A stretch of 64,000 nucleotides of DNA from Deltaproteobacteria bacterium (lineage in GTDB: Bacteria; Myxococcota; Kuafuiibacteriia; Kuafuiibacteriales; Kuafuiibacteriaceae): positions 1 to 64,000 of the forward strand of contig JAVJQW010000060.1 in NCBI GenBank assembly GCA_040218735.1, given 5' to 3'. Below the pieces are notes generated by a model that did no database searches, was not told the origin of the DNA, and saw only the letters and a program-made list of their open reading frames with translations. The translations under genes were made by a program, and so were the position numbers. Positions 1 through 64,000 of this stretch are shown here, piece by piece. The first letter of the stretch is position 1. Every line of letters starts with the position of its first letter.

Positions 1-5
1 GCCCA

Positions 6-439
6 CTCCGCTCCGACATCGGGCGCGGCGACCTCGGTTCGGCTTGCTTTGCGACCGTCCGGCGCGGGGATCGCGTTGCGACGCTCGGCAGTACCTGGGC
101 GCGTCGGCGGGGCGGTCCGGCTGTCGGAATCGCCGCGCCCGATGTCTGCGCTCCGCTACGCGCGTTGCTGGATGCCAACGCGTGCATTGGCGTCATCTCG
201 TGCTGATGTGAAGTCCACCATGCCTATCCGACTTCACGCCAGCACCAGACCACGGTCGAGCAGGCGCTGAGATCCGGCAACACCCGTAGCGGAGCGCAGG
301 CGGCGGGCGCGGCGATTCCGAAAGCAGAGCCGCTCCGCCGTTTGCAATGCGCCTTGCCGATCGATGGCGATGGGTCTCCGTGTCGAACGGAGGCCCAGCA
401 AGCCGAACCGAGGTCGGCGTGCCCGCCGCCGGAGCGGAG
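6..439. repeat. Long imperfect inverted repeat (REP/REPIN-like hairpin) with nested internal inverted repeats
   Basis: Position i pairs with 445-i: 6-48 with 397-439, 124-215 with 230-321, loop 216-229. Nested pairs GACATCGGGCGCGGCGA (15-31)/(130-146) and about 299-315/414-430. Confidence 0.85.
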
Positions 440-546
440 CGATCACCTGGGCGACGTGTCGAACGACCACGAACGACGGAACGAAGCGCCACGGGTCACC
501 CACCTCATCGGATGGCCAGTCGAAGGCAACTCGACACGCGGAGCGC

Positions 547-675
547 TGGCGGCGGACGGGGACGCTCTGGAGGGAATCAGTTCGGCTCGCCCGCCGCGGC
601 GACCAGCGCAGCCGAGGGGCAACACCAGGCGAGACGAACGGCTTCTGACCGGAGGAGCGTCCCCGGCCGACGCCA
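547..675. repeat. Second intergenic imperfect hairpin
   Basis: TGGCGGCGGACGGGGACGCTC (547-567) is nearly the reverse complement of GAGCGTCCCCGGCCGACGCCA (655-675); inner arms 574-591 and 628-645. Confidence 0.7.
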
Positions 676-772
676 AAAGCGAAGCCGATCCTGGGCACTC
701 CCCCCCGCCATCCGATCCCACGTCCAAGCGCCGAGGTTGACCCGTCGCGGGCTTTGGTGTCGGGTTCGGCTC

Positions 773-1084
773 ATGGCGTCCCGCTGGATTCGCCCGGTCA
801 CCTTTGCGCTCGTGCTCGGCGGGCTCGCCGCGGGGAGCCTCTCCTGCGCAGCGTCGCTCTGCGAGCGGAAGCACAGCTACATGTCCACGCAGTGCTCGGG
901 GGGCGACGTCGCCTACCAGCCCGACGCGATGTGCGAGGCGAAGGTGAAGAACTGCAACGCCGCGCAGATGGCGGCGTTCGAGGGCTACGTGAGCTGCCTC
1001 GAGTCGCAGAACATCTGCAGCCTCGACGCGATCGCCCAGTGCGCGGAGCAGCACCCCGGCGGCGTCAACCTCGCTTGCTCCTAG
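773..1084 (+). CDS. Small Cys-rich lipoprotein
   Basis: ATG 773, hydrophobic signal ending SLSC, multiple Cys, GC3-rich codons. Confidence 0.75.
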   Translation: MASRWIRPVTFALVLGGLAAGSLSCAASLCERKHSYMSTQCSGGDVAYQPDAMCEAKVKNCNAAQMAAFEGYVSCLESQNICSLDAIAQCAEQHPGGVNLACS

Positions 1085-1095
1085 GCGGAGGCCGG

Positions 1096-1839
1096 TTGCG
1101 ACGCAACCGATCCGACGACGGTGCCAAGAGCGACCGCGAAGCGGCCGGTCGTTTTCGCGTAGAGGTACGAAACGCGCTGAAGGCCGCCGCGGAGCCCGAG
1201 CGGGCGCCCGCGATGCAGGCGTACATGAAGAGCGCGATGCGCTTCTACGGAGTCCCCTCGCCCGCGCTGAAGAAAGCGCTGAAGCCGATCTTCGACGCCC
1301 ACCGCGTCGACACCTTCGAAGCCTGGACCACCACCGCGCTCGATCTGTGGCGTAACGCGGAGGCCCGCGAGGAGCGCTACGCCGCGCTGAGGTTCTGCGA
1401 ACACCGCTACTACAAGGCGTTCCACACGTTCGACGCGCTGCCGATGTACGAAGAGATGATCGTGACCGGCGCGTGGTGGGACTACGTCGACTGGATCGCC
1501 GGCGGGCGGCTGGGGCCGATCCTCGACAAGGACCCGGTCCGCATGAAGAAGACGATGCGCGCGTGGGCGAAGGGCGACGCGCTGTGGAAGGCCCGCTCCG
1601 CGATCCTCTGTCAGCTGAAGGCGAAGGACACGATCGACCTGAAGCTGCTCTACGACTGCATCGAGCCGTCGCTGTCCTCCAAGGAGTTCTTCCTCCGAAA
1701 GGCGATCGGCTGGGCCCTGCGCCAGCACGCCAAGACCGACGCCGAGGAGGTCTACCGGTACGTCGTCCGCAAGAAGGACGTCCTCTCCGGCCTCTCCAAG
1801 CGCGAGGCGCTCAAGAACACCGACTACGCGATCCCTTGA
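1096..1839 (+). CDS. DNA alkylation repair protein (AlkD-like DNA glycosylase family)
   Basis: MQAYMK..FYGV, REERY, WWDYVD, EFFLRKAIGWALR, LSKREALK motifs; start uncertain (TTG 1096). Confidence 0.85.
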   Translation: MRRNRSDDGAKSDREAAGRFRVEVRNALKAAAEPERAPAMQAYMKSAMRFYGVPSPALKKALKPIFDAHRVDTFEAWTTTALDLWRNAEAREERYAALRFCEHRYYKAFHTFDALPMYEEMIVTGAWWDYVDWIAGGRLGPILDKDPVRMKKTMRAWAKGDALWKARSAILCQLKAKDTIDLKLLYDCIEPSLSSKEFFLRKAIGWALRQHAKTDAEEVYRYVVRKKDVLSGLSKREALKNTDYAIP

Positions 1840-1874
1840 CGCCGGGCCCCATCGGGACCGAAAAGGCGCCTCGT

Positions 1875-3575
1875 ATGTCGAAATCCGCGCCTATCGCGCT
1901 CGCGTTCGCCGCCACCCTCGGCCTCGTCGCCTGCAAGGAGGCGGCGAAGCCCGCCGCCAAGACGGACACCACGAAGGCCGCCGAAAAACCCGCCGAGGAC
2001 CCGGAGGTGAAGGCGCTCGAGAAGAAGGTCGCGCAGTTCGCCGAGGCGAAGCTGACGGCCGACGTCTCGAAGCTCCCCGACAGCGAGAAGCAGGCGCTCG
2101 ACCTGATCATCGAGGCGTCGAAGCTCCTCGATCCGATCTTCGACCGGCAGGCCTACGGCGACAACCCGACCCTGCGCGAGAAGCTCGCCGCGGACAGCAG
2201 CCCGAAGGGGAAGCTGAAGCTGCGCTACTTCGACATCATGCGCGGCCCCTGGGACCGCCAGGATCACCACGCGGCGTTTGCGATCGACCGCGAGCACGTC
2301 AAGGGCGCCGGCTTCTACCCGGACGACATGACCGCGGAGAAGTTCAAGGCCTACGTGAAGGCGCACCCCGACCAAAAGGAGGCGCTCGAGTCGCTGTTCA
2401 CGGTCGTGGTGAAGGACGGCGACAACCTGAAGGCCGTCCCCTACCGTGAGCACTACGCGAAGTGGCTGAAGCCCGCCGCGGCCAAGCTCCGCGCCGCCGC
2501 CGACGCGACGAAGAACGAGTCGCTCGCCAAGTTCCTCCGCTCGCGCGCCGACGCCTTCGAGTCGGACGACTACTACCAAAGCGACAAGGACTGGATGGAT
2601 CTCGAGAGCCTCGTCGAGGTCACCATCGGTCCGTACGAGACCTACGAGGACAAGATGCTCGGCCTCAAGGCGGCGTTCGAGTCGTTCGTGACGGTGAACG
2701 ATCCGGAGGCGTCGAAGAAACTCGCCAAGTACAAGGCGCTCCTCCCGAAGATGGAGTCGCACCTCCCCGTGCCGGACGCCGTGAAGACGAAGCGCGGCGC
2801 CGAGAGCCCCATCCGCGTCGTGGACCTCGTCTACTCCAGCGGTGACGCGCGCAAGTCGGTCCAGACGATCGCGTTCAACCTCCCGAACGACGAGCGCGTC
2901 CGCAAGGAGAAGGGCGCGAAGAAGGTGCTGCTGAGGAACAGCATCGAGAAGAAGTTCGACCTCATCCTCCGCCCGATCGCGAACGAGATCCTCGACCCCG
3001 CGCAGCTCACGCACCTGTCGGCGTCGGCGTTCTTCAACCAGGTGCTCTTCCACGAGCTGTCGCACAGCCTCGGGCCGGCGTTCACGAAGGTGGACGGCAA
3101 GAAGGTCGAGGTCCGGATGGCGCTCGAGTCGAGCTACTCGCCGATCGAGGAGTGCAAGGCCGACGTCATGGGCGCCTACAACATCCTGTACATGATCGAG
3201 CTCGGCGAGTTCGAGAAGGACTTCCGCATGAAGCTCCTCCACTCGTACTTCGCGGGGCTGTTCCGGAGCGTCCGCTTCGGCGTCGCGGAAGCGCACGGGC
3301 GCGGCGCGGCGGTGCAGATCAACCGCTTCCTCGAGGCGGGCGGTGCGACGTTCGACGAGGCGAGCGGCAAGTTCACCGTCCACCCGGACAAACTCGAAAA
3401 GGCGATCGAAGCGCTCGTGCACGACCTCGTCATGCTCCAGCACAACGGCGACAAAGCCGCCGCGGACGCGCTCCTCGGCAAGTACGGCGTGATGTCGCCA
3501 GCCATGAAGCAGGCGCTCGACAAGCTCGGCGACATCCCGGTCGACCTCCGCCCCGTCTACCCGCTCGCGAAGTAG
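1875..3575 (+). CDS. Peptidase M49 / dipeptidyl-peptidase III-like lipoprotein (HEXXH variant)
   Basis: Lipobox LVAC; IGPYETYED, TIAFNLPNDE, FHELSH, EECKAD, GVAEAHG motifs. Confidence 0.9.
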   Translation: MSKSAPIALAFAATLGLVACKEAAKPAAKTDTTKAAEKPAEDPEVKALEKKVAQFAEAKLTADVSKLPDSEKQALDLIIEASKLLDPIFDRQAYGDNPTLREKLAADSSPKGKLKLRYFDIMRGPWDRQDHHAAFAIDREHVKGAGFYPDDMTAEKFKAYVKAHPDQKEALESLFTVVVKDGDNLKAVPYREHYAKWLKPAAAKLRAAADATKNESLAKFLRSRADAFESDDYYQSDKDWMDLESLVEVTIGPYETYEDKMLGLKAAFESFVTVNDPEASKKLAKYKALLPKMESHLPVPDAVKTKRGAESPIRVVDLVYSSGDARKSVQTIAFNLPNDERVRKEKGAKKVLLRNSIEKKFDLILRPIANEILDPAQLTHLSASAFFNQVLFHELSHSLGPAFTKVDGKKVEVRMALESSYSPIEECKADVMGAYNILYMIELGEFEKDFRMKLLHSYFAGLFRSVRFGVAEAHGRGAAVQINRFLEAGGATFDEASGKFTVHPDKLEKAIEALVHDLVMLQHNGDKAAADALLGKYGVMSPAMKQALDKLGDIPVDLRPVYPLAK

Positions 3576-3593
3576 CGCGTTAACCTGGAGGAC

Positions 3594-5009
3594 GTGCGGC
3601 GCGCCCTCCTCCTCCTAGCGTCCGGCCTGGTCGCGTGCAGCGGCGGCACCGTGGTGCGCGGCGCGCGCGACGGCGGCTTTCGCGACGCGAGCCCGCGCGA
3701 CGGCGGCGGCGCCTCACGCGACGGGGGCTTCGTCGACGCCGGGACCCCGGACAGCGGCGCACGCGACGCAGGCGCCCGCGACGGCGGACCGCCCCGCGAC
3801 GCCGGCCCTCCCCGTGACGCAGGACCCCCTCGCGACGCCGGACCACCGCGCGACGGTGGACCGCGCGACGGCGGACCGCCCCCGCGCTGCCCCGACGGCA
3901 CCGAGGGCTGCGCGTGTACGTTCAGCCTCCAGTGCGTCGACCCCGGGCTCACGTGTTTCGGCGCGAGCCCGATGGGCACCGCGCCGGCGGATCAGATCAA
4001 CGTGTGCCTGAGGCTCTGCGCCGCGGACGCCGAGTGCGGCGCGTCCACGATCGGCAACGCTCTTTGTCGCCCGGTGCGCACCGACATGCGCGCGTGTGTC
4101 GCCGCCGAGGTCACCGAGGGTCTCACGATCGACTTCTCCCGCCGCGTCGTGAACACGATGACCGGCTGCGCCGACGACCTCTTCGCGATGCCGGCGATCG
4201 GCGGCTCGGGGCTCGGCGCGCTCGAGGACGACCAGGCCTCGTGCGGTCGCCCCTGCGATCCGAACGCCGTCGCGCCCGCGCCGAACAGCTGCACGGCGAC
4301 CTACCCGTACTGCAACCCGGACGTGCTCGCGTCCGTCACCACGCCGGGGATCTGCACGTTGCGCCCGGCGCAGAGCGGCGACGTGTGCAGCCGGTCCAGC
4401 GTCGTCGGCCTCTGCGACACCGCGTCGGTGAACGGCGTGGCGCCCTCCCCGGTCTGCCTCGGCGTGCCGTTCGATCTCGTCGACCCCGACGACCCCAGCC
4501 CGATGCCGGCGCCGGGCATGTGCGTCGTGCAGTGCAACCTCGCGAACCCGAACTGCGGCTTCGCGGACGACCCGATGGCCGGCCCCGCAGTGTGCCGCCA
4601 GGTCCGCGCCTCGAACACGACCACCGGTATCTGCAGCAACGACTGCGGCCTCTATCCGAGCCCGTGCGGCCGCGCCGCGGCGTTCGGGCTCGGCTCGACC
4701 TGCACCGGCGACCTCAACTTCGAGCCCGCCTTCCCGTTTGCCTTCTGCCGCAACGTGATGCCCCCGACGATCCCGGAGTACAACTTCGCGGGCGCGCCCC
4801 CCGCGTCCCAGCGCTGCCTGATGGTCCCCGGCGGCGAGACGCGCTGCGAAGCGAACACCCGCTGCCTCGACGACGGCATGGGCGGCCTCTGCATCCGCAC
4901 CTGCTCGTCCACGGCGGCCGTATCCGGGTGCCTCGCGACCGGCAACACCGTCTGCGACGACAGCCTCATCGGTACGCCGACCGACGGCCGCGGCGCATGC
5001 CGTCCGTAG
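3594..5009 (+). CDS. Cys-rich surface lipoprotein with RDAG/RDGG repeat linker
   Basis: Lipobox LVAC, about 12 (R)DAG/DGG repeats, Cys-rich body. Confidence 0.8.
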   Translation: MRRALLLLASGLVACSGGTVVRGARDGGFRDASPRDGGGASRDGGFVDAGTPDSGARDAGARDGGPPRDAGPPRDAGPPRDAGPPRDGGPRDGGPPPRCPDGTEGCACTFSLQCVDPGLTCFGASPMGTAPADQINVCLRLCAADAECGASTIGNALCRPVRTDMRACVAAEVTEGLTIDFSRRVVNTMTGCADDLFAMPAIGGSGLGALEDDQASCGRPCDPNAVAPAPNSCTATYPYCNPDVLASVTTPGICTLRPAQSGDVCSRSSVVGLCDTASVNGVAPSPVCLGVPFDLVDPDDPSPMPAPGMCVVQCNLANPNCGFADDPMAGPAVCRQVRASNTTTGICSNDCGLYPSPCGRAAAFGLGSTCTGDLNFEPAFPFAFCRNVMPPTIPEYNFAGAPPASQRCLMVPGGETRCEANTRCLDDGMGGLCIRTCSSTAAVSGCLATGNTVCDDSLIGTPTDGRGACRP

Positions 5010-5141
5010 ATCGTCCGAGATCCGGCCCGTTCGACGCAACGTACCGACCGTCCTCGCCGACAACGTCACCATCGCGGCCCTCGGATCGGACGGACGTCTG
5101 TCACCGTCTTGTCGCTAGGCAGCGCGAGGGACCGCGAGTAG

Positions 5142-5234
5142 ATGGAGTCCACCGTGTACGCAACCAAGGACATCGTCCGGGACGTGATGATCGCCGTCGC
5201 GCTGATCGCCGCGTTTGTCCTCGCCGGCGCCTGA
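5142..5234 (+). CDS. 30-aa small hydrophobic protein (not in ORF track)
   Basis: MESTVYATKDIVRDVMIAVALIAAFVLAGA*; GAGGGG upstream; stop 3 nt before the GNAT start. Confidence 0.45.
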   Translation: MESTVYATKDIVRDVMIAVALIAAFVLAGA

Positions 5235-5237
5235 CCG

Positions 5238-5708
5238 GTGGCCTTCTCCGTACGCCCGGCCCGCGCGAGCGACAGCTACGCGTTGCGTGCCCTCCTCCCC
5301 CGCCTCGCCGACTTCGACATCCCGCCGTCGCGGTTCTCCGAGGACCTGTGGCGTGGCGACGAGAAGCTGTTGATGGCCTACCTCGCCGGCGCCGCGCCGG
5401 ACAGCTTCTGCATCCTCGCTGAGAACGACGACCTCGACACCCTCGGCGTCGCGCTCGTCTCGATGGGTCCGGAGCTCCTCAGCGGCGCCCCCTCCGCGCA
5501 CCTCGATGCCATCGCGGTCAGCGAGGAGGCGGAGGGCCAAGGCGTCGGCGCCGCGCTGCTGCGCGCGTGTGAAGACGAGGCCGCGATCCGCGGCGCGGAG
5601 TCCATGACGCTGCACGTGTTCACGCGCAACGAACGCGCGCGCGCGTTCTACGAGAAGTTCGGCTACGACGAAGAGCTCATCCGCGCGACGAAGCCGCTCC
5701 GCCGCTGA
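5238..5708 (+). CDS. GNAT family N-acetyltransferase
   Basis: IAVSEEAEGQGVGAALL (motif A), LHVFTRNERARAFYEKFGY (motif B). Confidence 0.9.
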   Translation: MAFSVRPARASDSYALRALLPRLADFDIPPSRFSEDLWRGDEKLLMAYLAGAAPDSFCILAENDDLDTLGVALVSMGPELLSGAPSAHLDAIAVSEEAEGQGVGAALLRACEDEAAIRGAESMTLHVFTRNERARAFYEKFGYDEELIRATKPLRR

Positions 5709-5710
5709 TC

Positions 5711-6832
5711 TCAGTCCGCCGAGCCGCGGACCTCCGGGTGCGCTCGGAGATACTCCGAAACCTGTCTTGCGGCGACCTGCGCCGCGACCGGCGTCCAGTG
5801 CGTGTCATCGCGCCACCACAGATACGGCAGCGACGCGTCCGAAAACGCAGGGCCGAGGTCGAGGACCGCCGTACCCTCTTGCCGCATTCGCTCGAGGACG
5901 AGCTCACGCATCGACGGCTCGACGAACGCGCCCTCACGGAGCTCGGGCGGGAATGCGTCGAGGTAGACCTCGGCCTGCCCGGGGATCGGCACGAACAAGA
6001 ACCCGATGTTCCGTTGCGCCAGCGCGTCCCGAAGGTCGACGAACGTCGCGACGACGTCATCGATGCGTCGGTCCTCGGGGCTCTTCATGAGCAGCTGCGC
6101 CTTGGGCGTCATCGCGAGGGCCGAAGCCCCGTCGACCTCGATGAGCCCCGGATGTCCGAAAGCCGCGCGTCGGAGGCGCTGAAAGTGCTCGGCGAACAGC
6201 ATTCGAAGCCCGTTGTCGCGGTTCGCCGACGCGCGCGCACGGACGAGCGGCGCCCCCACGCTCTGCCACTTCGCGTACGCGACGGAGAGCCCGGACGGCT
6301 CGGTGCCCGGGCGCGGCGACGAGGGCGTCGCGGTCGGGAGCTCGGGGATGGGTTTGAGCCGCATCTGCGAGGGCATCCAAAGGACCAGCTGGGGCGGATA
6401 CTCGACGAAACGTGGATCCCGTAGAAAGTACGGCGCACCCCAGCTCTTCTGCGCGCCGTAGTTGTAGACCGGTTCGCCGAGCTCCTGGCCGAGGAAGTAC
6501 GGAAACGTCTCGTCGTCCGACGCACCGGCGCCGAGGACGAACGAGTCGCCAATGACCACGACCCGGGCGCGTCCCATCGGCAGGTTGCGGAAGCCCCACC
6601 GATCCGTGGTGAAGCGCGTGGACCGTGTCACCCGAAGCTCGGGCGTGTGCTGGTTGAAGCTGAGCACGCCGTACTCGTCCATCTCCACCGCCATCGACGG
6701 GAGGAAACGGATCCCGCGCGGATCGACGACGACCTCGTACGGCCGAAAATACGGTGACTCGAACGCGGTGGCCTGCGCGAGCAAGAGCACCCAGATCGCA
6801 ACGAAAGCGAGGACGAAGGATCTCGAAGACAC
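5711..6832 (-). CDS. AlgX/AlgJ-like SGNH O-acetyltransferase
   Basis: IGDSF (SGNH block I), DDTHW (DxxH); N-terminal signal/TM; GTG 2 nt after the MBOAT stop. Confidence 0.8.
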   Translation of the reverse strand: MSSRSFVLAFVAIWVLLLAQATAFESPYFRPYEVVVDPRGIRFLPSMAVEMDEYGVLSFNQHTPELRVTRSTRFTTDRWGFRNLPMGRARVVVIGDSFVLGAGASDDETFPYFLGQELGEPVYNYGAQKSWGAPYFLRDPRFVEYPPQLVLWMPSQMRLKPIPELPTATPSSPRPGTEPSGLSVAYAKWQSVGAPLVRARASANRDNGLRMLFAEHFQRLRRAAFGHPGLIEVDGASALAMTPKAQLLMKSPEDRRIDDVVATFVDLRDALAQRNIGFLFVPIPGQAEVYLDAFPPELREGAFVEPSMRELVLERMRQEGTAVLDLGPAFSDASLPYLWWRDDTHWTPVAAQVAARQVSEYLRAHPEVRGSAD

Positions 6833-6834
6833 GG

Positions 6835-8196
6835 TCAGAACCTGAAGTAGAGGAACGGCGAAGTCCCCCGGCCGTAGCCCACGACGAGGCTGACGACGAA
6901 GAGCAGCATCACCTCCGCGAGGCGGCGTGGCGTCGTCTCGAGCGTGCGCTGGTGGGTGTTGGGGGGGATCCAGATCAGGCATGCGAAGCCGGCGATCGCG
7001 AGCAGCGTCGCCGCCGCGGGCCATGCACCGATTCCGTCGACGAAGGCCATGGCGGACAGCCACTGCGTCGCGTCCTCGAGGGTCTCGATCCGGAAGAAGA
7101 CCCACGCGACGAGCACGACGAGGAAGACTGCGGCCCGTCGGATCACGATCGGCGGACTCCAGGTCGTGCGCGAACGCAGGGCGCGCTCGAGCGCCAAGAC
7201 CCCGCCGTGGATCGCGCCCCAGATGATGAAGTTCCAGCTCGCTCCGTGCCAAAGACCACCGAGGAGCATCGTGAGCATCAGGTTGACGTACGTGCGCGCC
7301 GTGCCTCGCCGATTCCCGCCGAGGGGGATGTAGAGGTTGTCGCGCAGCCACGTGGACAGGGTGATGTGCCAGCGGCGCCAGAAGTCGGACAGGCTGACGG
7401 CCTTGTACGGCGATGCGAAGTTCTGCGGGAGCTCGAACCCCAGCATCTTGCCCAGCCCGACCGCCATGTCCGAGTACCCGGAGAAGTCGAAGTAGATCTG
7501 CACCGCGTACAAGAAGACCGCGGACCACGCCTCGGCCGAGCCCGTCGCACCCGCGCGAAAGATCGGATCACACAGCGAGGCGGCGGTGTCGGCGACGAGG
7601 AGCTTCTTGGCGAGGCCCCACACGAAGAATTGGATCCCCTGGGCAAAGCGTTCGAACGAGTGCGTGCGCTCCTCGAGTTGCTCTTCGAGCTCTCGAAAAC
7701 GGACGATCGGTCCGGCGACGAGCTGCGGGAACATCGACACAAACGCGCCGAAGGAAGCGAAGGACCGCGCCGGTCGAACGACCCCACGATAGAGGTCGAT
7801 CGAGTAGCTCATGCTCTGAAACGTATAGAACGAGATCCCCACCGGGAGCGCGGCCTCGAGCAGGGGGACACTCGTCAGCCCGGCGGCGCGCAGGTTACTC
7901 GTCAAGAAGCCGGCGTACTTGAAGTAGGCGAGGAGCCCGAGGTTCGTCGCGAGGGAGCAGCCCAGCCAGACGCGCCGGGCCCTCGCCGACTCCGAGCGAT
8001 CGATGCGCTGGCCCACGACGTAGTCGACGACGATCGAGAACATCAGAATCGGCAGGAACGCCCAACTCGAGAACGCATAGAACACGCCGCTCGCGACGAA
8101 GAGCCAAGCGTTTCGAATCCGGGACGGGAGCGCGTAGTAGATGACGAGCGTTACGGGCAGGAACCCGAACAGAAAGGTCACCTCGAAGAAGGGCAT
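6835..8196 (-). CDS. MBOAT family O-acyltransferase (AlgI/PatA-like)
   Basis: LPVGISFYTFQ, FPQLVAGPIVR, YFDFSGYSD, FWRRWHITLS, GLWHG, C-terminal PFLYFRF. Confidence 0.95.
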   Translation of the reverse strand: MPFFEVTFLFGFLPVTLVIYYALPSRIRNAWLFVASGVFYAFSSWAFLPILMFSIVVDYVVGQRIDRSESARARRVWLGCSLATNLGLLAYFKYAGFLTSNLRAAGLTSVPLLEAALPVGISFYTFQSMSYSIDLYRGVVRPARSFASFGAFVSMFPQLVAGPIVRFRELEEQLEERTHSFERFAQGIQFFVWGLAKKLLVADTAASLCDPIFRAGATGSAEAWSAVFLYAVQIYFDFSGYSDMAVGLGKMLGFELPQNFASPYKAVSLSDFWRRWHITLSTWLRDNLYIPLGGNRRGTARTYVNLMLTMLLGGLWHGASWNFIIWGAIHGGVLALERALRSRTTWSPPIVIRRAAVFLVVLVAWVFFRIETLEDATQWLSAMAFVDGIGAWPAAATLLAIAGFACLIWIPPNTHQRTLETTPRRLAEVMLLFVVSLVVGYGRGTSPFLYFRF

Positions 8197-8248
8197 CCTC
8201 GCCCGGAATGTAGTCGTATCGTGTCTGGTAGTCGAACGCGCCGCGCGG

Positions 8249-10270
8249 TCAGGGCTTCGGTGTCGACGAGCCTCGCTCGACCGCCTGCGCCTCTTCCTCG
8301 AGCCCCTGCTGACGAAGCACCTGGACCAGGTTCCTCCGGCCACCCTCGAAGCTCGGCTGCTGCGCTACGACGCGTCGGAAGTGCTCCGTCGCCTCTTTCA
8401 GTCGGCCCGCTCGCGCCAACACGATGCCGAGCGCCGTCCGATCCCGGACATCATCGCGGACGTCCAGGGTGCGTTCGTAGAAGGCGACCGCCTCCGAAGT
8501 CTTGCCGGCGGCGTCCGCCGTCTGCGCGGCGAAACGCAGGATCTGGACGTTCTCCGGCGAGAGCTTCGCAGCCCGCGCGAAGCTCTTCGCCGCCTCGTCG
8601 AAGTCCTTCGACTCCCGGTGGAGCACGCCGAGGTTGGCGTGCGCTGCTGCCATGTTCGGCGCGAAGCCGATCGCCTGCTCGAACCGCTTCTGCGCGTCCG
8701 AGCGTCGTCCCTGCTTCTTGTGGACCAGGCCGAGGTTCACGAGCGCGGCAACCGAGTGCTCCCGTACCTCGAGCGCTGCGAGGTATGCCGCCTCGGCCTC
8801 GTCGAGGCGCCCGGCAGACTTGAACAGGTTGCCCAAGTTGTAGTGGGCGTTGAAGAGCTTGGGATCGAGCTCGATCGCGCGACGGTACGCCGTCACAGCG
8901 TCATCGATCCGGCGCGCCCCCGCGTTCGCGTTGCCGAGGTTGTAGGCCGAGACCGCCGTCCCGTCTCGTTCGAGCGCGCGCTCGTACTTCGCAATCCGCA
9001 GCGTTCGGTGCGCCTCCGGATTCGCGACCCGCGCCTCGAACGTCACGTTCCCCATCTCGTCGACAGAACGCAGCCCCGACTTCACGCGAATCGGCGGCCG
9101 GTTCGGGTTCCGCGGGTTCTCGGCCGAGTTGTCGTACGTGAAGTACATGTGAATCACCGAGCCGGCGGGCAGCTGAACCGGCTCGCGAAAGACGTACTTG
9201 TCCTGCCAACTGAAGTCCCAGTCGTCGATGTGCAGAAGCGGCACTTCCTTCCCGCTCGGTTCGACGGCCCACACCTTCGTCTCCTTGCCGAGGTAGTGGG
9301 CGTGAGGAAACGCGCTCAGGAGCTCGACGTTCACGGGGACCTCGAGCGAGTCCTCGATCCGAAAGTCCTTGTCGCCGGGTCCGATGTCGATCGGCTTGTC
9401 CCCGACGCGCAGCGTGGTCTGCAGGATCGGCGACGGGCGATCCGCGAAGTAGAGCGCGATGCGGGACTGCACCGACTCACGCCGTCCGGTCGGCTGCAGG
9501 TGGAGCTGGAGCACCAGGTTCGTGGTGCCGTCGAGCCGCCAGCTGCGCCCGTCGACCGGCGCGTTCGGCTGGTTGCCGGGAGCCCACACCAAGTAGAAAC
9601 CGTCGGGCGAAGCCGTCGGCAGATCCATGCCGTCCACGCCGGGCTGGCCGTCGTTCGACTCGAGCGCGGCGAGCATGCCCTCGCGGTCGAGGTTGACGAT
9701 CGCGTGATGGACCGCGGGTGCGTTACCGGGATCGAAGTCCCACGCCGCGACGTACTTGCGCCCCTCCAGTGCGGAGTCGAGGACGAAGTTCCGGTAGACG
9801 TCTTCGCCCTCCGCCGCGAGGACGTACGGCTGGGGCATCTCGACGACGAGGTCCGGAGGGCCCAGACGCCAACCGCCGTCGAACCGCGGCGGAGGTGGCG
9901 CATGGCTCAGATCCCCCGGAGGCGCGCCCGCCTTCACCCACGCGACGATGGTCTCGATCTGCGTGTCGTCGAGGCTCCGGTCGTTCGAAAACGCGCCGTA
10001 GCCACGCGCGGGACGCCACGGCGGCATGATGCGCTCGCGCACGACCTCCGCGATGTCCTCGGCGTGCGCCTTCACATCCTCGAAGTCGAGGAACGCGAAG
10101 GGCGCGGCCTGGTTGGGGCGGTGGCACGGCGTGCATCGGGCGTAGACGATCGGCGCGACGTCGCGTGCGAACGTCGGTGCGGTCGAAGGCGTCCCGCCCT
10201 TCGTACACGCGCTCGCGGCGAGACTCCCGGCGACGAGCACCGCGACGCGCGCTGCATCGCGCCCGTTCAC
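8249..10270 (-). CDS. Lipoprotein: cytochrome c + copper type II (PHM-like) monooxygenase domains + TPR repeats
   Basis: ASAC lipobox, CTPCH, VHH, FPHAH, DEM copper motifs, C-terminal TPRs. Confidence 0.8.
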   Translation of the reverse strand: MNGRDAARVAVLVAGSLAASACTKGGTPSTAPTFARDVAPIVYARCTPCHRPNQAAPFAFLDFEDVKAHAEDIAEVVRERIMPPWRPARGYGAFSNDRSLDDTQIETIVAWVKAGAPPGDLSHAPPPPRFDGGWRLGPPDLVVEMPQPYVLAAEGEDVYRNFVLDSALEGRKYVAAWDFDPGNAPAVHHAIVNLDREGMLAALESNDGQPGVDGMDLPTASPDGFYLVWAPGNQPNAPVDGRSWRLDGTTNLVLQLHLQPTGRRESVQSRIALYFADRPSPILQTTLRVGDKPIDIGPGDKDFRIEDSLEVPVNVELLSAFPHAHYLGKETKVWAVEPSGKEVPLLHIDDWDFSWQDKYVFREPVQLPAGSVIHMYFTYDNSAENPRNPNRPPIRVKSGLRSVDEMGNVTFEARVANPEAHRTLRIAKYERALERDGTAVSAYNLGNANAGARRIDDAVTAYRRAIELDPKLFNAHYNLGNLFKSAGRLDEAEAAYLAALEVREHSVAALVNLGLVHKKQGRRSDAQKRFEQAIGFAPNMAAAHANLGVLHRESKDFDEAAKSFARAAKLSPENVQILRFAAQTADAAGKTSEAVAFYERTLDVRDDVRDRTALGIVLARAGRLKEATEHFRRVVAQQPSFEGGRRNLVQVLRQQGLEEEAQAVERGSSTPKP

Positions 10271-10311
10271 GTTGCCGAGCTTGTCGCAGGACGCGCGAGC
10301 CCGCAACCAGG

Positions 10312-10866
10312 TCAGCGCCGGTCGATGTGGCACCCGGCGACCGTCGTCGTCTTCACGGTGACGGGCCTCTTCTCGAGTACCGCCTCGATAGCGTCGCGGA
10401 GCTCCCTTCGTGTGACCCGGTTGCGACGCTGGGTGTAGGTCACGAAGCGATCGTCGATTCGGCCCCGGTAGACCAGGGTATCCGTCGCGTCGAAGAGGGC
10501 CGCCTCCGGCGTCCGCTCGACCTCCGTCTTGTCGACGAGCGCCTGCTCGCGATCGATGAGCACCGGCGGCTCGATTTTGTAGTCCGCGACGTGGCCCACG
10601 ACGGATTTCGGTTCGCTCCCCGGGTTCGCGTAGACGAGGAACATCCGAAGGCCGCGGGCGCGGTAGTCACGATACAGACGGTTGATCTCCGGGACGTAGC
10701 GGTTCGAGATCGGGCAAGCCTCGGCGACGAACAGCAGAAGGGTCGCGGGTGCGTCTTCGCGCAGCGGATCGACGCGCCGCCCGTTCACGTCGACCGCGCC
10801 CTCAGCGCAGCCCAGCGTAACGAGCGCGAGCGCGACGAGGACCGCCCCAAGCGCAGCACGCCACAT
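10312..10866 (-). CDS. Redoxin (AhpC/TSA thioredoxin-like) lipoprotein
   Basis: CPISNRY, RTPE, YRGRIDDR, AGC motifs; TLGC lipobox. Confidence 0.85.
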   Translation of the reverse strand: MWRAALGAVLVALALVTLGCAEGAVDVNGRRVDPLREDAPATLLLFVAEACPISNRYVPEINRLYRDYRARGLRMFLVYANPGSEPKSVVGHVADYKIEPPVLIDREQALVDKTEVERTPEAALFDATDTLVYRGRIDDRFVTYTQRRNRVTRRELRDAIEAVLEKRPVTVKTTTVAGCHIDRR

Positions 10867-10915
10867 GCCCGAGACCTTACCTGCCTTCGCCCCGAGGGCG
10901 AACGCCCGCCTCGGC

Positions 10916-13846
10916 TCACTCGAAGAGTTTGTCGAGGTCCTCGACGGTCAGCTCGCGCATGAGCTTGCGGTCGCCGGTGATGATCGCGTCGGCGAGCTTC
11001 CGCTTTTCGTTCTGCAGGTGCTCGATCTTCTCCTCGACGGTGTCGCGCGTGATGAGCCGATACGCGAAGACCGGGCGCGTCTGGCCCATGCGGTGCGCGC
11101 GGTCGATCGCCTGCGCCTCCGCCGCCGGGTTCCACCACGGGTCGAGGATGAAGACGTAGTCGCTCGACGTGAGGTTCAGGCCGCACCCGCCCGCCTTCAG
11201 GCTGATGAGGAAGACCTTCTGCGTCGGGTCGTTCTGGAACGCCTCACACGCCCCACCCCGGTCGCGCGTGGCGCCGTCGAGGTAGCTGTGTTTGATGCCT
11301 TCGCGCTCCAGGCGCATCCGCACGATCTGGAGCAGCGTCGTGAACTGCGAGAAGACCAGCGCCTTGTGCCCGTTCTGCACGACGTGATCGATCATCGTGA
11401 ACAGCGACGCGAGCTTCGCGCTGTCCTCCGCCATGCGGGTCTTGTCGATGAGCCCCGGGTGACACGCCGCCTGACGCAGCCGCAGCAGCGCTTCGAGCAC
11501 GTGGATCTTCGCCTTCGCGAGCCCGACCTCGTCGATCCGTGAGGTGAGTGTGTTCCGGTAGAAGGTGCGCAGCTCGTCGTACTTGTTGCGCTCCTCCTCG
11601 CCGAGGTCGACGTAGAGTGTCTTCTCCGTCTTCTCGGGGAGGTCCTTCAGCACCTGCTCCTTCGTGCGCCGGAGCATGAACGGCTTCAGCGAGCGGGACA
11701 GCAGGTCGAGCCACTCCTCGTCCTTGTCGCGCTCGTGCGCGGAGAACTCGTCGAGGGTCCCGAGCATCCCGGGGTTCAGGAACTCGAAGATCGACCAGAG
11801 CTCCTCCAGGCTGTTCTCGATCGGCGTCCCGCTGATCGCGAGCCGATGATCCGCGCGCACCAGCCGACACGCCTTCGCCGACTGAGAGCGCGGGTTCTTG
11901 ATGGCCTGCGCCTCGTCCAACACGATCGTGTTGAACTGCAGATCGAGGAAGTGAAGGATGTCCTGCCGGAGCGTCCCGTACGTGGTGACGATCAGGTCGT
12001 AGTCCTCGAGCGCCTCCCGCACCTTCTCACGGCGCGCGCCCGTGTACTCGACGACCTTCAGCTCGGGCGCGAACTTCTCCGCCTCGCGCTGCCAGTTGAA
12101 CAGCAGGCTCCGAGGCACGACGATCAGCGACGGCCGGTGCTGCCGCGGCATCTCCCCGCCGGGGCGGTGCCGCCCCTGGAGCATCGCGAGGACCTGGACC
12201 GTCTTGCCGAGGCCCATGTCGTCCGCGAGGCAGCCGCCGTACTGCGACGTCTCGAGGAAGGTGAGCCACGCGAGCCCCTCGCGCTGGTACGGCCGCAGCT
12301 TCCCGACGAACCCGGTCGGCTCCTCCACCGTCTCCGTCTTCGCCTTGTCGAAGAGCTTCTTCAGCCGCGCGTACTTCACGTCGACCGACACGTCGTCGTG
12401 CCCGGTCATCAGCGCGTCGATGATCCCCGCCTGCGACGGCGAGAACCGCAGCTTCAACCCGACCTGTTTGCCGGTCTGCGCGAACGCCGCGTAGCGCGTC
12501 ATCCAGTCGGGGACGACGCCGCGGCTGCCGTCGGAGAGCGTCACGTACGACTCCCCGCGCGTCGCGCACAACAGCAGCTCGGGGAGCGAAGCCGTCGCGT
12601 CTCCGTAGTCGAGCACGCCTTCGAGATCGAACCAGTCGATCCCGGAGCTGACCTTCGTGCGCAGCACACCGTTCGCGCGGATCGCCTGCCCGTCCGCCTC
12701 GATGTGCCAGTCCTCGTCGACCAGCTCGCGGATCACACGCGACAGGTGCTTCGCGGGTATCTTCACCTCACCGCGACCCCGCTCCTCGCCGTCGGTCGGC
12801 TTCACTCCGGCCATGGCGAGTCGCGAGAGGAACCCGCGCTCGGCGCGTTTGTCGCGCGAGAAGAGCTGCCGTCCGTTTTCGTCCGCCACCACGCGACAGC
12901 GTGACGACGCGTCGATCACCGCCCCGCCGTAGTCGAACCCCACGCGACCGATCACGTACTTGGTGACGGTCGGATCCTCCTGCGGCGCGAACACCACGCG
13001 CGGGCGCGGCTTCACCTTGGCCTTGGACCAGTGCAGCTCCGGCGGCAGCTCGATCTCCGGGAGGTTCGGCATCGCCGCCAGCTCCACGAGGAACTCGTCG
13101 CGCGCCTCCATCGGGACCCGCACCTCGCCGTGTCGGCGCAGGCGGAACACCCAGTCGATCGCCTCACCGGCGTCGATGGACTGGATCCGATCCTCGTGTA
13201 CGAACAGCCCGCTCGAGAGCACGAGCCGCGGCTCGTTGATGTCCAGGCGCTCGTCGTCCCGGACCAGCGCGCCCCACAGCGCCCAGGCGTCCTCGGACGC
13301 CTGCGTGACGGAGAGCGTCACCGTGAACGGCTCGCCGGGATCGTAGGTCAGCGGCGTCGTGGGGTGGACGTTCGGCATCCCCCCTTCGACCGAGAACCGC
13401 CCCGTCCGACACAGGCGCGGCAGCACCAGCTCGAACATCCCGGGCCGCACCACGCTGCGCGAATACCGCGCACGCGGATCGAGCCGGGCGTAGCTCTTCC
13501 CCTCCGCGGAGTTGCCGAGGAGCAAGGACAACACGTCGCGGTCCTCGGGGTACTCCAGCGCGAACACCGCGCGTTCGTCCAGCTCCAGGGGCTTCAGCGG
13601 CGCCTCGGCGCCCTCGCGCTCGTAGAAGTCGACGACCAGCTGGTCCCGCATGCGCGTCTCGCGCAGGTTCAGCAGGTAGATGATCTCGGAGGGCGCCTTC
13701 TCGACGAGCACCTCGCGCACGGCGTCCGGGTCCGTCGCCGGACCGCGCGACGCGAGCCGCGCGAGCGCGCTCTTCCACTGCGGCTTCTTCCGCTTCGGCG
13801 GATCGCGATCCGAGGGATCGGTCTTTCGAGGTTCGACGTGGGCCAC
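10916..13846 (-). CDS. SNF2 family DEAD/DEAH helicase
   Basis: LADDMGLGKT, LDEAQAIKN, SGTPIEN, FSQF, DPWWNPA, QAIDRAHRMGQ. Confidence 0.95.
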   Translation of the reverse strand: MAHVEPRKTDPSDRDPPKRKKPQWKSALARLASRGPATDPDAVREVLVEKAPSEIIYLLNLRETRMRDQLVVDFYEREGAEAPLKPLELDERAVFALEYPEDRDVLSLLLGNSAEGKSYARLDPRARYSRSVVRPGMFELVLPRLCRTGRFSVEGGMPNVHPTTPLTYDPGEPFTVTLSVTQASEDAWALWGALVRDDERLDINEPRLVLSSGLFVHEDRIQSIDAGEAIDWVFRLRRHGEVRVPMEARDEFLVELAAMPNLPEIELPPELHWSKAKVKPRPRVVFAPQEDPTVTKYVIGRVGFDYGGAVIDASSRCRVVADENGRQLFSRDKRAERGFLSRLAMAGVKPTDGEERGRGEVKIPAKHLSRVIRELVDEDWHIEADGQAIRANGVLRTKVSSGIDWFDLEGVLDYGDATASLPELLLCATRGESYVTLSDGSRGVVPDWMTRYAAFAQTGKQVGLKLRFSPSQAGIIDALMTGHDDVSVDVKYARLKKLFDKAKTETVEEPTGFVGKLRPYQREGLAWLTFLETSQYGGCLADDMGLGKTVQVLAMLQGRHRPGGEMPRQHRPSLIVVPRSLLFNWQREAEKFAPELKVVEYTGARREKVREALEDYDLIVTTYGTLRQDILHFLDLQFNTIVLDEAQAIKNPRSQSAKACRLVRADHRLAISGTPIENSLEELWSIFEFLNPGMLGTLDEFSAHERDKDEEWLDLLSRSLKPFMLRRTKEQVLKDLPEKTEKTLYVDLGEEERNKYDELRTFYRNTLTSRIDEVGLAKAKIHVLEALLRLRQAACHPGLIDKTRMAEDSAKLASLFTMIDHVVQNGHKALVFSQFTTLLQIVRMRLEREGIKHSYLDGATRDRGGACEAFQNDPTQKVFLISLKAGGCGLNLTSSDYVFILDPWWNPAAEAQAIDRAHRMGQTRPVFAYRLITRDTVEEKIEHLQNEKRKLADAIITGDRKLMRELTVEDLDKLFE

Positions 13847-13927
13847 GTGATGAAGTCCGTTGGAATTCGGCGCGACGCAACATGCCGCGTCAGCGCGAAC
13901 GCAACGTATCCAAACGCGGAGGCCGAA

Positions 13928-14920
13928 TCAACGCGACCCGTAGTTGTGCTTCGACGTCTCTTCGTTGCGATCGGTCGCCGGCGGCGGCGCGGGGAAGATC
14001 GACGCGATGCGATCGTACGTCGCCTCGTCGAGATCGATCGACGCTGCGGGCAACACCGCTTCCAATTGTTCGAGGTTGCGTGCACCGATCAGCGGCGCCG
14101 TGATCCCCGGGTGCGCCGCGACCCACGCGACCGCGAGCGCGGCCGGGTGGTGGCCGAGCTCCTTCGCCAACGCCGTGAACCGATCCGCCGCCTCGAAGTA
14201 GACGTCACCGCCGTAGCGCGTCGTGTACATCTTGTCGGTCACGAGCCGCCCCGAGTCGGGCCGCTTCGACGCACCGTACTTGCCGGTGAGCAACCCGCCG
14301 CCGAGGGGGCTGTAGCTCATCACACCGATCCCCTCCGCGATCGCCATCGGGAGGATCTCCACCTCCGCCTGACGCTTCACGAGGTTGTACATCGGCTGCG
14401 AGCACACCACCGGCGTCCCGCCCGACGCACGGCCGAGCCCGAGGAGCTTCATGGTCTGCCACGCCGAGAAGTTGCTGACGCCGAGGTAGAGGATCTTGCC
14501 CTGCCGCACGAGGTCGTCGATCGCGCGCAGCGTCTCGTCCGCCGGTGTCACGTCGTCCCAGCGGTGCAGGAAGAACAGATCGATGTACTCGGTCTGCAGC
14601 CGACGCAGGCTCGCTTCGACCGCGCGCACCAGGTGGTACCGCGAGTTGCCGCGCGCGTTCACGTCGTCGCTGGTCGGGAAGTACGCCTTCGAAGTGAGGA
14701 CGACACGATCCCGCTCGTGCTGACTGAACCGCCCGAGCAGCTCCTCGGAGAAGCCGCCGTTGTAGACGTCGGCGCAGTCGAACACGTTGATGCCCACGTC
14801 GCGCACGCGTCGGTAGAGCGCCTCGGAGGTCGCCTCGTCGGCGTAGCCGCCGAAGGTCATCGTGCCGAAGGCGAGCTTGGAGACCTTCACGCCGGTCGGG
14901 CCCAGGAATCGGTAGTCCAT
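13928..14920 (-). CDS. Aldo/keto reductase
   Basis: FGTMTFG, FDCADVY, SLRRLQTEYIDL, YSPLGGGLLTGKY. Confidence 0.95.
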   Translation of the reverse strand: MDYRFLGPTGVKVSKLAFGTMTFGGYADEATSEALYRRVRDVGINVFDCADVYNGGFSEELLGRFSQHERDRVVLTSKAYFPTSDDVNARGNSRYHLVRAVEASLRRLQTEYIDLFFLHRWDDVTPADETLRAIDDLVRQGKILYLGVSNFSAWQTMKLLGLGRASGGTPVVCSQPMYNLVKRQAEVEILPMAIAEGIGVMSYSPLGGGLLTGKYGASKRPDSGRLVTDKMYTTRYGGDVYFEAADRFTALAKELGHHPAALAVAWVAAHPGITAPLIGARNLEQLEAVLPAASIDLDEATYDRIASIFPAPPPATDRNEETSKHNYGSR

Positions 14921-14944
14921 GGCTTCGGAACCTACCGCGGACCG

Positions 14945-15850
14945 TCATTTCAGCGGGAAGGTTTTCAACGTCGCCGCGAGCCGACGCAGCTCCCGGTCGC
15001 GTACGTGGTCCGCGCGCCAGATCAGCCGGAACACGTCCTGCCGCGGATCGACCTTCGGCATCACCCGGACGAGGCGCTTCGCCTTCAGGTCGGGCTCTAC
15101 GAAGTACCGCGGAAGCACCGCGACACCCGCGCCCGCGAGGACGCGGTGACGCACGGCGGCGATCGTCCCCATGCGCTCGATCCGCTCGAACGCCCACCCC
15201 GGCTCGGCGGGCACCGCGTCGAGGAAGTAGCGCCACAGCGGCAGGTCGGACTGCGTGTCGATCAGGACGTGGTTCGGCGCATCGGCGGCGGACTTCAGCG
15301 GGTGTTTGGCGAGGTACTTCTTCGCGCCGACGAAGACGTAGTCCTCGTCATGCAGCGGCGCGTACGCGAGGCCGACCTGCGACACCCGAAAGCTCGAAAC
15401 GACCGCGTCGATGTTCTGCTCGAGCACGTTCCGCAGCAGGTCCGTCGACTCGCCGAAGTAGTAGTGGATGAACCGCTCCGGCCGCTCCTTCTGAAGCTCC
15501 GGCAACGACGGCACGAGCCACGACATCCCCAGCTCGAAGCGCGTCCCGATCACCAGCTCGAACGGCGGCGTCTGCTCCGGATCGCGCGCCGCCTCCCGGG
15601 CGATCCGCTCGTGCTCGAACAGTCGCTCCGCGGGGCCGACGAAACGCTCGCCCGCTTCGGTGAGGTGCATCGTTCGCGTCGTCCGTTCGAACAGCGGCGC
15701 GCCGAGATCTTCTTCGAGCCGCTTGATACGTTCACCGAACGCGGCGGGCGACAGGTGCACCAGCTCCGCCGCGGCGCGGAAGCTCCGCTCCCTCGCAGCG
15801 GCGAGGAAACAGCGGACGGACTCGAGGTCGAGGGGGTTGTTCGGATCCAC
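14945..15850 (-). CDS. LysR family transcriptional regulator
   Basis: SFRAAAELVHLSPAAFGERIKRLEEDLGAPLFERTTR HTH plus substrate-binding domain. Confidence 0.95.
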   Translation of the reverse strand: MDPNNPLDLESVRCFLAAARERSFRAAAELVHLSPAAFGERIKRLEEDLGAPLFERTTRTMHLTEAGERFVGPAERLFEHERIAREAARDPEQTPPFELVIGTRFELGMSWLVPSLPELQKERPERFIHYYFGESTDLLRNVLEQNIDAVVSSFRVSQVGLAYAPLHDEDYVFVGAKKYLAKHPLKSAADAPNHVLIDTQSDLPLWRYFLDAVPAEPGWAFERIERMGTIAAVRHRVLAGAGVAVLPRYFVEPDLKAKRLVRVMPKVDPRQDVFRLIWRADHVRDRELRRLAATLKTFPLK

Positions 15851-15912
15851 CGTACAATAGTGTACTCGAAGTTCCGCTTCTCAGCACAACGGCTCCGCGC
15901 CATGATGACCAC

Positions 15913-16266
15913 ATGAGCTCGCGCCACACGTTGAAACTCAAGGCACTCCGCGCCGCCGCCGGCGTGGCGTTGTTCACCGGGGCCGTCGGGTGCGGCACCG
16001 TCGACACCGAAACGCTGGACCAGGCGACCACGATCGACGACGCGGGTGCGGTCGTCGCGCGCGACGCCGGCGCTCCGCGCGACGCCGGGTTCCGCGATGC
16101 GGGGTTCGTCGACGCCGGGCACCCCGACGCCGGCTTCGTCAGCTGCGATCAGGCGACGATGACCCCCGAGGACTACATCGCGTGCTGCGAGTCGATCGGC
16201 TGGGACTGGAACCGGGGCTGCGCCGCCTGGGGCCCCCCCGCGCCGCCCGCGATGGAGGTGGCGTGA
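15913..16266 (+). CDS. Small lipoprotein with DAG linker and Cys/Trp-rich C-terminus
   Basis: AVGC lipobox; DAG repeats; CCESIGWDWNRGCAAWGPPAPP tail; TGA overlaps the next ATG. Confidence 0.75.
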   Translation: MSSRHTLKLKALRAAAGVALFTGAVGCGTVDTETLDQATTIDDAGAVVARDAGAPRDAGFRDAGFVDAGHPDAGFVSCDQATMTPEDYIACCESIGWDWNRGCAAWGPPAPPAMEVA

Positions 16267-17090
16267 TGACCACGCTCGACCTCACGCGCGAGGCCGCCGC
16301 GCACCTCGTCGATCTCTCCGGCCCCGTCCTTACCCGCGCGGAGCGTGTGCTCGTGGAGAGCACGTGGCGCGGTCGCATGGCGAACGAGTACGCGTCCGCC
16401 CGAGTGTTCGCCGGCCTCGTCCCCCAGTTGATGCGTGCGCAGCTCTCGGCGGCGAGGATCGCAGACCTCGCGACCTTCGTCGCCGATGAGCTGTCTCATG
16501 CGCAGCAGTGCGCGGGCGTGCTGGTCTCGCTCGCGGCGCGCCCCGTCGCCGAGCTGCCGACGCTCGACGACATCCCCACGCACACCGACTGCGGCCCCCT
16601 CGAGGGCGCGCTGCGGAACGTCCTGAGCATCTGCTGCCTCTCCGAGACGGTCGCGGTCAGCCTGATCAACGCAGAGCGGATCGAGCAGGCCGAGTCCCCG
16701 ATCGGCGACGTCCTGCAGCGCATCCTCGCCGACGAGGTCAAACACGCGCGCTTCGGGTGGAAGCTCCTCGAGGACCTCGAGATCGACGCCGCGATGAAGG
16801 CCAACCTGTCGCGGTACCTCCACGTCGCGTTCGCGCACCTCGAGCGGCACGAGCTCGAACACCTCTCGCCCCTCCCCGCGCCGACCAACGCGATGGCTTA
16901 CGGCGCGTGTGACGGCGCGCTCGCGCGCGACATCTTCTTTTCGACGATCGAAGAGGTGATCGTGCCGCGCCTCGAACAGCACGGCTTCGATGCGCGCACC
17001 GCCTGGCAGGAGCGCTCGTTCACGGCGCCGGCGCCGGCGGCTACCCCGAGCGAGGCCGCTCCAGTTCCTACGTCGGCTCGGGCCCTCTGA
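16266..17090 (+). CDS. Ferritin-like diiron domain protein
   Basis: Two E...DExxH units: ANE/ADELSH and LSE/ADEVKH. Confidence 0.85.
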   Translation: MTTLDLTREAAAHLVDLSGPVLTRAERVLVESTWRGRMANEYASARVFAGLVPQLMRAQLSAARIADLATFVADELSHAQQCAGVLVSLAARPVAELPTLDDIPTHTDCGPLEGALRNVLSICCLSETVAVSLINAERIEQAESPIGDVLQRILADEVKHARFGWKLLEDLEIDAAMKANLSRYLHVAFAHLERHELEHLSPLPAPTNAMAYGACDGALARDIFFSTIEEVIVPRLEQHGFDARTAWQERSFTAPAPAATPSEAAPVPTSARAL

Positions 17091-17146
17091 CCGCCCGCGG
17101 TCGAGGGCGCTGGCCTTTCGGCCGCCAAAGCGCCGAGGATAGCGGC

Positions 17147-17830
17147 ATGGCGTCGCCCGTGCCGGTCCCTCCGCGTCCGACCCCCGAGCGCCCGATCGGA
17201 TTGCTGGTCGCGCTGGCGTTCGGCCCGATCGTCGCGGTGTTCGTCGTGTTGTTCGTCTACCGCGGATTCGTGGGCGACGAGGACGCGCCGCGCCCGAAGA
17301 AGTCCGTGGGGATCGTCGCGGTCCCCGATGTCCCGGAGCCGCCCGAGCCACCGGAGCCGCCCGAGCCGCCGGAGCCTTTCGAGGACATCGACGACGACGA
17401 CATCGAGGAGCTCGCCAAGGTGGAGGGGACCGGCGACGACGGATCCGGCAAGGGGTTCGACGCGGCGCTCTCGCTCGGCGGGCCTCAGATCATGCTCATC
17501 GCGGGCAGCGGTCGAAGTGTGAAGAAGCTCTGCACGGCGGAGTCGAAGGTTACGATCACCGGGGATCAGAACACCGTGGAGCTGGTCGGTGAGTGTAACG
17601 CGGTGATCGTCTTCGGAGACCACAACACGATTCGGTCCGAGAAGTCGGCGTCACTGCTCGTCGCCGGCGACCACAACCACGTCCGCGTCGCTCGCATCCG
17701 GCAGATCGTGCTTCGGGGTAGCCACGGCGTCGTCGAGTACGAGGCGAGCTACGACGAAGGCGGCGCGCCCAGGATCGACAAGAAGGGTCATACGAACTCG
17801 GTCCGACAGGTCGCCGCCGCCGACGGATGA
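17147..17830 (+). CDS. Membrane-anchored DUF3060-like beta-repeat protein
   Basis: N-terminal TM, (PEP)n linker, repeated xxGDxNxV motifs. Confidence 0.7.
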   Translation: MASPVPVPPRPTPERPIGLLVALAFGPIVAVFVVLFVYRGFVGDEDAPRPKKSVGIVAVPDVPEPPEPPEPPEPPEPFEDIDDDDIEELAKVEGTGDDGSGKGFDAALSLGGPQIMLIAGSGRSVKKLCTAESKVTITGDQNTVELVGECNAVIVFGDHNTIRSEKSASLLVAGDHNHVRVARIRQIVLRGSHGVVEYEASYDEGGAPRIDKKGHTNSVRQVAAADG

Positions 17831-17834
17831 CGCG

Positions 17835-19883
<2,049 letters not shown>

Positions 19884-19893
19884 GCTTCGGAGA

Positions 19894-20577
19894 CTAACCG
19901 GGTCCCGTGCGAATGTTGAGGTCGATGACGTCCGCGGTGCGCGGGAGGCCGAGGGCGTGGACGATCGAGGACGCGACGTCCGCCGGGTCGATGTACTTGT
20001 CCGGCTCGTAGGGGGCCCCCTCCATCTGCCGGACCGCCTGCTGCATCGGGGTCGCCGTGCGCCCCGGGTAGACGCTGAGGACGCGGACCCCCTTGGGCTT
20101 CACCTCGTGCCGCAGGCTGTCGGCGATCGCCTTGATGCCGAACTTGCTCGCCGCGTAGTGGCCCCAGTTCGGGTTCGCGTTGAGCCCCGCGCCGGAGTTG
20201 ACGAACACCACGTGGCCCTTCGCCGCCACGAGCTTCGGGAGCATGACCTGCGTGAGCAGGACGGGCGCGCGCAGGTTGAGCGCGAAGTTCGTCTCGAGGT
20301 CCTCGATGGGCGCCTCCGCGATCGGGCCGAGCGTGCAGACCCCCGCGCTGTGGATCAGGATGTCGAGCGCGGGGAGCGCGCCGAGCGCTTCGACCTGCGT
20401 GCGGTCGGTGAGGTCCACCGCGTGCGGCGTGATCCCGTCGCTCTCCAGCGCGGCGAGGCGCGTGGCGTCGCGGCCGAGCCCGTGCACGGTGGCGCCCTTC
20501 TTCGCGAGCTGGACGGCGACGTCGCGGCCGATGCCGCTGGACGCGCCGGTGACGAGGGCCGTCTTCCCTTCGAACAT
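19894..20577 (-). CDS. SDR family oxidoreductase
   Basis: TGASSGIG, YAASK. Confidence 0.93.
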   Translation of the reverse strand: MFEGKTALVTGASSGIGRDVAVQLAKKGATVHGLGRDATRLAALESDGITPHAVDLTDRTQVEALGALPALDILIHSAGVCTLGPIAEAPIEDLETNFALNLRAPVLLTQVMLPKLVAAKGHVVFVNSGAGLNANPNWGHYAASKFGIKAIADSLRHEVKPKGVRVLSVYPGRTATPMQQAVRQMEGAPYEPDKYIDPADVASSIVHALGLPRTADVIDLNIRTGPG

Positions 20578-20622
20578 GGCGCCACGAGGTAACACCGATG
20601 TCCGCGGGAACGAAGCGTGGCG

Positions 20623-21858
20623 CTACAGATCCGCGGTCGAGACGTGCGAGGGGACCGGCGCGAGGTCCTCCGACTCGCCGGTGCTCTCCTTTACGCGGAG
20701 CACCCGACCGAGCAGCAACACCGCCGGCGCGACGGCGGCCGAGAACAACGCGCCCATCTTGGCGGCGCCGGCGAGGCCCGGATCCGTGAAGGCGACGCCC
20801 GCGACGAACAGCGCGACGGTGAGGCCGAGCGCCGCCGTGAGGCCCGCGACGAGGAGCGAGCGCGCGTTCATCCCCTCGGGGAGGCTGAAGCCGACCAGGT
20901 GCCCGACGTACGAGAAGCCGAAGATGCCGAGCGTCTTGCCCACCACCAGCGCGAGCAGCACGGCGACGGTCGCGTTGCCGACGTTCGAGAACTGAACGCC
21001 CGCGTTGGCGAGGCCGAAGCCGAACAGGCCGAAGTCGACCGGCATCTTGAAGAAGTGCTCGAAGTTGTTGAGCGTGTCGACGTACTTCTTGCCGGAGCTC
21101 GCCTCCGCGTAGAGGCCGTCGTCGTGGCCCATGTTCGGCATGAACGGGACGACCGGCACCAACGCGAGCGCGGGGTGCAGGTGCGCGAGGAACAGGCCCG
21201 CCCAGGACATCACACCGGGGACGAGGAGGTAGGGCCAAAAGCTCTGCACGTTCTTCTTGCGCAGGCCGAACGCGACCGCGGCGGCGGCGGCGACGAGCAC
21301 GAGGAAGATCGGCTGCACCGGGTGCGCCGGGTCCGGATAGAAGATCGCGATGATGCCGAGGCCGATGCCGTCGTCCGCGACGGCGAGGAGGAGCAGGAAG
21401 CTCACCGCGGGGTGCGAGCCGCCGAACACCATGCGCGCGACGAGCCACGCGAGCGCGATGTCGGTCGCGGTCGGGATGCCCCAGCCGCGCGCGATGGTGG
21501 CGTCACCCGTGAACGCGACCCACGCGAAGTAAACCCCGACCGGCCCGAGGACGCCGCCGATGGTGCCGAGGAGCGGGTTGATCGCCTTCTTCGGAGGGTT
21601 GAGCGCGCCGCCGGGCAGGCAGGCCTCGGTGATCTCCTTCGCCGCCAGCCCGAAGAACAGCGCCATGAACAGGTCGTTCATGACGAAGTGCAGGTTCAGG
21701 TGGCTGTCCGCTCCGAACGGCGAGCCGTGCGTCAGCACGTGGTAGAAGTGCGGCGCGACGTTGGCGAGCACCAGCGCGCTCACCACCCCGGCGATCAGCG
21801 GGATCGAGAACTCTTGGAGGATCGCGATCGGACGGGGGACAGAAGAATGATGACTCAC
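20623..21858 (-). CDS. nhaA: Na+/H+ antiporter NhaA
   Basis: MND, GWGIPTATDIA, LAVADD, GLANAGV, GKTLGI. Confidence 0.9.
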   Translation of the reverse strand: MSHHSSVPRPIAILQEFSIPLIAGVVSALVLANVAPHFYHVLTHGSPFGADSHLNLHFVMNDLFMALFFGLAAKEITEACLPGGALNPPKKAINPLLGTIGGVLGPVGVYFAWVAFTGDATIARGWGIPTATDIALAWLVARMVFGGSHPAVSFLLLLAVADDGIGLGIIAIFYPDPAHPVQPIFLVLVAAAAAVAFGLRKKNVQSFWPYLLVPGVMSWAGLFLAHLHPALALVPVVPFMPNMGHDDGLYAEASSGKKYVDTLNNFEHFFKMPVDFGLFGFGLANAGVQFSNVGNATVAVLLALVVGKTLGIFGFSYVGHLVGFSLPEGMNARSLLVAGLTAALGLTVALFVAGVAFTDPGLAGAAKMGALFSAAVAPAVLLLGRVLRVKESTGESEDLAPVPSHVSTADL

Positions 21859-21992
21859 GTAGGCCTCGCTTTCTCGGGGTTTCTATCGGCGCATCCGTGG
21901 GCGACACGAGAACCGTCGGAGTTTCTTGGGCTTTCGGTGACTCAGGCTGGTGCGGGACGGGGAATCCAGCGGCGTTCTGAGAGGTTGTACGC

Positions 21993-22244
21993 GTGATGGG
22001 ATTTGTCTTCCTGCTGATTCAAGGCATCACGATCCTCGTGTTCGTGGACGCAATCGCGAGCTGGTTGGTCGGTCCAGACCAGTTCCCGCGCAGCATTACC
22101 GGGCTCATCACGGAGCCGCTGTACCGGCCGATTCGCGCAATCCTGCGCCCCGAGAAGATGGGCGGGTTCGACCTGTCGCCCCTCGTCGTCATCTTCGCGC
22201 TGCAGGGCCTGCAGGGCCTGTTGATGCGCATACCGATGGGGTAA
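21993..22244 (+). CDS. YggT family membrane protein
   Basis: ITEPLYRPIR...GGFDLSP motif. Confidence 0.88.
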   Translation: MMGFVFLLIQGITILVFVDAIASWLVGPDQFPRSITGLITEPLYRPIRAILRPEKMGGFDLSPLVVIFALQGLQGLLMRIPMG

Positions 22245-22254
22245 TTCAACCCGC

Positions 22255-22884
22255 ATGACGCGGCGTATCTTCGTCGCCGGCTCGACCGGCGCCACCGGCC
22301 GCACGCTCTTCGCCCGCCACACCGGGCCCCACCTGATCCCGCACGTCCGACCCGCGACCGCCGCCAAGAACGGAACATCCGAACGCGCGCTCGTGGCGGA
22401 CCTCACGGACCACGACGCCCTGCACGCCGCGCTCGCGACGTGCACCACGATCGTCCAGCTCATCGGCACGATGCGGAAACGCTTCGCGTCCGGCGACACC
22501 TACGCGACGAGCGACATCGGCACGACCCAGCAGCTCGTGGACGCCGCGCGGGGCACCGCCGTCGATCACGTCGTGCTCCTCAGCTCGGTCGGGGCGGGGC
22601 GCCCGATGGGGGCCTACCTCGAAGCCAAGGCCGAGGCGGAGCGCATCGTCCGCGACAGCGGGATCGAGCACACGATCTTTCGGCCCTCCGCGTTCCGCGG
22701 CGAGGGGCACCGTCCGCCGCCGGGGATGGGCACGCTCACGCGCGCGCTCGGCCTCGCGAAGTATCAGCCGATCCCGATCGAGGAGCTCGCCGACGCGATC
22801 CATCACGTCGCCGTGGCGCGCGGCCCGATGGGGGTGCTCGAAGGCGACGCGCTGTGGCGGGTGGTCCGAAGCGCGACCGCATAG
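22255..22884 (+). CDS. NAD(P)-binding Rossmann protein (atypical SDR)
   Basis: VAGSTGATG, LLSSVGA, YLEAKAEAE, TIFRPS. Confidence 0.85.
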   Translation: MTRRIFVAGSTGATGRTLFARHTGPHLIPHVRPATAAKNGTSERALVADLTDHDALHAALATCTTIVQLIGTMRKRFASGDTYATSDIGTTQQLVDAARGTAVDHVVLLSSVGAGRPMGAYLEAKAEAERIVRDSGIEHTIFRPSAFRGEGHRPPPGMGTLTRALGLAKYQPIPIEELADAIHHVAVARGPMGVLEGDALWRVVRSATA

Positions 22885-22887
22885 GCA

Positions 22888-22924
22888 TTGACGCCCCACG
22901 GACTCAATCGTATATCGACGATAG
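22888..22924 (+). promoter_or_regulatory. Sigma70-type promoter overlapped by a putative ArsR operator
   Basis: TTGACG (22888) - 17 nt - TATATC (22911); inverted repeat ATCGT-N6-ACGAT at 22907-22922. Confidence 0.65.
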
Positions 22925-22926
22925 AC

Positions 22927-23271
22927 GTGGCGACCCGAGCCAAGAAGGCGGACGCCTGCTGCCCACCCGCGGAGCCGACGCCGCCGGTGCCGAAGCGCGA
23001 GCAGGACGCCAACGAACACCTCGCGCGCCTCGCGAAGGCGCTCGGCCACCCTACGCGCGTCGCGATCGTTCGCCTCCTCGTGCGGCAGGAAGGCTGCATC
23101 GTCGGTGACATCGTCGACGAGCTCCCGCTCGCGCAGTCGACCGTGTCCCAACACCTCAAGCAGCTGAAGGAGGCGGGTCTCATCCGCGGCGACGTCGACG
23201 GGCCGCGTGTTTGTTACTGCGTCGAGCCGGGGACCGTCGCGCTCCTGAAGGCGCTGGTGGCCGCGCTGTGA
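22927..23271 (+). CDS. arsR: ArsR/SmtB family repressor
   Basis: [27 protein letters not shown]; N-terminal CC; precedes ars genes. Confidence 0.9.
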
Positions 23272-23285
23272 AGGCGCGACCTCAA

Positions 23286-23304
23286 AATCGTGTATCGACG
23301 ATAG
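23286..23304 (+). promoter_or_regulatory. Second copy of the putative ArsR operator
   Basis: AATCGTGTATCGACGATAG, one mismatch from 22906-22924. Confidence 0.65.
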
Positions 23305-23314
23305 GCGAATAGTC

Positions 23315-24346
<1,032 letters not shown>

Positions 24347-24355
24347 GCCCACGTC

Positions 24356-24795
<440 letters not shown>

Positions 24796-24799
<4 letters not shown>

Positions 24800-25515
24800 G
24801 CTACCACGACGGCCAACCGCCTCCGCTCGCGCGCCCGAAGTTCCCAGAGGTCACGCTGCGCGACGACCCGCCCCGCATCCTCATGCTCTACGGGTCGCTG
24901 CGCGAGCGTTCGTTCAGTCGACTCCTCGCCGAAGAGGCCGGGCGCATCCTGGAGGGGCTCGGGTGCGAGGTGCGGTTCTACGACCCCGTCGGGCTCCCGG
25001 TGAAGGCGCCGGGCCTCGACGATCACCCGAAGGTGCAAGAGCTCCGCGAGTTGTCGTTGTGGTCCGAGGGGCAGGTGTGGTCGTGCCCGGAGATGCACGG
25101 CACGATCACCGGCGTCTTCAAGAACCAGATCGACTGGATCCCGCTCTCCCTCGGCGCGGTGCGCCCCACACAGGGCCGCACGCTCGCGGTGATGCAGGTG
25201 TGCGGCGGCTCCCAGTCGTTCAACGTGGTGAACACGCTGCGGGTCCTCGGGCGCTGGATGCGGATGCTGACGATCCCGAACCAGTCGTCCGTCGCGAAGG
25301 CCTACCAGGAGTTCGACGAAGACGGGCGGATGAAGGACTCGCCGTACCGCGACCGCGTCGTCGACGTGATGGAGGAGCTGTACAAGTTCACGGTGCTGAC
25401 GCGCGACGTGAGTGACTTCCTCGTCGACCGCTACAGCGAGCGGCGCGAAGCCCACGCGAAAGCGGCGCTCGACCCGGACAACCCGAAGCACCTCATCCCC
25501 GAAGACGGGCTGTGA
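24796..25515 (+). CDS. arsH: Arsenical resistance protein ArsH
   Basis: [38 protein letters not shown]. Confidence 0.95.
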
Positions 25516-25519
25516 GGAT

Positions 25520-26293
25520 TCACAGCGAGAAAAATGCCGCGGCGGTCTTCGTGGTCACGTCCGCGACGTGCTCCGGCGTGACGCCCCGCGCCTCGGCGAC
25601 GGTGTCGCGCACGTAGGTCAGGAACGCCGGCTCGTTGCGGCCGCCCTTCGGGCGCGGACGCATCGTGCGGGGGAACAGGTACGGTGCGTCGGTCTCGATC
25701 ATCAGACGGTCGTCGCCGATCAGCTTTACGTCTTCGAGCAGGTGCGTGCCGCGACGCTCGTCGCAGATCCAACCGGTGATGCCGACGTGCAGATCGAGGT
25801 CGAGGTACGCCTTCAGCTCGTCCCGCGTGCCCGTGTAGCAGTGAATGACCGCGCCCTTCAGCGCGTCGCGGTGCTGGCGGAGGATCGCGACGAAGCGTTC
25901 GTGCGCCGCGCGCTCGTGGAGGAACACGGGCAGCTGGAGCTTCGCGGCGAGCTCGAGCTGCGCTTCGAACCAGCGCTCCTGCACGGGCCGCGGGGAGAAG
26001 TCGCGATCGAAGTCGAGGCCGCACTCGCCGATCGCGACGACGCGCGCTCTCGAAGCGAGCTCGGTGAGCGTGTCGATCGTCGCGCCGTCACAGGACTTCG
26101 CGTCGTGCGGGTGCACGCCGGCCGTCGCGTACTGCGCCTTGTCGTCGGCCATCGCCGCCGCCGCGCGGCTCGCGCCGACGCTCGTCCCGGTGATCACCAC
26201 GCGGTCGACGCCCGCCTCCGCGGCGCGCGCGAGCACGCCGTCGAGGTCCTTCGCGAAGCGTTTGTTCGTGAGGTTGACGCCGATGTCGATCAC
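25520..26293 (-). CDS. tatD: TatD family DNase
   Basis: DIGVNL, TAGVHPH, IGECGLD, LHER, IHCYTG, ETDAPY, RNEP. Confidence 0.93.
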   Translation of the reverse strand: MIDIGVNLTNKRFAKDLDGVLARAAEAGVDRVVITGTSVGASRAAAAMADDKAQYATAGVHPHDAKSCDGATIDTLTELASRARVVAIGECGLDFDRDFSPRPVQERWFEAQLELAAKLQLPVFLHERAAHERFVAILRQHRDALKGAVIHCYTGTRDELKAYLDLDLHVGITGWICDERRGTHLLEDVKLIGDDRLMIETDAPYLFPRTMRPRPKGGRNEPAFLTYVRDTVAEARGVTPEHVADVTTKTAAAFFSL

Positions 26294-27534
26294 TTCTGGC
26301 CGGGAAGAGACAGCGTGCCCATCTCCCCCGTCAAGCTCACGGCGCCGGCGCCCTGGTCCTCGTCCGCGATCGACAGCCCGCCCGGCGCGTGCGCGAGGCG
26401 CGACTGGATCCGCGCGAGCGCGTCCTCCGCCTTGGTGCGGAGGACGGCGTCGACCAACCCGTTGAGCACACGCCGCAGCTCGGGCACGGCGTCTCGCCCG
26501 CCCGCGATGCCGAGGGCCTCCGCCGCCGCGAGCTTCGCTTCCAGACTCTGGTACCTCAGCGTGCGGAAGAGCTGCGGCTCGTACGGGGTCTGACCCTGGG
26601 CGACGGCGGCGACCCACCGGCACGTCGCCGCGACCGTCTCGGCGTCGTCGCGTCCGAAGAGGTACGTGACGATCGCGTCGGGGAGCGCGAGACGGTGCCT
26701 TCGCGCGAAGTCGAGCGCGTGCAGGCGCGTCGCGCCGTCCTGGTGACGGAGCACCTTGGTGAGTGTCTCGATGCGCGCTTCGGCGTCGAGCGCGGTGAGG
26801 AGCCGCGTGAGCGCGAGGAGGCGGACGCGTGTGGGCGCGCGCTTCGCATGGAAGATCGCTTCGACGTGGGCGAGGTCGCTCGGGTCGTGCGCCGCGAGGT
26901 GCGTGGCCGCGTCGAGTCGAAGCTCGTAGTCGAAGTGCGCGAGCAGCATTCGCGCGGCGCGGCGCGTCTCGATGTCGTCGCCGAAGTACGTCGTCATCAG
27001 CCCGAAGTTCTTGCGACGCACGGCGACGCGCTCGTCGCTCGTGACGTTGTTTGCGAGGCGCTCGACGACGGGCGCGTCGTTGGAGAGCACCCGTACGAGA
27101 TCGAGCATGCGCCGGACGAACTTTGCGACGGCTTTTCCGTCGAGCTCGCCAGAGATGCGTCCGCGGAGGACGCGCGCCGAGCCTTCTTCGAGTCGCACCT
27201 GGCGGTGCGCGACGGTCGCCCCGCCCTTCACGACCACGTCGACCGTGGCGGCGCGCGCTTCGTGGTGCATGAGCGAGAGCGTCGCGGCCTCGGGGCCCAT
27301 CAGGAACACGCGGGCGTCGAAGCCTTCGTCGCTGGTCTGCAGTCCGCGGAACGGCGCGGAGGTGGAGATGGGTCGGATGGTGAGGTCGGCGAACGTGGGG
27401 CCGCCCTGGACCACGACACGTTCGAGGCGGCCGTCCTTCTTGCCCTCGATGCGGACTTCGCATCCGTCGACGACGCCCGCCAGGGTGCGGGCGAAGAACG
27501 ACTTCGACAGCTCGAGGCCGAGCTCCCAAGCCAC
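26290..27534 (-). CDS. HEAT-repeat-containing hypothetical protein
   Basis: Helical repeats such as KLAAAEALGIAGGRDAVPEL; overlaps the tatD start (GTGA). Confidence 0.7.
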   Translation of the reverse strand: MAWELGLELSKSFFARTLAGVVDGCEVRIEGKKDGRLERVVVQGGPTFADLTIRPISTSAPFRGLQTSDEGFDARVFLMGPEAATLSLMHHEARAATVDVVVKGGATVAHRQVRLEEGSARVLRGRISGELDGKAVAKFVRRMLDLVRVLSNDAPVVERLANNVTSDERVAVRRKNFGLMTTYFGDDIETRRAARMLLAHFDYELRLDAATHLAAHDPSDLAHVEAIFHAKRAPTRVRLLALTRLLTALDAEARIETLTKVLRHQDGATRLHALDFARRHRLALPDAIVTYLFGRDDAETVAATCRWVAAVAQGQTPYEPQLFRTLRYQSLEAKLAAAEALGIAGGRDAVPELRRVLNGLVDAVLRTKAEDALARIQSRLAHAPGGLSIADEDQGAGAVSLTGEMGTLSLPGQK

Positions 27535-27638
27535 GCGGGCGTACGCCTCGTCGGCGTAGTCACTCTGAAAGACGAAGAACGACGTGTCGCTTGCCTCCGG
27601 TCCGATCGATGATGCAGAACGCGCCTCGTCAGATCCAG

Positions 27639-28280
27639 ATGGCCCGCGTACGCTTCTACTTCGACTTCATCTCGCCCTACAGCTACCTCGCGAGCCAGCT
27701 CGTGCGGCGGGCCCCCTACGACGCGCTCGACCTCGAGTACGTCCCGGTCACGTTCGGCAGCATCCTCGCCAAGCTCGACGCGAAGGGTCCCGGCGAGATC
27801 CCGCACCGCCGCAAACACCAGCTGATGGACGTCTTGCTGCTCGCGCGGCACCTCGGGCTCCCCTGCGAGGGACCGCCCACGCACCCCTTCAACTCGGTCT
27901 ACGCGCTCCGCTCGGTGTGCGCGGTCCAGGACCCGGCGAAGCGCGCCGAGCTGACGACGGCGTACTTCGCGGCGACCTGGGGCCGGGGTGAGGCGCTCGA
28001 CGACCTCGCGGTGCTGCGGCGCATTCTCGGGGAGGTCGGAATCGACCACGACCCGGAGGAGGTCGCGACCACGCGCGAGCACCGCGCCGCGCTGAAGGCG
28101 AACACCAAGGCGCTGCTCGAGGCGGGGGGCTGGGGGGTGCCGACGTTCGAGGTCGACGGCCTGCTCTTCTGGGGGCAGGACCGGCTGGACCTCTTGCTGG
28201 CGTATCTGGAGCGAGGTGATGCGCCCGTCGCGGAGCGCGACGCGTTGCTGACGAGGCCTCAGCCCGGGCGCATCACCTGA
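27639..28280 (+). CDS. 2-hydroxychromene-2-carboxylate isomerase / DsbA-family GST-kappa
   Basis: FYFDFISPYSYLA, GVPTF, FWGQDRL; start could be 27609. Confidence 0.9.
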   Translation: MARVRFYFDFISPYSYLASQLVRRAPYDALDLEYVPVTFGSILAKLDAKGPGEIPHRRKHQLMDVLLLARHLGLPCEGPPTHPFNSVYALRSVCAVQDPAKRAELTTAYFAATWGRGEALDDLAVLRRILGEVGIDHDPEEVATTREHRAALKANTKALLEAGGWGVPTFEVDGLLFWGQDRLDLLLAYLERGDAPVAERDALLTRPQPGRIT

Positions 28281-28283
28281 GCG

Positions 28284-30257
28284 TCACTCGTAGATGAGGG
28301 TGACGGGGTCGGCCTGCGCGTATTGGCCGTCCACGACGAACTCCACCGAGGCCTTGCTGACCTCCGACCCAACGATCGGGAGGTCGCTGATCTTGAAGAA
28401 CTGCCCCTGGATCGGTCCCGGCGGGATCTCGTGGAGGTCGAAGATGGCTTCCTTGTCGTCGAACCCGACCACGCGGAGCTTGGCGTCCTCGATCGCGTCC
28501 GGCGCGTCGTCGGCGATGCCGATGTAGAGCAGCGCCGACGGGTCGTCGCCGAGGAAGAGGCCGCACGTCGGGCACGCGATGATAATCGGCTGCGGGACCA
28601 TGTGCGGCACCGAATAGGGCGTGTGGAACTGGGCGCTCGGGCACGGGTTCGAGGTGCCCGCGGGCGCGTGGGAGTACAGCGTCGCGTAACACGGAAAGCC
28701 CAGCTCCTGCCCCGTCACGGCGCCGCCGAAGTCGAGCTCGGTCATGGTCGTGGCGGCGAAGCTCAGGTTCGTCGCGCTTTGGTCGGCCCCCGGGTCGCCC
28801 GCGTCACAGCTCGGAACGTTGAGGCAGTCACCACGCAGGACACACACACGACGCACCGCCCGACAGAACGAGACGCGGCGCGTCTGGGTCGCGCAGGACG
28901 TACCGTTACAGAAATCGACACCGACGCCCGGGAGCGGGATCGCCCGGTTCTGGATCAGATCCATCACTTGGTGGCGTGACCACGTGGGCTGGTATGCCCA
29001 CACCGTTCCCGCCGTTGCGGCGACGGCCGCCGCGGCGACCGACGTACCGGTGAGCGCCGTCGAGTGCGGCTCGCCCACGCGCGTCATCGCGACGTGATCC
29101 GCCGGAGCGACGAGCCTCGGACGCGAACCCGCGCGCTCGATGATCAACGGTCGGTCTCGCCCATCGACGGCCCCCACTGCGTACAGCAGCGGCGTGTAGA
29201 CCCCGGCCTGTGACCCGATGGTGATCCCGAGGGGCGTGCAGCGCGTCTGGTCCGGCGCCGGCTCGGTCTCCCACCCCGCGGGGAAGGCCGGCCCGGTGGA
29301 GGCGCCCGCGCGGCCGGGGAGATTGCCGGCGGCGGCGATGACGAGCGCGCCGCGACACGCCGCGTAGGTGACCGCGGAGTACACCGCGCGCGTCGGGGGA
29401 TCGAGCGTGTTCCATCCGCTCGACACGTCGCCGCCCCAGTAGGGATCCCAACCCAAGCTGAGGTTGACGACGATCGGTCCGGAGCCCTGCGACGCGGCGA
29501 AGTCGACCGCCGAGACGATGGCGCGCGCGGTGTCACTCAGCCGACCGACGAAACCGCCGGACGACGTGTTCAAGACGAGCTCGTGCGTCACGCTGTCCCG
29601 CTCGAGCGCGATCGCGAGGGTCGAAGCCACGTCGACGCGGCACGTCGGACTCGTGTCCCCGAGGGGGCACCCCAGCTTTCGCCCGATCTCACCCATGATC
29701 CGACCGTGATCGAGCTGCCCGGTCCCTGGTTCCGGGAACCCGGTGTTGATCGCCGAGTCGACGACCATCATCCGAGCGCGAACCGGCGGGTTCATCGGCG
29801 GCGGGAAGAACTTCACCGTCGGCGGCGTGCGATCGTCGATCTGATCCAGGAACGCGGTCTCGTACGCGGCCGCGTTGTCCTGAGACCACTGCGACCCGTA
29901 GGCCGCGACGACGTTGCAGTCCGGCTTGGCGCCGGTGGGGAGCAACGACAGGTTCGGCGTCGGGCCCCCGTGCCAATCGTAGACGCAGTATCGCGCGAGC
30001 TCTTCGTCCGACGTCCCTGGGAACACGTGGGCGGCGTCCCAGTTGCCGACGCTCTTGCAGTCATAGGGCCCCGGCGCCGGCAGAATCGCGATCTGACGGG
30101 TTCCAGGACACGCCACTGCCTTGGAGGGCGGGTCGCTATAGCAGATTCCGGAAGCAGTACAGGACAACGCGTTCGTCGCAACGGCCAGCTCGTCCGGTTC
30201 GGCTCGGCACGCTACGAGAATCAAGGAAGTGAGGAGAAGTGCGTCAGATCGTCTCAT
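28284..30257 (-). CDS. S8 family (subtilisin-like) serine peptidase lipoprotein
   Basis: LVAC lipobox; VVDS (Asp), DHG (His), AAAGN, TGTSVAA (Ser). Confidence 0.85.
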   Translation of the reverse strand: MRRSDALLLTSLILVACRAEPDELAVATNALSCTASGICYSDPPSKAVACPGTRQIAILPAPGPYDCKSVGNWDAAHVFPGTSDEELARYCVYDWHGGPTPNLSLLPTGAKPDCNVVAAYGSQWSQDNAAAYETAFLDQIDDRTPPTVKFFPPPMNPPVRARMMVVDSAINTGFPEPGTGQLDHGRIMGEIGRKLGCPLGDTSPTCRVDVASTLAIALERDSVTHELVLNTSSGGFVGRLSDTARAIVSAVDFAASQGSGPIVVNLSLGWDPYWGGDVSSGWNTLDPPTRAVYSAVTYAACRGALVIAAAGNLPGRAGASTGPAFPAGWETEPAPDQTRCTPLGITIGSQAGVYTPLLYAVGAVDGRDRPLIIERAGSRPRLVAPADHVAMTRVGEPHSTALTGTSVAAAAVAATAGTVWAYQPTWSRHQVMDLIQNRAIPLPGVGVDFCNGTSCATQTRRVSFCRAVRRVCVLRGDCLNVPSCDAGDPGADQSATNLSFAATTMTELDFGGAVTGQELGFPCYATLYSHAPAGTSNPCPSAQFHTPYSVPHMVPQPIIIACPTCGLFLGDDPSALLYIGIADDAPDAIEDAKLRVVGFDDKEAIFDLHEIPPGPIQGQFFKISDLPIVGSEVSKASVEFVVDGQYAQADPVTLIYE

Positions 30258-30268
30258 CTTAGTCCCTC

Positions 30269-30295
30269 TATGCGGCGGCCCTCGAAAAACTCACG
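30269..30295 (-). promoter_or_regulatory. Putative ECF promoter CGTGAG-N16-GCATA for the S8 gene
   Basis: Minus strand CGTGAGtttttcgagggccgccGCATA; same boxes and spacing as the copies at 34473 and 34532. Confidence 0.65.
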
Positions 30296-32990
30296 GCACA
30301 TAAACTCGAAATGCTGCCCAGTCCGAAGCGCTGTCGGTCGCCAACGCCGACAACTGGGCCGCCCGCAAAGACTTGGAGAGTGCGAGATCGGGATCCTTGT
30401 AGAGATTCGACGTCACAAGTCTCGCATCGCCATCCTTGACCTCGCGCGTCGTGGCAATGACGGCATGACTACCCGCGAGCACGAACGCGCGGGCTGGACC
30501 GACCTCGTTCGTATGAGGCGGTGCAGTCGTGCAGCCCGAGAGTACGACGCGAGCCGGCACACTCGGCAGCGCCAGGATGTCGGCCACACCGAGGAGCGCA
30601 CGTCCGGCGAGCGGTAACGCCGCGCTGAACCCAACCTCCGCGTCATCCGTTCCGTGCCCAGCCCAGTGGAGCAGTGAAACACCGCGAATCGAACTTTCGA
30701 GGCGTCGGCGTGTTACGGACCGCCCCTCGAGGATCCGTGTTTCGACGCCCCCCGCTCGTAGTTCATCACCTACCGCGCGTGCTTCGTCGCGCGCGTGTGG
30801 GAGGTTGCCCGTCGGGTCCGCAACCACGAGCGCACGCCCGTTTGCCTTGTTCGTCGTAGGTACGGCGAACCCGCCCGAAGCGTAGATGATCTCGTAGGAC
30901 GCAACGAACGGTCGACCGTTCCAAGGAAGAGCGTGAAAGTCGATGTGTTGGGCAAGGTCTCGCGCCACAATTCTCACACGTGTCCGCCCGTCGAGTTGTC
31001 GAGTAAACGGTTGGAGCAGCAAGGTCGTGAGCACGGTCGGCGCCGCGAAAACATCGATCGCGCTCCGACGAACCCAACGTCTTGATTCCTCCGTCTCGGC
31101 CAGTACGATCCAGCCGTCACCGAGTCGATCAATCGTGAGCACGACCTCCCCGGGTGCGGGAGCGTGACGATCGACCCGACCGCTTCGACCCGGCCCCAAC
31201 ACTCGAAGCGCGGCTGTGAGCGAGGACCGAATCTCCTCCTGTAGTCGAGCGCGCGCCCGCGCCCGACTGCCTCGCGTGGTGTCAGCGTCCGACCAGGCAT
31301 CCGAGTCGAACCCGTCCAGCTGAGCTCGAAGTGCGTTGTAGGTCATCGCGGCCCGCTCCCATTCGCGTCGGTCCACGCCTCTCAGCGAGGCTATCCGAAA
31401 GCTCCGTTCGACGACTCGCTGCGATCGAAGCGCATGGCGATGGAGAACCTCGACGGCCCTCTCCCCGCCCCGAAGCTCCAATGCCAGACTCGCGTGCCGA
31501 CGCGCGGCACTATTCATCGCGTCAATGTTGAAGCGATGTCCCGGAATGGCGAACGGCACGTCCTTCGAGGCCTCGAGTATCGCCTCCGCGGCTTCGTAGG
31601 ACTCGAGGGCCCGACGCCGATCCTCGGACGCTTCGAAAGTGCTCGCGCGCCCGATGGACGCACTCCACCGCAGGGTGTCGGCCCCCACGCGTTCCCCGAG
31701 CGCCTCCAACCCCTCGTAGCCGGCCAAGGCCTCGCCGAACTTGCCTGCGCGCGTCGCAAGACGAGCAAGGACGATCAGCGACCAAGCATCGACTTCGGTC
31801 ACGCTGGGTGCCCCGTCCTGCTGCGCCCGCTCGACGTAGCTTCTCGCCCGGTCGTCGTCTCCCGAGTGAAGCGCATCGAGTGCGAGCGTAACTTCGACGT
31901 TCCGTGCGTTGATGAGGTTCGGGCAACCCACTTGATAGATCGCAAGGGCCCGTTCCCCATCGGTTCGAGCATCGAAGGACGGGTCGCGTCCGAACTCGTC
32001 CGCAAGCACCGCGACCCACGCTCGATTACCTAGAAAGCGAGCAACTGCGCACGACGCCTGGGAGAGAGGCATCTCCGTCGCCATGTGGCGATAGAGCGCA
32101 TTCGCCTGTTCATGAAGTCCGAGCGTCCCCAAGACGTCCGCTCGAATCTGCGCCGCCTGATGCGCGGCGACATCCTCGAGACGGCGGCCGAAGCTCTCGG
32201 AGCGTCGAGCGAGCTCGATCGCACCGCGCGCATCGCCGACCTCACGCGCGAGAACGGCCTCGTAGAGATCGATATAGGCAGGCTCCCCCCCGAGTGTGTG
32301 GGGAAGTCGTCGCTTCGCCTCCAGGATGGCGCGTCTCGCCGTATCGACGTCTCGTGTCACCACAGAGCCAATCCAGGCGATTGTCCCAAAGGCGTAGACC
32401 GGCCCCGAGATCAGCTCCGCGTACTCCCCAAACGTGGCACTGAGCCTGCGTTGACGGATCGCCTCCTCGAAGCTCGCCCCACTGAACGCGATCCTCGCAC
32501 GCATCGTCGCCACGTCGGCGAGCGTGCGCACGTCCGCGCCCTCCTCGTTCGCGTCGAGGATCGCCAACGCCGTCGTCGCCGACTTCGTGCGCAGCGCGTC
32601 CGCCTTCACGAGCCAGGGCGGGCGCTTCCACACCACGACCGGGAGCGCGTACTTGTCGCGGCCCCTCCGCGTCGCGACCACGTCGATCGACTTGGTGGCC
32701 GTCGTGACCTCGAAGGTCGTGCGCCAGCCGCCATCGACCTCCGTCCACTCGACCTCCGTGCCTTCGACCGTCAGCTTCGACTCGGGTGCCGCTTGGACCC
32801 AGAGCACCACCTTCGTGTCGTTCTCGATCTCACAGATCGGTCCGCGTCGGATCTGTTCGCAGCCCGCGATGCGGACGTCTTCGATCAGCGATTCCGGGTC
32901 GGGTTCGCGCGTTCGTTCTCGGCACGCGACGAGCGCGAACGAAATTCCCAAGATGAGCTCAAGGCGCCGCACCGAGCGGCTGGATCTCAA
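30291..32990 (-). CDS. CHAT-domain (caspase-like) protease lipoprotein with helical/TPR-like region
   Basis: LVAC lipobox; VVADPTGNLPHARDEA, HWAGHG (His), VLSGC (Cys), AFVLAG, DWAAF. Confidence 0.88.
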   Translation of the reverse strand: MRSSRSVRRLELILGISFALVACRERTREPDPESLIEDVRIAGCEQIRRGPICEIENDTKVVLWVQAAPESKLTVEGTEVEWTEVDGGWRTTFEVTTATKSIDVVATRRGRDKYALPVVVWKRPPWLVKADALRTKSATTALAILDANEEGADVRTLADVATMRARIAFSGASFEEAIRQRRLSATFGEYAELISGPVYAFGTIAWIGSVVTRDVDTARRAILEAKRRLPHTLGGEPAYIDLYEAVLAREVGDARGAIELARRSESFGRRLEDVAAHQAAQIRADVLGTLGLHEQANALYRHMATEMPLSQASCAVARFLGNRAWVAVLADEFGRDPSFDARTDGERALAIYQVGCPNLINARNVEVTLALDALHSGDDDRARSYVERAQQDGAPSVTEVDAWSLIVLARLATRAGKFGEALAGYEGLEALGERVGADTLRWSASIGRASTFEASEDRRRALESYEAAEAILEASKDVPFAIPGHRFNIDAMNSAARRHASLALELRGGERAVEVLHRHALRSQRVVERSFRIASLRGVDRREWERAAMTYNALRAQLDGFDSDAWSDADTTRGSRARARARLQEEIRSSLTAALRVLGPGRSGRVDRHAPAPGEVVLTIDRLGDGWIVLAETEESRRWVRRSAIDVFAAPTVLTTLLLQPFTRQLDGRTRVRIVARDLAQHIDFHALPWNGRPFVASYEIIYASGGFAVPTTNKANGRALVVADPTGNLPHARDEARAVGDELRAGGVETRILEGRSVTRRRLESSIRGVSLLHWAGHGTDDAEVGFSAALPLAGRALLGVADILALPSVPARVVLSGCTTAPPHTNEVGPARAFVLAGSHAVIATTREVKDGDARLVTSNLYKDPDLALSKSLRAAQLSALATDSASDWAAFRVYVP

Positions 32991-33690
32991 CCGAAAGCTC
33001 GAATGATTGCCACCCGTTGCCGGTCGTCACGCCGCCTCGTTCGTCGGGTTCCGGAAATGCATTCGCGCGCCCCACGAACGCAACGAATTTCACCGGTCCT
33101 GTCTGTCCTGCGCTCAACTCCCGAGCGACGCCCAGCCACCGCACCGCGCCGTTCACCGAGACCTCGGGCGCCACCGGCGACCGTACCGCGCGGTCGGCGG
33201 TCACGACCCACAGCGCACCGTCGATCTTCCCCGAAGCGATCCGCGCCGGCTGCGAGACGATCGACATCTCGGAATCCTCGCGCAGCGTGCGTGACTTCGG
33301 CTTCGCCTCGCTACGCCAGATCGCATCACCCGCCTCCGCCTTGAACGTGTACTGCGGTATCGCCTCGACCCCCGCCGTCGAGAACAACAGCACCGCGGCC
33401 GCCGCCGCGAGGACGACGCCCACGCCCGCACCGACCCACGGCAGCCGCCGAACCTTGGCGCTCGAGGTTCGTGCCGTCGTCGTCAACTTGGCTTGCACGT
33501 CGGCGCCGAGCGGCCGGAACAGCGACACCGCCTCCGCGAGCTTCTCGTCCTGTTCTGCATCGCGGAGCAACGCCGACATCTCGTCGTCCGAGAGCTCCCC
33601 CAGCGCGAGGCGCTCCAGACGCGGATCGATCTGTTGCTCCTGCTCTGTCATGAGCTCACCTAGCTGATATGCAACATCGTCGTCAGACAT
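32959..33690 (-). CDS. Membrane-anchored anti-sigma-factor-like protein
   Basis: Acidic helical N-terminus (LERLALGELS), one TM (GVGVVLAAAAAVLLF), C-terminal beta-rich domain; overlaps both the sigma and CHAT genes. Confidence 0.7.
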   Translation of the reverse strand: MSDDDVAYQLGELMTEQEQQIDPRLERLALGELSDDEMSALLRDAEQDEKLAEAVSLFRPLGADVQAKLTTTARTSSAKVRRLPWVGAGVGVVLAAAAAVLLFSTAGVEAIPQYTFKAEAGDAIWRSEAKPKSRTLREDSEMSIVSQPARIASGKIDGALWVVTADRAVRSPVAPEVSVNGAVRWLGVARELSAGQTGPVKFVAFVGRANAFPEPDERGGVTTGNGWQSFELSVEIQPLGAAP

Positions 33691-34342
33691 GACGACCCTC
33701 GTCCGACTCGATTTCGTTTCGTAGCTCGCGCAACATCTTCGTGAGTCGGCTGCGCCACGCGTAGAGCGCCTGCTTCGTCGTCCCCGTGGAGTCTGCCGCG
33801 TCCTGCACCGACATGTTCTCTACGTACAGCAGCGAAAAATACTGCCGCCCGCGGGGACTCAAACGTTCGCGCAGACGCTCCGACAACCGATCGAGCAGAT
33901 CGCGCGACTCGATACGCTCCATTACGCCTTCGTCCTGCCCGGACAGGTACACCAGCCGATCGTCCATCGTCGGATCCTCGGTCCACGGATTCCGCTTCCC
34001 GGTTCGCATCAGCATGCCGACCTCGCGCTCCGCGAGGAAGCCCACGAACCCCGCGAACGAGAGCCCACGCGACGGATCCCACTGACGGAGCGCGCGCCCC
34101 TCGCGCGCGAACAACGCTGCGAAGACCTCCTGCACGAGGTCCTCGAGATCCGTACGCAGGTCACGCCCCCGCGACTGCTGCTTGCGCCTCAACATCGCGC
34201 GCGCCGCACGGGTGTGCACCACGGGCGCGAGCGCTGCCACCAGCGCGTCCATCCGCTCCGCGTCTCCCTTCAGCGCGCGGTCGACCCACTCTTGGATCTC
34301 ATCGGCGCTCCTCTCATCGAGTCCGGCCATCGCTTTGGTCAC
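33683..34342 (-). CDS. ECF RNA polymerase sigma factor
   Basis: Region 2 DLEDLVQEVFAALF..WDPSRG; region 4 LSPRGRQYFSLLYVENMSVQDAA..ALYAWRSRL; GAGG upstream of GTG 34342. Confidence 0.88.
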   Translation of the reverse strand: MTKAMAGLDERSADEIQEWVDRALKGDAERMDALVAALAPVVHTRAARAMLRRKQQSRGRDLRTDLEDLVQEVFAALFAREGRALRQWDPSRGLSFAGFVGFLAEREVGMLMRTGKRNPWTEDPTMDDRLVYLSGQDEGVMERIESRDLLDRLSERLRERLSPRGRQYFSLLYVENMSVQDAADSTGTTKQALYAWRSRLTKMLRELRNEIESDEGRHV

Positions 34343-34472
34343 TCGTCGACCTCGTTTTCTGCGGCGCGTGTTCGTCCAGACGCTCGTGGCGAGGCAGGCG
34401 GACGCTAGAGCCTCCGCGGGATCGTCGCAACACGAGCAGGTGTCCCAACCTCTCGACACCTCGCCTAGTCGC

Positions 34473-34499
34473 TATGCAACCGCACCTCAAAACCTCACG
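34473..34499 (-). promoter_or_regulatory. Putative autoregulatory ECF promoter CGTGAG-N16-GCATA
   Basis: Minus strand CGTGAGgttttgaggtgcggttGCATA upstream of the sigma gene. Confidence 0.7.
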
Positions 34500-34531
34500 C
34501 GATCCGCCGCTGGTTCTTCTTCGCGGCCCAT

Positions 34532-34558
34532 CGTGAGATCCGCCGCGCCCTCGGCATA
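34532..34558 (+). promoter_or_regulatory. Putative ECF promoter CGTGAG-N16-GCATA for the tyrosinase-like operon
   Basis: CGTGAGatccgccgcgccctcgGCATA, 45 nt before ATG 34604. Confidence 0.7.
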
Positions 34559-34603
34559 TCCCTCCGCGAGCGAACGAAAACCCAACGCTCGAAAGGAACG
34601 CAC

Positions 34604-35854
34604 ATGCTGAGAACTTCAATCGCGACCGCCGTCGCCTTGGGGACGTTCGTCCTCGCCGCGCCGGCCTTCGCCGTGGGCCCCAACCCCGCGTGCAGCTGGT
34701 ACGGCTCGATGTCGACCCAGGAGTACGTCTTCTACAACCAGACCGGAATCACCGGCTTCGAGCGCGGCTTCCTCATCCACTCCGGCGACTACGACACCGC
34801 CAACAGCCGCATCGACTACACGATCGAATACCTCTCCGACCCGATGGACTGCTCCGGTGAGCTCTTCATCCTCCGCTTCCCGCTGCACGGCCTCGCCGAC
34901 CACGTCGAGATCGAGGTGTACGAAGCGGCCGGTCCCCTCCTCGGCGGCCTCGTCGCCGACAAGGGCACGCTCCCTACGATTTACGACCACACGAACACCC
35001 CGCTCTCCCCTGGCGTGCTCGGCCCGTTCGTGATCACCAACCCGATGATGAACCAGGTCTCGCGCATCCTCCTCTTTCCGCTCCTCGACGCGCGCACCCT
35101 CGCCGCCGTCCCCGAGCCCCTCACCTACAACGGCGCCGCGCCCGCGAACTGGGTTCAGGAGCTCTTCATGGGCATGGCCTACCAGTTCGCGGTCGGCCAG
35201 CGCTCCGAGCTCTACTCGCTCTTCACCTTCCGCCGAATGCTCGTCGGCATGAACGCGGCCGCGCGGCAGCGCGCGTCGGATGCGATCGACGCCCACGTCT
35301 ACGACGTCGGTGAGTTCGCCGCGACCGTCTGGGAAGACCACCCGTTCGTGAACCACGGCGTCGCGGTGACGCCGTACGTCGCCGGCGTCACCTGGGGCGG
35401 CTTCTTGAACGGCCACAAGAAGTACCTCGAAGCCATGGAGGACCACCTCTTCACGCTCCCCGACGCCGAACGCACCCCGTTCCGCCGCACCCCCGCTTGG
35501 AACTCGGACCAGACCGTCCCCGCCGAGTTCAACATCGGCATCAACAACACCACGTCCGTCCAGGTGATGCCCGGGTCGTACGACCCGTCGGTGATCTGCT
35601 CCAACTACGACCCCACGACCTACGCGGGCGCGACGTACTACGACCAACTCATCGCGGCCGAGATCGACATCGACGCCGACATCGAGCCCTGGCACGGCAA
35701 CACCCACGTCGACCTCGGCGGCGACATGGGCAGCGTCGCCACCGCCGGACGCGCGCCGATCTTCTTCCCCTGGCACACCACCATCGACGCCCCCTGGACC
35801 AACTGGCGCCTCTGCTGGCCGGCCTGGGATCCCGACGACTACGACTGGTTCTAA
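34604..35854 (+). CDS. Secreted protein with C-terminal tyrosinase-like (type-3 copper) domain
   Basis: Signal peptide (AFA); CuA-like EDH..NHG..FLNGHKKYL; CuB EPWHGNTH..GGDM..PIFFPWHTTID; AAAGGAA RBS. Confidence 0.75.
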   Translation: MLRTSIATAVALGTFVLAAPAFAVGPNPACSWYGSMSTQEYVFYNQTGITGFERGFLIHSGDYDTANSRIDYTIEYLSDPMDCSGELFILRFPLHGLADHVEIEVYEAAGPLLGGLVADKGTLPTIYDHTNTPLSPGVLGPFVITNPMMNQVSRILLFPLLDARTLAAVPEPLTYNGAAPANWVQELFMGMAYQFAVGQRSELYSLFTFRRMLVGMNAAARQRASDAIDAHVYDVGEFAATVWEDHPFVNHGVAVTPYVAGVTWGGFLNGHKKYLEAMEDHLFTLPDAERTPFRRTPAWNSDQTVPAEFNIGINNTTSVQVMPGSYDPSVICSNYDPTTYAGATYYDQLIAAEIDIDADIEPWHGNTHVDLGGDMGSVATAGRAPIFFPWHTTIDAPWTNWRLCWPAWDPDDYDWF

Positions 35855-35869
35855 ACGGAGGACCCCACG

Positions 35870-37354
35870 ATGAAGACCACAGCACTCACCGCCGCGTTCA
35901 CGCTGCTCGCAAGCAGCGCGTACGCCCAGAACGTCCTCGTGATCATCGGCGACGACATCGCCGTCGACAAAGTCAGCTCGTACGCGGGTGACTACCCGGG
36001 CTACGCGCCCGCGTACCTCCCGCAGACGGACGCGATCGACGGCCTCGCCGCCGCCGGACTCCGCTTCACCCGCGCGTGGGCGACGCCGCTGTGCTCGCCG
36101 ACGCGTGTCTCGTTTCAAACGGGCAAACACCCGTTCCGCACGGGCATCGGCACCGCGCTCGGCGCCAGCGCCGCTGGCGTCGACCCGGACGCGCACCTCA
36201 TGCTCGCCGAGTCCTTCCAGAACTTCGGCTACGTCACCGGCATGTTCGGCAAGTGGCACATGGGCACGGAGGACGCCGCCGGCGTCACCGGCTACCCGGC
36301 GACGAGCCCGTTCTTCGTCGAACCGCACCCACACCGCTCGGGGTGGATGCGCTTCTTCGGGCTCTACAGCGGCTACCCCGGCTTCGGGCGCAGCTTCACC
36401 GACTGGCCGCGCGTCGGCTGGGTGGACGCCACGTCGACGGGCTACGCCGCCGACGAGACCGCGCACCACACGAACCGCACCTCGGCCGTCGCCGTGAACT
36501 GGATCTCGAACCAGACCGAGCCGTGGATGGCGGTCGTCGCGTTCAGCGCGCCGCACTCGCCCGACACCGGCTCGTCGGCCTGGCAGTACGGCGACGCCGA
36601 CGTCACGCGCTACCGCACGCCGGCCCTGTCGTGCCTCGCGACGAGCTCGTGTGGCAACGAGCCGCTCTCGGTCTACCAGGGGCTCGCGGAACACGTGGAC
36701 CTGGAGATCGAAGACCTCCTCAACGGCATCCCTGACGCGATGATGGACGAGACGCTCATCATCTTCTTCGGGGACAACGGCACGCCGGTCGCGGTGCAGG
36801 AGAGCACCTTCGCGGTCGGCCGCGGCAAGGGCACCACGTACGAAAACGGCGTGCGCGTCCCGTTCATCGTCACCGACGGCGCCACGTGGCGCACCAACGC
36901 GCCGGGCCGCATCACGAGCCCCGGTCGTGACGTCGACATCGCGCTGAGCTCCACGGACATCTACCAGACGCTGCACATGGAGCTGTTGAGCGTCGGCGTC
37001 CTCGGCGTCGACTCGAGCTCGTTTGCGACGTGTTTCAGCAACACGGGCCAGTACTGCAGCATCGCGGACAAGCGCTACGGCTACTCCGAGACCTACGTCG
37101 CGGGCGCCTCACTCAGCAGCGCGCGCGTCGGGGTACGCTACGGCCACGACAAGATGGTCGCCGAGTACGACCCGGCCGGAGGCTGCATGGCCGCCGAGTA
37201 CTACGAGACGAGCGGCGATCCGATGGAGCTGTCGCCCACCGGATGGACCGGCATCCGCGCGACGCGGTTGCAGGATCACTTCACGGCGCTGCACGCCTCG
37301 GAGCCCAGCTCCTGGGCGAACCTCACCGGCTCGACGATCGGCTTCTGCCCGTGA
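35870..37354 (+). CDS. Secreted sulfatase-like hydrolase
   Basis: NVLVIIGDD, CSPTR, FGKWH, APH, GDNG, GKG..YE.GVRVP. Confidence 0.9.
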   Translation: MKTTALTAAFTLLASSAYAQNVLVIIGDDIAVDKVSSYAGDYPGYAPAYLPQTDAIDGLAAAGLRFTRAWATPLCSPTRVSFQTGKHPFRTGIGTALGASAAGVDPDAHLMLAESFQNFGYVTGMFGKWHMGTEDAAGVTGYPATSPFFVEPHPHRSGWMRFFGLYSGYPGFGRSFTDWPRVGWVDATSTGYAADETAHHTNRTSAVAVNWISNQTEPWMAVVAFSAPHSPDTGSSAWQYGDADVTRYRTPALSCLATSSCGNEPLSVYQGLAEHVDLEIEDLLNGIPDAMMDETLIIFFGDNGTPVAVQESTFAVGRGKGTTYENGVRVPFIVTDGATWRTNAPGRITSPGRDVDIALSSTDIYQTLHMELLSVGVLGVDSSSFATCFSNTGQYCSIADKRYGYSETYVAGASLSSARVGVRYGHDKMVAEYDPAGGCMAAEYYETSGDPMELSPTGWTGIRATRLQDHFTALHASEPSSWANLTGSTIGFCP

Positions 37355-39072
37355 GACGAGGGCTCATCGCAGGGTCGTTCGTCGGCCTCGTGATCGCCGG
37401 CGCGTTCCTCCTCCGTCCTTCGACGGAGGGGGCGCGCCCGGCGCCCGCCGCGTTCGTCGACGAGGCGCGCTGCGCCGGCTGTCACGCCGAAGAAGCGGAG
37501 CGTTGGCGTGGCTCTCCGCACGATCGCGCGATGGAGCTGCCCTCCCCTTCGACGGTGCGTGGTGACTTCGACGACGCGGTCTTCGAGGACACTCGCCTGT
37601 TGCGCGAGGGCGACGACTACTTCGTCGAGGTCGCGGGACGACGCCACCGCGTCGTCTACACGTTCGGCGCCGCGCCGCTGCAACAGTACTTGCTCGAAGC
37701 CGACGGCGGTCGGCTGCAGGCCTCCGCGGTCGCCTGGGACGTCGACGCCGGGAAGTGGTTCCGCGTCCAGGATCCGGCCGTGCACTACCTCGGCCGCTAC
37801 CAGACCTGGAACACGATGTGCGCCGACTGCCACTCGACCGGCGTCGACAAACGCTACGACGCCGAGACCGATCACTTCGACACGCGCTTCGCGCAGATCG
37901 ACGTCGGCTGTCAGAGCTGCCACGGCCCGGGCTCGCAACACGCCGATGACCCCGACGTCGCGCTCGCCGTTCGCAACGAGGTCGAAGCCTGCGCACCGTG
38001 CCACGCGCGACGCGCGCCGCTCACGGAGCGCGCGGATCCGCTGGAGCCGTTCACCGACCACTACCGACCGATGACGCTCCAGCCGGGGCTGTACTTCGCG
38101 GACGGACAGATCCGGGACGAGGTGTTCACGTACGGCTCCTTCGCGCAGAGCGCGATGCACGCGGCCGGCGTGACGTGCACCGACTGCCACGACCCCCACG
38201 GCGCGACGAAGCTCGCGAGCAACAGAACTTGCCTGACCTGTCACGGCGCGACGCCGCCGGATCGATTCGCGTCCCTGGCGAAGCGCAAACGCAACCTCGA
38301 CACCCCCGCTCACCACCACCACGCCGAGGGGAGCGCCGGCGCGCAGTGCACCGCGTGCCACATGCCGACGCGCACCTATATGGGCGTGGACGAGCGACAC
38401 GATCACCGCTTCGCGATCCCGCGGCCGGATCTGTCTGCGAAGCTCGGCACCCCCGACGTCTGCACCGACGCGTGCCACACCGACCGCGACGCGACGTGGT
38501 CCGCCGAGATCGTCCGTGGCTGGGGCGCCGAACGCCGGCCACACTTCGGCGAGCTTTTCGCGCGCGCCCAGGCCGGCAACCGCGACGTCCCGGCGCTCAC
38601 GCGCCTCGCGAAGAGCGACGCACCCGCGATCGTCCGCGCGACGGCGCTGGAGTGGCTCGCGATGCCGCCCGTTGCGTGCGACACCTCGCTGGTCCGCGAC
38701 CCGGACCCCTTGGTCCGCAGCGTCGCGGTGACGTGCGCGGAGGCGTTGTCGCCCACCGCGCGCGTGAAGGCGATCGGCGGCCAGCTCGAGGACGCGAGCC
38801 GACTCGTGCGCGTCGAGACCGCGCGTGTCCTCGCGCCGGTCGCGACAGCGCTCCGCGGCCCCCAGCGCGAGGCATACACACGCGCGCGGGAGGAGCTCAC
38901 CCGGATGTACACGAGCCAAACCGATCGCCCCGAGGGCCACTTCAACCTCGGCCTCCTCGCCGAGGCGGAGGGGGATCGCGATGAAGCCGCGCGTCGCTAC
39001 AAACGCGCGCTCGAGCAGGACCCGCTCTTCCGCCCGGCGCGCGTGAACCTGTATCTGATGCAGCAACGCTGA
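37351..39072 (+). CDS. Multiheme c-type cytochrome with HEAT/TPR C-terminus
   Basis: Seven CxxCH plus one CxxxCH; GTGA overlap with the sulfatase stop. Confidence 0.88.
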   Translation: MRRGLIAGSFVGLVIAGAFLLRPSTEGARPAPAAFVDEARCAGCHAEEAERWRGSPHDRAMELPSPSTVRGDFDDAVFEDTRLLREGDDYFVEVAGRRHRVVYTFGAAPLQQYLLEADGGRLQASAVAWDVDAGKWFRVQDPAVHYLGRYQTWNTMCADCHSTGVDKRYDAETDHFDTRFAQIDVGCQSCHGPGSQHADDPDVALAVRNEVEACAPCHARRAPLTERADPLEPFTDHYRPMTLQPGLYFADGQIRDEVFTYGSFAQSAMHAAGVTCTDCHDPHGATKLASNRTCLTCHGATPPDRFASLAKRKRNLDTPAHHHHAEGSAGAQCTACHMPTRTYMGVDERHDHRFAIPRPDLSAKLGTPDVCTDACHTDRDATWSAEIVRGWGAERRPHFGELFARAQAGNRDVPALTRLAKSDAPAIVRATALEWLAMPPVACDTSLVRDPDPLVRSVAVTCAEALSPTARVKAIGGQLEDASRLVRVETARVLAPVATALRGPQREAYTRAREELTRMYTSQTDRPEGHFNLGLLAEAEGDRDEAARRYKRALEQDPLFRPARVNLYLMQQR

Positions 39073-39132
39073 GCGCCATCGCCCGCCGCGGCGAACGACA
39101 CACGCCGGTCTTCGTCGTCCAGGCGGCTTTTG

Positions 39133-40725
39133 CTACCGGCGACGCCGTCGCGCGCACCACAGCGCGCAGAGCACCAGCCCCACGACGAGCCCGGGCGATC
39201 GGCGGCGTCCGTGCGTCGCGCACGCGCAGCCCTCGTCGAGCTCGACCTCGTCCGGCGCGGTGACCGTTCCGCCGTCACGGACGACCCCCGCGTCGAGCGT
39301 GCCCGCGTCGACGACACCGGCGTCCGGCGCGGGCATCGTGCAGTCCTCCCGCCCCCGCGTCACGTCGACGGTCACCGCGGTCCAGCCCTTCGACCGCGCG
39401 CCCTCCCGTCGCTGCGCCACGGCGAGGATCTGCGTCTCGCCGTCGGCCGCCCACGCGTGGCAGCGAAGGATCACGCCGTCCGCGCTCTGTTCCACGACGC
39501 GACCGTTCACGAGGAGCGTGAGGTCGAACCGCTCGCCCTCCGCGTCACCGACGACGCCGATCTCCACCGCCCCGTCGATCACGTCGCCGTCCGCGACGCC
39601 GATCAGCTCGACGGTCGGCCGGTCCGCGTAGGGCGCCGCCATCGGATCGCCGAGCACGAGGTTGCGCCAGTACACGAACGGCATGCGCTTCAGGTACGCC
39701 TCCGCGAGGGTGTAGCCGTCGACGTAGTCGACGAGCAGGTGCCGCGACGGGAAGCAGTTGTTGAGCGGCTCCGCGACCGCCCCGTGCGCGCCCGCCACGC
39801 CCTGCTCGACCCAACGGGCGATGGAGACTTGCGCCTCGTCCTCGGGCGCACCGAAGTTCGCGGGGACCGCGCCCAGGCTCGTGAGGTTGTCGACGATCGC
39901 GCCCGGCCGAAACGTGTTGCCCTCGATCGTCGTGTCGAGCCGCGCCGTCCCCACGAAGAACGCCGCGAGGGTGTGGCCGGTCTCGTCGCGTGAGAACGCG
40001 GGCCGCGAGACGTCCGTGAACCCGCGCGCGTCGAGCGCGGCCATCACCGCGTCGTACTCACGATCGAGCACCCCCCGCGCGTTGTCGGCGCCGTCCATCA
40101 GCATGAACGTTCCGTCAGCGCCGCCGAGCGCCTCCGCGGTGGTGGCGCTCGCGATGAGCCGCTCGACGTCCCGCTCCGTGCGCGCGTCGAGCGCGGTGAC
40201 GAGTCGTAACGACCACTCCACGTTCTGGCCCGTCGCGACGAAACCGGGCTCGAACGGCCCGTCGCGGTACGGGTTGCGCCACGTCGCGGAGTAACACGGG
40301 GTGTTGCCGCACATGACCCGCACGCCGGCCGGCTGCCCGACGAAGTCCGCGCCGGTCGAGGTCCGCGAACCGCTCACCCCCAGCACCGCCGCGAGGGACG
40401 CGACGCCCCCCTGTAGGTTCACGCGCTGGGGCACGCCGCGCACGAGCACGACCGCCTCGATTCGATCCCACGCTTCGCCGAGGCACGCGACGAGCGGCGC
40501 CTCCAGCGCGTCGCGGAACACGGCGACATCGATGGTGGCCTGCGTCGGGAGGTCGAGCAGGCACACGTGCTCCCGTGGGATGTCGCGCGCCGCGCGGTAG
40601 CGCTCGGCGAGCCGCACGCTCGCATCGTCGTTGACGTTCGCGACGACCGCGACCGAGTCGGGCCCCGGCACCGCCCACGCGGCGCTCGGCGCGAGCCCGA
40701 CGACGATCGCGATCAGGCGTCTCAT
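39133..40725 (-). CDS. TIGR03790-like protein with MYXO-CTERM-like tail
   Basis: [24 protein letters not shown] motifs; C-terminal GCAC + TM + RRRR. Confidence 0.8.
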
Positions 40726-42152
40726 ACTTCGAGGAGCAGTCGCGTCGGGTGCTCGACGAGGTCCTTGATCTTCACGAGGAAGGTCACTGCTTCGCGGCCG
40801 TCGACGAGGCGGTGATCGTACGTCAGCGCGACGTACATCATCGGGCGGATCACGACCTGCCCGTCCACCGCGACCGGTCGCTCCTGAATCGCGTGCATCC
40901 CGAGGATGCCGCTCTGCGGCGGGTTCACGATCGGCGTCGACATCAGCGATCCGTAGACGCCGCCGTTGCTGATCGTGAAGGTCCCGCCCTCGAGCTCGTC
41001 GATCGAGAGTTTGTTGTCGCGCGCGCGTTTGCCGTAGTCGGCGATCGTCTTTTCGACCTGCGCGAATGACATCCGCTCTGCGTCCCGGATCACCGGCACG
41101 ACGAGCCCGCGCCCGCCGCCCACGGCGACGCCGATGTCGTAGTAGTCGTGGTACACGATCTCGTTTCCGTCGATGAACCCGTTGATCGCCGGGAACGCCT
41201 TGAGCGCCTCGATCGCCGCCTTCACGAAGAAGGACATGAACCCGAGCTTGATGCCGTGCCGCTCGACGAACTGCGGCTGGTACTGCTTCCGCAGCGACAT
41301 CACCTCGCTCATGTCGATCTCGTTGAACGTCGTCAGCAGCGCCGCCTCTTGCTGCGCCCCGACCAACCGCTCCGCGATCCGCGACCGCATCCGCGTCATC
41401 CGCACCCGCTCCACCGAACGCGGCCCGGCCTGCGGCGGCGCCTGAACCTTCTCGCGGTCGCCGTCGAGATCGTCCATCGTGACGCGCCCGCCGTTGGGCT
41501 TGAGGGAAGCGGGGGCGATGCCGCGCTCACGCAACGCGCGCCGAACAGCCGGAGAAGCCTGAACCTCCGAAACACCCCCGGACGTCGGCGGAGCCACGGG
41601 AGCCGGCGCTCCCCCGGTCCCGGTACCGGTCCCGGTCCGGGTCCCGGATTCGTCCGAAGCGTCGGCCTTGGGCGCGGACTGGGAATCGGACCCGGAATCG
41701 GATCCGGATGCGGATCCGGATGCGGATCCGGAAGCGGATCCGGAAGCGGATCCGGACAGGGAAACGGTCTCGGACTCGGAACCGGAACCGGTACCTGAAT
41801 GGGAACCCGAGCCCGAGCCGGAACCCGAACCCGAACCCGAACCCGAACCCGAACCCGAACCCGAACCCGAAGCCCCGGCCGAATCGGGACCCGGACCGGT
41901 ACGGGTACCGGAGGTGGCCTCCTCCATGTAGGCGACCACCTCTCCGACCTCCGCCACGTCTCCTGCTTTTTTCAGGATCTTGGTGATCTTGCCGGCCACC
42001 GGGGCCACCAGATCCACATTCGCCTTGTCCGTCTCGATCACCGCCACGGTCTCGTCGAGCGACGCCGAGCTCCCGACGTCCTTCACCCACTCCGCGATCG
42101 TGACTTCGGTGATCGACTCACCCGCCGACGGAATCTTCAGTTCGATGGCCAT
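40722..42152 (-). CDS. sucB: Dihydrolipoamide succinyltransferase (ODH E2) with long Gly/Ser linker
   Basis: Lipoyl [36 protein letters not shown]. Confidence 0.95.
41615..41905. repeat. Hexanucleotide-based low-complexity tract encoding the SucB GS/GT linker
   Basis: (GAACCC)n at about 41821-41870, GGATCCGGATGC/GGATCCGGAAGC 12-mers at about 41700-41755. Confidence 0.85.
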
Positions 42153-45365
<3,213 letters not shown>

Positions 45366-45423
45366 GTTCGAACGTGTACCGCTATCAGTGGGTGCTCACA
45401 AGCTGGTAGGAAGCGTCCAGCCC

Positions 45424-46488
45424 ATGCGTCGCTGCCCTCGCTGTACCTATCCCCTGATGCTGTTCGTCCACGAAGGCGAGGAGCTGGATCACTGCCGTCG
45501 TTGCGGTGGGAACTTCCTCGACCCGGGTGAAGCCGAACGCCTCTTCGGCGCGCACGCGGGCCCCGATCAGTGGCGCGAGAGCTTCGCGGCGAAGTCGAAG
45601 GGTGAGACCGACCTCCTTTGCCCGAAGGACCGCACACCCATGGAGGCGTTCGAGGTCGAGTTCGAGAAGGACAAGGTCGAGGTCGACCTGTGCGCGCGCT
45701 GCGCGGGGCTGTGGCTGGACGGACGCGAAGGCTTCGTCCTTCAGCGCATCGTGCAGAACGCGGAGGTGCACGCAGAGCAACGCGCGAGCGGACAGATCAA
45801 ACCCGGCGCGGCGAGCTACGTCTTCCAGCTCCTCACGGGGTTCCCGGTCGAAGCGTGGAACCCCGTCAAGCGAACGCCCTACGTGGTGTACACGCTGCTC
45901 GTCGTCCTGGTGGTGACATTCCTCGCGCAGATCACCTTGATGCCGAACGACCCGAAGTGGCTCGCGCAGTACGGTGGGTTCTTCTTCCTCGTCCCGTCCG
46001 AGTTCATCCACGGCGAGCACATCTGGACGATCATCACCTGCGCGTTCTTCCACGGCGGGTTCATGCACCTCGCCGGCAACGCGTACTTTCTGTGGATCTT
46101 CGGTGACAACGTCGAGGACGAGCTCGGCGCGACGCGTTTCATCACCCTCTACGTCATCTCGATGATCTGCGGGAGCCTGCTGCACTTCGCGTTCAACGCG
46201 GACAGCTCCATCCCGATGCTCGGCGCCTCGGGTGCGATCGCCGGCGTGATGGGCGCCTACCTGGTGCTGTTCCCGAAGGTGAAGCTGTACGTGATGATCG
46301 TCGTCTTCCGCCTGCGCATCGGCGTGTACTGGTACCTGGGTTTCTGGATCGCGTACCAGCTCGTGATGTTCGCGATGGGCGGCCAAGGCGTCGCATGGCT
46401 CGCGCACGCCGGCGGGTTCTTCGCCGGTGCGATCTGCGCGTGGATCTTCAAGGGCGCCACCGACCACGAGACCAAGGTCGCGGTCTGA
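45424..46488 (+). CDS. Rhomboid intramembrane protease with two N-terminal TFIIB-type zinc ribbons
   Basis: CPRC..CRRC and CPKD..CARC; HGG..HL.GN, GASGA, AHAGG. Confidence 0.9.
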   Translation: MRRCPRCTYPLMLFVHEGEELDHCRRCGGNFLDPGEAERLFGAHAGPDQWRESFAAKSKGETDLLCPKDRTPMEAFEVEFEKDKVEVDLCARCAGLWLDGREGFVLQRIVQNAEVHAEQRASGQIKPGAASYVFQLLTGFPVEAWNPVKRTPYVVYTLLVVLVVTFLAQITLMPNDPKWLAQYGGFFFLVPSEFIHGEHIWTIITCAFFHGGFMHLAGNAYFLWIFGDNVEDELGATRFITLYVISMICGSLLHFAFNADSSIPMLGASGAIAGVMGAYLVLFPKVKLYVMIVVFRLRIGVYWYLGFWIAYQLVMFAMGGQGVAWLAHAGGFFAGAICAWIFKGATDHETKVAV

Positions 46489-46514
46489 CGCGCCCCGGTG
46501 CTACCGTGGCGTGA

Positions 46515-47249
46515 ATGAGCTCCAAGAACGCCGTCGCCGGGGGCGGGCTCGTGGCCGCGATCGGGGCCATGCTCGCGGGCGGCCTCGACGACTGCGCCCG
46601 CCTCGTCGCACGCTCCGGCGACGACGTCGCGCGCTTCTCCGCGCGGTCGGGTGACGACGTCCTGCGCGTCGGCGCCGGCGCCTCGGACGACCTCGCGCGG
46701 CTGCCGGCCCGCGCCGCCGACGACGTCGTGGTGACCGGCGCCCACGCGGACGAGCTCGTCGCGCTCACCGACGACGTCGGCCGCGCCGCCGACTCGAAAG
46801 CGACGCGCATCTTCGACGGCGCGAGCTACGCCTCGGACCTCGCCGACTTCCTCGACGTCGAGCCGATCGGCGACGCAGCACCACCGCAGCACGCTACGGT
46901 CGTCGTGCGTCCGAGCGCACCGTACGAGTTCGAACGGACCTTCCAACGCACGCCGCGCGGCCAGGAGATGGCAGCGCTGAACGCGCTCGGGGGCGAACGC
47001 GTCGACCAAGCGATGCTCCGTTCGCTCATCCGCGCGGCGTCCGCCACGGCGGTGTCCGGGTTGGTGGTCGTGGCCTACGCGCCGCGGGGCGCCATCGTGT
47101 TCCCCGACGGCTCCACGTTGGCGTTCTCGGCGTTGGATGCGATCGCGAAGATCAGCGGGGTGCGGGTCGCGGTCGTGACGATCGGTGAGCCCGACCCGGG
47201 TGAGGCGGGGGCGGCCTACCGCGACGCGCTCTCACGCTTGCCGCAGTGA
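46515..47249 (+). CDS. Hypothetical protein with repeated A(R)xxDD motifs
   Basis: ATG start, hydrophobic N-terminus, ARSGDDV repeats; fills the gap on the coding strand. Confidence 0.55.
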   Translation: MSSKNAVAGGGLVAAIGAMLAGGLDDCARLVARSGDDVARFSARSGDDVLRVGAGASDDLARLPARAADDVVVTGAHADELVALTDDVGRAADSKATRIFDGASYASDLADFLDVEPIGDAAPPQHATVVVRPSAPYEFERTFQRTPRGQEMAALNALGGERVDQAMLRSLIRAASATAVSGLVVVAYAPRGAIVFPDGSTLAFSALDAIAKISGVRVAVVTIGEPDPGEAGAAYRDALSRLPQ

Positions 47250-47268
47250 CGGCCGCCCCGAGGCGGTC

Positions 47269-48540
47269 CTAAGTGCACTGGCCGGTGGCCAGGTTGCAGG
47301 TCTGTCCGGTGTTGCAGTCCGCGTCCGCGGTGCAGTTCGGGAGGCAGACGCCGATCCCCATGCCGCCCGAGAGGTCCGGGCACTGGTAACCCATCCGGCA
47401 GACACCCGCGCCGTTGTTCGACGGCATGCAGCCCTGGAAACACGCCGTCGTGCCCTGCTGGTCGATCGTAACGCAGTACTTGTTCGTCCCGCACTCCGAG
47501 TCGGCGCGGCAGCCAATCGCGGTGCAGTAACCGCCAACCCACGGCGTCGCCATGCCACCGTCGTCCGCCAGGAAGCAGAACGCCTGGAGCGTGCCCGCGT
47601 TGCAGTCGGCGTCCGCCATGCACGGGTTGCCGGCGTCGGTCTCCTGCGTCTGCACGCAGACCTGCGCGTTGATCTCGGCGCAGCTGAGCGCCGCGACGGC
47701 CTCCGGCATGAAGCCCTGCGGATCCATCAGGCACGCGTTCACACACGCCTGCTCGTCGTAGGTGCCGGGGCACTGCATCTGCGCGCAGTTGAAGACGTGG
47801 TTGCACGCCTGCTGGCAGGTCGTGCCCATCATCTCCGTCTGGCACTCCGAGTCGCAGCCGTCGCCGCTCGTGGTGTTGCCGTCGTCGCAGGTCTCACCCG
47901 CCTCGACCAGGCCGTTGCCACAGACCGCCATACCCTCGGTCTGGCACGTCGACGAGCAGCCGTCGCCGCTGGTGGTGTTGCCATCGTCGCAGGTCTCACC
48001 CGCCTCGACCAGGCCGTTGCCGCACACCGCGCCGCCTTCGGTCTGGCACGTGGACGAACAGCCGTCGCCGCTGGTGGTGTTGCCGTCGTCGCAGGTCTCA
48101 CCCGCCTCGACGGTACCGTTGCCACACACCGCGCCGCCTTCGGTCTGACACGTCGCCGAACAGCCGTCGCCGCTGGTGGTGTTGCCGTCGTCGCACTGCT
48201 CGCCGGCGTCGAGCGTTCCATTGCCGCAGTTCGCGGCGTTCTCGAGCTGACAGGCCGCGGAGCAGCCGTCGCCGCCGGCCGTGTTGCCGTCGTCGCACTG
48301 CTCGCCGGTCTCGACCACGTTGTTGCCGCAGGTCGCGCTGCTGTTTTCGATCGTGCAGGCCGCGGAGCAGCCGTCACCGTTGGTGCGGTTGCCGTCGTCG
48401 CACTCTTCGGTGGACTGAAGGTTGCCGTCGCCGCAGCCGACGAAGACGACGTTGCCGTCGCCGCGGCGGTCGTCCGAGCAGGACGTCAGCGCTATCGCGG
48501 ACAGCGCGAGCGTGAAGGTCAGGGTTGTCTTGAGCAACAT
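47269..48540 (-). CDS. Myxococcus cysteine-rich repeat (DUF4215-type) lipoprotein
   Basis: LTSC lipobox; six CG(N/D)xxxxxxExCDDGNxxxGDGC repeats. Confidence 0.9.
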   Translation of the reverse strand: MLLKTTLTFTLALSAIALTSCSDDRRGDGNVVFVGCGDGNLQSTEECDDGNRTNGDGCSAACTIENSSATCGNNVVETGEQCDDGNTAGGDGCSAACQLENAANCGNGTLDAGEQCDDGNTTSGDGCSATCQTEGGAVCGNGTVEAGETCDDGNTTSGDGCSSTCQTEGGAVCGNGLVEAGETCDDGNTTSGDGCSSTCQTEGMAVCGNGLVEAGETCDDGNTTSGDGCDSECQTEMMGTTCQQACNHVFNCAQMQCPGTYDEQACVNACLMDPQGFMPEAVAALSCAEINAQVCVQTQETDAGNPCMADADCNAGTLQAFCFLADDGGMATPWVGGYCTAIGCRADSECGTNKYCVTIDQQGTTACFQGCMPSNNGAGVCRMGYQCPDLSGGMGIGVCLPNCTADADCNTGQTCNLATGQCT

Positions 48541-48666
48541 CGGGAGACTCCGTTCTCGGTAGTTCGTCGATGCGGTCGTCCCAGACCGGCACCGAGCGTC
48601 GAAAACGGGGGTAGCACCACCGTACCGCGATGGGGAAGGCGTCGATGTACCGAAAGGTTTGGCCCG

Positions 48667-49764
48667 TCAGACGGCACCCTGCTCGATGAGGCGCTTGATG
48701 TCGTGGACCTTGAGCTTGTGGACGAAGGTCCTCAACGGCATCTTGAGCCGCTTCGCCGCCGCCGTCTGGTTGTGGTCCTCGAGCCGTAGCGCCCGCACGA
48801 GCACCTTGATCTCGTGTTTCGCCATCTCCGTCTTGAAATCGAGCAGCTCCTCGGGCGCGACCTCGTCGATCGCCGCCTGCACCGAGGGGGCCTCGATGTG
48901 CTCGGGCCGCGGCGCCGGGACCTCCTCGGGGGCCTCGAACATCTGCGGCACGAGCGCCCGCAGATCCAGCTCGACCGTCGCCCCACCCTCGCGGATCTGC
49001 TCCGGGAGGTGCTCGGGGCGGATCCAGCCGCACGAGGTCACGACGACCGCGCGCTCGATCGTATTCTTGAGCTCGCGGACGTTGCCCGGCCAGTCGTAGC
49101 TCATCAACATCGCGACGGCCTCGGGCTCGATCCCCTCGATCGCCACGTGGTTCGCCGCCGCCGCGATCTCCGCGAAGCGGTGCGCGAGCGGGAGGATGTC
49201 CTCGAGGCGCTGCCGCAGCGAAGGCACGCGCAGCGTTATGACGTTCAGACGGTAGTAGAGATCCCAACGGAAGGTGCCCTGACGGCACATCGCTTCGAGG
49301 TCGCGATGGGTCGCGGCGACGATGCGGACGTCGATCTCCACCTCGGACGTCGCGCCGACGCGCACCAGGCGCTTCGTCTCGAGCACCCGGAGCAGGCTGG
49401 CCTGCGCTTCGAGGGGGAGCTCGCCGATCTCGTCGAGGAACAGCGTCCCGTGGTCCGCCGCCTCGAAGACCCCCTTGCTCTGCTGCATCGCACCGGTGAA
49501 CGCACCGCGCTCGTAGCCGAACAACGTGCTCTCGATCAGCTGCGGTGACATGCCGCCGCAGTTCAGACAGACGATCGGCTGGCTCGCGCGCGGACCGCGC
49601 TCGTGGATCTGGCGCGCGATGACCTCTTTGCCGGTGCCCGTCTCGCCGAACACCATGACGGGCACGACGGCCTGCGCCACCTTGTCGACGGTCGCGAAGA
49701 CCTCCTTCATGGCCCCGCTGGCCGCGATCGGTCGGTGTTCCGGAGCGTGCATCGGTCCGCCCAC
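48667..49764 (-). CDS. Sigma54-dependent enhancer-binding protein lacking an N-terminal sensor domain
   Basis: GETGTGKE, GAFTGA, FLDEIGE, WPGNVREL, C-terminal Fis-type HTH; in-frame stop about 60 nt upstream of the start. Confidence 0.92.
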   Translation of the reverse strand: MGGPMHAPEHRPIAASGAMKEVFATVDKVAQAVVPVMVFGETGTGKEVIARQIHERGPRASQPIVCLNCGGMSPQLIESTLFGYERGAFTGAMQQSKGVFEAADHGTLFLDEIGELPLEAQASLLRVLETKRLVRVGATSEVEIDVRIVAATHRDLEAMCRQGTFRWDLYYRLNVITLRVPSLRQRLEDILPLAHRFAEIAAAANHVAIEGIEPEAVAMLMSYDWPGNVRELKNTIERAVVVTSCGWIRPEHLPEQIREGGATVELDLRALVPQMFEAPEEVPAPRPEHIEAPSVQAAIDEVAPEELLDFKTEMAKHEIKVLVRALRLEDHNQTAAAKRLKMPLRTFVHKLKVHDIKRLIEQGAV

Positions 49765-49925
49765 TCGAATCGGGTCCAGGGGGCGGGCAGTGGAGGGTCG
49801 GCCGGGCGGACGGATCGAATTGGGTCACCCGGCCCCGAAGAGAGGGGGTGCGGCGACGACGGCTGGGCCCAGCTCCCAGCCGCCGCCGTCGCGGGGTTTC
49901 GCTACAGGGGGTGTAGAGATTGGGT

Positions 49926-50369
49926 TCAGCGGTTCGCGAGAATCGGGGAGCGCTTCTGGACGCGGACGCTCATCACCACGCGGTCGTCGTTGGCGAGGTA
50001 GGCGATGCGGACGGGCTTGTCGAAGCACTCGTTGACGTTATTGCGGGCGACGCAGCGCCAGCGCGGGAGGTCGCGGTCACTCGACTCCGAGCGAATCTCG
50101 AAGACGACCTCGGCCTTCGAATCGATCTTCTCGTTCATCGCGGAGAACGTGACAGCCTTCTTGCCGGGTGTGCGCTCACGAACGATGCGGGACTCGTGGA
50201 AGTCGTCCATCTCCACGGCGGTGACGCGTTTGTCGCCGAGGTCGAGCTCGGGCGCCGGGCGCTCCGCCCGCGCTTCGGTAGCGACGCCGAGCACCGCGCA
50301 CATCGACACGGCGGAGGCCACGCCGAGGAGCTTGTTGAGGAGGTTGGTCTTGCTGGGGGTACGGTTCAT
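49926..50369 (-). CDS. Secreted hypothetical protein
   Basis: AAAGGAAA RBS, signal peptide ending ARA, one Cys pair. Confidence 0.7.
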   Translation of the reverse strand: MNRTPSKTNLLNKLLGVASAVSMCAVLGVATEARAERPAPELDLGDKRVTAVEMDDFHESRIVRERTPGKKAVTFSAMNEKIDSKAEVVFEIRSESSDRDLPRWRCVARNNVNECFDKPVRIAYLANDDRVVMSVRVQKRSPILANR

Positions 50370-50417
50370 CGCTTGGTTTCCTTTCGTCAGCGTTGCTCGC
50401 TGGGTGACTTGGACTAG

Positions 50418-50434
50418 AGCAGGCACCGTGCCAA
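50418..50434 (-). promoter_or_regulatory. Sigma54 (-24/-12) promoter
   Basis: TTGGCACGGTGCCTGCT matches TGGCAC-N5-(T/C)TGC(A/T). Confidence 0.8.
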
Positions 50435-50717
50435 CGCCGTGAGGCCTTGTTGCGCGTGTTTCGTGTGTTCTTTTGAAACGAATCGCGGGTAGGGCCCTGT
50501 GGTTCGGGCAAGCGCTTGCGCGATCGAGGGGGCAACGCTTTGCGCTCGCACCTTTCTGTCAGGCAAACCAGACGGTGAGCGCGTTGCGCCGAACGGCGGT
50601 GCGCGTCGCCGTGAACGCCGACCGTCGGCCCGACGTGGGCACGAGTGGCACAGGGGCCGAGGTCGGCGCAGGGGTTGGTAGGTCACATGTGGCAGCGAGA
50701 TCCGCGGCGCGAGGTGA

Positions 50718-51638
50718 TCAGCGCGCGATGGACTGGATGAGGTTCTTCGCCGTCTCGTTGTACTTGTCGATGATCTGGCGAAGCATGTCGAACATCTGCG
50801 AGCGCTTGTCGATGAGGCGCTTCAGCTTCATCGTCTCGACGTCGATCGACGGGGCCGAGCCACCGCCCTTCCCGCCGCCGCCTTTTCCACCGCCCTTGCC
50901 GCCGCTCTGCTGCTGCTGAAGGGCGTTGATGTAGTTCGCCTGCGCTTCGATCTGCTTGTCCATCTGCTTCATGATGATCATGAGCATCAGGGCGACCTTG
51001 TCCTCGACGGTGAGCGCGGGGTCGCTCAAGACCGAGCTCGCGCTCCCGCCGCCACCGCATCCGGACGAGGACGGGGCGGAGCCGCCACACCGGTTCGAGC
51101 CGCCGCCGCCGCAACAGTTCGCGAGGCCGTTCATCATCGCGTTCGAATAACCCTGCGGCTGCCCTGCGAGCATCTCACGCACCATCTGCCGCGCCGGGCT
51201 GCTCCCGACGTCCGGCGACGAGCCCCCCGTGAACGGCTGCACACGCAGCTGTCCGTCGGGGCCGGGCTGGATGCGGCCGCCGAGCATGCGCTCGACCATC
51301 TGACGCCCGAAGGGGTCGGCGCGCAGGAAGCGCTGCAGGCGACTCATCGAGCTGGGATCGAGGTCCGAGAACGACGGCGCCTCGGGCGCGTACCCGAGCG
51401 GCGTGAACCCGTTCGGCCGGGGCATCCCACGGCCCGGCGCGATGATGCCGCTGCGCATCAGCGAGCGGAGCTGCTCCGGGCCGAAGCCGGAGAGGCTCGC
51501 GAGGTTGGCGGAGAGCGCCATCAGATCCTCGGGCCGGCCCCCCTGACCGGCGAGCTGCTGCGCGATCGCGGGGCCGTCGAGGCCCAGCTGGTTGAAGAGA
51601 TCCGCTGCGGTGCGGAAGCGACGAACGTTGAAACCCAT
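50718..51638 (-). CDS. Hypothetical protein with C-terminal helical hairpin resembling T3SS filament/needle proteins
   Basis: AGGAGG RBS before ATG 51638; ends MKLKRLIDKRSQMFDMLRQIIDKYNETAKNLIQSIAR; no signal peptide. Confidence 0.7.
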   Translation of the reverse strand: MGFNVRRFRTAADLFNQLGLDGPAIAQQLAGQGGRPEDLMALSANLASLSGFGPEQLRSLMRSGIIAPGRGMPRPNGFTPLGYAPEAPSFSDLDPSSMSRLQRFLRADPFGRQMVERMLGGRIQPGPDGQLRVQPFTGGSSPDVGSSPARQMVREMLAGQPQGYSNAMMNGLANCCGGGGSNRCGGSAPSSSGCGGGGSASSVLSDPALTVEDKVALMLMIIMKQMDKQIEAQANYINALQQQQSGGKGGGKGGGGKGGGSAPSIDVETMKLKRLIDKRSQMFDMLRQIIDKYNETAKNLIQSIAR

Positions 51639-51666
51639 CCTGGAAGTTCCTCCTGGCGTGACGTAG

Positions 51667-51683
51667 TGCACGCGAGGGGCCAA
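51667..51683 (-). promoter_or_regulatory. Probable sigma54 promoter
   Basis: TTGGCCCCTCGCGTGCA with correct GG-N10-GC spacing, 28 nt before the ATG. Confidence 0.6.
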
Positions 51684-51747
51684 CGGGGGGTGGGGGTTCG
51701 GTGTCGTCGCGGTGGTGAACCGGTGGTGAGGTTGTGCGTTTTCTCTG

Positions 51748-51790
51748 GCCCCGGGTCGGGACCCGGACCGGAACCGGGACCCGGACCGGG
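51748..51790. repeat. Intergenic CCGG(A/G)-type short tandem repeat
   Basis: gccccgggtcgggacccggaccggaaccgggacccggaccggg. Confidence 0.6.
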
Positions 51791-51801
51791 TGTGGGGGGC
51801 G

Positions 51802-52296
51802 TCAGTGCGTACGGAGGTACTCGCGCGCGAAGTCCGTGCTCTTTTCGTAGGAGGCGCGGATCTCCTGCCCGATGATGTCCTCGATCTTCTTGCCGACGAG
51901 CGCGACCTTCACGATCACCTCGCCGTCGATCTTCCGCACGCACGAGTCCGGCGTGGGGCCCGGCTCGATCACGTAGGTGCCCTTCGCGGTGACGCGATCG
52001 GCGAGCTTGGACGGGATGACCTCCCACTGGCTCGTGCGCGACTTCGCGTCGGAGCGCTCCACCAGCTCGTAGGACAGCGCCTTCGCGCCGACGACCTTCG
52101 CGATCGGGCCCGGCAGCTCCTTGTCGCTCGTGATGCGCGAGCGCGCGTGCAGGACGCCGTCCTCCACGCGCGACTCGATGGTGACACGCTGCATCGTGCT
52201 CCCCTGCCCGACCGCGGCTTCGTAAGCGTCGCTCATGAGGAGCGACCAGGCGGTGTCGGCGTCGCGGGGCAGCTCGTGGACGAGCGAGAACTTCAT
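51802..52296 (-). CDS. DUF2505 / START-like family protein
   Basis: MKFSLVHE..., GEVIVKVALVGKKIE pattern; ATGA overlap with the upstream gene. Confidence 0.75.
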   Translation of the reverse strand: MKFSLVHELPRDADTAWSLLMSDAYEAAVGQGSTMQRVTIESRVEDGVLHARSRITSDKELPGPIAKVVGAKALSYELVERSDAKSRTSQWEVIPSKLADRVTAKGTYVIEPGPTPDSCVRKIDGEVIVKVALVGKKIEDIIGQEIRASYEKSTDFAREYLRTH

Positions 52297-53354
52297 GGCC
52301 GTTCGAACTCCTTGTCGAGCAGGTAGATGTACATGACCGCCATCGAGTCCTGCGGTTCCTTCGTCGTGTTGTTGTAGGTGCTGACGAGCTCGTACTCGTG
52401 GTCTTCGTAGAACGGGATGCCCTCCGCGCTCGACAGGTACTCGACGTGCTCCAGCCCGATCTTTTCGGCGTAGTTGCGGGCCTTGCTCTTGAAGACCGTC
52501 TTCTTCGCGGTCTTGTCGACCAGCTCCAGCGACTCGGCGAACGGGTGCAGGTGCACCGCGATGTAGTGCGCCGTCGTGTCGTACGGGACGCCGATCAACC
52601 GCGTCGCGTCGGTGCGGTTCACCTCGCGGCCGGGTTTGACGACCCAGTGCCCCGTGAAGCGCCGGCCCTGCGGATCGTCGTACTCGTGCTCCGACGCGTT
52701 CTCGCGCATGAGGCACCCCTCGCCGTGGCCGTCACCCGGGTCCTTGCCGAAGTGACCGTCGGGGCCTTCGAGGAGCGCGAGGCCGTACGCGCTCTTCTGG
52801 AAGAGCGGCTGCATCTTGCCCTCGACCTCCGCGTCCCGCGCGTAGCGCACCGTGACGCGGTGGCGGACCTTGAGGTCCTTCGGCTTCGCGATGTTGAGGT
52901 TCAGCACCTGCGTCGTGAGCGAGAGCTTCTCGTCGGAGCGCATCGGGATGCCGAAGCCCTTCGGGAAGCGGATGTCGAACTGCCCCTGCGACAACGTGAA
53001 CAGCCGCCCGGAGATCCCGCCCTGCGCGTCGAGCGCCGCGGCGTGTTTCGACGGATCGAGATCGAGGTTGGAGTGGCACATGAACTCCTGCGGCATCGAA
53101 GAGTTGCCGTCCGCGCCGACCATGTTCGCGCGGTACCCCGTGATCCACACGAGCTCCTTCTTCGCGGGATCACCGAGCGCGACCTCCGTCGTGCTCTGCG
53201 GCCCCATCATCGACTTGTACTTCTTGTCGACGGTGTAGACGGGCGACAGCACGTCCTTCTCGCGCTCGCGAAACTTCGCGCGCGGCGCGGCCGCCAACGC
53301 GGCGCTGGTGACCCCCGCGATCAACAGACCGCTGATGAGAATCGAACGCTTCAT
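52293..53354 (-). CDS. Secreted protein resembling copper type II monooxygenase domains
   Basis: Signal peptide; MCH, VHLHP (HxH), DSM motifs. Confidence 0.6.
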
Positions 53355-53604
53355 GAAGGCCGAATCATCATCGAAGCGCGGATTGGAGGCAAAGGTCGGA
53401 TGGTGCGTTCCAATCGGTTTCACGACGCGGGGTTTCGGGTCGGTCGAATGCCGTAATTTGGCGTCACCAGGGCGAAATCGGGCGCGCGATGGTGTTACTT
53501 CAGTCCCGGACCGGACGTATCGCGAGCGCACGGGACACGCGTTCGCGAGAAAGTTATCGAGCGAAGAGGACACTGGGGCGGGTCACGACGAAAGAGGGAG
53601 AGGG

Positions 53605-56600
53605 ATGAAGATCAAAGCGGTCTTTGCATGGGGACTGGCGACGGCGCTGACGCCGACGATCGCGCTGGGTTTTGCGCCCCCGTCGATGCACGGGGCACAC
53701 GGTGAGGGACACGACGGGCGCCTGCTGCTGCCCACGGGTTCCGTCCGCGTTCAACCGGCCACCAGCTGGACGACGCCGAAGGCGGCGGGGACACGGTGGA
53801 CGCAGTTCCTCCAGGCCACACCCGGCACCTGGCGCGCCCAATGGGACGCCGACACCGAGATCCCGACCCGCATCTACGGCTCCGGAATCCACTTCGAAGG
53901 CGCGACCGCCAACGCGAGCCAGGCCGAAGCCGCCGCGCGTGAAGTGCTGAACCGTCACCTCGCGCTCCTCGCGCCGGGCGCCGCGCCCGCGGACCTGGTG
54001 TTGGTCGCGAACGACTACGACGCCGCGAGCGCGCTCCGCACCGTGGCGTTCGAGGTCCGCTACGCGGGTTTCGAGGTCCTCGGCGCGCACCTCAACGTGC
54101 GCATCAAGAAGGACCGCCTCTTCGTGCTCGGCAGCGCCGGCCTCCCGCAGGCGAGCCTGGAGCTCCCGCGCAGCCGCGTCCGCGCCGCGACGCTGGAGCG
54201 CAACGCGCTGGCGAACACCGCGGGCAAGGACGTGCGTCTGTACGCGCCGGCCGCCGCGCCGGTCATCCTCCCGCTCGTCCACGACGACGGCCGCGTCTCG
54301 AGCCACCTCGTCTCCGAGGTCGTCGTGCACGTCGCGGAGCCGCTCGGTCGCTGGTCGGTCTTCGTCGACGTCGAGAACGGCGCCGAGGTCGCGCGTCGTC
54401 AGAACCTGCGCTTCGCGTCCGGCACGCTGCAGATGAACGCGCCGGAGCGGCGCCCGACCGATACGCGCCTCGACTGGGACGCACGCGACATGAACGTCTC
54501 GCTCGGCGGTCAGAACACGTCGACCGACGGAAGCGGCGTCGTCACCTGGACGGGCACCGACCCGATCAGCGGCACGATGACCCCCCTCGGTAGCGAGGTC
54601 CGCGTCGACAACGACGCCGGCGCACGCGCCACCTTCGACTTCACGGTGAGCGACGGCGGGACCGCCGTCTGGAACGACGCGAACGACGAAGAGATCGACG
54701 CGCAGCTCAACACCTTCATCCACGCGCGCGTCGTGAAGGAGCGCGCCCGCATCATCGCGCCGAACAACAACTGGCACGCCGACCCGGTCCAGGCGACCGT
54801 CAACATCGGCAACTCGTGCAACGCGTTCTCGGACGGCACGACGATCAACTTCTTCCAGTCGAGCCGGCAGTGCGAGAACACGGGTCGCCTCGCGGACGTC
54901 GTCCACCACGAGTACGGCCACTCGTTCCACGCGCACGTCATCATCCGCGGCGCGGGTGCGTTCGACGGCGCGCTCTCCGAGGGCGCGAGCGACTACATCG
55001 CCGCGACGATCACCAACGACCCGGGCATGGGCCGCGGCTTCTTCCGCACGAACGCCCCGCTCCGCCACATCGACCCGCCGAACGACGAGGCCGTGTGGCC
55101 GGAGGACGTCGGCGAGTCGCACACCACCGGCCTGATCTTCGCGGGCGCGATGTGGGATCTGCGCAAGCAGCTGATCATCGACTTCGGTGACGAGGCGGCC
55201 GCGGTCGCGCACACCGACCAGCTCTGGCACCAGGCGCTGCGTCGCTCGCGCGACATCCCCTCCTCGTACGTCGAGGTCCTCGCGGCCGACGACGACGACG
55301 GCGACCTCAGCAACGGCACGCCGAACCGCTGCGCGATCAACGACGCGTTCGGGCGCCACGGCCTCGCGGACGTCGAGCTGGTCTCGGTGCCGATCGGCAA
55401 GCCGGTCATCTCCGAGATGCTGCGCGTGCAGCTGCCGGTCGGTGAGAGCAACAACACCTGCCCCGGCGCGAACATCGCGAGCGTCGATCTCGACTGGCGC
55501 GTCCGCGGCTCGAACGACGGCGGCGCCATCCCGATGGTGTCGACGATGCTCGGCTACGAGGAGCAGATCCCCAGCCAGACGCAGGGCAACGTCGTGCAGT
55601 ACCGCATCGAGGTCACGCTCGACAGCGGCGAGAAGATCCTCCTCCCCGACAACGCGGCCGACCCGTACTACGAGTACTTCATCGGCGAAGCGACCGAGAT
55701 CTACTGCACCGGCTTCGAGGTCAACGACGACCCCGAGGGTGAAGGCTGGACCCACGCGCTCCTCGCCGGTGAAGACCGCGAAGGCGCCGACGACTGGCAG
55801 TTCGGCCCGCCGATGGCCGCCGCGAACAGCGGCGACCCGCAGGAGGCGTTCAGCGGCAACCAGGTCGCGGGCAACGACCTCGGCGGCGGCAACTACAACG
55901 GCCTGTACCAGCCCAGCAAACAGAACGAGCTGCGCTCGCCGTGGATCAACGTCTCCGAGTTCGAGGTCGTCCGTCTGCAGTACCGGCGCTGGCTGAACAT
56001 CGAGGACGGTGACTTCGACCAGGCCGAGATCCTCGCGAACGACGAGGTGGTCTGGGCGAACTACGCGACCGGCAACCAGGGCGACACCCACCACACCGAC
56101 AAGGAGTGGCGCTTCCACGACGTCGACGTCTCGGACGAGATCCGCGAGGGCGCGCTCCAGATCGCGTTCCGTCTGCAGTCGGACCGCGGCCTCGAGTTCG
56201 GCGGGTGGACGCTCGATGACTTCTGCATCGTCGGCTACAACACGTCGCCCGTCCCGGTGTGCGGCAACGGCCAGGTCGAAGAGGGCGAAGCCTGCGACGA
56301 CGGCAACGCCGCGAGCGGCGACGGCTGCGAAGCCGACTGCTCGATCACGCAGCTGCCGCCCGCGTGCGGTGACGGCAACCTGGACCCGGGCGAGACGTGC
56401 GACGACGGCAACCTCATCTCCGGCGACGGCTGCGAGATGACGTGCACGCCGACTATCGTCGACCCCGGCTGCCAGGGCGCCGACTGCAACCCGGTGACCG
56501 ACCCGAACGACGAGCTCACGCAGCTCGACGACACCGGGTGCGGCTGCACCGCGACCGAGCGCGCTGACGGCGCCTCCGGCTGGGCGGCCCTCGCGCTGCT

Positions 56601-56634
56601 CTTCGGTCTGGTCGCGCGGCGCCGCCGCCGCTGA
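53605..56634 (+). CDS. Secreted M4/M36-like zinc metallopeptidase with Cys-rich repeats and MYXO-CTERM-like tail
   Basis: [21 protein letters not shown]; two CGNG/CGDG..CDDGN repeats; GCGC + TM + RRRRR. Confidence 0.88.
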
Positions 56635-56646
56635 TAAGCCAGGGGC

Positions 56647-57180
56647 ATCGACCCCGCCCTCCCCTACCTCCTCGCCGCGCTCGTCGGCGCCGCCCTCGCC
56701 CTCGCGGGGGCCCGGCGCTGGCGACGCGCGCGTGTCCATCGCCGCTTCGAACGCGCCGCTCGCGCCGAGCAGGACGCGGTCGTGCTCGCGCGCCGCGCGG
56801 GTTACCTCGTCGAAGGCGTGCAGGTGGAGCGACGCTTCACGATCCACGTCGACGGGCGCCCCGAGACGATCACGGTGCGGGCGGACATGGTGCTCGGGCG
56901 CGGCGGTCGACGGTTCGTCGCGGAGGTGAAGTCGGGGCGGATCGCGCCCGATCCCACCTCGACGGCGACGCGACGCCAGCTCCTCGAGTACGCGCACGTC
57001 TTCGACGCGGACGGCGTGCTCCTCTTCGACATGGAGGCGAAGCGGATCCGCCCGGTGGAGTTCTCACGGGGGCGTCGCAGGCGCGTCTGGCCGTGGCTGG
57101 TGGTGGGGCTCGGGCTGGGCTGGGCGCTCGCGCGCACGGACCTCGGGTTCTGGCTGGCGTTCCTGCCCCAGGGGCACTAA
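56647..57180 (+). CDS. Membrane-anchored PD-(D/E)XK nuclease-fold protein
   Basis: RADMV..FVAEVKSG..RQLLEY; hydrophobic segments at both ends; start probably ATC 56647 (the track gives GTG 56782). Confidence 0.65.
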   Translation: MDPALPYLLAALVGAALALAGARRWRRARVHRRFERAARAEQDAVVLARRAGYLVEGVQVERRFTIHVDGRPETITVRADMVLGRGGRRFVAEVKSGRIAPDPTSTATRRQLLEYAHVFDADGVLLFDMEAKRIRPVEFSRGRRRRVWPWLVVGLGLGWALARTDLGFWLAFLPQGH

Positions 57181-57191
57181 CGTCCGCGCCC

Positions 57192-58127
57192 ATGACGAAG
57201 ATTCGTTCTCTGATCTTGGCCCCGGCGCTGTTCGTGCTGAGCGTCGGTTGCGAGCAGGGCGCCGAAAAGCCCGCCGCGAAGGCCGACGAGAAGGCCAAGG
57301 CCGACACCACCCAGAAGGGGTTCAAGCCGTCCGACGCGATGAAGAAGGTCGGTGCCGGCGGCGCGAAGCCGATGGCCGCCCCGCCGCCCGCTCCGGCGGA
57401 CATCCCCGCGCCCGCCGACGTCGCGGCGCCCCCGGCCGACGCCAAGACGACCGCGTCGGGCCTCGCCTACAAGACCCTCGAGGAGGGCAACGGCAAGGCG
57501 CCGTCGGCGGAGGACACCGTCGAGGTGCACTACACGGGCTGGCAGACGACCGGGAAGATGTTCGACAGCTCGGTGAAGCGCGGCAAGCCGGCGCGGTTCC
57601 CGCTGCGCGGCGTGATCGCGGGTTGGACCGAGGGCCTGCAGCTGATGAAGGTCGGCGGCAAGACGCGCTTCTGGATTCCGGAGAAGCTCGCCTACCAGGG
57701 CCGCAAGGGGCCGCCGGAGGGGATGCTGGTGTTCGACGTCGAGCTGCTGTCGATCGTTGAGACGCCGAAGACCCCGCCGGACGTCGCGAAGGCGCCGAAG
57801 GACGCGAAGAAGACCGCTTCGGGGCTCGCGTACAAGATCCTGACGCCCGGCAAGGGTGACAAGAAGCCGACCGCGACGAGCGTCGTGAAGGTGCACTACT
57901 CGGGCTGGACGACGGACGGGAAGATGTTCGACAGCTCCGTCACGCGCGGTCGCCCGGCGACGTTCCCGCTCAACGGCGTCATCAAGGGTTGGACGGAAGG
58001 GCTCCAGCTGATGAACGTCGGCGACAAGGCGCGGCTGTGGATCCCGGAGAAGCTCGCGTACGAGGGGAAGCGTCCGCCGAAGGGGATGCTCGTGTTCGAC
58101 GTCGAGCTCCTCGAGATCATGCAGTAG
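57192..58127 (+). CDS. Lipoprotein with two FKBP-type peptidyl-prolyl isomerase domains
   Basis: SVGC lipobox; two VHY(T/S)GW..FDSS..VI.GWTEGLQLM..IP..LAY..LVFDVEL units. Confidence 0.95.
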   Translation: MTKIRSLILAPALFVLSVGCEQGAEKPAAKADEKAKADTTQKGFKPSDAMKKVGAGGAKPMAAPPPAPADIPAPADVAAPPADAKTTASGLAYKTLEEGNGKAPSAEDTVEVHYTGWQTTGKMFDSSVKRGKPARFPLRGVIAGWTEGLQLMKVGGKTRFWIPEKLAYQGRKGPPEGMLVFDVELLSIVETPKTPPDVAKAPKDAKKTASGLAYKILTPGKGDKKPTATSVVKVHYSGWTTDGKMFDSSVTRGRPATFPLNGVIKGWTEGLQLMNVGDKARLWIPEKLAYEGKRPPKGMLVFDVELLEIMQ

Positions 58128-58133
58128 CCGATT

Positions 58134-58189
58134 CGTCCGATAATCGGACGCGGCGGGCGTTCGTCCGGCCGTTCGTTCGATAATCGAAC
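58134..58189. promoter_or_regulatory. Two palindromic sites 40 bp apart
   Basis: CGTCCGATAATCGGACG (58134-58150) and GTTCGATAATCGAAC (58175-58189). Confidence 0.6.
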
Positions 58190-58247
58190 TTCGCGGGTCG
58201 CGTCCGCGGCCCGTGCGCCTGGCACACATCCTGATGAAGCGCGCGCC

Positions 58248-59045
58248 ATGCGTGACGCGCTCGACGCCGACGAGGTCGCACGGCTCCTCGGAGCCGCGAC
58301 GGCGCTCGCCGACAAGCTCCTCCTCGGCCTCTTGCTCACCAGCGAGGCTCCCCTCGGTCTGACGCTCGCGCTCCGCTGGATGGACATCGATCTGGCGGCG
58401 CGGCGCTTCGTCGCGAGCGGCGCGCCGATCGCGCCGGCGCTGATACCGTTGATGTCGAGGCTGGCGGCCGCGGCGCGTCCCGTCGACTACGTCTTCCGCC
58501 TCCCGCCGCCGCGGCGTCACCTCAGCCCCGGCGACGCGGCGCGGATCGTGACGCGGTCGGCGTTGCTCGCGCGTGTCCCGGGGCGCGTCACGCTGCGGAC
58601 GCTCGCGGCGACCGACGCGCGGAACGTCGGCGGCGAGATCCCGACGCACACCGTGCTCGCGGCCGTCGAGGGGCCACCGGCCCCGCCCCGCTCGCCGACG
58701 ATGCGCCTCGCGTTCGAGATCGGCCCGCCGGAGGCCGACGGGAGCGCGCAGGCGACGGTGATCGTGCAGACCCCGCTCGCGCGGGTGCGCCTCGACGGGA
58801 TCCGGATCGAGCGCGCGTACGAGGCGGTGCCCGACGTGGTGCTCCCGGTGCGCGAGTCGTGGCGTGTCGCGCTGTCGGCGCTCGACCCCGCGACGCGGCG
58901 AAGGTTGGAGGCACCTCGGTTCTATCGGGTGGTGGTGACGGAGCTGGCGCGACGCCTCACGGCGCGCGCGGCCTCACGGCGCCGACGACTTCAGCACGGT
59001 GCGCACCGTGTTGATCAGGTCTCGAGCGGTGAACGGTTTGGCTAG
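58248..59045 (+). CDS. Degenerate tyrosine recombinase-like protein (catalytic residues lost)
   Basis: LDADEVARLL..DKLLLGLL..LRWMDID..YVF..HLSP..IV..A..A.V...VT pattern of Int catalytic domains; GxR, HxxR and Tyr motifs not present. Confidence 0.55.
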   Translation: MRDALDADEVARLLGAATALADKLLLGLLLTSEAPLGLTLALRWMDIDLAARRFVASGAPIAPALIPLMSRLAAAARPVDYVFRLPPPRRHLSPGDAARIVTRSALLARVPGRVTLRTLAATDARNVGGEIPTHTVLAAVEGPPAPPRSPTMRLAFEIGPPEADGSAQATVIVQTPLARVRLDGIRIERAYEAVPDVVLPVRESWRVALSALDPATRRRLEAPRFYRVVVTELARRLTARAASRRRRLQHGAHRVDQVSSGERFG

Positions 59046-60368
59046 GACGAGCGGAGCGAGGTCGGGGCGCTCGTCGAGGACGAGATCTTGGTAACCCGTC
59101 ATGTAGATGGCGGGCACGGGGACGCGCTCGCGGATCTGGCTCACGAGGTCGAGGCCACCCATCGAGGGCATCACGACGTCGGTGATCAACAGATCGAACT
59201 TGTCGTCGCGCTGGATGAGCTCGAGCGCTTCGTCGCCGTCGCACGCCTGCGTGACGCCGTAGCCGAGCTTCGTGAGCGCGCGCGACACCAGCGTGCGCAT
59301 CGCCGGGTCGTCGTCCACGACGAGGACGCGGCCGAGGTTCGCGCCGAGCGGCGCGCCGACGTGCTCGGGCGCCGTCGCCGAGGGGAGCGCGACGGTGACC
59401 TTGGTCCCGCGGCCGAGCTCGCTGTCGATCTGGAGGCTCCCGCCGACCTGGCGCGCGAGGCGTTGGACGACCCACAGGCCGAGGCCCTCGTGGGAGGACT
59501 TCGTCGTGTAGAACGGGTGCGGCGCACGCGCGCAGGTGATGCTCGACATCCCCTCGCCGGAGTCCTCGATCTCGATCGTGACCTGCTCGCGCGCTTGCGC
59601 GAGGACGATCGAGAGGATGCCGCCGTGAGGCATCGCCTCCGCCGCGTTCTTCGCGAGGTTGGTGACGATCTGTCTCAGCTCCTCGGCGTGCAGCGGTACG
59701 GACGACGCGTGGCGCGCGAAGTCGATGCGCACGTCGATGTGCTCCGGGAGCGTGCCGCGGAGGAGCGGGCCGATCTCCTGGAGCACGTTCTGCGGGCTGA
59801 CCGAGCGCCCCGTGCCCGAGCTGCGTCGGTTCGTGGTGTGTTCCTCGACGTTGCGAACGATCTCGTCGACGTGGTCCGGGAGCTCCTCGTCGCCGCTCAA
59901 CGTGCGGATGTGTTCGACGGCAGCGGCGAGGACGGCGAGGAGGTTTTCTCGGGCCTCGTCCGAGCGCGGTCGCGTGGCCGACGCCGTCGACGCGTCGGCG
60001 GGCTGTTTGCTCTGGCGCTGCACGCCGACCACCTCGATGACGTCGTCGGTCGACTCGTCCCGGATGGCGTTCGCCGATGCTTCGAGGGTGACGTAGTGAC
60101 CGAGCTTGTGTCGCACGCGCGCGCGCACGGTGCCGTCGGTGCCGTCGCGAATCGCGGGGCCGGCGGTGGCGAGGTCTTCGGGGTGGAGCAGCTCCGCGTA
60201 CGCGCGGCCGACGAGCTCGCCGGGGGTGTAGCCGAGCAATCGCAACACACTCGCCGAGCACTCGCGCAGACAGCCGTCGGGTCCGAGGACGACGACGAGG
60301 TCGTCGCCGCGTTCACCGATCGCGTCGAGTCGTTCCTGCGGGGTGGCTTCGAGTTGAGGACGCTTCAC
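58974..60368 (-). CDS. PAS-HATPase-REC hybrid sensor with degenerate H-box
   Basis: PAS (LLGYTPGELVG..LLHPED), N box NLAKNAAEAM, G1 EDSGEGM, F box PFYTTK, REC VVDDD..LITD..KPF. Confidence 0.88.
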   Translation of the reverse strand: MKRPQLEATPQERLDAIGERGDDLVVVLGPDGCLRECSASVLRLLGYTPGELVGRAYAELLHPEDLATAGPAIRDGTDGTVRARVRHKLGHYVTLEASANAIRDESTDDVIEVVGVQRQSKQPADASTASATRPRSDEARENLLAVLAAAVEHIRTLSGDEELPDHVDEIVRNVEEHTTNRRSSGTGRSVSPQNVLQEIGPLLRGTLPEHIDVRIDFARHASSVPLHAEELRQIVTNLAKNAAEAMPHGGILSIVLAQAREQVTIEIEDSGEGMSSITCARAPHPFYTTKSSHEGLGLWVVQRLARQVGGSLQIDSELGRGTKVTVALPSATAPEHVGAPLGANLGRVLVVDDDPAMRTLVSRALTKLGYGVTQACDGDEALELIQRDDKFDLLITDVVMPSMGGLDLVSQIRERVPVPAIYMTGYQDLVLDERPDLAPLVLAKPFTARDLINTVRTVLKSSAP

Positions 60369-60458
60369 GGGACTGCGCCCAGGATAGCGTCACTCGGCAA
60401 TCGTTGCGCCCGACAAAACGCTGTCGCGATTCGACACGCGCCCGTCAGATCGAGATGT

Positions 60459-60674
60459 TCACGCGCGGCGTATCCGATCGAGCACGGCGTGCGCCGTGGA
60501 CGAAAGACCGTCCGGATCCAGGGCGGCTTCCAGCTTCCGCAGCGCGACGGTCTCCTCGAAGGCTTCCCGCCGGCCCTCCTCGTCGAGATCGTGCCACGCC
60601 GGCAGGATGTCGATGCGCCCGCCGACCCGCGGGCGCCACGCGGTGGTGCCTTCCTGGATGCGATCGTCGTTCAT
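60459..60674 (-). CDS. Small hypothetical protein (71 aa)
   Basis: GAGAGG RBS; ATGA overlap with the ECF stop. Confidence 0.65.
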   Translation of the reverse strand: MNDDRIQEGTTAWRPRVGGRIDILPAWHDLDEEGRREAFEETVALRKLEAALDPDGLSSTAHAVLDRIRRA

Positions 60675-61240
60675 GTCGACGCCTCTCGGATGTCGACGCC
60701 GCCGCGCTCGAGGCACTGCTCGAGCATTCGGCGAGCGCGGGTGAAGTTCTGGAGGAACGTGTTCTTCTGCATACCGAGGCGCTCGGCGAGGACCGCGTCC
60801 GAGGCGGCGCCGAAGGACTCGAGCCGGGCGGCGAGCGCCTGGGCGGGTTTGGTGGGGAGCTTCTCGCGGCACTTCGCGATCAGCCGGGCGAGCAGCGGAT
60901 CGCTCGTGCCCGCGGGGCCCATCGCCTCGGCGAGGTGACGCTCGAGGTCGTCGGGCTCGATGGGGCGCGTCCGGAGTCGACGGGTCTCGCTGATGGCGAG
61001 GTTGCGGGCGATCCGGATCGCGAGGCGGAGGAGGCCGTTGTCGCGGCCGTCGGCTTCGAAGCGCGGCGCGACCTGCCAGACGCGGAGCAAGGTCTCCTGG
61101 AGGACGGCTTCCGTGTCGACCGAGGCCGCGAAGGACCGGAGGCTGGCGCGGATCGGAGCCTCCGATCCGGCCAGCCAACGGGCGAACGCACGCTCGTCAC
61201 CCGCCGCGATCGCGGCGGCATGAACGTCGAGGTTCGTCAC
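60671..61240 (-). CDS. ECF RNA polymerase sigma factor
   Basis: AGDERAFARW, DTEAVLQETLLRVW, IARNLAISETRR, LAERLGM..FTRARRML. Confidence 0.85.
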   Translation of the reverse strand: MTNLDVHAAAIAAGDERAFARWLAGSEAPIRASLRSFAASVDTEAVLQETLLRVWQVAPRFEADGRDNGLLRLAIRIARNLAISETRRLRTRPIEPDDLERHLAEAMGPAGTSDPLLARLIAKCREKLPTKPAQALAARLESFGAASDAVLAERLGMQKNTFLQNFTRARRMLEQCLERGGVDIREAST

Positions 61241-61242
61241 GA

Positions 61243-64000
61243 CTACGCGAGCCCTCCGAACAGCCACAGGAGCAGCAGCACGAGCAACGCGAGGCCACCG
61301 AGGGCGAGCGCGATGAACACGAGCCTCATCGAGGCCCTGCGCGTCGCGAGCGACTTGTCCTCTTCGACCTTCATCGAGCGCGCGGGCTCCGCCTGCACCG
61401 GGACGTCGGCCGACGACTGCGCCGGCGGCGGCGATGCGGCCGGGCGGCCGGACACCGGCGCCGAGCCTGCCGCCGCCTCCGACGGTTCGTCCGGCGCGGC
61501 CGGACGGCCGGACACCGGCGCCGAGCCTGCCGCCGCGTCCGACGGTTCGTCCGGCGCGGCCGGACGGCCGGACACCGGCGCCGAGCCTGCCGCCGCCTTT
61601 GGCGGTTCCGCGGGCGCGGCCGGCTTGGGCGCGGCCGGGCGGCCCCGCGTCGGCGCCGCTTCCGAGGGCGCATCGAGGGCGGACTCAACCCGAGCCTCCT
61701 CATCCTCGGAAGGCCCCTGGGGCGCGCCCGCGGGCGGCTCCGACCGCAGCGCGCGCGGCGGCGGCGGCGCGGCCCTCGCGAAGTCCGGCGCGTCGTCTTC
61801 ACGCGCCCACGCGTCCTCGTACCCGGTGAGCTCGAGCTCCTCGCCCCCGTGCGCGTCGAAGGCCTCCTCCGCTTCGGCGAGCACCTCCCCCTGCAGATCG
61901 GACGTCGGCACCTCGCCCTCCAGGCTCGACATCACAACCTTGTCCGTGTCGTCCGGCCCCAGCGCGTCTTGCCGCGGCGCGCCGGGCGCCTCGCGTTTCT
62001 TCCCCTTCGCGGGAATCCTCGCCGCGCGGCGCGCCGGCGCCTCTTCGCTGCTCAACCGCATCAGCCTCTCAGGGAGCTCCGCCGTCACCGGAGTGTCCTC
62101 GAGATCGACGTCATCGAGATCCGCGAAGCCGTCCTCGTCAGACAGCGCGCCGCCCCCGAAGCCCGCCCCGGTCGGCGCCCGCATGCGTCCCGTCGCGACC
62201 CCCGACCGCGTCTGCGACAGCGGCGCGGGCATCGCCGCCCGCAGGCCGACGCCCTCCGCCGACATCCCGTACGGCAACGCGTGGGGCATCGTCGACTGCA
62301 TCCGATCCAGCTCCGGGTCCACCGTGACGTCGGCCGACACCGCGACCCACGACGTCTTGCGCGTCGCGATCTGGAAGTCGAGGCCGACCCGTTCGATCTG
62401 CGCGTCGACGTCCTGGACGTCGCCGCCGGCGCAGCGGTGGGCCTCGAGGTCTTCGACCCACTCACGACCGAACAGCGCGGTCACCGCCTGGTGCCCCTCC
62501 CCCAACGCCAGCGGCGCGAGCTCGATGCGCTGCGAGAACGGGCCGTTCGCCGTCTCGCCCTCCACGACGAGCGTGCCGCCGAGCGGCGACAGCTCCACGC
62601 TGATCATCGCGGGGCTTGCCGCGTACAGATCCGGGAGCGCCATCGGCACGGTGCGTTCGACGGCGTCGCCCTTCACCTTCACGTTGGTCACGAGCGGGAG
62701 CGCCGTCTTGCTCACCAGCCGCGCGGCGCCGCGCTCCGGATCCTCGTCGATCGCGAGCGCGAGGCACACACCACCACCGGCGCGCGCGGCCGGCTTCAGC
62801 AGCGCGTCGTTCGGCGCGGATCCCACCCCGACGGTGTGGAGGCGACAGCTCTTCGGGAGCCGCTCGATCACCGTCTCGATGATCTCACCCTCGAAGCCGA
62901 TGTACCCGTCGGTGACGAGGATGACCTGCCGCTGCGCACCGCTCCGCAGCGGCGTCAGCGCTTCGAGCAACCCGGTCCGCATCTCCGTGCCACCGCCCGC
63001 GCGCAGCCCGGCGAGCCACTTGTGCGCCGCCTGTTTGCCGGTGCGTGTCGCGACGACCGGCTCGCCCTTCCAGCGGCTCGGGCGGTTCGAAAACTCGATC
63101 ATCTCCAGGCGGTCGTGGTCCGCGAGCCCGTCGATCATCGCCGCGAGCACCCGCTTTGCCTGGTCGAGCGGGCGACCGCTCATCGAGCCGCTGGTGTCGA
63201 TCAGGAAGATGAGATCCCGCGGCATCGCGGCGGCGGCCTTCGGCGCCTCGGGCGGCACGATGGTGAGCAGCCCGTAGGCGTGGCCCTGGTGCTCCGCGGG
63301 GCGCGCGGCGTCGAGCACCACCCCCGCCTCCGGCTTGGCGACCGGCCAGCGCACCACGAAGTCGCGGTCGAGCGCCGCCCGGGCCTCGGCGTCGAGCCGA
63401 ACGCGACGACGCAGCCCCTCCTCCGTCGCGGTCATCGCGTGGGAGGGGGACGCAGGGGTGCGGCCGTTCAGGACAACGTCACCGATCACGAGGTCGAGCG
63501 TGAGCGTCGTGGGGAGCGGGCCATCCGCGACGTCGACCGTGACCCGCGCGGCGTCCTTCACCCGCCCGGGCTCGCCCATGTACCGCGGTCCCACGACGGT
63601 CGGGAACCGCCACGACCACTGCCCCTCTTCGGCGATCCACACCAGCTTCTGGTCCACGACGACCTCGACGCGCACCTCCTCGTGCGGCGGGATGTTGCCG
63701 ACCTTCTGCGTGAACGTGTTGGGGCGCTCCTGCTCGAGGAGCGCGGCGCTCTGACCGGCGGCGAGCGCGGCGTCGTAGCGCTCGCGCGCGGCCTTCTTCT
63801 TGTCGACCTCGCCCACCGTGCGCTTGCCAGCGACGGTGAACGCAAAGCCGCTCACGGCGCCGTCGGCGGGGAGCGGGAGGAGGTACGTGACCTCGAGCGG
63901 GCGGTCGTTGGGGTTGGCGAACGTCTGGACGAGGACGGTGCGCGCGAGGCCGGCCTTGGCCTCGACGTCGAGGTGGCTCGCCTTCAGCGGCAGGGTGGCG
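61243..64000 (-). CDS. VIT + vWA domain protein with low-complexity stalk and C-terminal TM (5'-partial)
   Basis: QTFANP..LEVTYLLPLP.DGAV (VIT), DTSGSMSG MIDAS, GGTE, LVTDG; frame open to the window end. Confidence 0.9.
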   Translation of the reverse strand, partial: ATLPLKASHLDVEAKAGLARTVLVQTFANPNDRPLEVTYLLPLPADGAVSGFAFTVAGKRTVGEVDKKKAARERYDAALAAGQSAALLEQERPNTFTQKVGNIPPHEEVRVEVVVDQKLVWIAEEGQWSWRFPTVVGPRYMGEPGRVKDAARVTVDVADGPLPTTLTLDLVIGDVVLNGRTPASPSHAMTATEEGLRRRVRLDAEARAALDRDFVVRWPVAKPEAGVVLDAARPAEHQGHAYGLLTIVPPEAPKAAAAMPRDLIFLIDTSGSMSGRPLDQAKRVLAAMIDGLADHDRLEMIEFSNRPSRWKGEPVVATRTGKQAAHKWLAGLRAGGGTEMRTGLLEALTPLRSGAQRQVILVTDGYIGFEGEIIETVIERLPKSCRLHTVGVGSAPNDALLKPAARAGGGVCLALAIDEDPERGAARLVSKTALPLVTNVKVKGDAVERTVPMALPDLYAASPAMISVELSPLGGTLVVEGETANGPFSQRIELAPLALGEGHQAVTALFGREWVEDLEAHRCAGGDVQDVDAQIERVGLDFQIATRKTSWVAVSADVTVDPELDRMQSTMPHALPYGMSAEGVGLRAAMPAPLSQTRSGVATGRMRAPTGAGFGGGALSDEDGFADLDDVDLEDTPVTAELPERLMRLSSEEAPARRAARIPAKGKKREAPGAPRQDALGPDDTDKVVMSSLEGEVPTSDLQGEVLAEAEEAFDAHGGEELELTGYEDAWAREDDAPDFARAAPPPPRALRSEPPAGAPQGPSEDEEARVESALDAPSEAAPTRGRPAAPKPAAPAEPPKAAAGSAPVSGRPAAPDEPSDAAAGSAPVSGRPAAPDEPSEAAAGSAPVSGRPAASPPPAQSSADVPVQAEPARSMKVEEDKSLATRRASMRLVFIALALGGLALLVLLLLWLFGGLA
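61436..61597. repeat. 60-bp coding tandem repeat (about 2.7 copies)
   Basis: Encodes AAAGSAPVSGRPAA(PDEPS) repeats in the vWA protein stalk. Confidence 0.85.

What the first reader, a model, noticed from the sequence alone, without database searches (positions are those of the whole stretch)
28284..39072. ECF sigma / membrane anti-sigma / lipoprotein CHAT-protease cassette: a candidate proteolytic trans-envelope signalling system
Seen: three overlapping genes encode an ECF sigma (33683-34342), a single-TM protein with an acidic helical N-terminus (32959-33690) and an 899-aa CHAT protein. The CHAT protein has an intact His/Cys dyad (HWAGHG, VLSGC) and a lipobox, so it is predicted to be exported. 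An S8 protease lipoprotein follows, and a divergent operon of secreted enzymes faces away. Known: CHAT domains are caspase-like proteases, and in type III-E CRISPR the TPR-CHAT Csx29 cleaves Csx30, which binds a sigma factor. Inference: here a CRISPR-independent, extracytoplasmic CHAT senses a cue with its helical region and cleaves the outer domain of the anti-sigma. This would release the ECF to switch on the flanking secreted enzymes. ECF-CHAT gene neighbourhoods may already be noted in ECF classifications; the mechanism and regulon are my inference.
Basis: partly seen in the sequence, partly recalled or inferred. Interest (0 to 1): 0.88.

Follow-up and report, generated by a model that had tools for sequence, protein, structure and literature searches.

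The report
Split protease-gated ECF sigma switch
A conserved four-gene unit pairs an alternative sigma factor and its membrane inhibitor with two exported proteases (one caspase-like, one subtilisin-like); it looks like a split version of the Myxococcus DdvS/DdvA switch and here probably turns on a set of secreted enzymes.

Summary
On the minus strand lie an ECF sigma, a single-pass anti-sigma-like protein, an 899-aa TPR-CHAT lipoprotein with an intact His/Cys dyad and an S8 subtilase lipoprotein with an intact triad. A three-gene operon of secreted enzymes faces away.

The real unit has four genes, S8 included.
- This 11.6-Mb genome holds 14 strong TPR-CHAT paralogues. 12 have sigma plus anti-sigma nearby and 9 also have S8, in five gene orders.
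- In 20 loci from 18 other Myxococcota genomes, S8 sits beside the CHAT gene in 20 and sigma plus anti-sigma in 17.
- Two natural fusions of anti-sigma to TPR-CHAT exist, one in this genome.

By sequence profile and Foldseek, the closest solved relative is DdvA of Myxococcus xanthus, a fused TPR-CHAT anti-sigma.

A bipartite motif (CGTGAG-N17-CATA) lies upstream of the sigma gene, the S8 gene and the divergent operon. Elsewhere in the genome it precedes secreted M10 and M14 peptidase genes.

Cleavage of the anti-sigma by CHAT remains inference. The cassette was noted before by this scan in other genomes. I rate it a new variant of a known kind.

The parts
33683..34342 (-). ECF-type sigma factor gene (the longest ORF extends to 34459)
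   Evidence: TIGR02937 at 46.8 bits against a cut-off of 42.9. Sigma70_r2 and r4_2 are below threshold. The paralogue profile aligns from about residue 39 of the long ORF.
32959..33690 (-). Single-pass anti-sigma-like protein: cytoplasmic helical domain (4-78, no zinc ligands), TM helix (about 84-104), conserved [LI]PxY, periplasmic Ig-like beta-sandwich (114-237)
   Evidence: Translation. 31-sequence alignment A2. AlphaFold model with pLDDT 85.9. zf-HC2 found in 5 of 31 family members. 746 representative clusters at E<=1e-30.
30291..32990 (-). TPR-CHAT lipoprotein: lipobox signal, beta-sandwich (36-120), TPR superhelix (125-596), CHAT protease domain (615-898) with H779 and C820
   Evidence: Model with pLDDT 88.4 and pTM 0.87. 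Foldseek top hits are DdvA 8rw5/8rot. VIA-align Z is 20-24 to Csx29, separase and DdvA.
28284..30257 (-). S8 subtilase lipoprotein with an intact Asp167/His184/Ser406 triad and conserved cysteines
34473..34499 (-). Candidate ECF promoter (CGTGAG-N17-CATA) about 130 nt upstream of the sigma start
   Evidence: The same motif sits upstream of sigma in loci L013, L015, L018 and L025.
30269..30295 (-). Second copy of the motif. It begins at the CHAT stop codon and ends 11 nt before the S8 ATG, so it is a candidate internal promoter for S8
   Evidence: The position is conserved, 9-13 nt before the S8 start, in L013, L015, L018 and L025; a copy also lies at the CHAT-S8 junction in L023.
34532..34558 (+). 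Third copy of the motif, 45 nt upstream of the tyrosinase-like gene. It is a candidate promoter for the divergent operon
34604..39072 (+). Divergent three-gene operon: tyrosinase-like protein, sulfatase, and a cytochrome with seven CxxCH motifs plus TPR, all with N-terminal export signals. These are candidate regulon members specific to this locus
   Evidence: Not conserved beside other cassettes.

Best explanation
This is a four-component trans-envelope signalling module.

The resting state: the ECF sigma is held at the inner membrane by the cytoplasmic helical domain of the single-pass anti-sigma. The anti-sigma's small Ig-like outer domain sits in the periplasm close to the membrane. The TPR-CHAT lipoprotein is a periplasmic caspase-like sensor-protease, equivalent to the periplasmic domain of the fused anti-sigma DdvA.

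Proposed activation (inferred): when a cue, probably a protein or peptide, engages the TPR region, the His779/Cys820 site is activated. It clips the anti-sigma's outer domain or the short juxtamembrane segment (site-1 cut). An RseP-type M50 protease then cuts within the membrane and the sigma is released.

Proposed output: the free sigma transcribes from CGTGAG-N17-CATA promoters. These precede its own operon, the S8 gene (through its own promoter, as a near-leaderless mRNA), the divergent secreted-enzyme operon, and unlinked genes for secreted M10 and M14 peptidases. S8 is therefore primarily an induced exported protease. It may also feed back on the switch.

Status of each step:
- Shown by sequence: the four families, their conservation as a unit, export signals, intact active sites, the natural fusions, and the distribution of the motif.
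- Inferred: sigma binding by the anti-sigma, the identity of the site-1 protease, the cue, and that the motif is this sigma's promoter.
For: Module conservation:
- Of 14 strong TPR-CHAT paralogues in the genome, 12 have sigma plus anti-sigma within 8 kb and 9 also have S8, in five different gene orders.
- In 20 loci from 18 other genomes of 5 families, S8 is adjacent in 20 of 20 and sigma plus anti-sigma in 17 of 20.
- Clustering of all ORFs from 36 loci found no other widely recurrent family; the next one, a Ser/Thr kinase with TPR, occurs in 4 loci.
- Distance matrices of the four families over 22 cassettes correlate at r 0.83-0.91, and 0 of 2000 permutations reach this.

Coupling of anti-sigma and CHAT:
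- P0059 (1178 aa) and the own-genome ORF at C23 (1056 aa, next to a sigma gene) each carry the full anti-sigma architecture followed in frame by the TPR-CHAT.
- P0059 has no signal peptide at the junction. The junction of the C23 ORF was not inspected.
- hhalign against A2 gives probability 99.3 and 96.5. The C23 ORF against A1 gives 99.95.

Kinship to DdvA:
- The profile of A1 hits DdvA 8rot_B at E 1.4e-12, against 4e-3 for craspase.
- Foldseek ranks 8rw5 and 8rot first (E 7e-14 and 7e-13, 16-18% identity over 853-940 columns).
- DdvA is proposed to cut itself as the site-1 protease ahead of RseP (PMC11506125, passages read).

Anti-sigma identity: 5 of 31 family members match zf-HC2.

Site-2 protease: M50 genes are present, at 220 and 201 bits.

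Promoter motif:
- 2 exact hits in the window against 0.04 expected, both in the divergent intergenic region.
- A third copy lies 11 nt before the S8 ATG.
- In the five closest orthologous loci there are 13 hits against 2.5 +/- 1.4 in shuffles, 6 of them just upstream of S8.
- Genome-wide there are 9 hits at spacing 17 against 0-4 at eight other spacings. 7 of the 9 lie directly upstream of the sigma gene or of genes for secreted proteins.
- The layout resembles the mapped DdvS promoters, GTAA-n16-CGT (PMC6061681, figure legend read).
Against: - No cleavage, binding or expression data exist for any component.
- By VIA-align the CHAT model is no closer to DdvA (Z 20.6) than to Csx29 (Z 24.0) or separase (Z 22.4). 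The special kinship to DdvA therefore rests on sequence profile, Foldseek rank and context, not on fold score.
- DdvA has an alpha-helical scaffold where this protein has a beta-sandwich.
- The window's anti-sigma lacks the zinc motif and matches no family by itself.
- S8 is as strongly conserved in the module as CHAT, so it could equally be the site-1 protease.
- 5 of the 14 own paralogous loci lack S8 and 2 lack any sigma or anti-sigma. One other-genome locus (L016) has no sigma or anti-sigma within 5 kb.
- The motif was derived partly from the window's own sigma upstream region.
- No motif common to all cassettes was found. Most other cassettes show an ordinary ribosome-binding site, not the motif, before S8.
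- In L023 the motif near the sigma gene lies on the opposite strand.
Confidence: 0.45

Rival explanations
1. S8 is the site-1 protease that removes the anti-sigma's outer domain. The TPR-CHAT lipoprotein is the sensor or adaptor that controls S8, for example by cleaving an S8 pro-segment or by presenting the substrate. This would be a two-protease cascade.
For: - S8 is adjacent to the CHAT gene in 20 of 20 loci from other genomes and in 9 of 14 own loci, despite shuffled gene order.
- Its catalytic triad is invariant in 27 of 27 relatives and most carry a lipobox, so it shares the compartment with the anti-sigma's outer domain.
- It co-diverges with the anti-sigma (r 0.86).
- A sigma-dependent promoter on S8 would give positive feedback.
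Against: - 5 of 14 own cassettes and both natural fusions lack a nearby S8 yet keep sigma, anti-sigma and CHAT, so S8 is dispensable in some versions.
- The fused DdvA system has no reported S8: 'subtilisin' occurs 0 times in the main text of PMC11506125.
- An enzyme made only after sigma release cannot start the signal, unless basal read-through from the operon supplies it.
Confidence: 0.2
2. CHAT and S8 are only outputs of the sigma, that is, induced envelope or extracellular proteases. They do not regulate it. The anti-sigma is inactivated by some other, unlinked mechanism.
For: - Genes in an autoregulated ECF operon are outputs by construction.
- S8 has its own copy of the candidate promoter, and the rest of the candidate regulon is secreted peptidases.
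- The authors of the ECF classification warn that conserved neighbours can be either regulators or targets (PMC7826278, passage read).
Against: - Two independent in-frame fusions join the anti-sigma to the TPR-CHAT, and the fused DdvA exists. These argue for a physical and regulatory link, not mere co-expression.
- The pairing persists through five gene orders and across five families of the phylum.
Confidence: 0.2
3. The TPR-CHAT acts without proteolysis of the anti-sigma. It binds the anti-sigma's outer domain as a shield or co-sensor (as RseB does for RseA). Its protease activity is directed at an external substrate, or at itself, and this releases the shield.
For: - In DdvA the bulky TPR-CHAT blocks RseP access. 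The dyad mutants H862A and C907A behaved like wild type under the conditions tested (PMC11506125, passages read).
- TPR domains are protein-binding modules.
Against: - The His/Cys dyad is invariant in 44 of 44 aligned relatives, so catalysis is under selection.
- No binding data exist either way.
Confidence: 0.1

Closest known systems
DdvS/DdvA of Myxococcus xanthus (PMC6061681; PMC11506125; PDB 8rot, 8rw5)
   Same: - An ECF sigma is paired with a single-pass anti-sigma, and the periplasmic partner is a TPR-CHAT module with a His/Cys dyad.
- It occurs in the same phylum.
- DdvA is the best PDB hit by sequence profile (E 1.4e-12) and by Foldseek.
- The published model is CHAT-mediated site-1 cleavage followed by RseP.
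- The promoter layout is similar (GTAA-n16-CGT there, GTSAGR-n16-CATA here).
   Different: - Here the anti-sigma and the TPR-CHAT are separate genes, and the CHAT is a lipoprotein.
- The anti-sigma has its own Ig-like outer domain.
- The CHAT protein starts with a beta-sandwich in place of DdvA's helical scaffold.
- The window's anti-sigma lacks the zinc motif.
- An S8 subtilase is a conserved fourth member.
- The candidate regulon is secreted hydrolases, not CBASS/CRISPR-Cas.
- Sequence identity is only 16-18%.
Type III-E CRISPR craspase: Csx29 (TPR-CHAT) cleaving Csx30, which is linked to a sigma factor (PMC10028731, abstract seen; PDB 8eey, 8d9g)
   Same: - The TPR-CHAT fold matches at VIA-align Z 22-24.
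- A caspase-like protease is linked to control of a sigma factor.
   Different: - Craspase is cytoplasmic, RNA-guided and bound to Cas7-11.
- This protein is exported, has no CRISPR partner in the cassette, and scores only E 4e-3 by sequence profile.
ECF54 genomic context in Actinobacteria (as summarised in PMC8999054, section 3.3, passage read)
   Same: - An ECF sigma is conserved beside proteins with subtilase, CHAT and carboxypeptidase domains, and regulation by proteolysis has been proposed.
- Here an M14 carboxypeptidase gene carries the candidate promoter.
   Different: - ECF54 is described as lacking an anti-sigma, whereas this module has one.
- ECF54 is actinobacterial.
- I could not assign the window's sigma to an ECF group because no group models are on hand.
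Classical regulated intramembrane proteolysis of anti-sigmas (such as RseA by DegS then RseP), as reviewed in PMC11506125
   Same: - A single-pass anti-sigma, a periplasmic site-1 protease and an M50 site-2 protease.
- M50 genes are present in this genome.
   Different: - The candidate site-1 enzyme is a caspase-like TPR-CHAT lipoprotein (or an S8) encoded inside the module, not a housekeeping PDZ protease.

Membership tests
ECF sigma-70 family | Sigma-2 and sigma-4 regions only, scoring over the family threshold | tested here: met
   TIGR02937 at 46.8 bits against a cut-off of 42.9, residues 71-245. Pfam r2 (22.5 against 24) and r4_2 (20.3 against 25.7) fall just below gathering score.
Class I (ZAS-type) anti-sigma factors | HxxxCxxC zinc motif in the N-terminal anti-sigma domain | tested here: not met
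   The window protein has no such motif and no zf-HC2 hit. 5 of 31 aligned family members do match zf-HC2, so the family includes zinc anti-sigmas and the window copy is a zinc-less variant.
Class I (ZAS-type) anti-sigma factors | Binds its cognate sigma through the N-terminal helical domain | not tested
   Support comes only from context: translational overlap with the sigma gene and a helical N-domain in the model.
CHAT / caspase-like clan CD peptidases (PF12770) | CHAT domain with a catalytic His-Cys dyad | tested here: met
   PF12770 at E 1.3e-23. H779 and C820 are invariant in 44 of 44 sequences. The fold matches Csx29, separase, DdvA and gingipain at Z 20-24.
DdvA-type TPR-CHAT anti-sigma | Anti-sigma domain, TM helix and TPR-CHAT in one polypeptide | tested here: not met
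   In the window they are two genes. Fused relatives exist elsewhere: P0059, and C23 in the same genome.
DdvA-type TPR-CHAT anti-sigma | Alpha-helical scaffold (stem, midrib, tip) that forms the arrow-shaped dimer | tested here: not met
   The model has a beta-sandwich at residues 36-120 before the TPR. The DdvA alignment covers chain residues 347-991 only. Dimerisation was not tested.
DdvA-type TPR-CHAT anti-sigma | Periplasmic TPR-CHAT encoded next to a cognate ECF sigma | tested here: met
   Lipobox signal. Sigma lies within 8 kb in 12 of 14 own loci and in 17 of 20 other loci.
Type III-E craspase (Csx29) | Cytoplasmic TPR-CHAT associated with Cas7-11 and Csx30/31 | tested here: not met
   The protein has an export signal. 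No recurrent partner beyond the four families appears in 36 loci. PADLOC gives only a weak BovA hit at E 5e-5.
Subtilase S8 | Asp-His-Ser triad with the oxyanion Asn | tested here: met
   PF00082 at E 4e-11. D167, H184, N312 and S406 are invariant in 27 of 27.
ECF54 context | ECF54-group sigma with no anti-sigma, beside subtilase, CHAT and carboxypeptidase proteins | tested here: not met
   An anti-sigma-like protein is present and conserved. Assignment of the sigma to a group is not testable with these tools.
Regulated intramembrane proteolysis | M50 site-2 protease available, and sequential cleavage of the anti-sigma | tested here: inconclusive
   M50 genes are present in the genome at 220 and 201 bits. 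Cleavage itself cannot be tested here.

The most novel reading that the evidence does not exclude
Large myxobacterial genomes run many insulated copies (at least 9 complete ones here) of a periplasmic caspase-like sensing channel. In each, a TPR-CHAT lipoprotein recognises a distinct extracellular protein cue, such as prey, phage or kin. It cuts its own cognate anti-sigma and fires a dedicated ECF sigma. That sigma's regulon is a specific arsenal of secreted proteases and other exoenzymes, delivered partly from leaderless mRNAs. The co-conserved S8 closes a positive-feedback loop by generating more of the cue. Because the protease and its presumed substrate are on separate polypeptides, the split form would be the tractable system in which to show that bacterial CHAT domains are site-1 proteases.
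Probability: 0.25. Interest if true: 0.8.

Novelty: new variant of a known kind. Interest (0 to 1): 0.63.

Why it matters
- The only studied TPR-CHAT anti-sigma, DdvA, left open whether its CHAT domain really performs the first cut and what cue triggers it (PMC11506125). In the split form the candidate protease and candidate substrate are separate, soluble-domain proteins, so a direct cleavage assay is possible.
- The module is widespread. The anti-sigma family alone has 746 representative clusters at E<=1e-30, yet it has no family name.
- In this genome the module is amplified to at least 9 complete copies. It may therefore be a major, uncharacterised route by which soil predators sense their surroundings.
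- The candidate promoter gives a concrete, testable regulon of secreted peptidases and enzymes.

Tried and rejected
- phmmer of the sigma, anti-sigma and CHAT proteins against PDB sequences gave nothing useful.
- The search for related loci found no relative with the single CHAT protein.
- PADLOC gave no significant defence-system match for the four proteins.
- Foldseek of the anti-sigma model found no match at E<=1e-3, only generic Ig-like folds.
- A search for longer, fused relatives of the anti-sigma alignment found none. The tool itself calls this weak evidence, and fusions were later found by other routes.
- 'CHAT' ORFs of 1159-1196 aa in L017 and L027-L029 looked like fusions. I rejected them because they overlap the anti-sigma ORF in another frame.
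- A search for one bipartite motif shared by all 23 sigma-first cassettes gave nothing above shuffles.
- Complex prediction of CHAT residues 36-899 with anti-sigma residues 104-239 returned no verdict (scores 0.54, 0.00, 0.00). It counts neither for nor against binding.
- No RNA sequencing run was listed for the locus.
- The Atlas lead that the anti-sigma's outer domain resembles DUF4384 (33% of one cluster) was not confirmed. 0 of 31 members match it even at E<=1.
- Literature searches for the split module returned only the fused DdvA papers and the ECF54 remark. Table S7 of PMC11506125, which lists DdvA-like proteins, could not be seen and may include relatives of this family.

Full report
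**The observation**

- **Sigma (33683-34342).** It passes the NCBIfam ECF model TIGR02937 at 46.8 bits against a cut-off of 42.9. It sits just under the Pfam r2 and r4 thresholds.
- **Anti-sigma-like protein (32959-33690, 243 aa).** It matches no Pfam or NCBIfam family. An AlphaFold model built on a 31-sequence alignment (pLDDT 85.9) shows helices at 4-78, a membrane helix ending near 104, and a beta-sandwich at 114-237.
- **CHAT protein (899 aa).** It has a PF12770 CHAT domain (E 1.3e-23), an N-terminal lipobox, and H779 and C820 invariant in 44 relatives.
- **S8 protein.** It has a lipobox, and its Asp167/His184/Asn312/Ser406 residues are invariant in 27 of 27 relatives.
- **Divergent operon.** It encodes a tyrosinase-like protein, a sulfatase and a cytochrome with seven CxxCH motifs plus TPR. 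All three have N-terminal export signals and the genes are tightly spaced.

**The real unit has four genes**

The window lies in an 11.6-Mb genome of 70 contigs. I took six-frame ORFs of the whole genome and searched them with a profile of the CHAT family. I searched the same ORFs with iterated searches seeded on the window's sigma, anti-sigma and S8.

This found 14 strong TPR-CHAT paralogues (E<=1e-95). Of these, 12 have a sigma and an anti-sigma of the same families within 8 kb, and 9 also have an S8. Five gene orders occur among the nine:

| Gene order | Cassettes |
|---|---|
| sigma, anti-sigma, CHAT, S8 | window; C54:4.5k |
| sigma, anti-sigma, S8, CHAT | C67 |
| CHAT, S8, sigma, anti-sigma | C58 |
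| CHAT, sigma, anti-sigma, S8 | C64 |
| CHAT, anti-sigma, S8, sigma | C59; C54:177k; C61; C17:62k |

Across the phylum, the CHAT profile matched at E<=1e-30 in 63 of 301 sampled genomes. Only three candidates per genome were scored.

I fetched 20 of the best full-length matches from 18 genomes of five families.
- S8 lies next to the CHAT gene in 20 of 20.
- Sigma plus anti-sigma are present in 17 of 20.
- Two of the three misses are contig ends (L014, L024). One (L016) has 5 kb of upstream sequence without them.

All-against-all clustering of ORFs from 36 loci recovered only these four families as widely recurrent. The next family, a Ser/Thr kinase with TPR, occurs in 4 loci.

Pairwise distance matrices of the four families over 22 complete cassettes correlate at r 0.83-0.91, and no value among 2000 permutations reaches this. 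This shows that the genes are inherited and diverge as sets. It does not by itself show contact.

**What the CHAT protein is**

Its model (pLDDT 88.4, pTM 0.87) has four parts: a signal helix, a beta-sandwich (36-120), a TPR superhelix (125-596) and a CHAT domain (615-898).

- Foldseek ranks the cryo-EM structures of the M. xanthus anti-sigma DdvA first (8rw5 at E 7e-14, 8rot_A at 7e-13, 16-18% identity). Csx29 and separase follow.
- The sequence profile also hits DdvA best among CHAT proteins (E 1.4e-12 against 4e-3 for craspase).
- VIA-align does not prefer DdvA. It gives Csx29 Z 24.0, separase Z 22.4 and DdvA Z 20.6 (rmsd 7.2 over 560 residues).

The fold therefore says 'TPR-CHAT'. The closer tie to DdvA comes from sequence, rank and context.

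In the passages I read, DdvA is a zinc anti-sigma domain, a TM helix and a periplasmic TPR-CHAT in one chain. It is proposed to cut its own linker in trans before RseP acts. The signal is unknown and the dyad mutants were silent under the conditions tested. The words 'lipoprotein' and 'subtilisin' do not occur in that paper's main text. Its table S7 could not be read.

**Export and coupling**

Of 72 database relatives, 54 have a complete N-terminus with the conserved Cys pair (...AGC...GPxC...). Of those 54, 30 have a lipobox before it and 10 have another hydrophobic segment.

Two natural fusions exist.
- **P0059** (1178 aa, from a metagenome) carries HLVLCPRC, a TM helix, LPEY and the beta-sandwich. 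hhalign to the anti-sigma profile gives probability 99.3 and E 1e-20. A linker without a signal peptide follows, then the TPR-CHAT.
- **The ORF at C23 of the window's own genome** (1056 aa, directly after a sigma gene) matches the anti-sigma profile over residues 34-284 (probability 96.5). It matches the CHAT profile over residues 388-1042 (probability 99.95).

These fusions place the TPR-CHAT on the periplasmic side of the anti-sigma. They argue that the two proteins work together.

**The anti-sigma family**

The family is large and unnamed.
- A profile search of 1.84 billion representatives gave 11,043 hits at E<=1e-3 and 746 at E<=1e-30, mostly 240-290 aa.
- Five of 31 aligned members match zf-HC2. 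The window copy has lost the zinc ligands.
- A [LI]PxY motif directly after the TM helix, with Y114 nearly invariant, opens the beta-sandwich.
- Atlas neighbours are unnamed clusters from Acidobacteriota and Myxococcota.

**A candidate promoter and regulon**

No motif is shared by all cassettes. The closest cassettes are L013, L015, L018, L023 and L025, with sigma 54-60% identical to the window's where measured. Four of them (L013, L015, L018, L025) share GT[CG]AGR-N16-CATA upstream of sigma.

- **In the window.** The pattern has two exact hits against 0.04 expected. Both lie in the 260-bp divergent region: one faces sigma and one faces the tyrosinase-like gene. With one mismatch, a third copy appears. 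It starts at the CHAT stop codon and ends 11 nt before the S8 ATG.
- **In the orthologous loci.** The motif recurs 9-13 nt before the S8 start in L013, L015, L018 and L025, even though S8 is inverted in L025. A copy also lies at the CHAT-S8 junction in L023. Across the 20 loci fetched from other genomes there are 13 hits, all in these five loci, against 2.5 +/- 1.4 (maximum 6) in 100 shuffles. Four of the 13 had been used to derive the motif.
- **Genome-wide.** CGTGAG-N17-CATA occurs 9 times, against 0-4 at eight other spacings.

The nine genome-wide sites are these:

| Site | Downstream gene | Distance from CATA to start |
|---|---|---|
| C50 34499 (-) | sigma operon | about 130 nt |
| C50 30295 (-) | S8 | 11 nt |
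| C50 34532 (+) | tyrosinase-like operon | 45 nt |
| C17 52902 (+) | M14 carboxypeptidase, Sec signal | 9 nt |
| C52 120980 (-) | M10 peptidase, Sec signal | 9 nt |
| C56 102865 (+) | weak sub-threshold RTX-repeat match, signal-peptide-like N-terminus | 9 nt |
| C9 213114 (+) | second M10 peptidase | 48 nt |
| C24 69527 (-) | unassigned | none assigned |
| C37 17118 (-) | unassigned | none assigned |

The layout resembles the experimentally mapped DdvS promoters, GTAA-n16-CGT.

I infer that this is the window sigma's promoter. If so, the sigma is autoregulated, S8 has its own sigma-dependent near-leaderless transcript, and the regulon is a set of secreted hydrolases. That this sigma reads the motif is inference. 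No RNA data were available.

The flanking enzymes themselves have no homologue beside any of 35 other cassette loci. Most other cassettes show an ordinary ribosome-binding site before S8. These details therefore belong to this subfamily.

**Mechanism**

The best-supported reading is a split DdvA-like switch. The periplasmic TPR-CHAT lipoprotein senses a cue and makes the first cut in its cognate anti-sigma. An M50 protease, present in the genome, makes the second cut. The released sigma then induces itself, S8 and secreted enzymes.

The main rivals are these:
- S8 makes the first cut, under CHAT control.
- Both proteases are outputs only.
- CHAT acts as a shield rather than cutting the anti-sigma.

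**Comparison and novelty**

The nearest known system is DdvS/DdvA, but the window fails its defining single-chain architecture and lacks its helical scaffold. Craspase shares the fold, but not the compartment or the partners.

The ECF54 context (subtilase, CHAT and carboxypeptidase beside an ECF, with no anti-sigma; PMC8999054, passages) is a parallel in Actinobacteria.

My five literature searches found no description of the split four-gene module.

This scan has noted the same cassette before in other genomes. My results agree with those notes and add four things:
- the amplification to at least 9 complete copies in one genome;
- the fused copy in the same genome;
- the S8 promoter copy;
- the candidate regulon.

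I rate it a new variant of a known kind.

Noticed in passing
G000 contigs C66, C42, C67, C58, C54, C17, C64, C59, C61 and C56 (loci L033-L044): The genome carries 14 strong TPR-CHAT paralogues. Nine of them form complete sigma, anti-sigma, CHAT and S8 cassettes, in five gene orders. There are two subtypes: one has a zinc-type anti-sigma and a 757-784 aa S8, the other a zinc-less anti-sigma and a 635-657 aa S8.
   Followed up: partly
L052:2965-6132 (+) = G000:C23:82964-86131: A fused anti-sigma::TPR-CHAT protein of 1056 aa sits directly after a sigma gene. It has an HLRDCRLC zinc motif and a TM helix, and no S8 lies within 8 kb. It is a DdvA-like architecture built from the same two families as the split form.
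   Followed up: partly
L034 = G000:C42:504000-515000: One TPR-CHAT gene is flanked by two separate sigma/anti-sigma pairs and no S8. It may be one sensor serving two switches, or a recent rearrangement.
   Followed up: no
L048:939-2531 (+); L049 about 674-1946 (-); L050:902-1855 (+); L051:687-1940 (+): Unlinked genes carry the same CGTGAG-N17-CATA motif. They encode an M14 carboxypeptidase, two M10 peptidases and a protein with a weak, sub-threshold RTX-repeat match. Three of them have the ATG exactly 9 nt after CATA, which suggests leaderless mRNAs.
   Followed up: partly
L025:12132-14000 (-): In another genome, a 623-aa protein with a signal peptide and no Pfam family sits between a copy of the motif (9 nt before its start) and the sigma operon.
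   Followed up: no
window 39133-40725 (-): A TIGR03790-family protein (E 4.5e-37) lies just beyond the divergent operon. The family has no assigned function in the hit table.
   Followed up: no
window 25520-27529 (-): The longest ORF is 669 aa, but its TatD DNase domain occupies only residues 414-667. The N-terminal 400 residues may be an over-extended start or an extra domain.
   Followed up: no
L013:2800-5724 (-) and three other loci (L022, L026, L030): A Ser/Thr protein kinase with TPR repeats recurs next to the cassette in 4 of 36 loci.
   Followed up: no

Follow-up and report, generated by a model that had tools for sequence, protein, structure and literature searches.

A bipartite sequence, CGTGAG-N16-GCATA, occurs three times around the gene for an ECF-type sigma factor in an uncultured, large-genome myxobacterium. 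The question raised by this arrangement is whether the three copies are promoters for that sigma factor and whether they tie the neighboring genes into one regulon. The window, i.e., the whole stretch of DNA analyzed, comprises 64,000 nucleotides. CGTGAG-N16-GCATA is very probably (roughly 85%, judging from sequence) the promoter for RNA polymerase bound to the ECF-type sigma factor whose gene lies at 33686–34330 on the minus strand. The circuit is of an ordinary kind with an unusually clean signature, and its predicted targets are the sigma factor's own operon and several secreted enzymes, mostly proteases.

Occurrence of the motif in the window and genome

A pattern scan of the window finds exactly three matches, at 30295–30269 (−), 34499–34473 (−) and 34532–34558 (+). 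Dinucleotide-preserving shuffles of the window (n = 100) contain 0.03 matches on average, and three or more occur in 0/100. Scan and shuffles bear out the preliminary description, which had reported three copies with an exact 16-nt spacer. The genome-wide scan that it called for shows the motif to be rare, with seven matches on both strands of 11,606,468 bases (68.8% G+C). When the two boxes are placed 12–15 or 17–21 nt apart, each of the nine spacers yields 0 matches genome-wide, as does the motif read backwards. A start codon lies just downstream of six of the seven copies, at 9, 9, 9, 11, 13 and 45 nt. The remaining exact copy, C24:69527, has no credible gene ahead of it and resembles a chance match. 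Downstream of the six copies are the sigma operon, the S8 protease gene, the tyrosinase-like operon and three unlinked genes on other contigs than the window locus, which encode an M14 carboxypeptidase, an RTX-like protein and an M10 metalloprotease. Five of the six open frames start with a signal-peptide-like or lipoprotein N-terminus. Two probable one-mismatch sites exist besides the exact copies. The spacers had been called unrelated, and mostly they are; the exception is a T at the second position, kept in 12 of the 13 sites compared.

Predicted promoters of the window and their start codons

P_sig (34473–34499, −), an exact match with CGTGAG as the −35 box and GCATA as the −10 box, precedes the sigma operon. 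GTG 34459 lies 13 nt past GCATA, and a further in-frame ATG is found at 34330. P_tyr (34532–34558, +), also exact, is divergent from P_sig, with 32 bp separating the two −35 boxes, and precedes the tyrosinase-like/sulfatase/cytochrome unit; ATG 34604 follows 45 nt downstream with AAAGGAA ahead of it. The third exact match, P_S8 (30269–30295, −), would be an internal promoter at the CHAT/S8 junction, with ATG 30257 located 11 nt past GCATA. Each copy points at a start codon, as had been claimed, and the −35 box of the S8 copy does overlap the CHAT stop, the TGA of that gene being contained in the box. A ribosome-binding box, GAGGG, is situated directly 3′ of the P_S8 site and would be missing from the P_S8 transcript, which counts against this assignment. 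A search for sigma-70-like promoters within 27500–40900 found none.

At three targets the ATG is exactly 9 nt past GCATA and is not preceded by a Shine-Dalgarno or purine-rich box. Of the 59 sites in the family, 16 have an ATG 3–14 nt past the motif; randomly chosen positions give 6.1 on average. If CAT of the −10 box occupies the position of CGT in other ECF promoters, the first transcribed base would be the A of the ATG, and the mRNAs would probably be leaderless. By this promoter-ATG geometry, three or four regulon targets are probably of this type.

The sigma factor and its putative membrane partner

The sigma gene encodes 215 amino acids from ATG 34330, although its open frame reaches GTG 34459. 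Homologs align from about residue 45 of the long frame, i.e., from the in-frame ATG 34330, and the N-terminal extension has an in-frame GC3 of 0.70, compared with 0.82 for the core. The protein scores 46.8 bits against TIGR02937 (cut-off 42.9); the Pfam scores for Sigma70_r2 (22.5 bits, cut-off 24) and r4_2 (20.3 bits, cut-off 25.7) are both below cut-off. A profile (A1) matches PDB 9isn_F, an 'ECF sigma factor', with an E value of 7.1e-5 over sigma-2 only. The predicted structure is all-helical with a C-terminal helix-turn-helix (helices 175–182 and 186–213; mean pLDDT 85.6). Despite the sub-cut-off Pfam scores, the protein belongs to the ECF (group 4) sigma-70 family. In the host genome there are 13 matches to it at E ≤ 1e-10, and its family counts four members there.

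The +1 gene, conserved in the family, encodes an anti-sigma-like protein (32962–33690, −) whose translation of 243 amino acids comprises an acidic cytoplasmic N-terminus, one transmembrane helix at about residues 83–104 and a periplasmic domain. Residues 1–82 contain no Cys or His, and the protein has no match among the anti-sigma families of Pfam and NCBIfam. A complex model of the sigma factor with residues 1–82 scores 0.76, the best control reaching 0.01; a score of 0.76 is attained by 116/157 solved complexes and by 2/215 mismatched pairs. At least 62% of contacts agree between runs, with a partner pLDDT of at least 77. The model supports a possible binding of the sigma factor by this protein.

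The next gene encodes a CHAT-domain lipoprotein (30294–32990, −; 899 amino acids; Pfam CHAT E 1.3e-23; N-terminus ...FALVAC). It overlaps the anti-sigma-like gene as a separate frame (30291–32990 and 32959–33690, respectively) and has its own lipoprotein signal. The same split is present in G004, a genome of another genus. Beyond it lies the S8 subtilase lipoprotein (28287–30257, −; 657 amino acids; Pfam Peptidase_S8 E 4.2e-11; N-terminus MRRSDALLLTSLILVAC), the predicted target of P_S8.

Extent of the predicted regulon

P_tyr faces the gene for a secreted tyrosinase-like protein (34604–35854, +; 416 amino acids) with a signal-peptide-like N-terminus; its Pfam Tyrosinase match (E 3.1e-9) covers the C-terminal part of the domain only. 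The second gene of the unit encodes a sulfatase (35870–37354, +; 494 amino acids; Pfam Sulfatase E 7.3e-33), which has a GGAGG box and an ATG 15 nt past the tyrosinase-like stop. The third, at 37351–39072 (+), specifies a multiheme c-type cytochrome (Pfam cytochrome c7/c3/c554) with a C-terminal TPR region. Its start is most likely a GTG overlapping the sulfatase stop; in the long frame a hydrophobic segment begins near residue 108. A weakly supported terminator-like hairpin follows the cytochrome gene at 39112–39127 (+), in a consensus scan that gave 6 sites in the region versus 4.3 expected. Only the presumed operon structure places the sulfatase and cytochrome in the regulon: a 15-nt gap is followed by a stop/start overlap, with no terminator-like site before 39112.

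The preliminary description had tied the S8 protease, tyrosinase-like protein, sulfatase and cytochrome into one regulon. The S8 and tyrosinase-like genes have motif copies of their own, and the other two enter through operon structure. The predicted window targets stand, and the predicted regulon is wider than the locus, taking in the M14, M10 and RTX-like genes elsewhere and the two probable one-mismatch sites. In G004 the tyrosinase-like operon does not adjoin the sigma/CHAT module.

Conservation in the sigma family

The sigma family is found throughout the Myxococcota, Sorangium and Chondromyces included, and in a few Acidobacteriota bins. The gene order is sigma/one-pass anti-sigma/CHAT lipoprotein; the gene for a one-helix membrane protein at +1 is conserved across the family, and 49 of the 80 loci have a CHAT homolog downstream of sigma. 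The family promoter motif, xGTCAG-N16-xC(A/G)TA, occurs at the same places as the window motif, its sites clustering before sigma, at the sigma 3′ end or past the CHAT gene. The core.GT.AG-N16-.C[AG]TA gives 59 sites in the 80 loci; spacers of 13, 14, 15, 17, 18 and 19 give 5, 2, 4, 2, 6 and 6 sites in the same loci.

The exact form recurs on contig C44 of G004. CGTGAG-N16-GCATA precedes the sigma gene, with an ATG 13 nt past the motif, and a second exact copy is found at the CHAT/S8 junction, 4133 nt from the sigma promoter (4204 nt in the window). A third exact site in this genome lies ahead of a trypsin-like lipoprotein gene. Related genomes have 0–3 exact copies each, most without a downstream gene, and a same-genus genome that is 75% complete (G001) has none. 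The exact motif is absent within 1.5 kb of the four closest sigma homologs (L010, L011, L012 and L022; 58–64% identity), so exact conservation rests on one other locus; by eye, two of the four carry GTCAG versions. Homologous sigma genes are preceded by a related bipartite form with the 16-nt spacer, and by the exact form in G004:C44. Compared across these sequences, CGTGAG-N16-GCATA is a lineage-specific variant of the family promoter with a C-to-G change at the fourth −35 base, at about −33.

Residue 187 and the fourth −35 base

In the predicted sigma-4 recognition helix, residue 187 occupies the second position. Its identity covaries with the fourth −35 base, in the pairs Q/G, D/C and G/A. 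Most relatives have Asp at this position and the window sigma factor has Gln. Column 187 is the sole alignment column in which the window sigma factor and L053 have the same residue (Q) and none of the 81 other rows has it. Unfiltered site counts over the 80 loci are as follows: D187, C 33, G 4, T 2 and A 1; G187, A at 6/6; Q187, G at 3/3; E187, C 3 and T 1; A187, C 4; T187, C 2. In 80 further metagenome loci D187 goes with C at 25/25 sites. The window sigma factor and L053 belong to separate starred clades (98/91 and 100/99). The pairing of Q187 with GTGAG is seen at two loci only, and the 80 metagenome loci and the G016 contigs examined contain no further Q-type sigma. One G187 locus (L151) departs from the G/A pairing with CGTCAGA, 4/8 G-type loci have no site, and four GTGAG-core sites occur within D-type loci, all distant from the sigma gene.

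A broader joint reading is tentative, and doubtful as a whole. In it, residue 187, at the start of the recognition helix, would be a single-residue dial that sets the −33 base (Asp for C, Gln for G, and Gly with Thr191 for A) in a Myxococcota-wide sigma/anti-sigma/CHAT family. The Gln/G pair would have arisen in two separate branches. In this organism it would control secreted proteases with largely leaderless mRNAs, among them the S8 enzyme from the internal promoter, which would feed back on a periplasmic CHAT/anti-sigma switch. If this were true, paralogous modules within one genome could run insulated regulons.

Alternative explanations

The motif might be a family-type promoter read by a paralogous sigma factor of the genome instead of the adjacent one. 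The number of relatives in the host makes cross-talk conceivable on sequence alone. Yet Q187, the partner of GTGAG, is found only in the adjacent sigma factor, its three family paralogs having D, T and G, and the adjacent sigma gene is itself flanked by two copies of the motif. The GTGAG sites of G004 likewise flank a Q-type sigma gene, and the locus of a D-type paralog (L043) has GTCAG sites. A paralog as the reader is accordingly improbable. A similarly low probability attaches to a binding site for a transcription factor or other DNA-binding protein that is no promoter. A bipartite site of fixed spacing would also suit a two-domain binder, but the boxes are dissimilar and form no direct or inverted repeat, all six gene-linked sites face their gene, and in five of the six the start codon lies at 9–13 nt. 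The lack of sigma-70-like promoters in the region and the covariation of an upstream-box base with a residue of the sigma factor's own recognition helix also speak against such a binder.

Least probable of all, and very unlikely, is that the three copies are due to chance or are remnants of a duplicated segment. The C24 copy does look accidental, and most copies in related genomes have no downstream gene. Against chance stand the shuffles, the empty spacer controls and the exact motif at equivalent places in another genus; duplicated DNA is excluded by the unrelated spacers and flanks. The preferred reading, a promoter cognate to the adjacent sigma factor as the preliminary description proposed, gains support from spacer specificity, gene-facing copies, family conservation and G004:C44; sigma dependence itself we infer. 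The checks proposed in that description, as far as they were carried out, all came out in its favor. The sequence pattern and its orientation, the controls with other spacers and the conservation among relatives agree on a predicted bipartite promoter before the sigma factor's own gene and its targets, the arrangement of autoregulation.

A proposed circuit

The one-pass anti-sigma-like protein of the neighboring gene would tether the sigma factor to the membrane, as the complex model suggests. Once freed, it would activate its own operon (sigma, anti-sigma and CHAT) in positive autoregulation, the S8 protease gene through the internal promoter, the divergent tyrosinase-like/sulfatase/multiheme cytochrome unit, and three or more unlinked genes whose products are secreted, among them the M14 carboxypeptidase, M10 metalloprotease and RTX-like protein. 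The periplasmic CHAT and S8 proteases may be the cutters of the anti-sigma protein, which is a guess.

This gives a testable wiring diagram of one sigma factor and about eight promoters, mostly for secreted hydrolases, and defines the promoter consensus of a sigma family that is widespread in Myxococcota and centered on a CHAT protease. GTCAG and GTGAG form a natural, near-identical promoter pair with a candidate single-residue determinant, a part type for orthogonal ECF switches. Established knowledge of ECF sigma factors is not overturned by these results.

Comparison with known systems

Among the ECF groups of the 2021 reclassification, in the excerpts of that work considered here (PMC7826278), ECF54 has been reported only in Actinobacteria, has no putative anti-sigma factor and a carboxypeptidase-regulatory-like protein at +1, and uses −35 GTATCAG and −10 CTCC. 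It resembles the present family in its gene neighborhood (subtilase, CHAT domain and TPR repeats), and GTATCAG shares TCAG with the family TGTCAG. Membership is rejected, as the present locus is from Myxococcota with a one-helix anti-sigma-like +1 gene and −10 GC(A/G)TA, and only the subtilase/CHAT context is common. ECF210 and ECF216 are restricted to Myxococcales, their taxonomic range overlaps that of the present family with its Sorangium and Chondromyces loci, and ECF216 has a one-helix protein at +1; their predicted promoter motifs are stated to be not conserved, unlike the motif here, a comparison made with the groups' text descriptions only (PMC7826278).

DdvS/DdvA of Myxococcus xanthus is, like the present system, a myxobacterial ECF sigma factor with a membrane anti-sigma tied to a periplasmic TPR-CHAT module; both loci and their surroundings contain several promoters dependent on the sigma factor, here predicted from sequence (PMC6061681, PMC11506125). 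DdvA is a single protein in which a transmembrane helix joins an anti-sigma domain that binds zinc to a TPR-CHAT region of about 900 residues, with an incomplete His-Cys site (PMC6061681, PMC11506125). The window locus is not of this type, its anti-sigma-like and CHAT proteins being separate genes and residues 1–82 free of Cys and His. Nor are its promoters, which have CGTGAG and GCATA instead of the usual AAc (−35) and cGT (−10) boxes of DdvS promoters (PMC6061681). The DdvS regulon, in the parts of these reports drawn on, comprises CRISPR-Cas and CBASS, not secreted enzymes (PMC6061681, PMC11506125). A phmmer search against PDB chains gave no sequence match.

The autoregulated ECF (group 4) sigma/anti-sigma systems, for which Todor et al. 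(2020; PMC7776599) described a residue-to-base specificity code, offer a further comparison within the portion of that work cited here. The −35 box of the window differs from theirs in having no AAC, the −10 box has CAT where most have CGT, several targets look leaderless, and the residue that covaries is six positions ahead of the RSR motif (PMC7776599). Shared with them are a two-domain sigma factor, a neighboring one-pass membrane protein, a predicted promoter (16-nt spacer) ahead of the sigma operon, a regulon of few genes, some linked and some not, and one sigma-4 residue that tracks one −35 base (PMC7776599).

Motif frequency and probable target genes

The window contains exactly three copies of CGTGAG-N16-GCATA, as the preliminary description had counted, at 30295-30269 (-), 34499-34473 (-) and 34532-34558 (+). 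One hundred dinucleotide-preserving shuffles of the window give a mean of 0.03 matches, and none has three or more. The genome-wide scan proposed alongside that count covered both strands of the entire assembly (11,606,468 bases in 70 contigs, 68.8% G+C; the window is contig C50) and finds the exact motif only seven times. In the whole genome the same boxes have 0 matches at each of nine other spacer lengths (12-15 and 17-21 nt), and the reversed pattern likewise has 0. These counts show a genuine, infrequent motif bound to its 16-nt spacer. The consensus of thirteen sites in three genomes is cgCGTGAGnTy-N13-GCATA(g/t). Allowing one mismatch adds 71 genomic sites, mostly intragenic, which do not clearly rise over the background at other spacers save at a few positions.

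Six of the seven genomic copies lie directly 5′ of a start codon opening a long frame rich in third-position G+C. The claim that each window copy points at a start codon holds, with gaps after GCATA of 11, 13 and 45 nt. The first copy (ending at 30269, minus strand) precedes ATG 30257 of an S8 subtilase with the N-terminus ...LILVAC, the second (34473, minus) precedes GTG 34459 of the sigma frame, which has an in-frame ATG at 34330, and the third (34558, plus) precedes ATG 34604 of a tyrosinase-like protein with a signal peptide. Elsewhere in the genome a gap of 9 nt separates the motif from genes for an M14 zinc carboxypeptidase (C17:52902; Pfam E 7.9e-34), an M10 matrixin-like metalloprotease (C52:120980; E 1.6e-7) and a secreted protein that matches the RTX repeat weakly (C56:102865; 22.5 bits, cut-off 23). 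The seventh copy (C24:69527) has no credible gene downstream and may be a chance match.

Two one-mismatch sites are retained as probable regulon members, because both carry the extended box CGTGAGATC and are followed by genes for secreted proteins. One, with the -10 box ACATA (C9:213114), lies 5′ of a second M10 protease; the other, with GCACA (C18:258741), lies 5′ of a secreted protein of unknown family. Two further one-mismatch candidates were dropped, C60:17678 since its ATG overlaps the -10 box and C17:102118 since an open frame is absent downstream. The predicted regulon would comprise about eight promoters, mainly for secreted hydrolases. The sigma and tyrosinase-like promoters face away from each other, their -35 boxes 32 bp apart (34500-34531), and two polymerases may compete or cooperate there.

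Genes of the locus

The ECF-type sigma protein (33686..34330, minus strand) scores 46.8 bits against TIGR02937 (cut-off 42.9), and Pfam sigma domains fall under their cut-offs. Alignments with homologues begin at residue ~45 of the long frame, and the core has a third-position G+C of 0.82 against 0.70 for the N-terminal extension, both of which favor ATG 34330 as the start. On the same strand follow a 243-aa anti-sigma-like protein, whose acidic N-terminus lacks Cys and His and which has a single transmembrane helix and a periplasmic domain, then an 899-aa CHAT-domain lipoprotein and the S8 lipoprotein. A phmmer search of the sigma and CHAT proteins against PDB sequences gives no match. The plus-strand unit consists of the tyrosinase-like gene, after a 15-nt gap a sulfatase gene preceded by a GGAGG box, and a gene for a multihaem cytochrome with TPR repeats, whose likely start is a GTG overlapping the sulfatase stop.

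The preliminary description had united the S8 protease, the tyrosinase-like protein, the sulfatase and the cytochrome in a single regulon. The S8 and tyrosinase-like genes each have their own motif copy. The sulfatase and cytochrome would belong by operon membership, since a consensus scan finds no plus-strand terminator-like site inside the three-gene unit before 39112, past the cytochrome gene. The same scan, over 27500-40900, finds no sigma-70-like promoter.

A strain ~98% identical to the source is present in contigs of four DNA runs, too close to be informative on motif conservation; a look-up of RNA runs gives none that covers 29800-36000. Its alignments all break at both ends of 30323-32487 (minus), the CHAT gene body (residues ~168-889), and one contig bridges this gap with a sequence of equal length that is >15% diverged. 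The CHAT/TPR body looks like a strain-variable cassette flanked by conserved DNA; the S8 promoter begins 28 nt past its boundary. Convergent to the cytochrome gene is one for a 530-aa member of the uncharacterised TIGR03790 family (39133-40725, minus; E 4.5e-37). The 2-oxoglutarate dehydrogenase E1 component encoded at 42153-45365 (minus) contains, at residues 119-199, a cyclic-nucleotide-binding domain (PF00027, E 3.7e-16), which is not a usual insertion in this enzyme.

The motif in related genomes

The exact motif was compared across 20 genomes of the family (the order-level set is the same 20). Genome G004, of another genus, has three copies and 0 reversed-pattern matches. Two of the copies share a single locus (G004:C44), one before a sigma gene and one 4133 nt downstream before an S8 gene (4204 nt in the window), each with an ATG 13 nt past GCATA. 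Between these copies lie the CHAT gene and an anti-sigma-like gene, with 35% identity to the window's (E 1e-33). The third copy is 5′ of a trypsin-like lipoprotein gene, and the module has no adjoining tyrosinase-like operon. Genome G016 also has three exact copies, one 9 nt before the gene for a signal-peptide protein and a second with a lipoprotein-like frame beginning ~90 nt downstream; no sigma with Gln at residue 187 is among the sigma contigs examined in this 940-contig assembly. Copies in the remaining genomes mostly have no downstream gene, and their numbers are at the level of the reversed-pattern control.

Of 41 related genomes, the source genome among them, 13 have sigma homologues: besides the source genome, 11 of the 19 others of the same family and one of the 21 that belong to other families in the phylum. 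Aligning 17 members reveals a distinctive RNPWTEDP linker, which was used to gather 80 loci from a genome collection, nearly all from Myxococcota with a few Acidobacteriota bins. A putative family promoter is present near these homologous sigmas: the core.GT.AG-N16-.C[AG]TA occurs 59 times in the 80 loci, against 5, 2, 4, 2, 6 and 6 at spacers of 13, 14, 15, 17, 18 and 19 nt. The sites cluster 40-210 nt 5′ of the sigma gene, within the sigma 3′ end before the next gene, and ~4.0-4.3 kb downstream, past the CHAT gene. The usual -35 box is (T/C)GTCAG(A), of which the window's CGTGAG is a variant; in the source genome GTCAG-N16-GCATA shows no enrichment (1 site versus 0-2 at other spacers). By tblastn (E <= 1e-5) at least 49 of the 80 loci have a CHAT homologue downstream of the sigma, at least 21 have a relative of the 243-aa protein and at least 10 an S8 relative, all lower bounds as many loci end short of these genes. 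Fifteen loci (L049, L054, L055, L066, L074, L077, L083, L086, L088, L089, L091, L104, L113, L117 and L118) have the promoter within the sigma 3′ end, at 545-607 nt past the start of the sigma match and just before the anti-sigma-like gene, and none upstream of the sigma. In such loci the sigma may drive the anti-sigma and CHAT genes and not its own.

The gene following the sigma is conserved family-wide; its product combines the pattern D-PR(L/W)-x-LA-x-G-x-L ... PL at the N-terminus with a single transmembrane helix and a periplasmic domain. A model of the sigma in complex with residues 1-82 of the anti-sigma-like protein scores 0.76, and the highest-scoring of three controls 0.01; at least 62% of contacts are shared between runs, and the partner has a pLDDT no lower than 77. 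Of 157 solved complexes 116 attain 0.76, as do 2 of 215 mismatched pairs; these counts are rough only, given the custom alignments behind the complex, and sigma/anti-sigma pairs resemble solved complexes. The model supports a putative binding of the sigma by this protein.

Covariation of residue 187 with the -35 box

In an alignment of 83 members, column 187 (215-aa numbering) is the sole one in which the window sigma and the G004 sigma (L053) share a residue, Gln, that is absent from all other rows. When every core site in the 80 loci is counted with no positional filter, the fourth -35 base beside Asp187 is C at 33 sites, G at 4, T at 2 and A at 1, the four G sites being 1.6-3.9 kb from the sigma gene. 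With Gly187 it is A at 6 of 6 sites (a site is present in 4 of 8 loci), with Gln187 (L053) G at 3 of 3, with Glu187 C at 3 and T at 1, with Ala187 C at 4 and with Thr187 C at 2. Asp pairs with C at 25 of 25 sites in another 80 loci, an independent metagenome set; this set contains one Gly/Thr191 sigma with CGTAAGA, an exception (L151, a Gly/Ala191 sigma with CGTCAGA) and no Gln187 sigma. Prediction on five other Gly187 sigmas found TGTAAGA upstream of only one, the source-genome paralogue L034, with a 14-nt spacer; the remaining four have no site at canonical spacing.

A maximum-likelihood tree of 35 members groups the window sigma with L042 (support 98/91) and L053 in a separate clade with L044, L047 and L048 (100/99), so the Gln/GTGAG state appears in two separate, well-supported groups. 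Four proteins of the source genome bear the family signature. The window sigma has Q at residue 187; the three others (C14:25099, C42:507309 and C42:512342) have D, T and G, and no promoter was found for these three. The AlphaFold2 model of the sigma (mean pLDDT 85.6) has helices at 175-182 and 186-213, which would make residue 187 the second of the helix-turn-helix recognition helix. Single sigma-4 residues set single -35 bases, as part of PMC7776599 describes. The covariation, with two Gln loci only, is the best evidence that the adjacent sigma, and not another protein, reads the motif. Together with the start-facing sites and the G004 copies it upholds the proposal that the motif is the cognate promoter of this sigma, to which we assign a probability of about 85%.

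Possible leaderless transcripts

The ATG of the M14, M10 and RTX-like genes falls exactly 9 nt past GCATA in each case, and no purine-rich box intervenes. ECF contacts are placed at -13/-12 in the -10 element and at -34 and -31 in the -35 element (Todor et al., PMC7776599, in part). If CAT is the counterpart of the CGT of other ECF promoters, GCATA would span -14 to -10 and CGTGAG -36 to -31, the variable base would be -33, and +1 would be the A of the ATG. From this geometry we infer that the three transcripts may be leaderless. At 16 of the 59 family sites an ATG follows the motif by 3-14 nt, against a mean of 6.1 and a maximum of 14 at random places in the same loci (200 draws). The S8 site counts against a leaderless reading, because it is directly followed by GAGGG, useful only to a read-through transcript from upstream. 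The pairing of residue 187 with base -33 and the leaderless geometry are the points that deserve a bench test.

Comparison with known systems

ECF sigma factors with autoregulated bipartite promoters are of a well-known kind. A full-text literature search of partial coverage, which is no proof that they are unpublished, found no description of the GTCAG/GTGAG-N16-GC(A/G)TA promoter or its sigma family. The string GTCAG is absent from the accessible portion of the PMC7826278 supplement, and TGTCAGA in the ECF paper PMC6180224 is an unrelated occurrence. According to that portion of the supplement, the Myxococcales-only groups ECF210 and ECF216 have no conserved promoter motif. In the DdvS/DdvA system of M. 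xanthus, as sections of PMC6061681 and PMC11506125 describe it, an anti-sigma domain, a transmembrane helix and TPR-CHAT are joined in one protein, and DdvS acts at AAc and cGT promoters of a regulon of CRISPR-Cas and CBASS. The present locus has neither that fused architecture nor the AAc/cGT promoter. The actinobacterial ECF54, in the part of the PMC7826278 supplement that covers it, resembles the window family in its subtilase/CHAT/TPR neighbourhood and TCAG-containing -35 box, but belongs to another phylum and has a different -10 box and a different +1 gene.
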